NCBI GenBank assembly: GCA_036785375.1
Contig: JAWMAR010001868.1
Coordinates: 62,001 to 126,000, forward strand
DNA: 64,000 nt
Source: Leucoraja ocellata
Taxonomy: Eukaryota
Reading direction: 5' to 3'
Within the stretch, counting starts at the first letter, position 1. The number at the start of each line of letters is the position of its first letter. Below are positions 1-64,000 of this stretch, in pieces. The notes beneath the pieces were generated by a model that worked only from the letters and a program-made list of their open reading frames with translations, had not been told where the DNA came from and did no database searches. A program made the translations under genes and the position numbers.

Positions 1-1156
1 CAATCCATGGATATCCAATCTCTCCCTGTGGCTGATCCAGGCAGCATTCTGGTTAACCTGTTTTGTACCCTCTCCAAAACCTCAATTTCTTCCCTTTAAT
101 GGGGCGATCGGATCTGTACTCAATACTCCAATTGCTGCCTCATCAAACTCATATAGAACTGCATCATGTTCCTGACCCTTATGCTCAACACCCCTAGCAA
201 TGAATGCAAGTATACCATACATCCACTTTACCATCTACATGTGCTGTCAACTGCAGCGACCTATGAACTTGGATTCCAAGTGCCCTCAGCACATCCATGT
301 TCTTCAGAATCTAGCAACTTATTGTATAAAACAGCCTATCATTGATGATCATTGAATGGTGGCGACTTCACGTGAATTAAAATGGATTTAAGTTGGTAAG
401 CGAGGATCAAATGTGAGGGAAATACCTTTTCTGATTTAAATGGAAACTGATTATAATATGTTCACTGTGGAGGAATGATGTGTTGTTTCCAAGACCATAT
501 GTAATAACAAAAGGGATTGAAGCATCTTTTATATCAGCGCCAAGCCAAATGTTATTAAGTAACTAAGAAGAGACATTGAGGATATGAGTTGGGAATTGGC
601 TGGGATAGACGGGCAAATTATACTTAGTGTTGATGGTGGAGATGCAATTCCAAATATTTAAAGACTGCATGGATGAACTCCAAAATGTGTTCATCCCCGG
701 CTAGAGAAAGAAATAATATGGGGAAGGCGGCTCAACGTGACTAACGAGGGAAATCAAGGATAGTGTTAAATCCAAGGAAGAGGTTATATAAATTGGCCAG
801 AGGACTGGGAGAAATTTAGAACTCAACAGGGGACGAAAAAAGGGTTAATTAAGGCGGGAAAAGAGAGCATGAAAGAACGCTGGCGTGGAATATCAAAAGT
901 GACTGCAATAGCTTCTTTAGATATGTAAAAAGGAAAAGATCAGTGAAGAAAATGTAGGTCACTTACAATCAGAGACAGGTGAATTTCTAATGGAAAGCAA
1001 GGAAATGGCAGAACAAACAAGTACTTTGGTTCAGTATTTACTAAGGAAGACACAAACAATCTCCCAGAAATACTAGGGGACCGAGGATTTAGTGGGAGGG
1101 AGGAACTGAAGGGAACCCACGTTAGCCAGGAAATGGTGTCATATACAGTAAACTGT

Positions 1157-3605
1157 AACCCTCCACTCCGCTCTGGACCACTTGGACAGCAAAAACTCAT
1201 ATGTCAGACTGTTATTCATCGATTACAGCTCGGCATTTAACACAATCATCCCCTCCAAGCTGGTTACCAAACTCGCAGAACTGGGTCTCTGCGCATCCCT
1301 CTGCAATTGGATCCTCGACTTCCTCATTCACAGACCACAGTCTGTTCGTATTGGTGGAAATGTGTCAGCCTCGATTACAATCAGCACGGGAGCACCTCAA
1401 GGCTGCGTGCTCAGCCCCCCGCTGTACTCACTCTATACTCATGACTGCGTAGCCAGTCAAAGTGCGAACTCCATCCTCAAGTTCGCTGACGACACCACTG
1501 TTGTGGGACGTATCACTGATGGGGATGAGTCAGAGTATAGAACAGAGATCGAGCAACTGTCCATATGGTGCCAGCGCAATAACCTGGCCCTCAACACCAG
1601 CAAAACCAAGGAGGCATAGATCATGCGAGTCTCAGCTTATCCTGATGACAAATGACCTGGCCAAGCACATTGATAGTAACGTCATTACGGATTTAGTTGT
1701 GCTGGACTTTTCTAAAGCATTTGATGTCATCCCACACCAGAGACTGCTTCGGAAGCTTGACTTCTATGATATTCGTTCCAACACGAAACGATGGATTTCC
1801 AGTTTCCTGACATCTTCAGCGTGTGTGTGTGAACGGAAAGAGCTCCAATTGGCATCCAGTGTTGAGTGGTATACCTCAGGGCACAGTACTTGGCCCACAC
1901 CTATTTTTGCTTTACATAAATGACATCCATGAAAAAGTCGCAAGGACGACCAGACTTTTCGCTGATGATTGTTTGCTGTACCGTCCAATTAAGTCAGCTG
2001 ATGATGAAGATGCTCTCCAAAAGGATCTCGACACAATGGTTGAGTGGTCACAACAATGGGGCATGCAGTTCAACCCTTCCAATTGTGAAACCATGCGTGT
2101 CACCAGAAAGAGGAATCCAGGCGAAACATCTTACAATATACTTGGTACCACCCTTGAAGAATCCAAACAAACCAAGTATCTTGGCATCAAATTGCAGAAT
2201 GATCTGCGTTGGAATGGTCACTCATCATGCAACGGTGAAAGCAACAGGCGTCCTAAACTTTCTGAGGCGCAACTTTCATCATTGTTCAATTTCTGTCAAT
2301 GAGAAGCTATACTTCACCCTCGTTAGACCTCATTTGGACTACACAGTTGCAGCATGGGACCCATACACAAATAAAAACATTTCTTCCATCGAACGTGTCC
2401 AAAGACAGGCCGCTCGATTTGTTACTAACACCTATGAGAGAGAAGCGAGTGTCACCAAACTTCTGAATTCTCTGGGGTGGAACCCTCTCCAAGACAGACG
2501 TGAAGCTCACCGTTTGACCTGTTTTTACAAAATGTTAAATGGTCAGCTCGACATAGACTACAAGACCTACACCAAACCCAAACCAATTAGGAGCAGACGA
2601 GGGCATTCGATCCAATTTGTGATCCCAGCTACAAAGACATGTATACAGCAATTCGTTCTTCCCCCGCACAATTAAAGCATGGAATAATCTCCACCCAACT
2701 ATAGTTACCCAACCAGATGCAACTAAATTTAAAGTAGCTCTTTCTTCCTAATAACCCTTTCTGGCTTAATCCCTCCCTTCACCACCTCCAGTTTAAATTC
2801 CAGTTGGAATATTTTGGAGGACCAAGAAACCAAGAACCAAGAACTGATTGTGGACTTTGGAAGGAGTAGGAGGGGAACCCACAGCCCCATTTATATCAAC
2901 TGGTTGAAAGGGTCAAGAGCTTCAAATTCCTGGGCGTGCACATCTCTGAAGATCTTTGTGCGAGAACACTAATGCAATTATCAAGAAAGCTCATCAATGC
3001 CTCTGCTTCCTGACAAGATTACAGAGAGTCGGTTTGTCAAGCAAGACTCTCTCTAACTTCTACAGGTGCACAGTAGAGAGCATGCTGACCGGTTGCATCG
3101 TGGCTTGGTTCGGCAATTTGAGCGCCCTGGAGAGGAAAAGACTACAAAAAGTTGTAAACACTGCCCAGTCCATCATCGGCTCTGACCTTCCTTCCATCGA
3201 GGGGATTTATTGCAGTCGCTGCCTCAAAAAGGCTGGTAGTATCATCAAAGACCCACACCATCCTGGCCACACACTCATCTCCCCTGCTACCTTCAGGTAG
3301 AAGGTACAGGAGCCTGAAGACTGCAACAACCAGGTTCAGGAATAGCTACTTCCCCACAGCCATCAGGCTATTAAACCTGGCTCGAACAAAACTCTGATTA
3401 TTAATAACCCATTTTCTGTTATTTGCACTTTATCAGTTTATTTATTCATGTGTGTATATATTTATATTATGGTATATGGACACATTTATCTGTTTTGTAG
3501 TAAATGCCTACTATGTTCTGTGTGCTGAAGCAAAGCAAGAATTTCATTGTCCTATACAGGGACACATGACTATAAATTCACTTGAACTTGAACTTGAACT
3601 TGAAC
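1157..3605 (+). mobile_element. Rex1/Babar LINE, 5'-truncated, split by a second LINE
   Basis: RT motifs [31 protein letters not shown] (1182-1615); resumes at 2841 (ELIVDF-like, CTVESMLTGCIVAWFG); (CTTGAA)n tail at 3580-3605. Confidence 0.85.
1616..2843 (+). mobile_element. 5'-truncated CR1-clade LINE distinct from the main CR1 family, with (ACCAAGA)n tail
   Basis: SCESQL...LDFSKAFDVIPHQRLL, SGIPQGTVLGP, RLFADDCLLYR, LVRPHLDY...WDPY...IERVQRQAARFV spread over frameshifted ORFs. Confidence 0.8.
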
Positions 3606-4756
3606 TGTTGGGACTGAAGGCAGATAAATCCGCAGGGCCTGATGGTCTGTATCCCAGAGTACTCAGGCAAGTGGCCCTAGAAATTGTGAATGCATTGGTG
3701 ATCATTTTCCAATATTCTCCCGACTGGACCCATTCCTGTGTACTGAAGGGTAGCCGTTGTAACTCCACTTTTTAAGAAAGGAGGGAGAGAGAAAACGGGG
3801 AATTATAGACGTTAGCTTGACATCAGTAGTGGGGAAGATGCTGGAGTCGATTATTGAAGATGTTATAGCAGCGCATTTGGAAAGCAGTGACAGGATTGGT
3901 CAAAGTCTGCATGGATTTATGAAGGGAGATCATGCTTGACTAATCTGGAATTTTTTGAGGATGTAGAATGGATAAGAGAGAGCCAGTGGGTGTGGAGTAT
4001 CTGGGCTTCCAAAAAACCTTTGACAAGGTCCCACGTAAGAGAATAGTGTCCAAAATTAGATCACATGGTAATGGGGGAAGGGTATTGACCTGGATAGAGA
4101 ACAGGTTGGCAGACAGGAAACAAAGAGTAGGAAATAACGGGTCCTTTTCAGAATGCCAGGCAGTGACAAATCGTGCTGGGAACCCAGTTATTTACAATAT
4201 TTATTAACGATTTAGACGAGGGAATTAAATGTGTAATTTCCAAGTTAAGTCTACGGATGACACAAAGCTGGGTGGCAGTGGGAGCTGCGATGAGGATGTT
4301 ATGAGGCTGCAAGGTGACTTAAAATTCCCGGAGGTTGCAGGTGGTTGCCGGAGGTTGCAGGTAGTGGAAGCAGGTAGGGAGACTGACAAAAACCTCCGGG
4401 AACCGCACGGAAACCTTGGGTGGGGCACAAAGTCTCCAGAGATTTCCGTTCAGGTTTCCTAAGTGGAACATGTAGCTCTTAAAACCTATGGAATCAAGGG
4501 ATAAGGGGAAAAAGAAGGAACGGGGTACTGAATTTAAATGATCAGCCATGATTATGTTGAATGGTCCCTGTTCGAAGGGCCGAATGACCTACTCCTGCAC
4601 ATATTTTTCTATGTTTCCTCTATGTTTCTAACACATGACGCGTCAAGTATCAAGAATGTATAATTTTCATAAGTGCCGAGAGCGGTACAATTAAATTCTT
4701 ACTTGGGCCTGGACGTACATGGCAATGGATCGTGCTTGATATATGCGTGCTGTAAT

Positions 4757-4920
4757 GTGTGTGTGTGTTTGTGAGTGTGTGTCTGAGTGTGTGTATGAGT
4801 GTGTGTGCGTGTGTATGTGTGTGTGCGAGTGTGTGCGTGTGTGAGTGTATGTATGTGAGTGTGTGTGTGTCTGAGTGTGTGTGTGTGAGTGTGTGTGTGT
4901 GTGTGTAAGTGTATGTGTGT
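4757..4920. repeat. Imperfect (GT)n microsatellite
   Basis: Direct inspection. Confidence 0.95.
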
Positions 4921-6214
4921 TAATAATGAAAAACCTACAGTGGATGTGTGGAAAGCACTCGATTCCTCCATTGACCTCCATTGACCTCGCTTGCTTAGAC
5001 ATTTCTTCAAGTGGAGATTCAAGTGGACAGCAAAATATTCTGGTGAATCTGTAATATAAATGCACCATTTTATTTGAACAAGATATGATAAAATAGACTC
5101 CCTCGGAGAATCCAGTTGATTCGCGCCAACTGCCAATATTGTTAAAACATATAATCACCGTCGAGAATGATATCTTCATTGCCTTGTTTGTGTTGATCTA
5201 AAAATGGCTGGAAACAGAGATGAGCTGATTTAAATAAACGGTGATTTCAACAGCCCCAGACCCAGGTTCGTTTACTGAAGGACAGAAACAGAAGCAATGT
5301 TTCCCCAGAGGCGGAAAACAGATAAAGTGAGAAAGAAATGCAAATCTCTGAACAGATTACACCAGAGACATTTATTTTAAATTGTCAATGTTCTCTCCTG
5401 TAAAAATAAAGTTGAAGTGCATATGGATGATGTTAGTCAATAATATTTCTACAAAGCTAGGTTTACTGAGAACATGTATCATATCCCTTTATTTACCAAC
5501 AATGGCTGGGATCAATAACATTCTCTGCATACATATGAATGTCACACGTGACAAATTCACAGATGCATAGAAAATACAATGATAAATTAAAATTCAAGTC
5601 ATAGAAGAATACTGTGTTGGAGCGCAGGAAACTTTAATTGCCCGTATGCACCTTAAATTTTCGACACTCCTCGTGTTTTCCTCACAAATCGGTGAACTAC
5701 TGTTTCTATTTATCTCCTCAGGTAACTCTAGTGGATTCTTCTTCAGATATCTCTATTAGATTTTTCGACACCATCCGCCCTACCAGTGTAGTTTGAATCG
5801 TTGAAATATTATCCAACAAATATGCTCATTGGTTGATTGGTTAGAACGTGCCTTCATTCAACTTTGCTCTTTGGAACCAGCATCTGAAAATCAACACTAC
5901 ATGAATCATCCCTAATGCCGATCATTTCTCCAATCACTCCACAGATCTACAATTACCCTCCTGCAATATGCCAACTAATAATTTCCTTCAAATCTCTTAA
6001 TGACATTTTAATAGAACCTTGTGTTTGCTTTGTATCAATTTCCTCTACTGCCTTTGATGTAACTAATCTCGATATTGACATTTTATCTGTACGGCTGTAT
6101 GGTGACCACACATTTCACTGTATCAACTGGGACATGTGACAAATAAATGTATCTGGATATTGGAATGGACAGTCCCAATATTGTTCGAACGGCTCATATT
6201 GATAACTGCGAATG

Positions 6215-6400
6215 TGTAGGAAAGAACTGCAGATGCTGCTTTAAATCGAAGCAAGACACAAAATGCTGGAGTAACTCAGCGGGACAGGCAGCATCTCTGG
6301 AGGTCTGAAGAAGGGTCTCGACCCAAAACGTCAAACATTCCTTCTCTCCAGAGATGCTGCCTGTCCCGCTGAGTTTCTCCAGCATTATGTGTCTACCTAA
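6215..6400 (+). mobile_element. Short Penelope pLTR-derived inverted-repeat element with degenerate hammerhead motif
   Basis: Arms gacacaaaatgctggagtaactcagcgggacaggcagcatctctggag / ctccagagatgctgcctgtcccgctgagtttctccagcattatgtgtc flank CTGAAGA-AGGGTCTCGACCC-AAAACGTC (6305-6332). Confidence 0.7.
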
Positions 6401-6412
6401 CAATGAAGGCAG

Positions 6413-6464
<52 letters not shown>

Positions 6465-6476
6465 GCCTGTCTGTCT
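6413..6476. repeat. (TCTG)n microsatellite
   Basis: Direct inspection. Confidence 0.95.
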
Positions 6477-6687
6477 TTCTTGCTCAAATATTTTTCCTCA
6501 CCTCTCCTCTCTCTCCCTCTCACACACGCAAGCACAAACCCAGAAACATTTTAATATACATTTGAGGAATTCCGAACATATTTTATGAAACAACTGCACT
6601 ATGAAACCAATCTTGAAACCATCTTATTTACAACTATACCATGAGTTTTAAACGTGCTTTTCCACCCCTTACACAATATAAACTTTA

Positions 6688-8606
6688 TAGAAACATAGAA
6701 AATAGGTGCAGGAGTAGGCCATTCGGCCCTTCGAGCCTGCACCGCCATTCAATATCATGGCTGATCATCCAACTCAGTATCCTGTACTTGCCTTCTCCCC
6801 ATACCCCCTGAGACCTTTAGCCACACGGGCCACATCTAACTCCCTATTAAATATAGCCAATGAACTGGCCTCAACTACCTTCTGTGGCAGAGAATTCAGA
6901 GATTCACCACTCTGTTTGAAAAATGTTTTCCTCATCTCGGTCCTAAAAGATTTCCCCCTTATCCTTAAACTGTGACCCCTTGTTCTGGACTTCCCCAACA
7001 TCGGGAACAATCTTCCTGCATCTAGCCTGTCCAACCTCTTAAGAATCTTGTAAGTTTCTATAAGATCCCCCCTCAATCTTCTAAATTCTAGCGAGTACAA
7101 GCCAAGTCTATCCAGTCTTTCTTCATATGAGTCCTGACATCCCAGGAATCAGTCTGGTGAACCTTCTCTGTACTCCCTCTATGGCAAGAATGGCTTTCCT
7201 CAGATTAGGAGACCAACACTGTACGGAATACTCCAGGTGTGGTCTCACCAAGACCCTGTACAACTGCAGTAGAACCTCCCTGCTCCTATACTCAAATCCT
7301 TTTGCTATATATTGCTTATATTTTGCTTATATTGTGTAAGGGGCGGAAAAGCGATATAGTTGGGATCATGGAGACATGGCTCCAGGGTGACCAAGGCTGG
7401 GAGCTGAACATCCAGGGATATTCAATATTCTGGAAGGATAGACAGAAAGGAAAAGTAGGTGGGGTAGCGTTGCTGATTATAGAGGAGATTAACGCAATGG
7501 AAAGGAAGGACATTAGCTTGGCGGATGTAGAATCGGTATGGGTAGAGCTGCGAAACACTAAGGGGCAGAAAGCACTAGTGGGAGTTGTGTACAGGCTACC
7601 TAACAGTAGTAGTGGAGTTGGGGATGGCATCAAACAGGAAATTAGAAATGCATGCAACAAAGGTAAAACAGTTATAATGGGTGACTTCAATCTACATATA
7701 GATTGGGTGAATCAAATTGGCAGGGGTGCTGAGGAAGAGGATTTCTTGGAATGTATGCGGGATAGTTTTCTAAACCAACATGTAGAGGAACCAATGAGAG
7801 AGCAGGCTAGTCTAGACTGGGTATTGAGTAATGAGGAAGGGTTAGTTAGCAATCTTGTTGTACGCGGCCCCTTGGGCAAGAGTGACCATAATATGGTTAA
7901 GTTCTTCATTAGGATGGAGTGTGACATCATTAATTCAGAAACAAGGGTTCTGAACTTAAAGAAAGGTAACTTTGAGGGTGTGATTTGAGTATAGGAGCAG
8001 GGAGGTTCTACTACAGTTGTACAGGGTCTGGTGAGACCACACCTGGAGTATTGCGTACAGTTTTGGTCTCCTAATCTGAGGAAAGACATTTTTGCCATAG
8101 AGGGAGTACAGAGAAGGTTCACCAGACTGATTCCTGGGATGTCAGGACTTTCATAAGAAGAAAGACTGGATAGACTCGGCTTGTACTCGCTAGAATTTAG
8201 AAGATTGAGGAGGGATCTTATAGAAACCTACAAGATTCTTAAGGGGTTGGACAGGCTAGATGCAGGAAGATTGTTCCCGATGTTTGGGAAGTCCAGAACA
8301 AGGGGTCACAGTTTAAGGATAAGGGGGAAATCTTTTAGGACCGAGATGAAAAAAACATTTTTCACAAAGAGAGTGGTGAATCTGTGGAATTATCTGCCAC
8401 AGAAGATAGTAGAGGCCAGTTCATTGGCTATATTTAAGAGGGAGTTAGATGTGGCCCTTGTGGCTAAATGTATCAGGGGGTATGGAGAGAAGGCAGGTAC
8501 AGGATACTGAGTTGCATGATCAGCCATGATCATATTGAATGGCGGTGCAGGCTCGAAGGGCCGAATGGCCTACTCCTGCACCTATTTTCTATGTGTCTAT
8601 GTTTCT
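6688..8606. mobile_element. Rearranged CR1 composite: 3' end (-) 6688-7305, endonuclease piece (+) ~7335-7980, 3' end (+) 7981-8606
   Basis: ORFs 6774..7100(-) and 8181..8510(+) both encode YSLEFRRLR.DLIETYKIL...; APE endonuclease motifs (ETWL, MGDFN, SDHN) in 7239..7988. Confidence 0.9.
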
Positions 8607-8659
8607 AATAGATGTGATAGCGTGAGTCCATGTTGCTGTTGAGTTGGGGGCCGTGTTTC

Positions 8660-8735
8660 AGCTCCGCCCGCTGCACCACTCGGTTTACAAGTCCCGCCCA
8701 CAGCCGCGCCCTCTTTTGCCGGGTATTTAATTCTC
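8660..8735 (+). promoter_or_regulatory. Putative VH promoter: two GC boxes and a TATA-like TATTTAA, no octamer
   Basis: CCGCCC motifs near 8664 and 8694; TATTTAA at 8724-8730, about 100 nt upstream of the leader ATG. Confidence 0.55.
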
Positions 8736-8822
8736 TCTAAGAGGGGCCGAAATCCAACTTCCTTGCAGTTGGTTTGTTGCGAGGTTCTGTACAGAAACAA
8801 CAGGGTCACACTTCCCAGCGGG

Positions 8823-8868
8823 ATGATGTCGGCGGTTTCACTGAGTTTGTTCCTGGCGTTAATAGTCC
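8823..8868 (+). CDS. IgH leader exon (MMSAVSLSLFLALIV, phase 1)
   Basis: ATG 8823, hydrophobic signal peptide, donor C|GTGAGT at 8869, short intron to the V exon. Confidence 0.92.
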
Positions 8869-9041
8869 GTGAGTGATGTTAGACAAATTCCCCACGCAAG
8901 TGTCTCAGTGATGTATCCACTACACCATTCCCCTTCTACCCACTCTAGAACCGTCCCAATTATTTCCTCTTGATAATTAGAGTCGGGGATCAATGGTCAA
9001 TATTTTATCCTCGCCATTCATGCCTTGTTTTTAACTTGCAG

Positions 9042-9397
9042 GTGTCCATTCCGATATCGTTCTAACCCAGCCCAAGACAGAGACGGCCACTCCTGGAGGC
9101 TCCATCACACTGAACTGTAAAATCAGCGGGTTCAGTGTTGGCAGCAAGTGGATGGCTATGGTCCGTCAGGTCCCCGGGCAGGGGCTGGAGTGGCTGCTTC
9201 ACTACCTCTCTCCTGGTAGAGAGTACTTCGCTCCGGGGATAAAGAGCCGATTTACTCCGTCCAACGACAATACGAATAATATCTTCACCGTGACGGCCAG
9301 GAGCCTGAAGGTCGAAGACACGGCTGTCTATTACTGTGCGAGAGGCCAGCAGGGATTGGCTACTGGGGAGGAGGCACCATGTTGACGGTAACCAACG
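9042..9397 (+). CDS. Joined VH-D-JH exon (V 9042-9343; D/N 9344-9355; J 9356-9397), J shifted out of frame
   Basis: Acceptor ttgcag|GT. V translates to [98 protein letters not shown] reads [13 protein letters not shown] (WGxG motif) in another frame, followed by donor G|GTAAGA at 9398. No CACAGTG heptamer follows V. Confidence 0.95.
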
Positions 9398-10639
9398 GTA
9401 AGAAACTTCATCCTATTCAGTATCTAGATGTATCCAGTTGTAATTTTACTCGATATTTCCAATAATTATATTAAATTGTTCTTCTACATTAATGACCCAT
9501 TCATTGCAATGTTGGATCGATGTTGCTTTAGAATGTTATGTGATTCCGCTGCAAGATTCACGATTTAAACTTGCCTTGTGTGCTATGACTTTCGATCCTT
9601 TGACTATGAAACGGATTCGGTTTAAGTTCCTAATTAGTGGGAAAATTAGCATCAATTTGCTTTCACTATGCTTTCTAATTGTTTGAGATTGTTGTGGTCC
9701 TTGATCTGCGATGCATCGAACTGTATTTTCTGATCAACAGCAGGTACTTTGTCTCAGTTTGTTTCTTCTCAGCGCATATGAAACAAACGACACAAACGGA
9801 TAAATCCTGGGTGTAAAATGTTCAAGTTTTTAAAGTGTATGTATTAATTGGTGGATCACCTTGCCAACTTTAATCCAATCGCTAACAAAACTTGCATGGA
9901 AGAAGTAAAATGTTCTTGCAGCAAAACACAGACAGCAAGGTTCAGCGTCAGTTATATATCTTGAAGTACAATGAATAGGGAGGAACTGTGGATGCTGATT
10001 TATGCTGCCGATTGACACAAAGCTGGAGTAACTCTGCTTCTCCCGCTGAGTTACTACAACTTGTTTTGTCTATCTTGAAGTACAATGAGTTGGCCATGTG
10101 AACCAATGATACAGCAAAGCTAAGAAAGCAAAGTCCGTGAAACGCGATCTACAGAATGACAATGTACCGGGTGTAATGGGGGACAGAGGAACTAGCGTGA
10201 CGGAGGAACTGAATGAAATTCACATTATATGGAAATGTTATCTATGTAATCCACGTGTATTGTGTTATTCCTCGTTATTTCAACAATGATTGGCTCGGTG
10301 GTCAATGGAACAATGAATTTCGGTGGTCTTTGGACAGAGATATTTGGATTTTTGTGAAGAGTTTCAGCAAATTTGTGTTGAGCGATTGATCCCATCGGCG
10401 GTGTGATTCAGCCGGTCATTGTGGGAGACGATATTTGGTGCGCAATTGGACGTGTTTGTACGTTCCATTCGATTGGCAGCGACCGGGTATTGCTGTTGTA
10501 TGAAGTGTCCGATTCGGTTATTTCAATAAACGCAAAGAAGATATATGTTTAAAAATAAAAATAACAAGAAATTATTAGAAATCATAAATAGGAAGAGTAA
10601 ATGTTGCAAACACATAGAGGGTCACGCAGCCTGTGGCGA

Positions 10640-10920
10640 AAGACAAATCCCATAGAGGGGAGCCGAATGACAGCTGGTAGCGCCAGAGACACGACTTCGT
10701 TCCTGAAATCAGGTGCAGACTGAGAACTGTGCGTTCTCCCTGCGGTTTGTTACTGGTTCTCTGCTTTCCTCCCACAACCCAAAGGAGTGCAGGTTTGCAG
10801 GTTAATTGACCCGGGTGATTGACCCGGGTGGGTCGGGGGTGAGATAACGTGGAACTTGTGTGTCGCCGTGGATTTGGTTGGCAGAAGGATCTATTTCTAT
10901 GCTATATCTCTAATCGAAAC
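10640..10920 (+). mobile_element. Degenerate tRNA-derived V-SINE (HE1-like)
   Basis: Resembles the better-preserved copy at 47297-47605 (cagcgccagagac..., ttctccc...ttcctcccaca...ggttaattg). Confidence 0.6.
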
Positions 10921-11720
10921 CGAATTCGCCATGGTTTATTCTCCCAACGATAGTCGACCTGGCAAATGCTTGCTTTCCTCTTTCCACAAATGCTGCCTAA
11001 CCCAATGACCCATTTCTCTGTTTTATGTCAAAGATCACGAGTTTTCCCATTTGGAAAATGCGTTGAATGTAAAACGGGGAGATTTCGGAACAGCTGCAGT
11101 TCTTGAATAATTTGTAATCCGTGGATTTATTAGAAAGAGAATTTGAATTCGTGTTTGTCTATGGGTCCCAATATCGTTTAAACAAAATGTTCCTCGATTT
11201 ACTGAATTGCTAATGAAAAATGTCCGTTTTACGAATAGTTGCGGTAAAAAAAATGAGAGATTGGGAAAAATGGAATGTTGGAAACGGAATTTTCTTTGTT
11301 AATTTAGACAATAGAGGCCATTCGGTCCTTCGAGCTAGCACCGCCATTTAATGTGATGGCTGATCTTCCCCAATCAGTCCCCCTTCCTGCCTTCTCCCCA
11401 TATCCACTGACTACTCTATCTTAATTTTAATTACAAAACAGGGTATCCCATTAATCATTGAACAGAGTGCGAATTGAAATCCATGGCTTAAAGGAGGGTT
11501 TGAGTGGCGTTCAAATTTACATTTGCATTTATTTAATTAAGACATTGATTTAGCAACATTGTGCATTTTCACTATTCTAAGTAAACTTCCTCTATATGAA
11601 TGAAAGCCTTTTCCTGTTAAAGTCACGAAGCAAACTCAGATATGTTTTAATAGATTGCAGGTTATAATTTATAATTGGTATATTTGATATTCGTTTCCTA
11701 TCGGACAGTGATACAATGTT

Positions 11721-11867
11721 TACAATGATACAAACCCGTCTGAAGAAGGGTTTCGGCCCGAAACGTTGCCCTTTTCCTTCGCTCCGTAGATGCTGCTGCA
11801 CCCGCTGAGTTTCTCCAGCTTTTTTGTGTACCTTCGATTTTCCAGCATCTGCAGTTCCTTCTTAAAC
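11721..11867 (+). mobile_element. Penelope pLTR fragment with intact minimal hammerhead motif, in the IgM J-C intron
   Basis: 16-bp direct repeat ACAGTGATACAATGTT at 11705-11720 and 11868-11883; sequence matches the pLTR at 52590-52726. Confidence 0.8.
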
Positions 11868-12789
11868 ACAGTGATACAATGTTAATCATTCTTCCGTGCC
11901 GATCACATTGTAAGCGTAAACTCGTTTTAAAGATGCTGGAAACTGAACTGAATTGCATCAACATTAATTTTAATTGATTATTATTGATTTCATTGAGGCA
12001 ATGATGCACACAGACAAACATTTGAAACATGTGCCAATTTATTTAATTACGAAGTATTAACATGTTGTTACAATTTATATGTTACATTTAGTTTCCAGAA
12101 GTTGTGGTACACAACCTTTACTAATTCAGATATTATATTGAGGGAGTTCTTTTTAATCCTTACCAATGCAATCTCATACATGTTTTTAATCTGGTATGAA
12201 TGTAATGTTCTTGCCGGCTGGTTTGCTTTTTGGAATGTCCTTGCAATTACGGTCGACATAGAAATGATCGGTATATTTTCGTGAGTGATGGGACAACAAA
12301 ATACAGTTAAAAAGTAACATTTGAAGTGTGTTATTTGTCGCTACCATTTCAATCCCATCCACCCCCTTAGTTGGTTCCGTTCGATGGACACATTTAAGGC
12401 CAAATTACACGAACAAGATTGTGATTGTTTATTTTTTGTCTTCTCCCAAATTATGTTCGGGACCCGATGTGGAAAACCATAGCCATCCTTCCATTGTTTC
12501 TGATTTTATCGGATAATCTCTGAACCATTTATGACAAAAACTCTTCCCTCTTCCTTCAAATCAAAAGTTTAGCCACGGGCACTCTCAGTGGCCCAAGCGA
12601 AACCTACCAAAAATATTTAATTTTAATTAAATAAATGCAAATGTAATTTTGAACGTCAGTCAAACCCTCGTTTGAACCATTGATTTCAATTCCCACTCTG
12701 TTCACGGATTAGTGGGATAACTTTTCGATTCAAATAGCAGAGAAAATGTTGTTTCCAACATTGCACATCATTTCACCAATTTCCATTTA

Positions 12790-13250
12790 GTTGGGTACAC
12801 GGGACAACCCCTGACACAAACTGGCCGATTCCCCGAACTCTTCCTCCTGTACCCATGCAGAACTCATCGACTTCATTGTCTACAAACTTTGACCGTATGA
12901 TCAAATTCCCCGGGTCTATCCCCGACACATACCTCCCCTTTGTTGATCTCACCGTCTCCATCGCAGGAGATAGACTATCGACTGACGTAAATGACAAATC
13001 TACGGACTCCCACAGCTATCAGGACTACACCTCTTCCAACCTTGCCTCCTGCAAAGATTCTATGGTCTATTCCCAAATTCATCCATCTCTGTGCAACTGC
13101 TCCCAAGATGAGTTGTTCCATCCCAGGATATCCGAGGTCCTCATTCTTTAGGGAGCGGGTATTCTCCACTTTTACAATAGACGAGACTCTCACACATGTC
13201 TACACTGTATCCCGTAGATCCGCCCTTGCTCCATCATCCCCAGTCGCAAC
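12790..13250 (+). mobile_element. Penelope-like RT C-terminal fragment
   Basis: LPFVDLTVSIAGDRLSTDVNDKSTDSHSYQDYTSS...CKDSMVYSQ resembles the PLE RT motifs (LPFLD...YxKPTD...YLxxxSxHP). Confidence 0.7.
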
Positions 13251-13558
13251 AAGGAGTTTGGTGAGATTGTAACACATACGCCAACGTTAGTTATAGCCAG
13301 TGAGCATTCCTGAGAAATCCTGGGAATTTTACAGTAATTAATACTGGAGGCCTATCGATATATTTCCAACTCGAAATTGTGCGTACATTTGGCAGTAACT
13401 GCCAGATATTGGCACCCAAGACATTTTCAGCCAATGTTTTCCAAGGTGGGATCAAGGCGGAGTGATTAACTAATAGTGTGTGATACTCGGGTGAAGTTGC
13501 ATGAAATAGACAAGAGAGAGAGAGAGAGTTTAACATTCATGTGGCCTTTGCTTTGCAG

Positions 13559-13855
13559 CAGCTCCATCCGCGCCCAGTCCCTTCATTCTCTTCACCTGCG
13601 AGGATCAAGGCTCCAGTGGTTCGTTCACCTATGGTTGTTTGGCGTTGGGCTATTCCCCTGCGGGCGCCAGTGTTTCTTGGAAGAAAGATGATATAAAACT
13701 GGAGACCGGAGTGAAGGGCTACCCGGCAGTGTTCAATAAGTTGGGAACTTACACCCGGAGCAGCGAGTTAACCATCACCGAGGCGGCGGCAGCGGGAGGT
13801 GACATCTTCTGCGTGGTTCAGCACAACCAGAACGAGTATAAAGTGAAAGTACCAG
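13559..13855 (+). CDS. IGHM: IgM CH1 exon
   Basis: ttgcag| (A)APSAPSPFILFTCEDQGSSGSFTYGCLALGYSPAGASVSW...DIFCVVQHNQNEYKVKVP |GTTCGT; 297 nt; C1-set C/W/C pattern plus an N-terminal Cys at the position expected for the light-chain bond. Confidence 0.93.
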
Positions 13856-13871
13856 GTTCGTGTTGGGGTGG

Positions 13872-14335
13872 AGTTGAGAGTCGGGAGTCGAGAGTCAAGA
13901 ATGTTTTATTGTCATATGTCCCAGATAGAACAATGACATTTTTGCATGTATACACGCACACACACTCAAAACAAACAATAACAGTGCAATAATAATAATA
14001 ATAATAATCTATTGCAGTTCAGAGCATATGAGGTTGTAATGTTTAATAGCCTGATGGTTGTAGGGAAGAAGCTGTTCCTGAACCTAGACGTTACAGTTTT
14101 CAGGCTCCTGTACCTTCTTCCCGATGGCAGTGGTGAAATGAGTGTGTGGCCAGGATGGTGTGGGTCTCTGATGATGTTGGCTGCCTTTTTGATGATGGGG
14201 GGGGGGGGGGGGGTCGGTGGTCCGAGGGTCCGAGCCGGTTATGGACTGGGCAGGGGTCACAACCTTTTGCAATCTTTTCCGCTCCTGGATGTTCAAGTTG
14301 TCGAACCAGGCCGTGATGCAATCCATATATTTCGC
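13872..14335 (-). mobile_element. Rex1/Babar LINE 3' fragment just downstream of the CH1 donor
   Basis: ORF 14084..14347(-) CITAWFDNLNIQERKRLQKVV matches the Rex1 copy at 2956..3300. Confidence 0.75.
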
Positions 14336-15214
14336 GGGATTTGACAATTGAAGATAAGTACTTGACCTAATGTGCCCTGTTCGGTTTAATTCTTCATGTC
14401 ATACTGAATGTCGAACGCTCATCTGAGCTCCACGATCCACCTGGTCAAAGACAGACAATTCATGTCTATATAGTGATGTGAAAGTGTGGCTGCATCCACA
14501 GATGTGATGTAACATCTGGAACAATGATGAAACTCTATTCTCAACATAACCACCAAAGACCAAAAACACTTAAACCACCCGCCACATTATTCCAGCTCTT
14601 CGCTTTAAAAAAAAAATCAAACAACATCTGCTGTTGTTGTTTGGACAAAACGGCGAGTTGTGTTTCCAGGCACCGAGGGGCGAGAGCGATATTCATAATA
14701 CCGAAGCCTTCTTGTGATGGAACGAAAGGCGGTGCTTCAAATATCGAGACAATTCACCATTCACAAAATCCTAAAACATTAAAAAAAATCCTTGTAGAGA
14801 GCTTGAAAAGAGTGCTGATCAATTTATTATCATCACCAGCGCATCCATATAATTCGCGAGGAACTGATCTATACATAGATACGTTACATTTTAACTGGCG
14901 AACAATCGAAGCGGCTGAGTGCATCATGTTGAGAACATTATCAAGAATATTAAAAGCACAGACACAGTCACAGAGGACAAAAGCAGAACAGTCGGCCCAT
15001 TACATCCCTGTGACAACGACACCGAACTATAAGTTCCCCATTTACGAGCACTCGATGTACCAAGATAAACAAAGAATTTAGTAGCATCTCGGGAAGTCCA
15101 AGTGAGTGGACGGCTAATTTTAATCAAAAAATGTGATTTTATTTTTTGGTGAAAATATTGGGTGTCATTATTAATCGACGATGAGCAATTCCAATGAAGT
15201 TTATTTCCTTTCAG

Positions 15215-15532
15215 TCCGCGTGGTACATCATCCTACCGTCACCATTACCATAACTGCTCTTGATGAAATTAAGCGCAGCAGAAAGGCGATCGCCGTGTGT
15301 TTGGTCAACGATTTCACCCCAGCCAAATTTACTGTGAACTGGCTGAAGAATGGAAAGCCATTGGATTCTGGCATCGTCACCTCTCCCGCCTTCCAGGTGA
15401 ACGGTACCGGTAACTTCTCGGCGACCAGCCAGTTGACATTCACAGCTGAAGAGTGGTTCGGAGATTTCGTCTATACCTGCCAAGTCAACCATGAAAAAGA
15501 TTTGAAAAGCCAAAACATCAGTATGTCTTCAG
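15215..15532 (+). CDS. IGHM: IgM CH2 exon
   Basis: tttcag| VRVVHHPTV...AVCLVNDFTPAKFTVNWLKNG...YTCQVNHEKDLKSQNISMSS |GTAAGA; 318 nt. Confidence 0.95.
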
Positions 15533-15982
15533 GTAAGAAATACATCCGTGGTGTGTCTCGGGATATTAGTGTAAACATTAGCGCTCACGGTTGTTTTTTT
15601 ATTTGTACCTATTAATACTTCTACACCCCCCCCCCCCCCCCCCCCCCACCACCCAAACTCTCAGTCTAAAGGAGGGTCTCGACCAGAAACAGCATGTTAC
15701 ATTTTCTGCAGAGATGGTGCCTGACCCGCTGAGTTACAGTACTCCAGCTCTGCGTGTCTAGCGTGGTATAGCCCATGATGCGACCTCTCATTTCATTTAT
15801 TGTGTCGTTGTCTGCACAGAGACAAAAGTCAGTTCATGACGATTTAGGACCCATGTTCCCAGAATCACTAATCAGAAGGGGTCATGTACACATTCAAGTT
15901 TTGGGGGCGGATGATTGGTGTAAACCTTCGATCCCGGTTACTCCTGCAAATGCTTATGTTCACATTCATTATTGTGCCACAG

Positions 15983-16285
15983 ATGATGATTCCTGCGACA
16001 AACTGATTATTAAAATCCTTCCACCACAAGTTGAACAAGAGTTAATGGAGATGACCGTGACGTTAACCTGTCTGGTATCCGATGCACCTTATGGTATCAC
16101 AGTATCTTGGAAACGTGGGAATGTACATTTGGTATCATACATCCAGCCCACAGGACATGCAGATATCGTACAGAGCAAAGTCAACATTTCGACTCAAGAC
16201 TGGCTGAGTGGGGATTATTTCGAATGCGTGGTGAGCCATGGTAATATGCCAAAGCCAAAAACTGAACGAATCAACTGGAAGAAAG
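15983..16285 (+). CDS. IGHM: IgM CH3 exon
   Basis: ccacag| DDDSCDKLIIKILPP...LTCLVSDAPYGITVSW...DWLSGDYFECVVSH...INWKK |GTGAGC; 303 nt. Confidence 0.95.
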
Positions 16286-17397
16286 GTGAGCCGGTGTGGG
16301 CCAGAGGTGACTGGTGCACTTTTCTTCTGAGATAAAGCTAAAATAAATGATTGAGATCACTCCGTCGGCGAAGCAATATCTATGCAAAATGAAATAGTGC
16401 TAAAACTTCACTGAGTCCTTGGTCAGAGCTGGAAAAGAGAGAATACGAGATGACTTTGCATGAAATGAGTGTTGTAACTTGCAGGGATATAGGTTTGCCT
16501 ACCAAATTACCATGTGGTGATGGTGTCAGTAGATCGCAGATACTCTCGAGTTGCAGAAATGTCCGTTTCTGAGCTAGGCACATGAAACGAGTTATTCGAA
16601 AAAAAACAAAAACCTTCAAATGCCGTATATCGGAAAGACGTCAACTTAATGCAGAACATTTAATATTGGCTCCAATGGTCTGCATCTACACAAACGATCG
16701 GAGGAATGCCATTCTGAAAGCTTGCCATAGGGATTAGATATAACACCGAGGAAGACCGCAGACAAAGAGCCTAGAAGTGTTTTGTTTTCCATTTTGCTTG
16801 TATTGTCCAGGTCAAAATGGCCATTTCCAAATTCCCTTTTTACTCTCAACTCCGTCCAACATTATCTCTGCAACTTAAGAATGGGTCATTTCCCCACATC
16901 ATACAAAGGCATCTCTTTTTGCGTACACACTGTCTGACGTGCTCTTTGTTTCCTGCGACCCCTGAATTCATTTTACAATTCCATCATTTGCATCGATTTC
17001 GAAAACGCACTTCACAAAGCATCACCTTGTACGCTCAGCATTCTCCGCTGGCATCCACTAACTACTCCTGCCATGGGTTGATAACGTCTCATTCAACTGC
17101 ATTTAGCAATAAATGACAAAAGGAGCAGAGTCAACCATGGCCATCAGAAATAACACGGATCAGAGAGGGCGCTTGGCTTGATCTTGTGTTGTGAGTGTGT
17201 GAAGTGATTCATACAAATCTTCTGCCGTGCACAGGAGAGACGCACATTCAGGTGTATATGTCTGAACAAAGAGACAAGTCACAAAAGGGGAATGTAATGC
17301 CGTTAATACTGTCGGTTGGCAGTTTACTCACGGATATATTAGCTTTTAATCGCTTTAACCGTCTTGTATAATAAACGCAATTTCAATTGTTCCCTAG

Positions 17398-17789
17398 GTC
17401 AACATCTGCTGCCACCTTCCCTCTCAGTCCTTCTGCCGCCGACAGAAGAAATCTCCGCGCACAAGACTATCACCCTCACCTGCTTCGTGAGAGGATTCTC
17501 CCCTCGCAGGGTCTTCGTCACGTGGACACTTGATGACAAGCGGGTGGATGAGAGCAAGTACAAGAACACCGAGGTGGAGGCGGAGAACGGCAATGATACC
17601 TTCTTCACATACAGCCTGTTATCCGTTGGGGCAGAGGAGTGGGCTAGCGGAGCCTCCTTCTCCTGTCTAGTGGGGCACGAAGCACTCCCCATGAAGACCA
17701 TCGTCAGAACGGTCAATAAGTCCAGCGGTAAACCCAGTTTTGTCAACGTTTCCCTTGTATTAATGGACACTGTCAATTGCTGTCAATGA
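17398..17789 (+). CDS. IGHM: IgM CH4 exon plus secretory tailpiece
   Basis: ccctag| [15 protein letters not shown]...[17 protein letters not shown]...[11 protein letters not shown]...[22 protein letters not shown]. Internal donor G|GTAAAC at 17728 serves the membrane form; the tail has an NVS glycosylation site and a penultimate Cys. Confidence 0.96.
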
Positions 17790-17816
17790 GAATGAATTAG
17801 TTTCAAATTCCTCTGA

Positions 17817-17832
17817 AATAAATGCTAATAAA
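17817..17832 (+). terminator. Polyadenylation signals of secreted IgM mRNA
   Basis: AATAAA at 17817-17822 and 17827-17832, shortly after the stop codon. Confidence 0.75.
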
Positions 17833-18069
17833 TATCTTTAACCTCCAATCTTGAGCTGAACACGTGGCCACCCAATTAATTATATAAAACATTCTGTCAA
17901 AACGATGACTATATATTAACGTTGAACATTGAAAATCTTGGCGACAATTTACTGAAAACGCATGTAGACGGCACAGTAACGTCGGGGTTTTGGAGATAAG
18001 TCACAGCTGCACCACGGCACGCATCGCGGACACACTTCAACATTATCGCTCTTGCTGGACAGATATGGG

Positions 18070-18517
18070 NNNNNNNNNNNNNNNNNNNNNNNNNNNNNNN
18101 NNNNNNNNNNNNNNNNNNNNNNNNNNNNNNNNNNNNNNNNNNNNNNNNNNNNNNNNNNNNNNNNNNNNNNNNNNNNNNNNNNNNNNNNNNNNNNNNNNNN
18201 NNNNNNNNNNNNNNNNNNNNNNNNNNNNNNNNNNNNNNNNNNNNNNNNNNNNNNNNNNNNNNNNNNNNNNNNNNNNNNNNNNNNNNNNNNNNNNNNNNNN
18301 NNNNNNNNNNNNNNNNNNNNNNNNNNNNNNNNNNNNNNNNNNNNNNNNNNNNNNNNNNNNNNNNNNNNNNNNNNNNNNNNNNNNNNNNNNNNNNNNNNNN
18401 NNNNNNNNNNNNNNNNNNNNNNNNNNNNNNNNNNNNNNNNNNNNNNNNNNNNNNNNNNNNNNNNNNNNNNNNNNNNNNNNNNNNNNNNNNNNNNNNNNNN
18501 NNNNNNNNNNNNNNNNN
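18070..18517. other. Assembly gap (N run)
   Basis: 448 Ns. Confidence 1.
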
Positions 18518-19099
18518 AAAAGAAGGAATGAGAGAGGAAGATCCATATATTAATGATAAGAGAATGTAATGGCTCTTTTGATGCACATGATGCTGAATGT
18601 GTTCAGGAGCGTAGAGAAGAAACAGCCGATAGCAATTCAATGAAAGCAACGTAATGCTAAGTACAACTATGTGGAACGTAAAGAACAAGAATAAAGTGTC
18701 ACCATTATAGATTGTTCCCATGAAGTGGGCCATTTAACTCCGGCTCCAGAATGCTGTGGCAATCAGTTATTAAACGGGCATCACAATGTGTGCAGGCGAT
18801 TGATGGGATAACCGCTATGAGTGGCTCGTGAGAACACAAACTTAGATCCAAATATCAGATGCGGCTCGAGCATTAGACAAGGCCATGTCCGTTTCCAGTT
18901 CTCCCCCTGATGTACACGAAACTTACTCAGCACAAAACATCAGCAAGCGCACACAAATAAAATCATTTATGGGGTCGCATAGAAACATACATAAAACGCA
19001 ATTAACGACATGCTTAACCCATAGCACATGGACATCCACCTAAACACACCAGCAATCAAACATTCTTTGAAATACAAAATAATAGGAACGGTTAGCTAA

Positions 19100-19540
19100 A
19101 CCATATAAACCATATAACCATATAACAATTACAGCACGGAAACAGGCCATCTCGACCCTTCTAGTCCGTGCCGAACACATATTCTCCCCTTGTCCCATAC
19201 ACCTGCGTTCAGCCCATAATCTTCCATACCTTTCCCGTTCATATAACTATCCAATTTATTTTTAAATGATAAAAACGAACCTGCCTCCACCACCTTCACT
19301 GGAAGCTCATTCCACACAGCCACCACGCTCTGAGCAAAGAAGTTCCCCCTCATGTTACCCCTAAATTTCTGTCCCTTAATTCTCAAGTCATGTCCCCTTG
19401 TTTGAATCTTCCCTACTCTCAGTGGGAAAAGCTTATCCATGTCAACTCTGTCTATCCCTCTCATCATTTTAAAGACCTCTATCAAGTCCCCACTTAACCT
19501 TCCGCGCTCCAAAGAATAAAGCCCTAACTTGTTCAACCTT
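19100..19540 (-). mobile_element. CR1 LINE 3' end (second subfamily, AACCATAT-type tail on + strand)
   Basis: ORF 19129..19572(-) LGLYSLERGRLSGDLIEVFKMMRGIDRV; near-identical to 28110-28680 and 34200-34628. Confidence 0.9.
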
Positions 19541-19727
19541 GTAAAAGCGCATATTTGCACAAAAAAACACATTAATACAACACAAATGCATTTAGGCTCT
19601 CACTTTAATACCAATGGACTTTCAAAGCAAAATCCCTGTGTCAATAATACACGCTAGTAGATTTATTGGCTCATATTATATTTTTCTTCTGCATAAATGC
19701 TGATTGATGTCGAAATAGATTTTCCAC

Positions 19728-20027
19728 NNNNNNNNNNNNNNNNNNNNNNNNNNNNNNNNNNNNNNNNNNNNNNNNNNNNNNNNNNNNNNNNNNNNNNNNN
19801 NNNNNNNNNNNNNNNNNNNNNNNNNNNNNNNNNNNNNNNNNNNNNNNNNNNNNNNNNNNNNNNNNNNNNNNNNNNNNNNNNNNNNNNNNNNNNNNNNNNN
19901 NNNNNNNNNNNNNNNNNNNNNNNNNNNNNNNNNNNNNNNNNNNNNNNNNNNNNNNNNNNNNNNNNNNNNNNNNNNNNNNNNNNNNNNNNNNNNNNNNNNN
20001 NNNNNNNNNNNNNNNNNNNNNNNNNNN
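19728..20027. other. Assembly gap (N run)
   Basis: 300 Ns. Confidence 1.
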
Positions 20028-20721
20028 GTTAGAATTTAAGCAAACTTATACATGATGATACACATCTAGCTGGTTACAGGCAAACGGAAGGGCCAATCAG
20101 ATCATTTTTCCAGTAGTTTTCCCCGCGTTCCTAAAAACTAAGTATAACCGTAGATCATTCATGCTCCATATTTTACATTAGAAATATAATGCCTATCAAA
20201 TGGTTCAAAGTTATATTTGTGTACACAAGCCTTCCTCCATCTCCTAACCGAAAACAGGATACATCAGCCAACAGGGTTCTAATGTGGGAATGATGGCACA
20301 TTATTGGGAGCCAATGTTTCCATTCAGTGAGTTCCTTCACCGAGCTCCGGTCACCATATCCAAATACAGGGTTATCTGATAACATTGTAAGCAATAACCA
20401 GCTCCAAGTGTTATACCATCCTGGTTAGTAAAATATATTAATGGGAAGCGGACGTTTATAGAATGAGTAATGAATCCCAGAAAGATGCAAACACATTGCT
20501 TTCCCCAAACTATTCATAAACGGCTGTTTATTAGCAGCTGTGTCTACAAGTGGCCATGGTTGTGGATACAATTGTTGAGGATGGATGATCACCTCAATGT
20601 AAAAACAGCTCATAGGAAATTAATATCCCTAATATTAATATCCCTATTATTTTGGTAAATAATAAATACAATACAATGATTAGAATATATTGTGAACGTC
20701 TTCGCGTTCTGCTTTGCGTAG

Positions 20722-20849
20722 ATTACGCCGACAACGTTCCTCTAGAGGACTATGAGGAAGACAGAGACAATATCTGGACAACCGCTTCCACATTCATTAT
20801 CTTGTTCTTCCTGAGCATTTCCTACGGTGCTGCCGTAACTCTGGTGAAG
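20722..20849 (+). CDS. IGHM: IgM TM1 exon
   Basis: gcgtag| DYADNVPLEDYEEDRDNIWTTASTFIILFFLSISYGAAVTLVK |GTGAGT; acidic spacer plus conserved antigen-receptor transmembrane motif; phase matches the donor at 17728. Confidence 0.95.
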
Positions 20850-20983
20850 GTGAGTCCATTGCACTTACTTTTCCACCTGATTGAAGTGTAGGGCAAAATA
20901 GCGATTGTCCTACTCATTGGATGTCCTGGCATCTTAGTCACAGACTGCTAATACACTTTCATATTCTCTCCCTCTCTTTACAG

Positions 20984-20992
20984 GTCAAGTGA
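20984..20992 (+). CDS. IGHM: IgM TM2 exon (VK-stop, giving the KVK cytoplasmic tail)
   Basis: Polypyrimidine tract + tacag| GTC AAG TGA; AATAAA at 21157-21162. Confidence 0.92.
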   Translation, partial: VK

Positions 20993-21984
20993 CGATTGAA
21001 TGTTGAAAACCGCGTATTTATCTGACCGGTCTATGGACGTCGTTGTAACCAAGGGAAATGTTCAAATCAGAAGCGGACAATGTCATAAACAATAGTTCAT
21101 TCTGTCTATCTGGCTTGTTTGATATTGCCTAGTTGCCTTTCGTATAGCGTTAATGTAATAAAATATTTAAATCGTAATTTGAATATTATGTGAAAATAAG
21201 TCAATTTTCTCAAACGGTAGACGTTTCTTTTCTTCTTTTTATCTTTTTTTCTATACATTCTCTTTTTCTTTAGCATGGGCCATATTTGTGTCCTTCTGGT
21301 GTTGAATGCCGTTGTATAGAAAGTCGGGAACGCTGTTTGTGTGAGATCGTAATCTTCATGTTAAATTCAGACACACTATCTATGCCTGTCATTATTCTAA
21401 CAACTTCTACCATGTCCCACTTCAACCTCCGATGCGCCAAAGAAAACAATCCATGTTTGCCTCTTCTAGCTAATAATTCTAACCCGGGCTGCAGCATTCT
21501 AGTAAACCTCTTCTGCATCTTCTCCAAAGCCTCCACATTATCCCCTTGAAGGGACGACCTGACCTCCAAGTGCGGCCTAACCGAAGGCCTGTAAATAAAT
21601 GTCATGTAAATGCACGTGTAAATACATACCCAACAATCCAACGCGTGTGCACATATGAGCAAATATCTATTTACTCCTTTTCTGCTCAATTGTCCTTTCC
21701 TTAATTCAGAGCTAACCTTTGACTCTCGAGCCACATCTTCAATGTACCTGGTCTCAGTGTGGAATTCAGTTGTTTTGACCACTTCGTGTTATGCTTTTAA
21801 AAAGGTCTCTGTAATGTGTTTCTGTTAAATCACAAATAAAAGCGGAACTACAAAAGCCTAACCTGGTTTGCTATATTTGTTTCTCGAAGGAACCAGCACC
21901 TTACGATAAATGCGCACTCGTATTTCATCGCGTTCCACCATTTCCCTCAATATATTTTCTCTCAGATCGTCACTGGCGAGTAGT

Positions 21985-24420
21985 AATAATAATAATAATA
22001 CATTTTATTTATGGGGGCCTTTCAAGTCTCAAGGACATCTTACAAAAATTTAGCAAGTAGAGGAAAAACATGTAAGCGGAATGAAGTAAATAGTAGAGAC
22101 ATGACTAATACACAAATTAAAGACAGAATTCAATTCAAAACACAATATGAGGCAATTCAAGCACAGATGAAAAGGGAGGGGGACGTGAGGCTAAGTATAG
22201 GCAGAGGTGAAGAGATGGGTCTTGAGGCGGGACTGGAAGATGGTGAGGGACACGGAATTGCAGATCATTTGGGGGAGGTAGTTCCAGAGCCTGGGAGCTG
22301 CCCTGGAGAAGGCTCTGTCCCCAAAACTGCGGAGGTTGGACTTGTGGATGGAGAGGAGACCGGCTGATGTGGACCTGAGGGACCGTGAGGGTTGGTAGGG
22401 GGAGAGGAGGTCAGTGAGATATGGGGGGGCCAGATGGTGGAGGGCTTTGTAGGTGAGGACCAGGATTTTGTAGGTGATCCGGTGGGAGATGGGAAGCCAG
22501 TGAAGTTGTTTGAGGACTGGAGTGATGTGATGCCAGGATTTGGTGTGGGTGATGAGTCGGGCAGCTGCGTTCTGGACCAGTTGGAGTCGGTTGATGTAGG
22601 TGGAGCTAATGCCAAGGAGAAGTGAGTTACAGTAGTCCAGTCGGGAGGAGATGAAGGCATGGATGAGTCTTTCAGCAGCAGGAGGTGTGAGAGAGGGTCT
22701 GATCTTGGCGATGTTGCGGAGGTGAAAGAAGGAGGTTTTAATGACATGGCGGATGTGAGGCTCAAGGGAGAGGGTGCAACCAAAGATCACGCCAAGGTTG
22801 CGGGCCTGGGGAGATGGGGAGACAGTGGTGCCATCGATGGTGAGAGTGGGGTTATTGATTTTGCTGAGTGTGGATTTGGAGCCTATGAGGAGGAATTCTG
22901 TTTTATCGCTGTTGAGTTTGAGGAAGTTATGTTGCATCCAGGTCTTTATAGCTGACAAACAGGAGTTGATATGGGAGAGGGGGGGGGGGGGGGGGGTTGT
23001 GGGGGGATTTGGTGCTGAGGTAGATCTGGGTGTAATCGGCGTAACAGTGGAAGTCCAGGTTGAAGTGGCGGAGTATCTGACCAAGGGGGAGGATGTAGAT
23101 GATGAAGAGGAGGGGGCCGAGTACGGAGCCTTGGGGAACGCCTTGAGTGACTGTGGCTGTAGCAGAGGTGTGGTTATGGAGAGAGATGAAGTGGGATCTG
23201 TTGGAAAGGTAGGAACGGAGCCAGCTGAGTGCAGAACCTTCAATGCCAAGGTCCCCAAGTCTGGTGAGCAGGATGTTATGGTTCACTGTATCGAAGGCCG
23301 CACTCAGGTCGAGGAGGATGAGGATGTTGAGGGAACCAGTGTCAGCAGAGGTGAGGAGGTCGTTGAGGACTTTGAGGAGAGCAGTTTCTGTGCTATGGAG
23401 AAAGCCAGATTGGAAGGGTTCAAATAGGTTATACGCAAGGAGGTGGGAATGAAGTTGTGACGCAACGATACACTCCAGGGTTTTTGAAAGAAAGGGGAGG
23501 TTTGAGATTGGGCGGTAGTTAATGAGAGAGGAGGGATCAAGACCAGGTTTCTTTAAGATTGGTGTGACAGCAGCAGTTTTGAAAGCGGAGGGGACAATTC
23601 CTTGGGACAATGAGGAGTTGAAGAGATTAGTGAGGTAGGGGCAGAGAACGGGGAGGCAGGACTTCAGCAGGGGAGTGGGGAGAGGGTTGAGGGAGCAGGT
23701 AGTGGGTTTGGAAGAGCTGATGAGTTTGGAGATTTCAGTAGGGGTGACCAGGTCAAACTGGGAGAGGAAGCGTGTGGAGGAGGGGTAAGGAGGTCAGTGG
23801 AGATGTTGAAAGGAGGGGCCTTGGTAGGTGGTGGAGTAGAAGCTGGAGAGTCGGGTACAAGGGATAAAGATTGATAGATGGTGCTGATTTTATCAGCGAA
23901 AAAATGGAGGAATGAGTTGCAGAGATCCGGAGTAGAGGTAGGGAGAGTGTTGGTTCGAGGCTTGAGGAGGTTGCCTACTGTGGAGAAGAGGGTTTTGTGG
24001 TTTAGGCAGGGGTCGGTGAATATGGAGGAGAGGTAGGCAGATTTTGCAGCAATGAGGGCATCTTTGTAGGCAGTGAGGTGGAGTTTGTAAGTTTCATGGT
24101 GGACTGTGAGGGATGATTTCTTTGTGAGTCGTTCAAGTCGGCGACCAGTCTGTTTCAGCTTACGAAGTGCAGGCGTGTACCAGGGTGAAGATGTGTTAAA
24201 AGCTACGGTTCTAGTTTTGAGGGGGGCCAGAATGTTAGCCAGGTAGACAAGGTGGAGTTGAGATGGTTTGTGAGATCATCAGGTGAGATATGGGTTGAAT
24301 CCAGGGGGAGAGTGGTGGAGAGCAGGTCAGAGAGATGGTGGGGATCGATGGATTTTAGATTACGGAAGGTGATTTCTCGGAGGAAGCGGGGGCGAGGTGT
24401 CGGTGAAGGGACAGGAGTTA
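21985..24420 (-). mobile_element. L2-clade LINE, 5'-truncated
   Basis: ORFs 22927..23610 and 22191..23258: NYRPISNLPFLSK, LLDLSAAFDTVNH, GVPQGSVLGP, HCYAD, LIHAFISSRLDYCNSLL, HITPVLKQLHWLP; (TTA)n tail at 21985. Confidence 0.92.
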
Positions 24421-24476
24421 CTTCGATTATGCGACCATTGCGCGCTCGGGTGTCCGATGACGTTAAGGTCATGTAT

Positions 24477-25378
24477 AGGGAGGTTTCACGGCAGTCGGGT
24501 CACGACCCATGACCCGTACTGTTGCTACACCACTCAAACTGGAGTACAAGCGATGAACTGCAGGTAGGCACTAACCATTGTTTCCAGCGTAGTGGGCCCG
24601 TTAAAACCCGCTGAAATTATCAATTTTTGCGCTGTAAATAATTATGGAAACCGGGATAAGCTGAGAGACATTTAGCCTACTTCAGAATTCCAAACGGGAG
24701 TAGAAATGACGGTAGATAGAAGCGAGAGCTGAAGGGACAACAACAGACAGAGTGCTTGGCGAACATTGGCCTTTTGCTCACTGCATTTCATCAACTAAGG
24801 CATTATTTGAAGGTTTTTTCTTGATTCCTTTGGCATCTAAAAAGTTTCAGAACTGATAAATCAGGCTGTAAAATTTTAAAATCTCCCATAGTTCTCAAGT
24901 GGGTTTTTACCTACAAAATGAAAACTTATCTGAAGCAAAATTTACAGCTAGATTTATCACTTCTGAGACTTTTTAGATACCAAAGGAATCAAGAAAAACC
25001 ACAAATAATGTCTTACTGTTGATGAAATGCAGTGAGCAAACGCGATGATTCCCAATATTTTCAATTCCGATATCTGCACGGCCAATGTTCGCCAAGCACT
25101 TTAGCTGCTGTTGTCCCTTCAGCTCTCACTTCTCTTTACCTTCATTTCGCTTCACGATTGGAATTCTGAAGTTGGGTACATGTCTCTCACGCTTACCCCG
25201 ACTTACACAATTTTTTACAGCGCTATAATTCAATATTTTTGGGATTTTTAACAGGTAGGAAAGTACGCGTTTCTTGCATTAATAAAATATACCGGAAGTT
25301 ACGGATGTCCTCCAGATGAATTGAGCGGCCCCGTGCGTCAAGCCCTATGACCCAGTGACCTTACGTGCACACCCCCCT
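24477..25378. mobile_element. Foldback MITE, possibly PIF/Harbinger-like
   Basis: Termini AGGGAGGTTTCACG / CGTGCACACCCCCCT flanked by TAT on both sides; long internal inverted arms (~24660-24880 vs ~24945-25195). Confidence 0.7.
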
Positions 25379-26564
25379 TATATTTGAATGCATTTTATGC
25401 CAAAGTTCCAGGAGAAGAGCGACCACGTAGGCGCTTTTCACAACCGCCCCTTATACAGTAGCCATCTTCTACAAATAGGTCGTTGTGGTGAACTGTTTGC
25501 TCCACCAAGCTCTAAGCAATATCACAATGCCTTCTGATATTACTGTCGAATATTCCAAAAAATGTTTCAAAGCAATGAGAGTACACTTGATACAGCTGAC
25601 ACTGGCACAGAGATCAGCAAAGTACATGGGTATGATTCTGGGCATGGAGTCTAGAACGGGTAAGATGAGACAATGATAGACATTAAGAATTAATCACCAG
25701 CATCTAGAGTTAGCTGGGATCACATTACTCCAACGGATAGTAAATGAGTTCAGATCGATTTGCCTGTTACCCATCTTGGGCAGCTTTCACTTAGACATTG
25801 GTTGGGCCTTTGACGGTGGGTGAGTGAGGTAGTCCGAGTGACTTCAGAGTGAGCCCCCAAATTAAGAATAGGCCACACGGAGCCACAAAGCCACTCATCC
25901 CACTAGTTGGGTATCCTGGACTACTCTCAGCTGATTGCATTTGGCCCATTCAGTGCACTATCAGGGTAACCGCGACTAAAGTGATTGGGCCCAGAGTACA
26001 TTGAATAGAGATTGAGCCTACTTTCTGTGGCATCATGCAACACCAACACTGAATGGGCCTTGTGTTTTCGGACCTTACATTGTTTGAATACTGAGTGGGC
26101 CTGGCGTCATGGGCCCCAATATCGGGCCAGTGTTTCCCTCCAGTTACCACCTTAGGAGACATAGAGTTAGATGTTTTGCCACAAAAGTGGAAGGCAGTGG
26201 GAGCAGTAATATGGCAGGAATAGGCTTCTTCGCCCCGGGACCAAATAGAGCCCTTACCGGGTACATAAAAGTGCACCTGATGTGCTTAGATTCCCGCGGA
26301 GGCTCCGGCCAATAGTTTGGTAGAAGCTGGTTATACCAAGGGTTTGGCGTAGAGCAGGGGGAATGTTCATTCCCAAGAAGAAAGAGTCTCCAGAGTTAAA
26401 TCAGTTTAGGTTATTTGTCTCCTAAATGTAGAAGGCAAGATTTTCTTTTGGATAGTGGCACAGAGGCTAGCAAGTTATTTAGAATGAAACAGGTTAATTG
26501 ATACCACAGTGCAGAAAGTAGGTATACCAGGGTTCGCAGGTTACTTAGAACAGATTAGTAAAAT

Positions 26565-29285
26565 ATAGAAACATAGAAAATAGGTGCAGGAGGAAGCCGT
26601 TCGGCACCCATTCAATATGATCATCCAAAATCATTACCCATTTCCTGCTTTCTCCCCATATCCCTTGATTCCGTTAGTCCCAAGCAGTATATATAGCTCT
26701 CTCTTGTAAACATCCAGTGAATTGGCCTCCACTGCCTTCTGAGACAGAGAATTCCACAAATTCACAACTCTCTTGCTAAAAAAAAAGTTTTTCCTCATCT
26801 CAACAGTAAATGACCTAGCCCTTATTCTTAAACCGTGCCCCATATGTCTGAACTCCCCCCAACATCAGGAACATTCTTCCCGCATCCAGCCTGTCCAAAC
26901 CCTTAAGAATTGTATATGTTTCTATAAGATCTCCTCTCATCCTTCTTAATCCCTTCATTTAAGCCCAGTCGATCCATTCTTTCATCATATGTCGGTCCAG
27001 ACATCCCTGGAATTAACCCTGTGAACCTACGCTGTACTCATTCAATGACAAGAATGTCCTTCCGCAAATTAGGGTCCAAAACTGCACATGATGCTCAGGT
27101 GTGTTCTCACCAGAGCCCTGTACAACTGCAGTTGGTCCTCCTTGCTCCTATACTCAAATCCTCTCGCTATGAAGGACAACTTGCCAGTTGCTTTCTTCAC
27201 TGCCTGCCTAACCTGTATGCTTACTTTCAGTGACAATTGTACAAGGACACACAAGTCTCGTTGCACCTCCCCTTTTCTTAATCTGACACCATTCAGATAA
27301 TAATCTGCCTTCTTGTCCTTGCCACCAAAGTGGATGACCTCACATTTATCCACATTATACTGCATCTGCCGTGCATCTGCCCACTCACCCAACCTATCTA
27401 ACTCACCCTGTAGCCTTAAATAATCCTCCTCACAGCTCACACTACCACCCAGTTCGGTGACATCCGCAAACTTGGAGATGCGAAATTTAATTATTTTGTC
27501 TAAATCATTAATCTATATTGAAAATCCTAGCATTGAACCGTGTGGGCACCCCACCCGTCACGGCCTGACATTCTACAACGGGCCCGTTAATTCCTACTCT
27601 TTGCTTCCTGTCTGCCAACCAGTTCTCTTTTCAAAGGCCTTTTGAAAGTCCAGATGCACCACATCCACAGGCTCTCCCTTATCCATTTTCCCTCTTACAT
27701 ACTCAAATAATTCTAGAAAATGAGTCAATATTGGAAAATGATCACAAATACATCCGCGATTTCAAGGGTCACCTCCTTGTGTTGTTTCGGATGCAGACCA
27801 TCAGGCCCTGGGGATTTACATGTCTTCTGTCCCAACAGTTTACCTAACAACATTTCCTGAATCATGTGGATTCCCTTCACTTCCTCCCTCCCACTAGATC
27901 CTCGGTCCCCTTGTATTTCTGGGAGACTGTTTGTGTCTTCCTTAGTGAAGACAGAACCAAAGTATTTGTTTAACTGATCTGCCAATTTCTTGGTCACCGT
28001 TACAAATTAACCTGTTTCTTACTGTAAGGGGCCTATATTTGTCTTCACTAATATTATCCCCGCAAGTTTCCTTTCATGCTCCATTTACCCCACTTCATTA
28101 ATCCCTTTATCATATAACCATATAACAATTACCGCCACTGAAACAGGCCATCTCGACCCTTCTAGTCCGTGCCAAACACGTATTCTTCCCTAGTCCCATA
28201 TACCTGCGCTCAGACCATAACCCTCCATTCCTTTCTCATCCATATAACTATCCAATTTACTTTTAAATGATAAAAACGAACCTGCCTCCACCACCTTCAC
28301 TGGAAGCTCATTCCACACAGCCACCACTCTCTGAGTAAAGAAGTTCCCCCTCATGTTACCCCTAAACTTCTGTCCCTTAATTCTCAAGTCATGTCCCCTT
28401 GTTTGCATCTTCCCTCCTCTCAGTGGGAAAAGCTTATCCACGTCAACTCTGTCTATCCCTCTCATCATTTTAAAGACCTCTATCAAATCCCCCCTTAACC
28501 TTCCGCGCTCCAAAGAATAAAGCCCTAACTTGTTCAACCTTTCTCTGTAACTTAGTTGCTGAAACCCAGGCAACATTCTAGTAAATCTCCTCTGTACTCT
28601 CTCTATTTTGTTCACATCCTTCCTATAATTAGTCGACCAAAATTGTACCCCATACTCCAGAATTGGCCTCACCAATGCCTTATCCTCCTCTGTTAAATTT
28701 TAAATTTCCCCCAGTCCACCGGTTTGCTGCTTTATCTGGACAATTTATATGCCTGGATTTAACATTCCCAAATTTCCATCATTTGCCATGGTTGAGCCGC
28801 CTTCCCTGTTTTATTTTTACACCAGACAGGGGTGAACAATTGGTGCAAATCATCCATAGGATCTTTGAATGTTTGCCATTGCATATCTAGCCTTTAAGTA
28901 CATTTGCCAGTTTATCCCAGCCAATTCCCACATCATACCGTCAAAATCTGATTCAGTTTGATCACAGTTATGAATAGCTATGGCACTAGATTCAGACTGC
29001 CAAGCTCGAGAGAAGAGGTTTGCATGGCCTTCATAACAAGAAGAGTTGAGTATAGGAGCAAAGTAGTCCTTCTGCAGTTGTACAGGGCCCTGGTGAGACC
29101 ACACCTGGAGTATTGTGCACAGTTTTGGTCCCCTAATTTGATGAAGGACATTCTTGCTAATGAGGGAATGCAGCGTAGGTTTACAAGGTTAATTCCCGGG
29201 ATGGCGGGACTGTCATATGCTGAGAGAATGGAGCGGCTGGGCTTGTATACACTGGAATTTAGAAGGATGAGAGAGGATCTTAATG
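26565..29285. mobile_element. Cluster of CR1 fragments (mostly - strand; + strand fragment 29015-29285)
   Basis: ORFs 26634..26843, 27069..27440, 27725..27997, 28190..28675 (-) and 28958..29314 (+) all encode CR1 ORF2 pieces. Confidence 0.85.
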
Positions 29286-30002
29286 ATACACATAGTTTCC
29301 TTGTAATTAAGTAAGTAAATGTTATTTATATAGCACGTTTAAATCAACTCGCGTTGAAACTAAAGTGCTTTACACAAAAGAAACAATAAAGTTTCCGTAC
29401 ATCTATAGTAAAATTAATAAAGAGAAAAATGACACAACACATTATAGAATTCAACAAGAACGTCTCCCCCATAACAGAATCAAAAATGTCCACTGTGGGG
29501 AAAGGCACCAGAAAGTTAAGTCTTCCTCTGTGAATCACTCGAGGTCGGGGCCCAATTGTGGCCCCGCAGCCAGTCCGATGTTTTCAGGCCCTCTTGCCGG
29601 GAAGCTGGAACTCCGGCGTCAGGTGAACACTCCTCAGCATCTTGTAAATGTCAGGAGCGGCCACTTCCTCCCTGGAGACCGCGGCTCCTGAAGTCCTCAG
29701 GCCGCGCTGACTGGAGCTTCGACTCTGGCGATCTCGGATCCCAGGCTCCACGGTGCTCCAAATCCAGCACCGCCCGCGGCTGGACGCCCGCAGCCACAGC
29801 TCCTCGGATGTTAGTTGGCGGTGAACGCACTCCGGAGCTTTCCGCACGGCGACCTGGGTAGGGCATCAACTGCTCCGTGTTGGTGTCCCAGCGCTGTGCC
29901 ACCGCCGAAGCTGTAGTCCCAGCCGGTACCGACGGGAAACGCAGCTCCAGCCCGAGGTAGGCCGCGAGGAAGGGGCAAAGAAACAGCTCGGAGGGAAACT
30001 GC

Positions 30003-31960
30003 TTAAGAAGGAACTGCAGATGCTGGAAAATCGAAGGTACACAAAAATGCTGGAGAAACTCAGCGGGTGCAGCAGCATCTATGGAGCGAAGGAAATAGGC
30101 AACGTTTCGGGCCGAATCCCTTCTTCAGACTGATAGGGGGTGGGGGGAGGCGGTGAGAAGAAAGGAAAAAGGAGGAGGAGCCCGAAGGCGGAGGTAGGAA
30201 GGGGAGGAGACACAGGGCTCTCGCTTAACTTTTTTTCCCTGTTGCCAGCCGGGCAACCTCGGCAGCTTTTTAGGTTGCCAAATGACATTTTAGGTAGTCA
30301 TTTAAGATGGCTTGCATGAAGCGTGCTCGGACGAAGTGCGCAGTTACCAGTCGGAATTATGCATTCACATATTATTTCTGCTTCAAATAAAGTCACAAAC
30401 TAACATATTCACCAATGAAGACATGATATGCAGCAAAATTATAATACGGTATCTCAACTCTTTTTACACATTGCAATTAATGCAATTTTTATTATTTCTT
30501 TCCACTTCCAAACAAAAATGTGGTTGGATTATTCAGCGTATGATCAACCTATGTCAATAAATCCTGGACCTTGATAACATATATGCTTAACCATGCACAC
30601 TACAATCATGTTTTCTGTGAAGGACCGAACATTATCATGACATGGCCATAGCATGGGTCGTTATTGCTATTGGTACAGAAACACTCTCACTCATGCGCAC
30701 ACTCATACGCGAGGATTCGGGGGCTTCTGTGAACTGAAATTTCAGCTCAATCCAGCGCTAAATGCAGCTCAGCTGCCTGTCCCGCCTACAGCCCCGTCTC
30801 AATCCACACATTGCTGCTGGTTAACCTGGCGGGACAGGCAGAGTGAGCTGGGTTTAGAGCTGATTCTCTGCGCCGGCTGTGGGCCTGGGGGCGCCGAGCC
30901 CCTCTGACTCCCGACGCCTCTGGCCACCCCCGGGCATGAGGAGGCTCTCGGGCGGGGGCGGGGACGGGGATGGTCCAGTGGCGGTTCGGCAGCGATTGCA
31001 GCGCCGGAGACCGGGATCGATCCTGGCTGCAGTGCAGGTCTGCCGAGAGTGTTTTGGTTCGTCTCCCTCCTCCAATCACCCCCCTCCCCCTACTCTACTT
31101 CCACCTCTGACCGACACCTCCTCCGAGGGTCTGTTTTGAAAGCGCCGTTGGCGGATTGGCAGCAGCTGCCGCTAACACGCCGGACCGGGCGGGGTGCGGG
31201 GAGGAGATGGAGCCGTCGCTGCTGCCCGTCTTTAGCTCCGACCCTCCGTCACGCCACACTTGGCATCTTTCCAACAACCAGCGCCGACACAAAACGTCAT
31301 GTTCCTTTTCTCCAGAGATGCTGCTGGACCCGCGGAGTTACTCCTGTTTTTGTGTGTCTATCTTCGGTATAAACCAAGTTACCAAGCCGGGCAAAATGAC
31401 TCGCCATTTAGGTTGCCCGGCGGCAGTTTGAGTGGTCATTGGCACCCGGGCAACCGTGAATTTCGATCCCTGAGACAGCAAGGGTTAACAGAATTGTGAG
31501 AATTCAATGTTCATGCCCCCAGGATACAGACTCCCCAAGCGGAATATGCGGTGCTATTCCTCCAATTTCCAGTGTTGCTCGCTCTGGCCGTGGAGGAGGC
31601 CCAGGACAGAGAGGTCGGATTGGGAATGGGAGGGGGAGTTGAAGTGCTGAGCTACCGGGAAGTCAGGTAGGTTCTTGCGGACTGAGCGGAGGTGTTCGGC
31701 GAAACGATCGCCAAGCCTGCGCTTGGTCTCACCGATATAGATCAGCTGACATCTAGAGCAGCGGATGCAATAGATGAGGTTGGAGGAGGTGCAGGTGAAC
31801 CTCTGTCGCACGACTGCTTTGGTCCTTGAATGGAGTCGAGGGGGTAGGTAAAGCGACAGGTGTAGCATCTCTTGCGGTTGCAAGGGAAAGTGCCCGGGGA
31901 AGGGGCGGAGCGGGAAGAAGGGAAGAATTGACAAGGGAGTTGCGCTGTTCCTTCTTAAAC
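30003..31960 (-). mobile_element. Penelope-like element fragment (GIY-YIG endonuclease + pLTR with hammerhead motif), interrupted by a DNA transposon
   Basis: ORF 31554..31988(-) RQRFTCTSSNLIYCIRCSRCQLIYIGETKRRLGDRFAEH; pLTR at 30003-30212 with hammerhead motif at 30101-30128(-). Confidence 0.88.
30213..31472. mobile_element. Non-autonomous DNA transposon with CAGGG termini and 5-bp TSD (hAT5-like)
   Basis: Termini CAGGGCTC...GATCCCTG; TSD AGACA at 30208-30212 and 31473-31477; removing it restores the Penelope sequence seen near 51910-51940; subterminal CCGGGCAA / TTAGGTTGCC motifs. Confidence 0.8.
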
Positions 31961-33039
31961 AGTTGATGTTCACCTGCACCTCCTCCAACCTTATCTAACC
32001 AATCCTCTGGCTTCCTGCTACTCTTTGCTCTGTTATACATCTTTTCTTTTAGTTTTATTCTATCCCTAACTTCTCTTTATATTCCTGGCCAGCTTCCTCC
32101 AATCGCATCTGAATCAGTTTCCATCTGATTACACTCCTTGAGGATGTTCATCTACATGTTCAATTAATAAAACAACAAGATTTATTCAACCTGTTCAAGG
32201 AATTTGGGGTGGGGGTGTGGGGTTTAGAAATAGTCAGTGAGGTAAACGAACATAATAGTTGAGTGGCAAATGACAATAGTGCTACCTTCCCAATATTTAA
32301 CTGAAGGAAATAATGGGTTATCGGGGCTGTATGTTGTGACAGACAGTCTGACACCTTGTATCTCATTTTAATATTACACTTATCCCATCCCCCTGGATAT
32401 TCCGGATTAATAAATTAAGGTTTTTTCAACTAATTACAAATCAGGCTAATTACAAATCAATAACATTAGCCAACTCCGAAACACAAATCGCTGAGGATTG
32501 GGATTAAGGCATTACGGACAACTGGCCTCAGTTCCCCGCTCACATCTGGTAGTGCTCTCCGTCTGAGGTTTCAGGGGCCGTGGAGTGTTTTTGTAAGTAG
32601 GGGGGCTGAGTCACTGTCCTTGGGGGTAGGCGGCGAGGGAGTGGAACAACCGAGTGGGGGGCGGGTGTGGGAGGGGGGTAGGGACTTTTTGAAATTTGTT
32701 GTATTAAAATCATCTTTTAGTGCATTATAGAAGTATGATTTAAATGTTTTTTGTTTGAAGTATTTTTAAGAGGTAACATTTTAAGGGTGGTGGGTGTATG
32801 GATCAAGCTGCCAGACGAGGTAGTTGAGGCAGGTACTATCCCAAAATTTAAGTAAGTTTGACTGATACATGGATAGGACAGGTTTGGAGGGATATTGACC
32901 AAAAGCAAGTAGTGCAACTTTAGACCCCCCTCTAAACCCAATCTAAGGATAAAGGGGAAATCTTTTAGACTGAGATGAGAAAGGTGAATCTCTGGAATTC
33001 TATGCCACAGAATGTAGTTTCTATTTTTCTAACGCCCTC

Positions 33040-35140
33040 TAATCACCACTAAACCCCTCTAACCCCCACTAAACCAGTGAAAACCTCTCTAAACCCATCC
33101 AAACCCGTCCAAACCCGCCTAAACCTATCTAAACCCCTCTAACGCTCTCTAACCCCGCTAAACACGGGAATAGTGCTGGAGGATTGGCGTACTGCGCATG
33201 TTGTTCCATTGTATAAAAAGGGGTCTACGAGTAAACCTAGCAATTATAGACCTGTTAGTTTGACGTCAGTGGTGGGCAAATTAATGGAAAGAATACTTAG
33301 AGATAATATATATAAGCATCTGGATAAACAGGGTCTCATTAGGAACAGTCAACATGGATTTGTGCCTGGAAGGTCATGTTTGACAAATCTTCTTGAATTT
33401 TTTGAAGATGTTACTCGGGAAATTGATGAGGGTAAAGCAGTGGATGTTGTGTATATGGACTTCAGTAAGGCCTTTGACAAGGTTCCTCATGGAAGGTTGG
33501 TTAAGAAGGTTCAATGGTTGGGTATTAATGGTGGAGTAGCAAGATGGATTCAACAGTGGCTGAATGGGAGATGCCAGAGAGTAATGGTGGATGGTTGTTT
33601 GTCAGGTTGGAGGCCAGTGACGAGTGGGGTGCCACAGGGATCTGTGTTGGGTCCACTGTTGTTTGTCATGTACATCAATGATCTGGATGATGGTGTGGTA
33701 AATTGGATTAGTAAGTATGCAGATGATACTAAGATAGGTGGGGTTGCGGGTAATGACGTAGAGTTTCAAAGTCTACAGAGAGATTTATGGCAGTTGGAAG
33801 AGTGGGCTGAAAGATGGCAGATGGAGTTTAATGCTGATAAGTGTGAGGTGCTACATCTTGGCAGGACAAATCAAAATAGGACGTACATGGTAAATGGTAG
33901 GGAATTGAAGAATGTAGGTGAACAGAGGGATCTGGGAATAACTGTGCACAGTTCCCTGAAAGTGGAATCTCATGTAGATATGGTGGTAAAGAAAGCTTTT
34001 GGTGTGCTGGCCTTTATAAATCAGAGCATTGAGTATAGAAGTTGGGATGTAATGTTAAAATTGTACAAGGCATTGGTGAGGCCAATTCTGGAGTATGGTG
34101 TACAATTTTGGTCGCCTAATTATAGGAAGGATGTCAACAAAATAGAGAGAGTACAGAGGAGATTTACTAGAATGTTGCCTGGGTTTCAGCAATTAAGTTA
34201 CAGAGAAAGGTTGAACAAGTTAGGGCTTTATTCTTTGGAGCGCAGAAGTTTAAGGGGGGGACTTGATAAAGGTTTTTAAAATGATGAGAGGGATAGACAG
34301 AGTTGACATGGAAAAGCTTTTCCCACTGAGAGTAGGGAAGATTCAAACAAGAGGACATGACTTGAGAATTAAGGGACTGAAGTTTAGGGGCAACATGAGG
34401 GGGAACTTCTTTACTCAGAGAGTGGTAGCTGTGTGGAATGAGCTTCCAGTGAAGGTGGTGGTGGCAGGTTCGTTTTTATCATTTAAAAATAAATTGGATA
34501 GTTATATGGATGGGAAGGGAATGGAGGGTTATGGTCTGAGCGCAGGTATATGGGACTAGGGGAGATTATGTGTTCGGCACGGACTAGAAGGGTCGAGATG
34601 GCCTGTTTCCGTGCTGTAATTGTTATATAAACACCTACAAACCCTCTATTAAACCTCTCTAAAACCCTCTAAACAACTCTGAACACTTCTAAAGCCCACT
34701 AAATTCCTCGGCTCCCTCTAAACCCCTCTAGACCCCCTGTAAACCCCTCTAAACCCTATAAACCACTCTAAACACATCAAAAGCACTCTAAACCCCTTTA
34801 ACCCCTGTATACCCCTCTAAACCCCTCCAAAGCCCACTAAACCCCTCGAAAGCTCTCTAAACACATCTAAAGCCCTCCAAACCCCATCCAAACCTCTCTA
34901 AACTCGTTTAAACCCGTCTAAACCGCACTAAACCCCTCTGATTCCATCTAAACCCCTCCAAACCCCTGTAACCCCTCGAAAAACCTTTAAACCCGTCTAA
35001 ACACTTCGAAATATCTCTAAACCCCCCTAAGCCCCTCTAAACCCCTTGAAACTCCTCTAGACTCCTCTATGCCCATCGAATCCCCCTCTAAACACTTCAA
35101 ACCCCCCACACCTATCTAATCCCCTCTAATTCTCCTCTAA
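33040..35140 (-). repeat. Degenerate 10-mer satellite (CCCCTCTAAA)n, interrupted by a CR1 insertion
   Basis: Repeated aaacccctct units at 33040-33165 and 34630-35140. Confidence 0.9.
33166..34628 (+). mobile_element. 5'-truncated young CR1 LINE (RT + C terminus)
   Basis: ORF 33173..34279 (NYRPVSLTS, YMDFSKAFD, GVPQGSVLGP, KYADD); frameshift at a G run into ORF 34263..34559. Confidence 0.93.
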
Positions 35141-35142
35141 AC

Positions 35143-36245
35143 ACCACAAATGGCCAGACGGAAGAACAGCTTCGCACAGGAAGAAGCTGCAGATGCTGCT
35201 TTCAACCGAAGATATACACAAAAAGCTGGAGTAACCCAGCGTGACAGACAGCATCTGTGGGCAAAAGGGTCTCGAAATGGAACTGTGCGAGTCGGCACTG
35301 ACCAGCGACCCCCACACATAATCGATGTCCGACACACACTGGCGACAATTTACATTTAAACCTGTATATCTACACGCCTGCGCGTCCTTGGAGTTCGGGA
35401 GGAAACCGAAGATGTCGGAGAAAATCCTCGTGGTCTCGGGGAGAACGTGCACACTCCACACAGACAGCACCCTTAGTCGGGATTGAACCCGCGTCTCTGG
35501 CGCTGTCAGGCAGCAACTCTACCGCTGTGCCACCGTGCTGGATAGCTTGAGCTCAGAAACGCAGATCTAACACATGTGGTCACAAAACTCTGTAGTAACA
35601 GCGGGGCAGGCAGCATCTCTGGAGAAAATCCACGCGGTCACGGGGAGAACGTATTAACCGCGCAGCCGGCGGCCGTGGTCGGAATCGAACCCGGGTCTGA
35701 ACCTGTGAGGCAGCAACTCTACCGCTGCGGCACTGTTTACTGTTGCCCTCCCCTAATTCCCCATTTAATGATGCGCTCCACTAATTCCCCATTTAACGTT
35801 GCGCTCCCCTAATTCCCCATTTAATATTGCGCTCCCCTAATTCCCCATTTATTCGTGCCCTCCTCTAATTCCCCATTTACTGCCTGACAGCGCCAGAGAC
35901 GCGGGTTCAATCCCGACTAAGGGTGCTGTCTGTGTGGAGTGTGCACGTTCTCCCCCAGACCGCGTGGATTTTCTCCGACATCTTCGGTTTCCTCCCGAAC
36001 TCCAAGGACGCGCAGGCGTGTAGATATACAGGTTTAAATGTAAATTGTCCCCAGTGTGTGTCGGACATCGATTATGTGTGGGGGTCGCTGATCAGTGCCG
36101 ACTCGCACAGTTCCTTTTCGAGACCCTTTTCTCCACAGATGCTGTCTGTCACGCTGGGTTACTCCAGCTTTTTGTGTCTATCTGCGGTTGAAAGCAGCAT
36201 CTGCAGCTTCCTGTGCGAAGCAGTACTTACGTCTGGACATTTGAG
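35143..36245. repeat. Inverted duplication of a V-SINE/pLTR cassette (arms ~35143-35513 and ~35880-36245) with a spacer containing a ~29-bp tandem repeat
   Basis: ORFs 35126..35470(-) and 35923..36273(+) translate almost identically; gcgctcccctaattccccattt units at ~35745-35880. Confidence 0.9.
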
Positions 36246-39200
36246 GGGATTAGAGGTCTTTAGACTGGTTTAGAGGGATTTAGAGGAGGTTAGAGGGGTT
36301 GAGACCGGGTTAGAGGGGTGTATAGGGGTTTATAGGGGTTTACAGGGGTTTCGAGTGGCTTAGAGGGGTTTAGTGGGGTTTAGAGGGGTTTAGTGGAGTA
36401 TAGAGGGGTATAGAGTGGTATAGATGGGTTTGGAGGGGTTTACAGGGGTGTGGAGGTGATTGGAGGGGTTTAGAGGTGTTCAGTTGAGTTTAGAGGGGTT
36501 TCGAAGGGTGTGGAGGGGCTTCCAGGGGGTTGGAGTGGTTTAGAGGGGGATGGAGGTGCTTGCAGTGTTGGTGGTGGTGTTTTGCAGGGGTTTACAGGAG
36601 TTTATACGGGTTTTGAGGGGTTTAGCGGGCTGTATAGAGGTTTAGTGGCGTCTAGAGTAGTTAACCGCGGTTTAGAGTAGTTTAGAGGTGTTTACATGTG
36701 TTTAGAGGGGTTTACAGAGATTTGGCGGTGTTTGCGGGAGTTTAGAGGTGTTCAGAGGGTTTTCGAGGGATTTTGAGGGGTTTAGAGTGGTTTACAGGGG
36801 TTTAACAGGTGTTTAGAAAGTTATAGAGATGTTTACAGGGGTTTAGAGGAGTTTACAAGGGGTTTCCATGTGTTTACAGGTGTAGAGAGGTTTACAGGGT
36901 TTTACAGGGGGTTTAGATGGCTTTACATGGATTTAGAGGGGTTTGGAGGGGTTTTGATGGGTTTAGTGGGATTTGGAGGGGTTTAGGGTTTTTTACATGG
37001 GGTTAGAGAGGTTTAGAGTGGTGTACATGGGGTTTAAAGGGTTAACATAGGGTTTACATGTGTTTACAGGTGTAGAGAGGTTTAGAGGGGTTTACAGTGG
37101 TTTAGAGAGTCAGGTAGGTTTACAGGGGGTTTAGATGGATTTACAGGTGTTTAGAGGGAATGTTAGGGGTTTAGATGGGTTTGGAGGGGTTTACAGGTGT
37201 TTGCAGGTGTTTGCAGGTGTTTAGAGTGGTTTAGAGGGTTTTACAGAAGTTTACATGTGTTTTGAGGGGTTTACAGGGGGTTAGGAGGGTTTGTATGGGG
37301 TTTACAGGGGTTTAAGGGGGCCTACATGGGGTGTATAAGGGGTTTAGATGGGATTACTGGGGTTTAGAGGGCTTTTTAGGGGGTTTAGAGAGGTTTAAAG
37401 GGGTATACAGGTGTTTATAGGTGTAGAGAGGTTTAGAGGGTTTTACAGAGGTTTCTATGGTATTAGAGAGGTTTTCATGGGTTTAGAGGGGTTTACATGT
37501 CTTTGCAGGAGTTTATATGGGTTTAGAGGGGTTTATGGTGTGTTTAGATAGGTTTACAGAGGTTTACAGGGATCTAGAGGGGTTTACTGGCGTTTACTGG
37601 GGTTTACAGGGGTTTACAAGTGTTTAGAGGTGTTTAGAGGAGGTTAGAGGGATGTACAGGGGTTTATATGGGTTTAAAGGGTTTACAGGGGGTTAGAGGG
37701 TTTACGTGTTTAGATGGGTTTTTAGGGGTTTAGAGGTTTTTTTTAGTTGTTTAGAGATGTTTACAGGGGTTTAGAGGGATTTACGGGGTATGCGGGGGGT
37801 AGGTGGGTTTTGAGGAGTTTAGTGGGTTTCATATGTGTTTAGAGGGGATTAGAGGGGTTTACAGAGGTTTATAGTGGTTTACAGGTGTTTAGGGTTTTTT
37901 AGAGATGTTTACAGGGGGTTTAGAGGGGTTTACATACGGGTTACACGTGTTTATAGGTGTTTAGACGGTTTTAGAGAGATTAACAGGTTTACAAGGGTTG
38001 AGAGGAGTTTCCAGTGGTTTTGGGGGTTTACATGGGGTTTACATGGGGGTTTGAGGGGTTCAGCGGGCTTTATTCTGGACAAGAGGATGGGGACTGGACT
38101 TTGTGCCTTCCCCCACAGTGGGAATCACTATGGGGGGATGTTTTATGTTTGGTGTTGAATTTCTTCATGAATACTATGTTGTATTTTTATTAGTGTGCTG
38201 CAAGGACATCTGAATTTTCCCTGAATAAGGGGGTTAATAAAGTCTAATCTAATCTAATCTATAGGGGTTTAGAGACGTCTAGAGTAATTAACCGTGGTTT
38301 AGATTGGTTTACATGGGGTTTACAGGGTGTTATAGGGGGTTAGATGGCTTTATATGTGTTTGGTTGGCTTTGGATGGATGTAGAGGGGGCTTGCAGGAGT
38401 TTGGAGGTGCCTGGAGCGGTTTAGAGCAGTTTGAAGGGATTTGGAGGGGGTTAGAGGGGGTTAGAGTGGTTCGGAGGGTTTTAGATGGGTTTAGAGGGGT
38501 TTAGAACGGTTTAAAGGGTTTAGAGGGTTTTAGAGATGTTTACAGGTGTTTAGTAGGCTTTACAGGGGTTTTGAGGGGTTTACACATGTTTAGAGGGTTT
38601 TAGAGAGGTTTATAGGGGTTTACAGGTGTTTACAGGTGGAGAGGGGTTTACAGGTGTAGAGAGGTTTAGTGTGGTTTACAGGGGGTTTAGAGGGTTTTAG
38701 AGAGGTTTACATGGGTTTAGAGGGGTTTACAGGGATCTAAAGGGGTTTACAGTGGTTTACCGGCATTTACTGGGGCTTAGCGGGGTCTACCGGGGTTTAC
38801 TAGTGTTTAGAGGGATTTACAGGGGGTTAGAGGGATGTACAGGGGTTTAGATGGGTTTTAGATGGGTTTTGGAGGGGTTTAGAGGTCTTTAGAAGGGGTA
38901 CAGTGGTTTAGGGGGGATTTACATGGTGTTTACAGGTGTTTACTGGTGTTACGAGAGGTTACGAGTGCCTTCGAGGGGTTTAAAGGGGTTTGCATGTGTT
39001 TAGAGGGTTTTAGAGAGGTGTACAGGGGTTTAAAGGGGTTAACATGGCGTTTACAGCTGTTTACAGGCGTAGAGATGTTTAGAGGGGTTTACAAGGGTTT
39101 AGCGGGTCTTAGGTAGGTTTACAGGTGTTTAGAGGGGTTTACAGGGGTTTAGGGGGTTTACATGAGCTTGACAGGGGGGTTTAGAGGTGTTTAGAGGGGT

Positions 39201-39502
39201 TTACACGGGGTTTACAGAATTTTACAGGTATTGAGGGGGTTTTAGAGATGTTTACAGGGGTTTAGAGGCTTACATGGGTTTAGAGGGGTATACAGTATTT
39301 TAGGGGGGTTACATGGGGTTTAGAGGGGTTTGGGGGGTTACATGGGGTTTACAGGGTGTTTATAGGGGGTTAGATGGCTTTATAGGGGTTTGGGGTGCTT
39401 TGGCGAGATTTAGAGGGGGTTTGCATGGTGTTTGGGGGTGTCTGGAGAGGTTTAGAGCAGTGTGGAGGGGATTAGAGAGTTTTACAGGGGTTTAGCGGGT
39501 TT
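36246..39502 (+). repeat. Degenerate G-rich 10-mer satellite (TTTAGAGGGG / TTTACAGGGG)n
   Basis: About 3.2 kb of 10-nt periodic units; a LINE 3' end with AATAAA and (TCTAA)n tail is inserted at ~38070-38260. Confidence 0.92.
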
Positions 39503-42500
39503 TAGAAACATAGAAACATAGAAATTACGTGCAGGAGTAGGCCATTCGGCCCTTCGAGCCTGCACCGCCATTCAATATGATCATGGCTGATCATCCAACA
39601 CAGTATCCCGTACCTGCCTTCTCTCCACACCCTCTGATCCCCACAAGGGCCACATCTAACTCCCTCTTAAATATAGCCAATGAACTGGCCTCAACTACCC
39701 TCTGTAGCAGAGAGTTCTAGAGATTCACCACTCTCTGTGTGAAAAAAGTTCTCCTCATCTCGGTTTTAAAGGATTTCCCCCTTATCCTTAAGCTGTGACC
39801 CCTTGTCCTGGACTTCCCCAACATCGGGAGCAATCTTCCTGCATCTAGCCTGTCCAACCCCTTAAGAATTTTGTAAGTTTCTATAAGATCCCCTCTCAAT
39901 CTCCTAAATTCTAGAGAGTATAAACCAAGTCTATCCAGTCTTTCTTCATAAGACAGTCCTGACATCCCAGGAATCAGTCTGGTGAACCTTCTCTGCACTC
40001 CCTCTATGGCAATAATGTCCTTCCTCAGATTTGGAGACCAAAACTGCACGCAATACACCAGGTGTGGTCTCACCAAGACCCTGTACAACTGCAGTAGAAC
40101 CTCCCTGCTCCTATACTCAAATCCTCTTGCTATGAAAGCCAACATACCATTTGCTTTCTTTACTGCCTGCTGCACCTGCATGCCTACCTTCAATGACTGG
40201 TGTACCATGACACCCAGGTCTCGCTGCATCTCCCCCTTTCCCAATCGGCCACCATTTAAATAATAATCGGCTTTCCCGTTTTTGCCACCAAAATGGATAA
40301 CCTCACATTTATCCACATTATACTGCATCTGCCAAACATTTGCCCACTCACCCAGCCTATCCAAGTCACCTTGCAGTCTCCTAGCATCCTCCTCACACCT
40401 AACACTGCCCCCCAGCTTAGTGTCATCTGCAAACTTGGAGATATTGCCTTCAATTCCCTCATCCAGATCATTAATATATATTGTAAATAGCTGGGGTCCC
40501 AGTACTGAGCCTTGCGGTACCCCACTAGTCACTGCCTGCCATTGTGAAAAGGACCCGTTTACTCCTACTCTTTGCTTCCTGTTTGCCAGCCAGTTCTCTA
40601 TCCACATCAATACTGAACCCTCAATGCCATGTGCTTTAAGTTTGTATACTAATCTCTTATGTGGGACCTTGTCGAAAGCCTTCTGGAAGTCCAGATACAC
40701 CACATCCACTGGTGCTCCCCTATCCACGCTACTAGTTACATCCTCGAAAAATTCTATAAGATTCGTCAGACATGACTTACCTTTCGTAAATCCATGCTGA
40801 CTTTGTCCAATGATTTCACCACTTTCCAAATGTGCTGCTATCCCATCTTTAATAACTGACTCTAGCAGTTTCCCCACTACCGATGTTAGACTAACTGGTT
40901 TGTAATTCCCCGTTTTCTCTCTCCCTCCCTTCTTAAAAAGTGGGGTTACGTTTGCTACCCGCCAATCCTCAGGAACTACTCCAGAATCTAAAGAGTTTTG
41001 AAAGATTATTACTAATGCATCCACTATTTCTGGAGCTACTTCCTTAAGTACTCTGGGATGCAGCCCATCTGGCCCTGGGGATTTATCGGCCTTTAATCCA
41101 TTCAATTTACCCAACACCACTTCGCGACTAACCTGGATTTCACTCAATTCCTCCACCTCCTTTGACCCGCGGGCCCCTGCTATTTCCGGCAGATCATTTA
41201 TGTCTTCCTTAGTGAAGACGGAACCAAAGTAGTTATTCAATTGGTCCGCCATATCCTGGTTCCCCATGATCAACTCACCTGTTTCTGACTGCAAGGGTCC
41301 TACATTTGTTTTAACTAATCTCTTTCTTTTCACATATCTATAAAAACATTTGCAGTCAGTTTTTATGTTCCCTGCCAGTTTTCTTTCATAATCCATTTTT
41401 CCTTTCCTAATTAAGCCCCTCGTCCTCCTCTGCTGGTCTCTGAATTTCTCCCAGTCCTCTGGTATGCTGCTTTTTCTGGCTAGTTTGTACGCATCATCCT
41501 TTGCTTTGATACTATCCCTGATTTCCCTTGTTATGCATGGATGCACTACCTTCCCTGATTTATTCTTTTGCCCAACAGGGATGAACAATTTTTGTAGTTC
41601 ATCCATGCAGTCTTTAAATGCCTTCCATTGCATATCCACCGTCAACCCTTTTAGAATGAATTGCCAGTCAACCTTGGCCAATTCACGTCTCATACCCTCA
41701 AAGATACCTTTCTTTAAGTTGAAAACCATTGTTTCTGAATTAACAATGTCACTCTCCATCCTAATGAAGAACTCAACCATATTATGGTCACTCTTGCCCA
41801 AGGGGCCACACACAACAAGACTACTAACTAACCCTTCCTCATTACTCAATACCCAGTCTAAAATAGCCAGCTCTCTCGTTGGTTCCTCTACATGTTGATT
41901 TAGATAACTATCCCGCATACATTCCAAGAAATCCTCTTCCTCAGCACCCCTGCCAATTTGATTCACCCAATCTATATGTAGATTGAAGTCACCCATTATA
42001 ACTGTTTTGCCTTTGTCGCACGCATTTCTAATTTCCTGTTTGATACCATCTCCAACTTCACTACTACTGTTAGGTGGCCTGTACACAACACCCACCAGCG
42101 TTTTCTGCCCCTTAGTGTTTCGCAGCTCTACCCATACCGATTCCACATCCTCCAAACTAATGTCCTTCCTTTCCATTGCATTAATCTCCTCTCTAATCAG
42201 TAACGCTACCCCACCTCCTTTTCCTTTCTCTCTATCCCTCCTGAATATTGAATATTCCTGGATGTTCAGCTCCCAGCCTTGGTCACCCTGGAGCCATGTC
42301 TCCGTGATCCCAACTATATCATAGTCATTAATAGCTATCTGCACATTCAACTCATCCACCTTATTACCAATGCTCCTTGCATTGAGACACAAAGCCTTCA
42401 GGCTTGTTTTTACAACACTCTTACCCCTTATACAATTATGTTGACAAGTGGCCCTTTTTGATTTTTGCCCGGGTTTTGTCTGCCTGCCAATTTTACTTTT

Positions 42501-43820
42501 CACCTTGCTACCTATTGCTTCTACCCTCATTTTACACCCCTCGGCCTCTACGCTCACACATTTAAGAAACCCTTTCCCTTTAACTCCATCCTCCACTATC
42601 CCATTCGACACCCCACCCCCCTTATTCAGTTTAAAGCCACCCGTGTAGCAGTGGCAAACCTGCCTGCCAGAATGCTGGTCCCACACCTGTTAAGATGCAA
42701 TCCGTCCCAATTTGTACAGTTCCCCCTTACCCCAAAACAGATCCCAGTGATCTAAGAATCTAAAGCCCTGCCCCATGCACCAGTTCCTCAGCCACACGTT
42801 CAGGTCCCGTATCTCCCTGTTCCTGCTCTCGCCAGCACGGGAAACTGGAAGCAAACCGGAGATAACAACCCTGGAGGTCCTGCTTTTCAACATTTTTCCG
42901 AGCTCTCTAAAGTCACGCTGCAGAATATTCATCCCCTTCTTTCCGACATCGTTTGTGCCGACATGCACTACCACCTCCGGATGTTCACCTTCGCCCTTGA
43001 GGATTTTCTGCACTCTGTCCGTGACATCCTGGATCCTGGCACCGGGAAGGCAGCACACCATCCTCGCATCCCGTCTGTTGCCGCAGAAACCCCTGTCCGT
43101 ACCTCTCACGATGGAGTCTCCCACTACAATGGCCTTGCCTGCCTTAGGCCTTTTTGGTTTTGGCTCAACAGCCCTATTCGCATCGCAAGCCAGTCCGCCG
43201 CTCACGTCTTCTGTCCCAACAGCTTCTAAGCGGGTGAACCTGTTTACAAGAGGTACACCACCCGGGGACGTTGGCATTCCATGCTTCCCTCCCTTTCTCA
43301 CTGTCTCCCACCTTCTCTCTTCCAGTACCTTAGGTGTAACAATCGTACTGTAGGACTTGTCGAGGAACAACTCCGTTTCTCGTACGAAACGGAGGTCATC
43401 CACTTGCTTCTCCAGTTCCCCAACACGGCCCTTCAGGAGCTCCACCTGGATGCACTTTCCACATTTGTAGCAGCCAGAGGCACCAGCGGTGTCCTTGACC
43501 TCCCACATACTGCAAGCATCGCACTGAATCAGCCTTCTTTCGTCTCTCCCTCGCCAGTGTTTTGCGTAGCCTCCTCTCCTCAGCCTCCTCGCTGAAGACT
43601 CTCGAGCCAAAGACTCACACTTTTCTCACAGGGCAGTTCCCTCACTGCCGCTCGCTAAGAGCCGTCTTGCTTAAATTGACTGATAAATTGCCTGATTTAC
43701 CAATTTGCAAAGCAAATTCCTCAGTTTTCAACTGTTTTACCACACTGACTCACTTCTCTCCTCCCACTTGGGCTAGAGCCAATCAGTCGTATCTCTTGCT
43801 AATCTGCTGCTGCTGTTCCT
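39503..43820 (-). mobile_element. Near full-length CR1 LINE (ORF1 zinc finger + SGNH esterase; ORF2 APE + RT)
   Basis: ORF1 42690..43610 has CDAC...CGKC, GDSIVRG and HVGTND, with a late frameshift. ORF2 39717..42686 has LNARS, ETWL, GDFN, SDHN and FADD, ending at a premature stop (QRVVNL*). (TTTCTATG)n tail. Confidence 0.95.
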
Positions 43821-43829
43821 CCCAAATCT

Positions 43830-45804
43830 ACAGCAGATCTGAACCATAAACAGGGTTTATGAAAGGCCGGCAGTCCTCCCACAATACTAGGCGTCTCCTT
43901 AACATCATCAATTCACCAAGTAGTGAGACCCCGGAGATAGTGGTCTCCCTCGACGCTGAAAAAGCTTTCGACAGGGTCAAGTGGAAGTACCTATACGAGG
44001 CGATGGACAGGTTTGGCCTCGGCAATAGTGTCATTCATTGGGTCAGTCTATTATTCTCGTCCCCGGTGGCCTCAGTACATACAAACGACACACTGTCGCC
44101 CCACTTCCCCCTTCGGAGAGGTACCAGGCAGGGTTGCCCGTTATCACCACTTCTGTTTGCTGTCGCGATAGAGCCCTTGGCGGTTTGGTTACGCTCAGAG
44201 AAGGCCTTTAAAGGTATCACACGGTTTGACACAATTCATAAAGTCTCATTGTATGCGGATGACCTGCTCCTGTACATCTCGAATCCAGTCAGCTCTCTCC
44301 CTGTGATTACGAATATTTTAGAACGGTTTGGTGCATACTCTGGTTATAAACTTAACTACCAAAAAAGTGAACTATTACCGATTAACTCATCGGCTAAGCA
44401 GCTCCCTCGTTCTTTAACCTCATTTAAATGGGCAGAGGACGGATTTCGCTACCTCGGCGTTTTTATCACAATACCTATATTTGATATGTTCCGCACAAAC
44501 TTCCTGCCTCTGGTTGAGAAAGCTGAAAGAGACTTTGACCGCTGGTCAGTTTTACCGTTATCCCTCGCGGCCCGGATAAATCTGGTTAAGATGGTCGTCC
44601 TACCCAAATTCCTGTACCTTTTCCAGCATGTTCCTATATTTATCATTAAATCTTTTTTTGATAAATTAGAAAGGAGAATATCTAAATTTTTATGGTGTAG
44701 CAAACCGGCCAGAATTCGAAAGACGGTACTACAGTCTCCTAAGAGTGACGGCGGTTTGGCACTTCCTGACTTTAGGCGAAACTACTGGGCTGCTAACTTG
44801 CAAAAAATCCTGTACTGGATGAATGATGATTGCGACCACCTACCGACCTGGGTACACATGGAAAAGGCGAGTTCACATCTCCCGTTGCGGTCTGTCCTAT
44901 GCTCTCAACTCCCCCTTTCTATAACATCTGCGGGTGCAGGCCCAATTGCATCCGTCTCGCTCAAGATATGGAGTCAACTTAGGAAAAACTTCGGTTTACA
45001 AGGCCCTTACATCTTGACCCCACTGCTTAAAAATCACATCTTTAAACCTTCAAGTACAGACTCTGCATTCAAAACCTGGCATAGTAATGGCATCAGCAGT
45101 ATCAAAAACCTATACAAGGATGGCTTTTTTTTGTCTTTTGCAGAGCTTTCGTCCAACTATAGCCTCCCAAACTCCCACCTTTTTCGTTTTTTCCAGATTA
45201 GGGATTTTGTGAAGAAGATATTCCCCCATTTCCCAAATCGTCCCTCTAAAACCATGACCGATTCCATCCTAGCTCTAGATCCCAACCGGAAGAAATGCAT
45301 CTCTTTTTTGTACAACTTGTTAGGGTCGGTTATATTGAAACCTCATACCTCATTAAAAGCTGTATGGGAGGGCGAGCTGAATACGAAACTAACAGGCCAT
45401 CAATGGGACTCTGCCTTGGATTTGATCCATTCTTCCTCCATATGTGCCCATCATGGTCTAATCCAATGCAAAGTCCTTCACAAAGTCCACTACACAAACG
45501 CAAGATTATCTAGAATATAGCCCGCTGTTAAAGACACCTGCAACAGATGCAATCAATCCCCTGCCAACCATAGTCATATGTTTTGGTCTTGCCCTATTGC
45601 AGCTGCTATCCCCTCAACCCCTCCCCACAGTGGTATGTGAGTGTTGTTTGTCCCCGGGTGGCGAGGGTGGGTAAGGGTAAGGGTTTTGAGGGTCGTTTAC
45701 ATACTGTTGTACAATTATGTCCTGACTATCACTGTCTGTTATCATTGTATGTATGCAAATTGCTGTTAAATTCAAAATTCAAATAAAAAGATTTAAATTA
45801 AAAA
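43830..45804 (+). mobile_element. L1-clade LINE, 5'-truncated (RT + C-terminal region)
   Basis: ORF 43859..45520: SLDAEKAFDRV, RGTRQGCPLSPLLF, SLYADDLLLY, GGLALPD; AATAAA and A-rich end at 45782-45804. Confidence 0.92.
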
Positions 45805-46580
45805 ATTCCAGAAGATTAGTTAAGCACGATTTCCCCTTCGTAAATCCATGCTGACTTGGACCGATCCTGTTACTGCTATCCAAATGTGCCGCTATTTCAT
45901 CTTTTATAATTGACTCCAGCATCTTCTCCACTACCGATGTCAGGCTAACTGGTCAATAATTCCCTATTTTCTCTCTCCCGCCTTTCTTAAAAAGTGGGAT
46001 AACATTAGCTACCCTCCAATCCACAGGAACTGATCCGGAATCTATAGAATATTGGAAAATGATCAACAATGTGTCCACAATTTCTAGAGCCACTTCCTTA
46101 AATACCCTGGGAGGCAGCCCATCAGGCCCTGGAGATTTATCAGCCTTCAGTCCCATCAGTCTATTCAACACCATTTCCTGCCTGATGGGAATTTCCTTCA
46201 GTTCCTCCGTTACCCTAGATCCTCTGGCCACTAGTACATCAGGAGATTGTTTGTGTTTTCCTTAGTGAAGACAGATCCAAAGTACCTGTTCAACTCGTCT
46301 GCCATGTCCTTGTTCCTCATAATAAATTCACCTGTTTCAGTCTTCAAGGGTCTAACTTTGGTCTAACTAATGTTTTCCTCTTCACATACCTAAAGAAGCT
46401 TTTACTATTCTCCTTTATATTCTTGGCAAGCTTACCTTCGTACCTCATTTTTTCTCCCCGTATTGCCTTTTTTGTTATCTTCTGTTGCTCTATAAGAGTG
46501 TCCCAATCCTCTGGCTTCCCGCTCATCTTTGCTATGTTATACTTCTTCACTTTTATTTTTATACTGTCCCTGACTTCCCT
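45805..46580 (-). mobile_element. CR1 ORF2 internal fragment
   Basis: ORFs 45953..46231 and 46344..46550 (KADKSPGPDG, DWRVANVIPLFKKG). Confidence 0.85.
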
Positions 46581-47296
46581 GGAGTAAACCCACGCAGGTC
46601 ACAGAGAGAATACACACATTGTCACAAACCATTAGAATACCCGCGAATAATTTACATATCAATGTAAATGTGACAATAAAAGACCTTTGAACCACGGGTG
46701 TAAAAATTCTACATTTTCCCCAAAATACACAAACACCCAGACAGGTGGACAGAACCTGGGGAAATATGTCCATGAAGGCCCATTGTGTGTGTCTGTGGAA
46801 GTGAATCCTGTCGGGTAGCAGAATACATCGACTCCCTTCTTAATTCACTGGCACAGCAGCACCTCTACTTCAGACCACGTCACACTCCCTGACTGTGCCA
46901 CGTGATGTTGTACACTTACATGGACATCCAAGGCCTGTCCACAAACAGAACAGACAGGAACATGCAACAGTTAAACATATCTCAGTGCAAAATGCTGACC
47001 CTGAAAAATTAGACGAGGCTTTGGTCTAGAAGTAGCCCGGGCGATCAATGTCTTTTCACAAAGAACTGGATGACATTTGGGAATGTCACATTCAGAAACA
47101 GAGTCAGAGGAATTAATTCACATCTTTCACATACACCACCAAGGTTAAAACCACCACAAACAAAACATTGACTTTCTGGACATTCCCTAAACTTGCCGGC
47201 CCTCTTTCCCTGATGAAGCTGCAGACAAATCAAAACTGGAAGATTGTTGTTGCCCAGTCGTGGACACTACTGGATTGAATTGGCATTAGAGAATGG

Positions 47297-47605
47297 TGGG
47301 CACAGTGGTGTAGCTGGTTGAGCTGCTGCCCCACAGCGCCAGAGACTCGGTTTAATCCTGACCTCCAATGCTGTGTGTGCAGTTTGCACTTTCACCCTGT
47401 GACCGCGTGTGATTTCTCCGGGTGCTCTGGTTTTCTCCCACATTCCAAACACCTGCAGATATGCGTGTTAATTGGCCTCTGTAAATTGCCCCTAGTGTGC
47501 AGGGAGTGGATGAGAAAGTGGGAACTAGTGTGAACGGGTGATAGATGGTCAACGTGGAGTCGGTGGCTGAAAGGGCTGTTTCTAATCTGTATCTCTGAAC
47601 TAAAA
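47297..47605 (+). mobile_element. tRNA-derived V-SINE (HE1-like)
   Basis: tRNA-like head (gggcacagtggtgtagctggt...ggtttaatcc), V-domain-like core (gtgaccgcgtg...ttctccgggtgctctggttttctcccacattcc) and LINE-like tail. Confidence 0.75.
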
Positions 47606-48084
47606 TGGTGACCACATACAAACAGACACCGTCCAAAACTTACATTCAGAGGGACAGTAAACATAGAAACATAGAAATTAGGTGCAGGAGTAGGCCATTC
47701 GGCCCTTCGAGCCTGCACCGCAATTCAATATGATCATGGCTGATCAACCAACTCAGTATCTCGTACCTGCCTTCTCTCCATACCCTCTGATCCCCTTAGC
47801 CACAAGGGCCACATCTAACTCCCTCTTAAATATAGCCAATGAACTGGCCTCGACTACCCTCTGTGGCAGAGAGTTCCAGAGATTCACCACTCTCTGTGTG
47901 AAAAAAGTTCTTCTCATCTCGGTTTTAAAGGATTTCCCCCTTATCCTTAAGCTGTGACCCCTTGTCCTGGACTTCCCCAACATCGGGAGCAATCTTCCTG
48001 TATCTAGCCTGTCCAACCTCTTAAGCATTTTGTAAGTTTCTATAAAATCCCCTCTCAATCTCCTAAATTCTAGAGAGTATAAAC

Positions 48085-49394
48085 CAAAGATCTTATAGCG
48101 AAGCAAGATAGGCTACTCCTGCTAAATGCAATGGACTGACGTGTAGTACGCTATGGAGGGGATCATGGGCATTTTTCCACGCCCATTTTAGCAACCTGAG
48201 CCTACCTAACCCGACCCGACTCGCACTGTAATCAATGTTGCGGGGCAACAGTTTGTGTGGGTCAGATTCATAAATCTGTCAGTTCAAACTTCTTGTCAAG
48301 AATAAAATTTGATTCTGGTAATTGTCTTTTTTAATGTTTTTTAAATCATTTCTTTTTTAATGGCTCACAAGCAGTGTTTGAGTTGATTTTGTAGTAACCG
48401 GAACCGACCCGACTCGCAGGGTGATTGACAGGGGGGGACTTTTTGTGCGTGATTATAGGGTTAGATTCATAATTCTGTTAGTTCATAATTCTGTTGATTC
48501 TTGTTAAAGAATAAAATGTTTATAAACACACATACATGAAAATTATATAAATGTATATAACACACACAATTATATTTCTTCTAATCCAATAATGAACTTT
48601 ATTTCAGACTAGACAAGGGACATTAAATAAGAAACATTGTCTTGGGGCACTCTCTCTCCCCGCTGCCCCGGGCCCCGCACTCTCTCTCCCCGCTGCCCCG
48701 GGCCCCGCACTCTCTCTCCCCGCTGCCCCGGACCCCGCGCTCTCTCTCCCCGCTGCCCCGGGCCCCGCACTCCTTCTCCCCTCTGCCCCGCACTCTCTCT
48801 CCCCGCTGCCCCGGACCCCGCACTCTCTCTCCCCGCTGCCCCGGGCCCCGCACTCTCTCTCCCCGCTGCCCCGGACCCCGCGCTCTCTCTCCCCGCTGCC
48901 CCGGGCCCCGCACTCCTTCTCCCCGCTGCCCCGCACTCTCTCTCCCCGCTGCCCCGGACCCCGCACTCTCTCTCCCCGCTGCCCCGGACCCCACACTCTC
49001 TCTCCCCTCTGCCCCGCACTCCTTCTCCCCGCTGCCCCGCACTCTCTCTCCCCGCTGCCCCGCACTCTCTCTCCCCGCTGCCCCGGGCCCGCACTCCTTC
49101 TCCCCACTGCCCCGCACTCTCTCTCCCCGCTGCCCCGGGCCCCGCACTCCTTCTCCCTGCTGCCCTGCACTCTCTCTCCCCGCTGCCCCGGGCCCCGCAC
49201 TCCTTCTCCCCGCTGCGGATCCAATCTTTGGCCAGAAGCAAGAAGGCGGGAGCAAGAAAGCGGAACAAGATGGCGGAACAAGATGGCGGAGTCAGGTTGC
49301 TAAAATGTGTCCTATAATCACCCATGAATCCGCCCATGAGCGTACCTCACGTTTGCGTGAGAGTAATCCATCTTGCTTCATTATAAGATCTTTG
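48085..49394. mobile_element. Non-autonomous DNA transposon with CA...TG ends and 8-bp TSD (hAT- or P-type), carrying a GC-rich minisatellite
   Basis: TIRs CAAAGATCTTATAgcGAAGCAAGAT / ATCTTGCTTCatTATAAGATCTTTG; TSD GTATAAAC at 48077-48084 and 49395-49402; removing it restores the CR1 sequence. Confidence 0.88.
48645..49215. repeat. GC-rich minisatellite, ~23/30-bp unit (GCACTCTCTCTCCCCGCTGCCCCGGGCCCC)
   Basis: Direct inspection; explains the repetitive ORFs in several frames. Confidence 0.95.
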
Positions 49395-51719
49395 GTATAA
49401 ACCAAGTCTATCCAGTCTTTCTTCATAAGACAGTCCTGACATCCCAGGAATCAGTCTGGTGAACCTTCTCTGCACTCCTTCTATGGCAATAATGTCCTTC
49501 CTCAGATTTGGAGACCAAAACTGTACGCAATACTCCAGGTGTGGTCTCACCAAGACCCTGTGCAACTGCAGTAGAACCTCCCTGCTCCTATACTCAAATC
49601 CTTTCGCTATGAAAGCTAACATACCATTCGCTTTCTTCACTGCCTGCTACACCTGCATGCCTACTTTCAATGACTGGTGTACCATGACACCCGGGTCTCA
49701 CTGCATCTCCCCTTTTCCTAGTCGGCCACCATTTAGATAATAGTCTGCTTTCCTGTTTGTGCCACCATAATGGATAACCTCACATTTATCCACATTATAC
49801 TGCATCTGCCAAAAATTTGCCCACTCACCCAGCCTATCCAAGTCACCTTGCAGTCTGCTAGCATCCTCCTCACAGCTAACACTGCCCCCCAGCATAGTGT
49901 CATCCGCAAACATGGAGATATTGCCTTCAAATCCCTCATCCAGATCATTAATATATATTGTAAATAGCTGGGGTCCCAGCACTGAGCCTTGCGGTACCCC
50001 ACTAGTCACTGCCTGCCATTGTGAAAAGGACCCGTTTACTCCCACTCTTTGCATCCTGTTTGCCAGGCAGTTCTCTATCCACATCAATACTGAACCCCCA
50101 ATGCCGTGTGCTTTAAGTTTGTATACTAATCTCTTATGTGGGACCTTGTCGAAAGCCTTCTGGAAGTCCAGATACACCACATTCACTGGTTCTCCCCTAT
50201 CCACGCTACTAGTTACATCCTCGAAAAATTCTATAAGATTCGTCAGACATGATTTACCTTTCGTAAATCCATGCTGACTTTGTCCAATGATTTCACCACT
50301 TTCCAAATGTGCTGCTATCCCATCTTTAATAACTGACTCTAGCAGTTTCCCCACTACCGATGTTAGACTAACTGGTCTGTAATTCCCCGTTTTCTCTCTC
50401 CCTCCCTTCTTAAAAAGTGGGGTTACGTTTGCTACCCGCCAATCCTCAGGAACTACTCCAGAATCTAAAGAGTTTTGAAAGATTATTACAAATGCATCCA
50501 CTATTTCTGGAGCTACTTCATTAAGTACTCTGGGATGCAGCCTATCTGGTCCTGGGGATTTATCGGCCTTTAATCCATTCAATTTACCCAACACCACTTC
50601 CCGACTAACCTGGATTTCACTCAATTCCTCCACCTCCTTTGACACGCGGTCCCCTGCTATTTCCGGCGGATTATTTATGTCTTCCTTAGTGAAGACGGAA
50701 CCAAAGTAGTTATTCCATTGGTCCGCCATATCCTTGTTCCCCATGATCAACTCGCCTGTTTCTGACTGCAAGGGACCTACATTTGTTTTAACTAATCTCT
50801 TTCTTTTCACATATCTATAAAAACTTTTGCAGTCAGTTTTTATGTTCCCTGCCAGTTTTCTTTCATAATCTATTTTTCCTTTCCTAATTAAGCCCTTTGT
50901 CCTCCTCTGCTGGTCTCTGAATTTCTCCCAGCCTTCCGGTATGCTGCTTTTTCTGGCTAATTTGTATGCATCATCCTTCACTTTGATACTATCCCTGATT
51001 TCCCTTGTTATCCACGGATGCACTACCTTCCTTGATTTATTCTTTTGCCAAACTGGGATGACCAATTTTTGTAGTTCATCCATGCAGTCTTTAAATGTCT
51101 TCCATTGCATATCCACCGTCAACCCTTTTAGAATTAATTGCCAGTTAATCTTGGCCAATTCATGTCTCATACCCGCAAAGTTACCTTTCTTTAAGTTCAG
51201 AACCATTGTTTCTGAATTTACAATGTCACTCTCCATCCTAATGAAGAACTCAACCATATTATGGTCACTCTTGCGTTAATCTCCTCTATAATCAGCAACG
51301 CTACCCCACCTCCTTTTCCTTTCTCTCTATCCCTCCTGAATATTGAATATCCCTGGATGTTCAGCTCCCAGCCTTGGACACCGTGGAGCCATGTCTCCGT
51401 GATCCCAACTATATCAGAATCATTAATGGCTATCTGCACATTCAACTCATCCACCTTATTACGAATACTCCTTGCATTGAGACAAAAAGCCTTCAGGCTT
51501 GTTTTTACAACTTTCTTACCCCCTTATACAATTATGTTGAAAAGTGGCCCTTTTTGATTTCTGCCCTGGTTTTGTCTGCCTGCCACTTTTACTTTTCACC
51601 TTGCTACCCATTGCTTCTACCCTCATTTTACACCCCCTGCCTCTCTGCACTTGTACCCATCCCCCTGCCACATTAGTTTAAATCCTCCCCGACAGCACTA
51701 GCAAACACTTCCCCAAGGA

Positions 51720-52722
51720 GGTTACACAAAAAAGCTGGAGAAACTCAGCGGGTGCAGCAGCATCTATGGAGCGAAGGAAATAGGCAACGTTTCGGGCCGA
51801 AACCCTTCTTCAGACTGATCGGGGGCGGGGGTGGGTGGGGACAAGAAAGGGAAAAGGAGGAGTAGCCCGAAGGCTGGGGGATGGGAGGAGACAGCAGGGG
51901 GGCTGAGGAAGGGGAGGAGACAGCAAGGACTAACAAATTTGGGAGAATTCGATGTTCATGCCCCCGGGATGCAGACTCCCCAAACGGAATATGAGGTGCT
52001 GTTCCTCCAATTTCCGGTGCTGCTCGCTGTGGCCATGGAGGAGACCCAGGACAGAGAGGTCGGAGACGGAGTGGGAGGGGGAGTTGAAGTGCTGAGCCAC
52101 CGGGAGGTCAGCTTGGCCCTCGACTCCGTTCAAGGACCCAAGCAATCATTCCAGGTGCGACAGAGGTTTACCTGCATCTCTTCCAACCTCATCTATTGCG
52201 TCCGCTGCTCTAGATGTCAGCAGATCTATATCGGTGAGACCAAGCGGAGGTTGGGCGATCGTTTCGCCGAACACCTCCGCTCGGTCCGCAATAACCAAGC
52301 TGACCTCCCGGTGGCTCAGCACTTCAACTCCCCCTCCCACTCCGTCTCCGACCTCTCTGTCCTGGGTCTCCTCCATGGCCACAGCGAGCAGCACCGGAAA
52401 TTGGAGGAACAGCACCTCATATTCCGTTTGGGGAGTCTGCATCCCGGGGGCATGAACATCGAATTCTCCCAATTTTGTTAGTCCTTGCTGTCTCCTCCCC
52501 TTCCTCAGCCCCCCTGCTGTCTCCTCCCATCGCCCAGCCTTCGGGCTACTCCTCCTTTTCCCTTTCTTGTCCCCACCCACCCCCGCCCCCGATCAGTCTG
52601 AAGAAGGGTTTCGGCCCGAAACGTTGCCTATTTCCTTCGCTCCATAGATGCTGCTGCACCCGCTGAGTTTCTCCAGCTTCTTTGTGAAACCTTTGATTCT
52701 CCAGCATCTGCAGTTCCCTCTT
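51720..52722. mobile_element. Penelope-like element with inverted pLTR architecture and GIY-YIG domain
   Basis: ~51724-52113 is the reverse complement of ~52298-52687; GIY-YIG motif NLIYCVRCSRCQQIYIGETKRRLGDRFAEH; 17-bp direct repeat AAACACTTCCCCAAGGA at 51703-51719 and 52723-52739. Confidence 0.92.
52598..52625 (+). ncRNA. Minimal hammerhead ribozyme motif in Penelope pLTR
   Basis: CTGAAGA-A-GGGT(TTCG)GCCC-GAAAC-GTT; identical motif at 11740-11767(+) and 51786-51813(-), one-mismatch copy at 30101-30128(-). Confidence 0.7.
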
Positions 52723-55276
52723 AAACACTTCCCCAAGGACATTGGTTCCATTCCAGCCCAGGTGCAGACCGTCCTGTTTGTACTGGTCCCACCTCGCCCA
52801 GAACTGGTTCCAATGCCCTAAAAATTTGAATCCCTCCCCCTTGCACCATTTTTCAAGCCACGTATTCATCTGCAATATCCTCCTATTTCTACTCTGACTG
52901 GCCCGTGGTACTGGTAGTAATCCAGAGTTTATTACCTTTGAGGTCCTACTTTTAAGTTTATCTCCTAGCTCCCTAAATTCATCTTTTAGGACCTCATCCC
53001 TTTTTTTACCTATATCGTCGGTGCCAATATGCACCACGACAACTGGCTGTTCACCCTCCCCCTCCAGAATGTTCTGCAGCCGTTCAGTGACATCCCTGAC
53101 CCTTGCACCAGGGAGGCAAGATACCATCCTGGAGTCTCGTTTGCGGCCGCAGAAATAGCCTATCTATTCCCCTGACAATTGAATCCCCTATTACTATTGC
53201 CCTTCCACTCTTTTTCCCCCCCTCACGTGCTGCAGAGCCACCCATGGTGCCATGAACTGCTGCATTCCCCTGATGAGCCATCTCCCTCAACAGTATCCAA
53301 AATGGTATAACTGTTTAGGAGGGAGATGACCGCAGGAGGCTCCTGCACTACCTGCCTACTGCTTTGCTGGCTATTGGCCTCCCGTTCCCTTTCTGTCCTC
53401 TTACCTTTTACCTGCGGTGTGACCAACTCGCTGTACGTGCTATCCACGACTCTCTCAGCATCGTGGATGCTCCAGTATGAATCCAGCCGCAGTTCCAATC
53501 GTTCAATGCGGTCTGCCAGGAGCTGCAGCTGGACACACTTCCTGCAAACGTAGTCACCAGGGACACCGACCATATCTCTGATCTCCCATATGTTGCAGGC
53601 TGAGCAAACCACGGGGCCAATCTCCACTGACATATCTTACTCCAAAATTAACTCTATATTAAATATTAAAAAACACAAAACTTTATCCCTTAACTTTTAC
53701 TAATAAATACTGTACCCTTAACTCCCAGAGTCCTTAACCTGAAGGCAGAAATGTAAAAATGTAAACCCGGTCCTCTTCCACCAATCAGAGGCTTCCCCCA
53801 GACTCCTTCTCTGGAACGTTGCCGATTTTGGTGTCAGGTACTCCTCCCCTCGCACCAACAGCTCCCTGGGCCTCTGTGAAAACAAGCCCCGCGATGTATT
53901 TTGTACTTACAGCGCAGGTACTCCTCCCCTCGCACCAACGGCTCTCTGGACACAACTGATTCACTTCCACCACGTTTACACCACAGGTCTTCAACCAGTC
54001 CACAACTGCACTTCACTGCTCTTAAACAGAGGCTGACTCAGGAAGGAAGTTGAAATAAATCAAATCAGACAACTTGAAGAGGATAAAAAAACGTAACCAT
54101 CATTAGTAGAAACAAGGAACTTTAGATGCTGGTTTATACCAAAGATACAAAGCGCTGGAGCAACTCAAGTCAGGAAGCATCTCTGGAGAAAAAGGATGGG
54201 TAACGTTTCAGTCAGGATCATTCTGCGAGCCATCATTAATTGTTTGCAAATCAGGATGAAGTAAAGCAAAACAAAATGCAGATTCAGGAATTCTGGCAAA
54301 TCCAAAACTGTGAAATTGCTATTTGCCTGAGATGCTATCCACACCATTGAGTTTGGTCCATAACCCTCAAACTTTTCCCATCCACGTACCTGTCTAACTG
54401 TATCTTAAATGTTGGGATAGTCCCCTCTGGCAGCTTTTTCCATACACCCACCACCTTTGTATCAAAAAGTTACCCTTCAGATTCGTATTAAATCATTTCC
54501 CCTTCACCTTAAACCTAAGGATGAATCATCTTAATCTGGCAAATTTCCAAACAGGTTGTTTAAAGAATTAGTGAACATCATAATCAGTTATTTCCCAATC
54601 TTTAGGAAATGGATTTCCACCTTCTCCACCTGTGGCACTCCTGAAACGGCTGTGAATAGCTGTGTATGGTTCCAGTTTTTCATTCTTTGCTAGGACAACA
54701 TGCTGGAGGAACTCAGCTCGACAGACACTGCATCTTATCCACATCCATCTGTTGCTCCCTCCCTGTCTCTGACCTGCTTTCTCTCAGCTTGTGGAGAGCA
54801 GTTCTCTCACCCTGAGTGGAGGGGAAGGGGAGAGTGGTGAGGGGTGCGAGGTGGGGGAGAGAAGAGGAGGGTGTATGGGGAGGAGGGGAGAGTGGTGAAG
54901 GGGGGATAAAGTGGGGGTGAGGGGGGTCATTCTGGTCACAACCCCCCCCCCCCCGGGTTCAGGGGCATTTCCGGCGGAAACGAAACGTCCGTCGAAGACC
55001 CGCTCCCGCCCAAACATGGCGAGAAGTGACGTCGTGTCCCGTGGGAATGGCGCCGGTTGAAGGGTGAAGCCGGGCTGGACCCCGTCACGTGTCGGGGGAG
55101 CAGCTGTTGGGGGGGGGGAGGGGGAGGGGAGAGAGGCAGCTTCACTCTTATAGAGGCGCCTCTATAATGTTTGATACAGAGAGTACAGGCTGCAGCCCTT
55201 CCCCCTCCCACCCTCCCTCCCTCTTCCCGCTGCCCGCCCCAGTGGACAATGTGTGTGAGGTACAGACAGTGCTGGC

Positions 55277-55357
55277 CAAAGATCCTATAATGGAGCAAGA
55301 TAGTTTACTGCTGCCAAATGCAATGGGCTGACGTGAAGACCACTACGGTGGGGATCC
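55277..55357 (+). mobile_element. Left end of a second copy of the 48085-49394 DNA transposon family
   Basis: CAAAGATCCTATAATGGAGCAAGATAG...AAATGCAATGGGCTGACGTG aligns by eye to 48085-48165. Confidence 0.7.
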
Positions 55358-58300
55358 AACTTTATTCCTTTTCCTTTCCCTCCACACTCTAGAAGTTTCT
55401 TTACTGATATTTCTGTCAATCCAATTTTCCTCATTTCAATGATCATAAATCCTCTTTCTGTCTCATATCTCCTACATGCAACTAGGGCATGCTGAACTGT
55501 TTCTGGCTGTTGGCATTCCTCACACAGCCCAGTAGGGTGTTTTCCCAATATTTTTAATGTGCTGTTCAGGTGAATGTGTCCTATCCTCCATCTTGTTAAT
55601 ACTACCTGTTCCCTCCTGTTCCCCCCTCTTCTTGCTGCAATGCCCACTCTGTTTTGTATCGAATAGAGGTGTCTCCCCTTTGTCTCCTGTTCCCAGTATT
55701 GTTGCCATTCCTGATTTATTTTCTTCCACACAATGTGTTTTCCTTCAGATTTGGATAGTTGTAAGTTTACCTCTATGTTTCTTTTTTTTTTTAAAGCCTC
55801 CTTTGCTAATTTATCCACCTTTTCATTCTCTAGAACACCAATGTGTGCTGGGACCCACAACAAAGTCACGTCACTGCCCCTCCTTGTCACTTGGCTTAAT
55901 AGTAGCAGGATTTCATAAACTAAGTCAGGCCGCCTATGGGATGCACCAGACCCAATACTCTGGATTGCAGATAATGAGTCGCTACATATTAATACTTTAC
56001 ATGGTTGCATCAGTTCCATCCACCGAACTGCCATCAAAATAGCGTACAGTTCCACTGTATATACTGTCAAATAGTTATTTGTTCTTTTGTAAAGCTCAAC
56101 ATTCATCCCCTGGACTACCACCGCCGCCCCTGTTGTTTCAGCTACTGGGTCCTTTGATCCATCTGTGAAAATTAAGAGGTGTTCCCTGTATCTATTATCT
56201 ATATGGTTATGATATTCTGTCTTTAGGTCTGAATTTTTGTTCCTCCTTTTTGCCTCCCATATCTCCAGATCAACTTTTGGGATGTTCAGTAACCATATTG
56301 GCACAGATGGCCACAATACTGCAGGGCAGAACTCTTTGTCCTCTACTCCCATGTCCCTTGCCACAACTCCTCCAACCCAGCCGAAGCTTCCAGACTGAGC
56401 CACCCCTCTCTCCCAGGAAACGGAAATCTTTTACTCTTTCCAAATTGTTGCCGTATACTTTTAACTGGACATCCTCTTTAATTTTTTTCCTTGTGAAAAC
56501 CATTGTCTTTGTCTTCTCTATAGAGAAGTTAAAACCCCATTTCCCTCCCCACTCTTCCACCTGGGCTATCCCTTGCTGTACTTTTTCCATGATAAAATCT
56601 ATATTCCTCCCCCTTCTCCATAGGCTGCCATCATCTGCAAAGAGCGATCGCCCCATCTCTGGTTGAATGTTTGCAAATATATCATTGATCATGATTGAGA
56701 ATAGGATCGGGCTTATCGCACTTTCCTGGGGAGTTCCATTCTCGACTACACATTTACTAGAGATGTCTGACCCTATTTTAACTTGGATACTTCTACCGTT
56801 GAGAAAATCCATTATCCAGTTAAAAATATTTCCTCCTATTCCCATTAAATGCAGCTTTATTAGAAGACCTTCTCTCCACAACATATCGTAAGCCTTCTCT
56901 ACATCAAAAAATATGGTAACTACAGATTCTTTTTTGACTTGTGCTTTCCTTATCTCATCTTCCAAGCACAGAACTGGATCATTAGTACCTCTCCCTTTTC
57001 TAAAGCCACTCTGATAATTAGCCACTATACCTTTTTCTTCCATTAGATGCATTAATCTTTCATTTACCATTCTTTCCATCAGTTTACACATGTGTGCTGT
57101 TAAAGCTATAGGTCTATAATTTACTGGATTACTTGCATCTTTCCCTGGTTTTCTAATAGGCGCAATGATTGCTTCCTTCCACCTCTCCGGTATTCGCCCT
57201 TCCTCCCACACCTTGTTATATAGTGCAAGTATCTTTTGGAGTCCCTCCTCACTTAGATGCTTTATCATTATGTAACAAATATCATCCTTCCCTGGGGCTG
57301 AGTTCTTATACTTGGCCAGAGCTCTCTTTAGCTCCCCCAAATTAAATGGAATATTGTACTTGTCCTCTGTGATACCTTTCCTTTGTAAGGCCTCAACATT
57401 TTCCTCTCTTGTTCTTTCCCTACCTCTTCTTCCTTCATCTGATAAGTTGTGGGAGCTGTGAACCCTACTATAAAGTGTTAACCATTAGTTCTGCTTTGTC
57501 TTTATTTGAGATTACAGTTTGATCTCCATTTGTTAGGATAGGATAACTCCACTCCCTTTTATCACCTTCCATTTTTTTAAATCATCCCCCATATCTCCCC
57601 TACCTATGTTGTGCTTCCAATTGAATCACAATACTTCCTCCAATATGCTCTTTTTGTTTGTCTTATAGTCCTCCTTACAATTGCCTGAGCCTGTTTGTAA
57701 TTAATCATGTGTTGGTAGATATGAGTTATTTTTAATAATCTGAATGCTCTGTATCTATTCACCACCACCACTTTACACTTATTGTCCCACCACGGCACAG
57801 CTTTCCTTTTTGATCTTCCTTTACTTTTAGGTATGGAAACTAATGCTGTTCTTTTGATACCTTCTGACAATTTATTCTCAAAGCTTTCTATATCTGTCTC
57901 TTCTTGTATCGGTTTTACATATCTAACACATTCCTCCTTAAATTTCTCCCAATTATCCTTTCCAAAAACCCATCGTCCACTTCTGTTTTCTTTACTCATA
58001 ATTAAAGTAACATTTATTTTGCATAGCACATGACGATGATCACTTCCTATGGTACCCTTTTCATATACTTCCCAGTCACATTTAGCAGCAATCCTATTAG
58101 AAACAAGCGTAAGGTCCAACACAGACTCCTTCCCTGTCCTAACATCTACCCTGGTCTTCTTTCCATCATTTAGACATACTAGATTACCATCATTTAATAA
58201 TTCCTCAATTACCAGCCCATTATTATCTGACTTTCCACTGCCCCATAATGTATTATGTGCGTTAAAGTCCCCACACCAAATAACATTAGATTTGCTCTGG

Positions 58301-59710
58301 CCTTCTACTTCCTGTAACTTACTGACCTCTAATCGTTTACATGGATTATAGTAATTTATTACCACTATTTTCCTCCTCTCAGACCATACTTCTATTACAA
58401 CATATTCCTGTTCCTGCCCAATTCCTAATACCCTGTATGGTATCCCTTTTTTAATGAAAGTGGCGCAACCCCCTCCTCCCCCATTTCCCCTATCACATCT
58501 CACTGCAACATAATCATATAGAACAAAATCTAAACTTGGTTTCAAACAGGTTTCCTGGATACATACGACATCTGGTTTTTCCTTCCTACTGTCTATGCAT
58601 TGCTTAAAGTCTTGCCCATTGGCTAACAAGCTTTGTGCATTCCATTGTAGGATTAACATTAATATTATTAACCCACACATGTTGACTCTTGGCTCGCCTG
58701 GATACTGAGACCATCATGTATTTCCTCCCACTTCAATCCTGCCATGCCCAAGTGGTGGACTGCAGCCTTTACTATGATTTGGATCCTTTCTGTTTTAGAT
58801 TTTACTTCTGCTGTCACATTTATCACTCCTGCTATAAATATAACCAGGTTTTTATTTTCTTTCCATATACTCTTTTCTTTTTCTTTTATTGTCTCCATTA
58901 TGCCCACATCTTGCTCCCTCCTGATCCTTCTTTCATTCATCTGTTTTGTAGGGCCAGCCCTCTTTGCTGCCTCTGCATAGGAGACCTTTTTCTTCACTCT
59001 TATGTTTTGTACTTCAGCTTCTCGTTTTATCACCTCACAGCCCCAGTGAGCCACACTATGCTCTCCTCCACAATTACAGCACTTTGGTCTGACCCCCTCT
59101 CCACACTGACCATATTCATGGTCCCCACTACACCTTGCGCATTTCCTCGCCCCCTTGCACATTTTAGCTATATGCCCAAATTTCTGACATTTGAAGCACC
59201 TTATTGGTTAGGGTACGTACTCTCTTACGCTATATCGCATGAATCCAAAATAGACCACTTTTGGAAGGGATTCTGTCTTGAATTCGACCAGGACTGACTC
59301 AGTTTCCTCTTTCTTTGCTCCTTTGGTCATTCTTTTGGCATTCATAATTAATTCACATCTCTTCCTGAGTTCCTGAACCAGTTCACTCATATTAACTATG
59401 AAAGGGATTCCATAGATAACCCCTTTACACCCTGCCGTCCTCCGTTCTCCCACTCTCACCACTTTTATTATTTTGGTTTTGTCAATCTTGTTCATTTTCA
59501 TTGCCTTTTCAACTTGAGCCTCACTGTTGCACCCTATTAGCATGTTTCCATCCTCCAGCACTCTTGCATACTTTACTTCCCCAACCTGGGCCCTGACTAT
59601 TTTTGTCAGCTTCAATGGATCTATCTTCTTTACTCCTCCTTCAAACCTCACAACTACATTTAACAAAATTTCCTTTTCTGGTTCCTTGTCTTCACTCTCC
59701 GATCCACCAG
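55358..59710 (-). mobile_element. I-group (Nimb-like) LINE: ORF1 with CCHC knuckles; ORF2 APE + RT + RNase H
   Basis: ORF1 59208..59726 and 58668..59162 (CARCSGDH, CCNCGGEH); endonuclease 57604..58680 (LQWNA, CIQET, GDFNAH, SDH); RT 56270..57340 (DVEKAYD, LFADD); RNase H in 55285..56403 (IFTDGSK, ELYAI, CSDSLSA, WVPAHIG..NEKVD). Confidence 0.92.
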
Positions 59711-59713
59711 TAT

Positions 59714-60370
59714 AGGGTGATTTCACGAAAGGTCACTGGATCATAGATCCTCACCCACGTGACCGCAAAATTTAACTGGGGTACCAACGTCACTTCCGGT
59801 ACATGTTATTGATGCTAGAAACGCAAACTTTCAAACCTGTTAAAAACCGCGAAAACGGCCCATTTTTGAGCTGCAAATAACTGTGCCAGTCGGGGTGACC
59901 GTGAGGCACAGTTATCTTACTTTACAGTCCAGAAGATAAAGAAAAGCGAAGGTAAAGACAAGAGAGCGCTGAAGGGGCAACAACTGCGGAAGTGTTTAGC
60001 AAACATTGGCCGTGGAGATATAAAGATAGAAAATATCGGGAATTTTCGCGTTTGCTCGCTGCATTTCATCAAAAGTAAGGCATTATGTTTTATCTTTATT
60101 AATGCGTCATATAAAATGTTTTAAAAGTGAAAAATCCATCATTAAAATTGCAAAATCGCCCATGGTTCTCAGGTGGGTTTTAACATGCAAAAAGAAAATG
60201 CTTCTGAAGCTACATTTACCATTTAAATAATTGTAAACCATAAATGCGTTTTGAAATGAATTTTACTCAGATGCAAGCAAAGGAATGGGATAATTGTCAG
60301 CTGTTAATTAGATAATAATAATAAAATGTCCTGATTTTGTCCAATTAACAGCTGACAATTATCCCATTCC
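59714..60370. mobile_element. Partial MITE related to 24477-25378
   Basis: Starts tat|AGGGTGATTTCACGAAAGGTCACTGGATCATAG, which matches the reverse complement of the 25378 end; shares internal blocks (aacattggcc, ctgcatttcatcaa); 28-bp perfect inverted repeat at ~60281-60370. Confidence 0.6.
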
Positions 60371-61294
60371 CACTTCAATCCTGCCATACCCTATAATCAA
60401 ACACTTGGCCCATGTTGGCCAACCTGGGTCTCACTGCACACCTGGTACTACTCCTGGCCTTGACTCCAGATGCATACCTTCTCTCATTCCTGTCCTTGAG
60501 TCCAGCCTTATACCTGGCCCCCTATTCTACCCTTTTCATAGCTGTTGACCTGCTTAGGTTCCCAGTGCTGAACACGCCCCTGGTCCCAGCTTTGACAGCA
60601 CACCTAGTACTATTCCAGACCTTGACTGGATGCACACTTGGCCTTGCTCCTAGCCCCTTTGCACTGACAATATATCTGCCCACACATAAAGCCCCCATAT
60701 CTGACCCCCTAGATTTAACCTATTACGTTCAAGTCCACAGGTGCTTATCTAATGCAGTAATCTTTTATGGGGGACTTCACAGACCAAATTATGGAAAACA
60801 AAATTTGCTCCATTCATTGGCTTCCTTGTTATCTAACATGCTAATTACTTTGTCAAATAAGTCATCAGTTGGTTGAACACAATTTCTCAACCATAAAATT
60901 ATACCCACTCAGCTGTATAAGTATTCTGTTAACTGTCCTGAAATCATTTTCACCCACAATATTTTCAGTATTTTGCTGTCTTCCTCTCAGCTTGGACTTT
61001 TCCGAAAATGCAAAGTTCGATAACTATATATTTTTAAGCAATATTATTCTATTAAATGTGATCTTGAGAGTACATAGTATTTTCTGTGGTATTGGTGTTG
61101 GCGCAATTTTCCAAAATTTAAGTATGAGTTTTTTTGCCGTTATGAAACCATAATTTAGTAGAGATTTTTGAAATGTATTTTGCTTATTCCCATCTTCCAT
61201 TGATCCAAAGATTTCTGTATTAGGTTAGAGTCTTCTATTAAATAGTTCTGTAAAAATGTCAAAAATGTAATTCCAAAATTTGTAAAGTTTTATA

Positions 61295-62235
61295 CAGGAG
61301 TCAACATGGATTTATGAAAGAGAAATCATGCTTAACTAATCTTCTTGAGGATGTGACAAGTAAAATGGATGAAGGGATGCCAGTGAAGGTAGTGCATCTT
61401 GACTTTCAGAAAGCCTTTGATAAGGTCCCGCACGGGAGGCTGGTGACTAAAATTAGAGCACATGGTATTGGGGGTAGGGTGTTGACATGGATAGAAAATT
61501 GATTGGCAGACCGTAAGCAAAGAGTAGGAGTGAACGGGTCCTTTTCAGAATGGCAGGCAGTTGCGAGTGGAGTGCCGCAAGGCTCGGTGTTCGGGCCATA
61601 ACTGTTTACCATGTATATTAATGATTTGGAAGAGGGAATTTTGCGTGCAGGTACAGCAGGTGGTGAAGAAAGCTAATGGAATGTTGGCCTTCATAACAAG
61701 AGGATTTCAGTATAGGATTAAAGAGGTTCTTCTGCAGTTGTATAGGGCTCTGGTGAGACCACATCTGAAGTATTGTGTGCAGTTGTGGTCTCTTAATTTG
61801 AGGAAGGACATCCTTGTGATTGAGGCAGTGCAGCGTAGGTTCACGAGATTGATCCCTGGGAAGGCGGGACTGTCATATGAGGAAAGATTGAAAAGACTAG
61901 GCTTGTATTCACTGGAGTTCAGAAGGATGAGGGGGTATCTTATGGAAACATATAAAATTATAAAAGGACTGGACAAGCTAGATGCAGGAAAAATGTTCCC
62001 AATGTGGGGCGAGTCCAGAACCAGGGGCCAGCCTTAGAATAAAGGGGAGGTCATTTAAGGCTGAGGTGAGAAAACACTTTCTCACCCAGAGTTGTGAATT
62101 TATGGAATTCTCTGCCACAGAGAGCAGTGGAGGGCAAGTCACTGGATGGATTTAAGAGAGTTAGATAGAGCTCTAGGGCTAGTGGAATCAAGGGATATGG
62201 GGAGAAGGCAGGCACGGGTTATTGATAGGGGATGA
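61295..62235 (+). mobile_element. CR1 LINE 3' fragment with internal deletion
   Basis: ORFs 61314..61502 and 61561..62037. Confidence 0.85.
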
Positions 62236-63011
62236 TAATTTGGGTTATTTTACAGATGAATGCAAGCAACAGGATATCTGAACAGAGGATACAACCGGGA
62301 CATGGATTTCTTCCCCTCCCCTTTCCTTTGATTAGCTTTTCGAATTCCAATCAGTACCTGAAGAATTACTGCAGTTGTGTGACATTTTACGTTAACGCTG
62401 ATACCGACAGATATGAACGGTAGTTCATTTACAATGTACTTTCTGGTCATATCGCCAGCCGACATTACCCTGCTTCAGTGATGGACTGGTGAGGAGAGGG
62501 GCATCAATTCACTGGTCGATCCACAAGTCCAAGGCAGCAGCCTGGAGCTTGCCTGGATTGGGCAATGCCCATAAGGTCTAGAGCGCAGACAGGACTTTGC
62601 AGAAAGTGCCAAAACCTGGCACCTCTTATGTGCGGCGAGCTCAGTAGACTATTTCTGTACACTTTGCTAATGGGGAATTGTGCTTGTATATGGACTGTAT
62701 GTAAGAAAGGCACTGTTTATTTGCACACGTGACAATGAAACCACCATTGAGGGTGGGCCCACAAGTTACAATTCTGAATTGGGGCAAGGCTGACTTTCAT
62801 GGTATTAGATGGGTTGTTTGCTGGCAAAGGTAAATGGGATGTTTTTAAAAGTGGTGACAAGAGTTCAGGGCATGCATGTCCTTCTTCGAGTGAAGGGCAA
62901 AGCAGATGGGGGTTACTTGGATGACGAGAGAAATTGAAGCTCTTGTCAGGATAAAGGAGGAATCGGGCAGGTGTTGGAAGCTGGGACCTTAAGGCGTATG
63001 AAGGAGGATAA

Positions 63012-64000
63012 TGTAGATCAGTGCATGTTCCTTTAACCATAGTGACCTCCCCACTACTAACCACTCCCCATTGTCTCCAGTATAATTGTAGTGTCCCCAC
63101 CTCTAGCTCGCTCTCTAGCTCCAGTGATGACCACGGACAGCTACAGCTTAGTGTAAAGTATCAGTTTAATAAACAGTTACAGTAAAAAGACTTGTGTGTG
63201 TAGTAAGTCATTTTACATGGTGTCACAGCAGTAGACCTGCGTCTCCGTTTATCGGTTTTTGTTTTATTATTTCTTTCTCCCAGTCGTTCCCTCCGTTCGT
63301 TTTGTCATGTCCCACTCCTGTCGTCGACCTGACACGTTGGTTTTCGACACGGACATTGTCCATCGCTGGACCGTGTTCCAGCGCGATTTCGAACACTACA
63401 TCGCTATTGCCCATCCTGATGCCACTCCTGCCGTACAGGCTCACCTGCTGCTCAACCTCGCGGGACCTGCAGCTATGGATCAATATGCATCGTTCCATTT
63501 CGCCGCCGGAGAGGACCGTCACGACCCGGTATGTCTCATGGCTAAGTTCACTGCCCTCTGTGATATACCCACCAATAACATTATAGAACGCTTTAAATTC
63601 TTCCAGAGGCAGCAGTTGCCAGGCGAGCATATCGACGCTTACATTGCCGCTTTGCATCACCTGGCTCGGCGCTGCCGCCTTGAAACAATCACCACAGAAG
63701 AATTAATTAGGGACGTCCTTGTTCATGGTCTCCGCAACGAAAGACTGCGTGAGCAGCTCCTCGTGAAGCCCGATCTGACACTGCGGGATGCAATGTATGC
63801 CGCCCGCATGTCCTCAGCCGTTGGTTCCGTGTCCCGCCCGGCTTCCCAGGACATTAACTTCACCGGTGCAGCCGGTTGCCAGACTATACGACGTAACCCC
63901 GCTGCTTTCCCCATAAAGGTCACCACCTCAACTGCCACGCGCCGCTGCCCTAACTGTCATTTCACATCTCATCCATCAAACGTTTGCCCCGCACAGGGCA
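63012..64000 (+). mobile_element. Ty3/Gypsy LTR retrotransposon 5' end: LTR 63012-63217, PBS from 63218, gag from 63307
   Basis: LTR TGTA...TACA containing TATAAT and AATAAA; TGGTGTCA primer-binding site directly follows. Confidence 0.85.
63307..64000 (+). CDS. Gypsy gag ORF, open to the window end (absent from the ORF track)
   Basis: MSHSCRRPDTLVFDTDIVHRWTVFQRDFEHY...ERFKFFQRQQLPGEHIDAYIAALHHLARRC...LIRDVLVHGLRNERLREQLL...CPNCHFTSHPSNVC (capsid-like region + zinc knuckle). Confidence 0.85.
   Translation, partial: MSHSCRRPDTLVFDTDIVHRWTVFQRDFEHYIAIAHPDATPAVQAHLLLNLAGPAAMDQYASFHFAAGEDRHDPVCLMAKFTALCDIPTNNIIERFKFFQRQQLPGEHIDAYIAALHHLARRCRLETITTEELIRDVLVHGLRNERLREQLLVKPDLTLRDAMYAARMSSAVGSVSRPASQDINFTGAAGCQTIRRNPAAFPIKVTTSTATRRCPNCHFTSHPSNVCPAQG

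Follow-up and report, generated by a model that had tools for sequence, protein, structure and literature searches.

An IgM heavy-chain cluster of Leucoraja ocellata with V, D and J fused out of frame: a likely germline join and predicted antibody pseudogene

Our results indicate that the genome of Leucoraja ocellata carries an IgM cluster in which V, D and J have been fused out of frame, probably by RAG in the germ cells of an ancestor, and which is predicted to be an antibody pseudogene; we put the probability of this reading at about 0.8. The cluster lies in the window, that is, the whole stretch of 64,000 nucleotides analysed (assembly GCA_036785375.1, contig JAWMAR010001868.1, positions 62,001 to 126,000), and its features are listed in Table 1. 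As assembled, no heavy chain can be made from it, because the frameshifted join stops before CH1, and the loss of every RSS should bar the cluster from further rearrangement. The simplest outcome for such a locus is a pseudogene.

Table 1. Exons and joint of the fused IgM cluster (window positions)
Feature	Position	Strand	Remarks
Leader exon	8823..8868	+	ATG 8823, phase-1 donor
V segment of fused exon	9042..9344	+	mature V from 9053; Cys codon 9335-9337; Pfam V-set E 7e-12
Junction insert, 11 nt	9345..9355	+	7/8 D1 core match, possible 4-nt D2 remnant, 2 likely N bases
J segment	9356..9397	+	trimmed by 6 nt; not in frame with V; donor at 9398
Premature stop TGA in V frame	9383..9385	+	12 nt before exon end
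CH1 exon, open	13559..13855	+	Pfam C1-set
CH2 exon, open	15215..15532	+	Pfam C1-set
CH3 exon, open	15983..16285	+	Pfam C1-set
CH4 + secretory tailpiece	17398..17789	+	membrane-form donor after 17727; AATAAA at 17817 and 17827; Pfam C1-set
TM1 exon, open	20722..20849	+	open reading frame
TM2 exon with stop codon	20984..20992	+	open frame to stop

The RSS-less fusion of V to J at 9042-9397 had been described in the initial annotation, and its letters, its coordinates and its donor, GTAAGA at 9398, which closes the exon, were all confirmed. A heptamer/nonamer scan allowing a total of at most three mismatches detected no RSS between V and CH1, and gave three weak matches in all, at 2342, 24108 and 39464. 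A 1.19-kb query taken from the sister cluster L003 likewise found no intervening DNA between V, D and J on the contig of the gene. The promoter-side DNA is near-identical to that of the sister clusters L002, L003 and L010. In the position of framework 2 where a VH canonically has Trp (9158-9160), the fused gene has Met, and Leu is found in 39/40 clusters; the leader and a Leu at this position are what we take to be skate-like.

The frame does not bear out the antibody of fixed specificity that had been inferred. The Cys codon (TGT 9335) and the J Trp codon (TGG 9364) are offset by 29 nt, with 26 nt in between, which places V and J out of frame; the V frame runs for 15 residues past the Cys and then meets the TGA. 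The frameshift had been overlooked; the parse given in the initial annotation has 12 + 2 nt separating the Arg codon from the J Gly codon. Translation of the assembled, spliced message gives 129 aa and stops 12 nt upstream of the VDJ/CH1 junction. To call the CDR3 very short was also an overstatement: its 26 nt, or 8.7 codons, fall within the 4-17 codons (mean 11.6) given for nurse shark cDNA in the accessible text of PMC2435157, where the CDR3 limits may be set differently. Rescue of the frame by splicing was considered and rejected by eye. A single in-phase GT, at 9381, lies between Cys codon and stop, and it has no consensus base from +3 to +6; the GT at 9336 would remove the Cys codon, and those at 9311 and 9326 are out of phase.

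The exons downstream are those of a complete mu-type locus. As had been stated, CH1 to CH4 are kept together with the secreted and membrane exons: leader, CH1-CH4, secretory tail, TM1 and TM2 all have GT-AG borders and open frames, and the C region before its stop would amount to 435 aa in the secreted form and 460 aa in the membrane form. One V-set domain plus J followed by four C1-set exons is the layout of an elasmobranch IgM (mu) cluster, and a mu-type CH4 with secretory tailpiece, TM1 and TM2 is present. CH4 with its tail has its best PDB matches mostly in Ig mu chains (E about 1e-47); among the top nine, eight are named Ig mu and one is unnamed. The protein searches returned 13 matches of 33-43% identity, none of them named as cartilaginous fish and none in the near-length range. 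No further Ig exons were found in the 64,000-nt window. A private change at 17779 replaces a Ser of the secretory tail by Cys, so that two cysteines stand side by side.

Compared with L002, its nearest sister (97% over promoter and V), the fused cluster has a V shorter by 1 nt, a J shorter by 6 nt, an insert of 11 nt, and no trace of about 1.17 kb that includes every RSS. The breakpoints thus lie 1 and 6 nt from the heptamer positions of sister clusters, V retaining 10 of the 11 nt between the Cys codon and the heptamer position of its nearest sister. Trimmed ends, an insert and a split sister are what is expected of a RAG-type coding joint, and the accessible part of PMC2193156 describes this pattern for shark germline joins. 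Comparison of the junction with D segments of sister clusters, proposed in the initial annotation, gave a 7/8 match of the insert to the D1 core, with a chance of 0.022-0.025 against random 11-mers and of 0.068 against shuffles, which is suggestive of a D1 remnant. A 4-nt remnant of D2 is possible and not significant.

Several other origins were rejected. All introns are present, which excludes a processed retrocopy, and an ordinary deletion would not place both ends at RSS positions with 11 nt inserted. A search for a second fully joined copy returned a single match, the gene itself. The search for an unrearranged parent allele in the assembly gave nothing above 97% (40/60 candidates scored). 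Re-insertion of an excision circle was also discarded, all 39 matches to the intervening DNA being at V-bearing clusters (40/41 candidates scored).

The following course of events may be proposed. RAG, acting in one step or more in a germ cell or an early embryo, would have cut an unrearranged cluster similar to L002 at its RSS; V would have lost 1 nt and J 6 nt, while D remnants and a few N bases stayed in the joint. The resulting 26-nt junction would have missed the frame, as 2/3 of random joins do, or the frame may have been lost by a later indel, and the out-of-frame allele would then have been inherited. Any transcript is predicted to encode a peptide of 129 aa, leader plus V, that lacks the strand contributed by J; as several exon junctions lie downstream of the stop, nonsense-mediated decay of the message is expected.

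The fused cluster is one member of a large family. A search of the 3.44-Gb assembly with the V query gave 40 matches of 72-100% identity (150/409 candidates scored), read here as 40 loci (L001-L030 and L032-L041), and 33/33 exact matches to the J pattern adjoin one of these 40 V matches. Among the 40 clusters found, 20 are unrearranged, 13 are VDD-J, four VD-D-J, one VD-DJ, one V-DDJ and one VDDJ. Pre-joined clusters thus make up 20/40 of the IgM type, and the fused gene is the only fully joined one. The intervening DNA of L003, with 39 matches genome-wide and none on the contig of the fused gene (40/41 candidates scored), gives the same split independently, 20 full and 4 + 13 + 1 + 1 partial matches. 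V exons are intact in 40/40 clusters. The tree (40/40 rows kept; midpoint root for drawing only) pairs the fused gene with the unrearranged L002 (95/83). A 97% similarity to L002 runs at least 6.7 kb past TM2 (window 20028-27728), that is, the duplicated unit exceeds the gene. No genome-wide census of joined IgM clusters was recognised by title or start of abstract in the literature searched, most subscription papers lying outside it.

Identical junctions are shared by three clusters (L005-7), by four (L014/16/17/18), and by two in each of two further cases (L009/10 and L027/33). A join that is later duplicated must be heritable, and these multi-copy identical junctions are explained only by germline joining. 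The D-J join of the sister L034 also occurs in contigs of two runs from two studies, one of which may be the source sample; these contigs part from the fused gene at 9360 and continue with a stretch equal to that of L034. Inside a VDD-J junction, the V-D1 junction of a VD-D-J cluster is found again, either unchanged or with a single base altered (L024 against L027/L033, L011 against L009/L010), which suggests stepwise germline joining over generations, a point left undecided by the tree. The D-J step has yet to take place in 17/19 partial joins, which parallels the preference of shark lymphocytes for joining V to D1 reported in the accessible text of PMC2435157.

Some members of the family have peculiarities of their own. 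In L037 (G000:C1356, about 249740-250200, minus strand), D sequence is missing altogether and a trimmed J directly adjoins the 5' RSS of D1; judging from this arrangement, V and J of the cluster would be joined by a single rearrangement, in a light-chain-like manner. The J of L039 lacks one G at its Trp-Gly codons, and the three copies L005-L007 are without the three bases directly before the J Trp. A 3-nt boundary difference in the CH3 of L002 and L013 is not a frameshift. Taken together, the 40 related IgM clusters, with six joining states and at least 13 distinct junction strings, are material to date germline RAG events, and the same set can be used to ask why D-J usually stays open (17/19 partial joins).

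The fusion, the cluster type and the C exons of the germline-joined IgM that had been annotated all stand; its germline status is supported indirectly and is unconfirmed by reads. Four of 24 listed runs were examined, three DNA-type and one RNA. Among the 24/176 contig pieces listed for the three DNA-type runs, none bridges 9343-9356, and contigs drop rare variants. At the private base 8881, two DNA runs show only the sister base, and the allele may be absent there or have been dropped in contig building. Further private bases around the junction lie at 9158, 9201, 9220, 9301, 9311 and 9647. About 5% of the RNA run was read, with 0 reads found, an outcome that carries no weight for expression. 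Shares of words in the runs, among which no RNA run was listed as a holder, reached 0.43, while the sisters alone cover 0.61 of the words, so these shares are no evidence. What favours a germline join in the fused gene is indirect: half of the family is pre-joined, the assembly gave no unrearranged parent among the candidates scored, and the private changes are even. As to the latter, 4/32 private intron changes fall in the first 1.5 kb after J, compared with 3-8 in eight clean sisters, and they are spread evenly over 8 kb; the fused cluster shows no hypermutation gradient. Its V has five private changes, none of them adjacent.

That the assembly captured a somatic rearrangement of lymphocyte DNA, the alternative raised in the initial annotation, is very improbable. 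It would fit the accessible text of PMC2435157, in which non-productive VDJ are the majority in DNA of nurse shark spleen and thymus, and it would fit a junction that is single-copy and was not seen in the other runs among the pieces listed. Of the 12 clusters compared in its subgroup, with multi-copy families represented by a single member each, the fused gene also has the most private V changes (5, the 11 sisters having 0-4), and it has the longest terminal V branch (0.039) of its 18-member subgroup, and the germline evidence from multi-copy junctions concerns the sister clusters only. However, somatic joins are unique per cell and would not be expected to become the consensus of a contig of 191,816 bases, the search of the assembly for an unrearranged parent gave no match better than 97% apart from the gene itself (40/60 candidates scored), and both tandem private changes and a gradient are lacking.

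A different objection concerns the frame itself. An in-frame, germline-joined IgM of fixed specificity with four C domains could be hidden by a 1-nt assembly error in the junction, and for this reading speak the intact state of all other coding exons and splice sites, a weak deficit of private changes in the C exons, a run of three G within the junction where homopolymer indels are the error mode of the assembly, and the existence of noisy loci such as L011. In an alignment from J to CH4 of the fused cluster and nine sisters (8,000 ungapped columns), the fused cluster has one private 1-nt indel, which is intronic and outside homopolymers, against 0-2 in eight sisters and 36 in the noisy L011 (32/36 in homopolymers). 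By our own arithmetic from one indel in 8,000 columns, an error within about 30 junction bases has a chance of about 0.4%, whereas 2/3 of random joins are out of frame. No second lesion marks the fused gene as a pseudogene, but a private divergence of about 0.4% predicts few further lesions, so their absence says little. A frameshift due to an assembly indel is unlikely, and an in-frame antibody gene at this locus is very improbable. L011 itself (L056-L057, G000:C546), with its 36 private 1-nt indels in 8 kb, is likely a poorly polished stretch whose frameshifted C exons are no sign of a pseudogene.

Lastly, the RAG join may have ended the antigen-binding site of a cluster that is still used. 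After a germline out-of-frame join, its C exons could act as a switch acceptor in a C-only IgM locus that takes a foreign V, its V could be a gene-conversion template, or its J-less V peptide could be a VpreB-like partner. According to the accessible text of PMC4279169, the nurse shark V of one cluster is expressed with the C of another, and some V gene conversion occurs; Lee et al. have proposed that joined genes were put to new use as VpreB and as the VD pseudogenes of the chicken (PMC2193156, accessible part). In the C exons, where private bases lie at 13560 and 17779, two private changes were found against a neutral expectation of 6.2, a deficit that is marginal (P = 0.052; Fisher test against sisters 0.053) in a statistic whose P varies from 0.001 to 0.999 among the sister clusters. 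A recent join accounts for the intact exons equally well, and the position of the stop predicts decay of the message. Continued use is thus improbable. If true, a J-less VpreB-like VH would supply the direct example whose absence Lee et al. 2000 noted for their hypothesis.

Outside the cluster, long open frames lie at 22194-23793, 33143-34276, 39720-43625, 43850-45517, 49701-51275, 55288-58713 and 63235-63999, the longest single frame having 990 codons on the minus strand (39720-42689). By eye, they presumably encode proteins resembling those of retrotransposons.

An out-of-frame germline join with a predicted pseudogene as its product thus remains the reading that we prefer. The fused gene alone matters little, in that a claimed hard-wired antibody is removed and a failed germline join takes its place. 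A join that is frameshifted agrees with the idea of RAG acting blindly in germ cells, with selection coming afterwards.

Joined H clusters were reportedly described in horn shark and little skate, by Kokubu in 1988 and Harding in 1990. The joined IgH of horn shark and skate (VD-J, VDD-J, VD-DJ and VDJ) have the same single V-(D-D)-J-C cluster with the RSS removed, mixed with split ones. In the accessible text of PMC3308330, joining, partial or complete, is given for about 50% of the IgH loci of elasmobranchs, compared with 20/40 in the Leucoraja ocellata assembly, and nothing is different in kind; that of PMC2435157 mentions clearnose skate IgH with a VDJ joined in the germline. According to the part of PMC2193156 available, the joined H genes of horn shark were not detected as expressed. 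The nurse shark NS4 light-chain genes, as described there, resemble the fused gene in having joined genes among close split genes, trimmed coding ends and joins of both kinds (4/6 joined genes in frame, 2/6 not), and differ from it in being light-chain genes with one join and no D segments. Nurse shark IgM1gj is similar in carrying a fully joined VDJ on a mu-type cluster. However, IgM1gj is without CH2 and is expressed as protein in neonates, according to the accessible text of PMC4279169 and PMC5192425, whereas the fused gene retains CH2 and is out of frame. The fused gene is most likely a locus of a known kind, a germline-joined IgH, rather than an antibody gene like IgM1gj.

Follow-up and report, generated by a model that had tools for sequence, protein, structure and literature searches.

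A probable young pseudogene formed by germline V-D1-D2-J joining in an IgM cluster of a cartilaginous fish

In the horn shark and the little skate, IgM heavy chains are encoded by V-D1-D2-J-Cμ clusters, of which some are split, some partly and some fully joined within one genome, to judge from the available portions of the reports (PMC2193153, PMC4279169, PMC5192425), and the forms described there include VDD-J, VDJ and VD-DJ (PMC2193153). Clearnose skate IgH genes include germline-joined VDJ (PMC2435157, available text). Such joins arise by RAG-like recombination, and in the accessible part of the study of Lee et al. four of six joined NS4 light-chain genes were in frame, and no expression was detected for the joined H genes of the horn shark (PMC2193156). 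In the same text, one CDR3 base of the nurse shark NS4 gene R19 had to be omitted for in-frame reading, so that an out-of-frame germline join is already known, from a light-chain gene. A polymorphism between joined and unjoined states was sought in nurse shark light chains and not found, according to the available sections of PMC2193153. The germline-joined gene IgM1gj, inter-cluster switching and tandem mutation are covered in PMC4279169 and PMC5192425, again as far as the accessible text goes.

The window, by which we mean the whole stretch of 64,000 nucleotides analysed here, contains a cluster of this kind. The genome that it comes from shows the same mix as the horn shark and the little skate, but here 20 of 40 clusters are joined and only one of the 40, that in the window, is fully joined, and that one out of frame. 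Its likeness to R19 (NS4, kappa; Lee et al. 2000, PMC2193156) lies in a germline join that leaves CDR3 one base out of frame; R19, however, is a light-chain gene that, in the available text, also has stop codons, while no further disabling lesion is seen in the window gene. According to the same source NS4 joins bear little trace of TdT, whereas two bases of the window junction are untemplated. The nurse shark gene IgM1gj likewise has a VDJ fully joined in the germline on a mu-type gene, but it is described, in the portions at hand, as a neonatal protein without Cμ2, and the window gene has four C domains, with CH2 present and open, behind an out-of-frame junction. A close split sister permits the junction to be parsed base by base here, which Lee et al. 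called difficult for H chains (PMC2193156, available text). Our preferred reading, to which we give a probability of roughly 0.85, is that the window cluster is a recent non-productive germline VDJ join and likely a pseudogene.

Architecture of the window cluster

All features of the cluster lie on the forward strand. The leader exon (8823..8868; MMSAVSLSLFLALIV) ends in a phase-1 donor and is identical or nearly identical to the leaders of group-1 paralogues. The VH segment (9042..9344) is trimmed by 1 nt at its 3' end, its recombination signal (RSS) being gone, and is followed by an 11-nt junction core (9345..9355) that consists of GC, a D1 remnant and a D2 remnant and is net one base short of frame. 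The JH segment (9356..9397) has lost 6 nt from its 5' end, contains the V-frame stop and ends in the strong donor ACG/GTAAGA. The constant region comprises the open exons CH1 (13559..13855), CH2 (15215..15532), CH3 (15983..16285) and CH4 with the secretory tail (17398..17789), two AATAAA signals for the secreted form, read from the sequence (17817..17832), an open TM1 exon (20722..20849) whose protein is the same as in most paralogues, and a TM2 exon (20984..20992) that reads GTC AAG TGA. As read from the sequence, AG/GT splice sites flank CH1 to CH3, and the donors of the leader and TM1 are also normal. Two stretches of N, at 18070-18517 and 19728-20027, both fall in the intron between CH4 and TM1 and touch no exon.

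The four C domains, the short secretory tail with a penultimate Cys and the TM1/TM2 exons are those of an IgM cluster, and the best PDB matches of CH4 are mostly Cμ (E about 1e-47). The layout, with one V, two D, one J and Cμ exons per cluster and with many clusters, is that of cartilaginous-fish IgM, and this V-D-D-J-Cμ organisation marks the host as a cartilaginous fish; the appearance of its V and tail suggests a skate. A homologue search with the V protein among longer proteins gave seven distant non-chondrichthyan matches, none of them informative.

The initial annotation had put 29 nt between the Cys and Trp codons of the junction and the end of the V frame at TGA 9383, and both are seen in the assembly: Cys TGT lies at 9335-9337, Trp TGG at 9364-9366, and the V frame runs from 9053 through the Cys to the stop at 9383-9385. 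The V-J exon (9042-9397) thus has 356 nt, one less than a phase-1 to phase-1 exon needs, and with this spacing the gene as assembled lacks the in-frame VDJ of a functional antibody of the IgM1gj type. Leader, V, J, CH1 to CH4 with the secretory tail, and TM1 are each free of stops in their own frame, and the claim that leader, V framework, C exons, tail, TM1/2, splice sites and polyadenylation signals contain neither stops nor frameshifts was borne out. The description of the rest of the gene as pristine holds in that sense but not for its amino acids, given a private NCCQ tail and six private V bases. It had further been proposed that one added T would give an ordinary J start, GGA TTT GGC. 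This does not agree with the germline J of split paralogues, which reads ..TAT CTT G(G/A)C TAC TGG; the residue at that place is Leu (CTT), where the added T would give Phe, and the TT at 9356-9357 is templated by J.

The stop sits 12 nt upstream of the J donor and far upstream of the later exon junctions, from which mRNA decay is predicted. Over the 400 nt that precede the V exon, the window cluster departs from all paralogues at one base only, which makes transcription in B cells plausible; the promoter could therefore still drive a transcript that would be lost to nonsense-mediated decay or would yield just a truncated V peptide. Rescue by splicing was considered and rejected, because the two GT sites that precede the stop in frame with CH1 (9336 and 9381) are both poor donors beside the strong J donor. 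As no RSS is left, the window cluster cannot rearrange again.

Join states of the paralogues and anatomy of the junction

Of 64 candidate V regions in the same genome, 40 were scored in the search, and the downstream structure was read for all 40, the split state of 6 of the last 10 being called from an intact V signal and the V-J distance. Twenty clusters are split, with signals in the order V-23 / 12-D1-22 / 12-D2-12 / J; 4 are joined V-D1, 13 V-D1-D2 and 1 VD-DJ, 1 has a split V with D joined to J, and the window cluster is the only V-D1-D2-J cluster, next to 19 that are partly joined. A pattern running from the Cys to WGGG gave one exact match genome-wide, the window cluster itself. The 20 joined clusters have about 13 distinct junctions, of which some recur, in three copies (L004-6), four copies (L012/13/16/18) and two copies (L019/20). 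Half of the clusters being joined, and several junctions being present in two to four copies, germline joining is common in this genome.

Several of these clusters are of interest in their own right. L019 and L020 (VDD-J) have one V-D1 junction in common with L022 (VD-D-J), which suggests stepwise germline joining. The single VDD junction carried in four copies by L012, L013, L016 and L018 (G000:C388) includes a long GC-rich untemplated stretch that looks like the product of germ-line TdT activity. At D1 of L023 there is a two-base palindromic addition; such additions are the hairpin signature of RAG joining. In L086 (G000:C1356:249500-250600) the V is split and the 5' signal of D1 abuts a trimmed J, a D-to-J join without D coding bases. 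L087 (G000:C353:2381500-2382500) is the VD-DJ cluster, and a loose end in public run X4 agrees with its V-D1 junction at all 30 bases; the presence of this join in another sample indicates that such joins are inherited.

The sister of the window cluster is a split cluster on contig C878, colinear with it in pieces over about 140 kb and carrying the same J allele. The two differ by about 2% substitutions and by large indels, in contrast to the near-identical pair L004/L005, which has 3-4 private substitutions in 8.3 kb; we therefore read the C878 cluster as a paralogue and rejected the possibility that the two are alleles.

The window junction was parsed against the germline segments of seven split paralogues. 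V matches at 10 of 11 germline bases up to 9344, and J matches the germline from 9356. Between them, GC at 9345-9346 is untemplated, presumably an N addition. The D1 remnant at 9347-9354 matches the G-type D1 at 7 of 8 bases and the T-type D1, that of the sister cluster, at 5 of 6, and it is overlapped by a D2 remnant, GGA(T), that starts at 9353 and whose T may equally be the first base of J. The window cluster has lost every recombination signal, along with about 1.1 kb of spacer. The structural hallmarks of a germline-joined IgH gene are present: signals and intervening DNA excised, ends trimmed, D remnants retained and two bases untemplated. In its trimming, its two untemplated bases and its D1/D2 remnants the junction looks like the product of RAG joining, and its origin in the germline is probable.

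This leads to a simple scheme. RAG would have cleaved three signal pairs in the germ cell of an ancestor, and trimming of the ends, joining at short homologies and the addition of two bases would have completed the V-D1-D2-J fusion. The join would have been unselected for frame, two thirds of random joins being out of frame, and then inherited; it would be later than the split from the C878 sister, which is about 2% diverged and still split, and the resulting pseudogene would be too young for decay. As a dead copy the window gene matters little. The join adds to the signs that V(D)J joins made in the germline of cartilaginous fish are unfiltered for frame at birth, and the family is a usable natural record, in which close split relatives let trimming and P and N additions be read.

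Age, decay and constraint

The private intron substitution rate of the window cluster is 0.38% (27 in 7,080 nt). Given 1,806 coding nucleotides, and given that 3.9% of changes create stops, a gene dead for its whole private branch would be free of other lesions with a chance of 0.19-0.41, and one dead since it parted from the sister (0.9% per lineage) with a chance of 0.02-0.12. Intact exons are therefore plausible for a short death and unlikely for one that dates from the sister split, and the join is probably recent. The intact C exons are unremarkable and are what is expected of a young pseudogene.

The C exons have two private changes against five expected from the intron rates (P = 0.125), a weak and non-significant sign that most of the branch was under constraint. 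One is silent and the other replaces Ser by Cys in the tail, the private bases being at 13560 and 17779. The second, a C>G change, makes the tail NCCQ where 19 of 20 paralogues have NSCQ (the twentieth, L011, is frameshifted there in the assembly), and it puts a second Cys beside the penultimate tail Cys used for polymer formation. The initial annotation had proposed a dN/dS comparison of the C exons with paralogues. This was carried out on 15 loci, with L007 and L011 dropped for frameshifts and four group-2 loci and L014 left out. The mean is 0.89 at the window cluster and 0.71-1.18 in the 14 others, and since all 15 loci, split ones included, fall between 0.7 and 1.2, the comparison does not tell live from dead clusters.

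In V, six bases are absent from the other 17 group-1 paralogues, and all are in codons whose amino acid is changed. At 9158-9160, the start of FR2, the window has Met where 29 of 29 paralogues have Leu; we take this to be the place at which most V domains carry Trp. The split sister L002 carries five private V changes, an excess that matches that of the window V, which was therefore rejected as evidence of hypermutation; the private V changes look like ordinary germline V diversification that preceded the join.

Alternative readings of the frameshift

Of the three explanations offered in the initial annotation, a recent non-productive germline join fits best, a homopolymer error is disfavoured, and a role of the C exons as donors found no positive evidence. 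An error of the assembly would mean that the real junction is one base longer and in frame and that the germline gene encodes an invariant IgM heavy chain, resembling IgM1gj but with all four C domains; should reads bear this out, the gene would be a new invariant IgM with four domains. Every other exon is open, in-frame germline joins are enriched in the literature (4/6; PMC2193156, available text), and the germline segments could supply the template for one more base at any of three sites, namely a T before 9353 (from D1/D2), a G within the GGG run or a T at 9356. An extra base anywhere in 9345-9357 would restore the frame, so that the proposed count of TT against TTT in reads is too narrow, and as the TT is copied from germline J, a missing T there is not specially indicated, which speaks against the homopolymer form. 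Error-ridden copies do exist in the family: over 8.4 kb aligned with 16 paralogues, L011 has 34 private 1-bp indels, against 4 in each of L007 and L009 and 0-2 in the others, and L011 (also L071; G000:C546), with frameshifts in CH1, CH3 and CH4, is probably an unpolished stretch of assembly whose pseudogene look is untrustworthy, L007 being a smaller case in CH2. Over the same 8.4 kb, however, the window has one private 1-bp indel, in an A run, with one more in 7.9 kb upstream (where 4 or more of 5 paralogues give coverage) and one in 7.5 kb downstream (6 or more of 10), in total three, one of them a deletion, in about 23.9 kb, true mutations included. Paralogue reads did not repair the errors of L011, so the clean state of the window locus probably reflects a sound local consensus. 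About 0.0015 indels are expected over the 12 unanchored junction positions, with a 95% upper bound of about 0.005-0.008 (0.008 from the 8.4-kb region alone), and this low local rate makes an assembly error at the junction unlikely. With a prior of two thirds in frame (4/6, Lee et al., PMC2193156, available text), arithmetic puts the error probability at about 2%; we raised the figure to 6%, because the junction is unique and has neither a paralogue check nor read confirmation. The genome-wide Cys-to-WGGG pattern found no in-frame copy of the joined cluster, and on balance an assembly error is improbable. It is harder still to credit a join that was at first in frame and functional and then lost one base by germline mutation. 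Joining of D1 to D2 through a common TGG, as the T-type D1 of the sister would allow, gives an in-frame product one T longer than that seen, and the D1 remnant carries one or more substitutions, which suggests a join of some age; but the G-type D1 explains the junction without any loss, through a GG common with D2, and private 1-bp deletions number about 1 per 24 kb on this branch.

The least credible reading is that the assembly took up a somatic rearrangement of a lymphocyte, out of frame and perhaps hypermutated. IgH joins that are partial or out of frame do occur in shark B and T cells (PMC2435157, accessible part), the six private V bases include an adjacent pair at 9200-9201, tandem changes being described as typical of shark hypermutation, and the join is single-copy and unseen among the contig pieces listed from three DNA runs, where depth is zero beyond 9482. 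Against this, two V motifs private to the window each have a single match, so that the assembly holds no unjoined twin of the cluster; the locus is of consensus-grade accuracy, unlike a single long read; the private V load of the split sister is similar; and the private Met codon is also found on a contig of single-copy depth from another sample. Only slightly less remote, we judge, is the reading that V is dead but the cluster is kept, its C exons being used by the VDJ of other clusters through AID-linked switching, or its V serving as a conversion donor. Exchange of V and C between clusters is reported in the nurse shark (PMC4279169, available text), and the promoter region, the J-C intron and the C exons are intact, with the deficit of private C-exon changes noted above. 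That deficit, however, is not significant, one of the pair replaces a tail residue that is invariant in the rest of the family, the dN/dS value is not separable from the rest, and at least 14 other group-1 clusters have open C exons about 98% identical, hence little would be gained.

Public reads, and other features of the window

Four public runs, X1 and X7 (one sample), X4 and X24, were examined of 24 listed. None of the 24 holds half of the sampled window words, of which paralogues alone would give up to 0.61. In the four runs there is no junction-spanning contig among the 24 of 141 pieces listed and no insertion is listed near 9356, depth being zero beyond 9482 even in multi-copy intron. 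The RNA run has 0 reads on any paralogue and is hence uninformative on expression. A contig of X1/X7 carries the private Met codon at a single-copy depth of 10-16, which indicates that the Met change is heritable.

The same contig gives a hint that the join may still be segregating, with some animals unjoined and others carrying the out-of-frame VDJ, since the V of X1/X7 that has this codon is at single-copy depth and no contig there crosses the junction among the pieces listed. This is unlikely, though somewhat less so than an assembly error, given that X1/X7 also lack the FR3 bases of the cluster and may come from a sister species, that holes between contigs prove nothing and that the assembly has no unjoined allele. 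If true, it would be direct evidence for a continuing action of RAG, with TdT-like additions, in germ cells regardless of frame, and a polymorphic join would make such ongoing activity directly testable.

Elsewhere in the window, two long stop-free stretches on the minus strand, at 42693-43625 and 57607-58713, have motifs that we take to be those of a LINE ORF1 (esterase-like) and a LINE endonuclease, respectively. A GC-rich tandem repeat at 48607-49346 gives long repetitive open frames, also on the minus strand.
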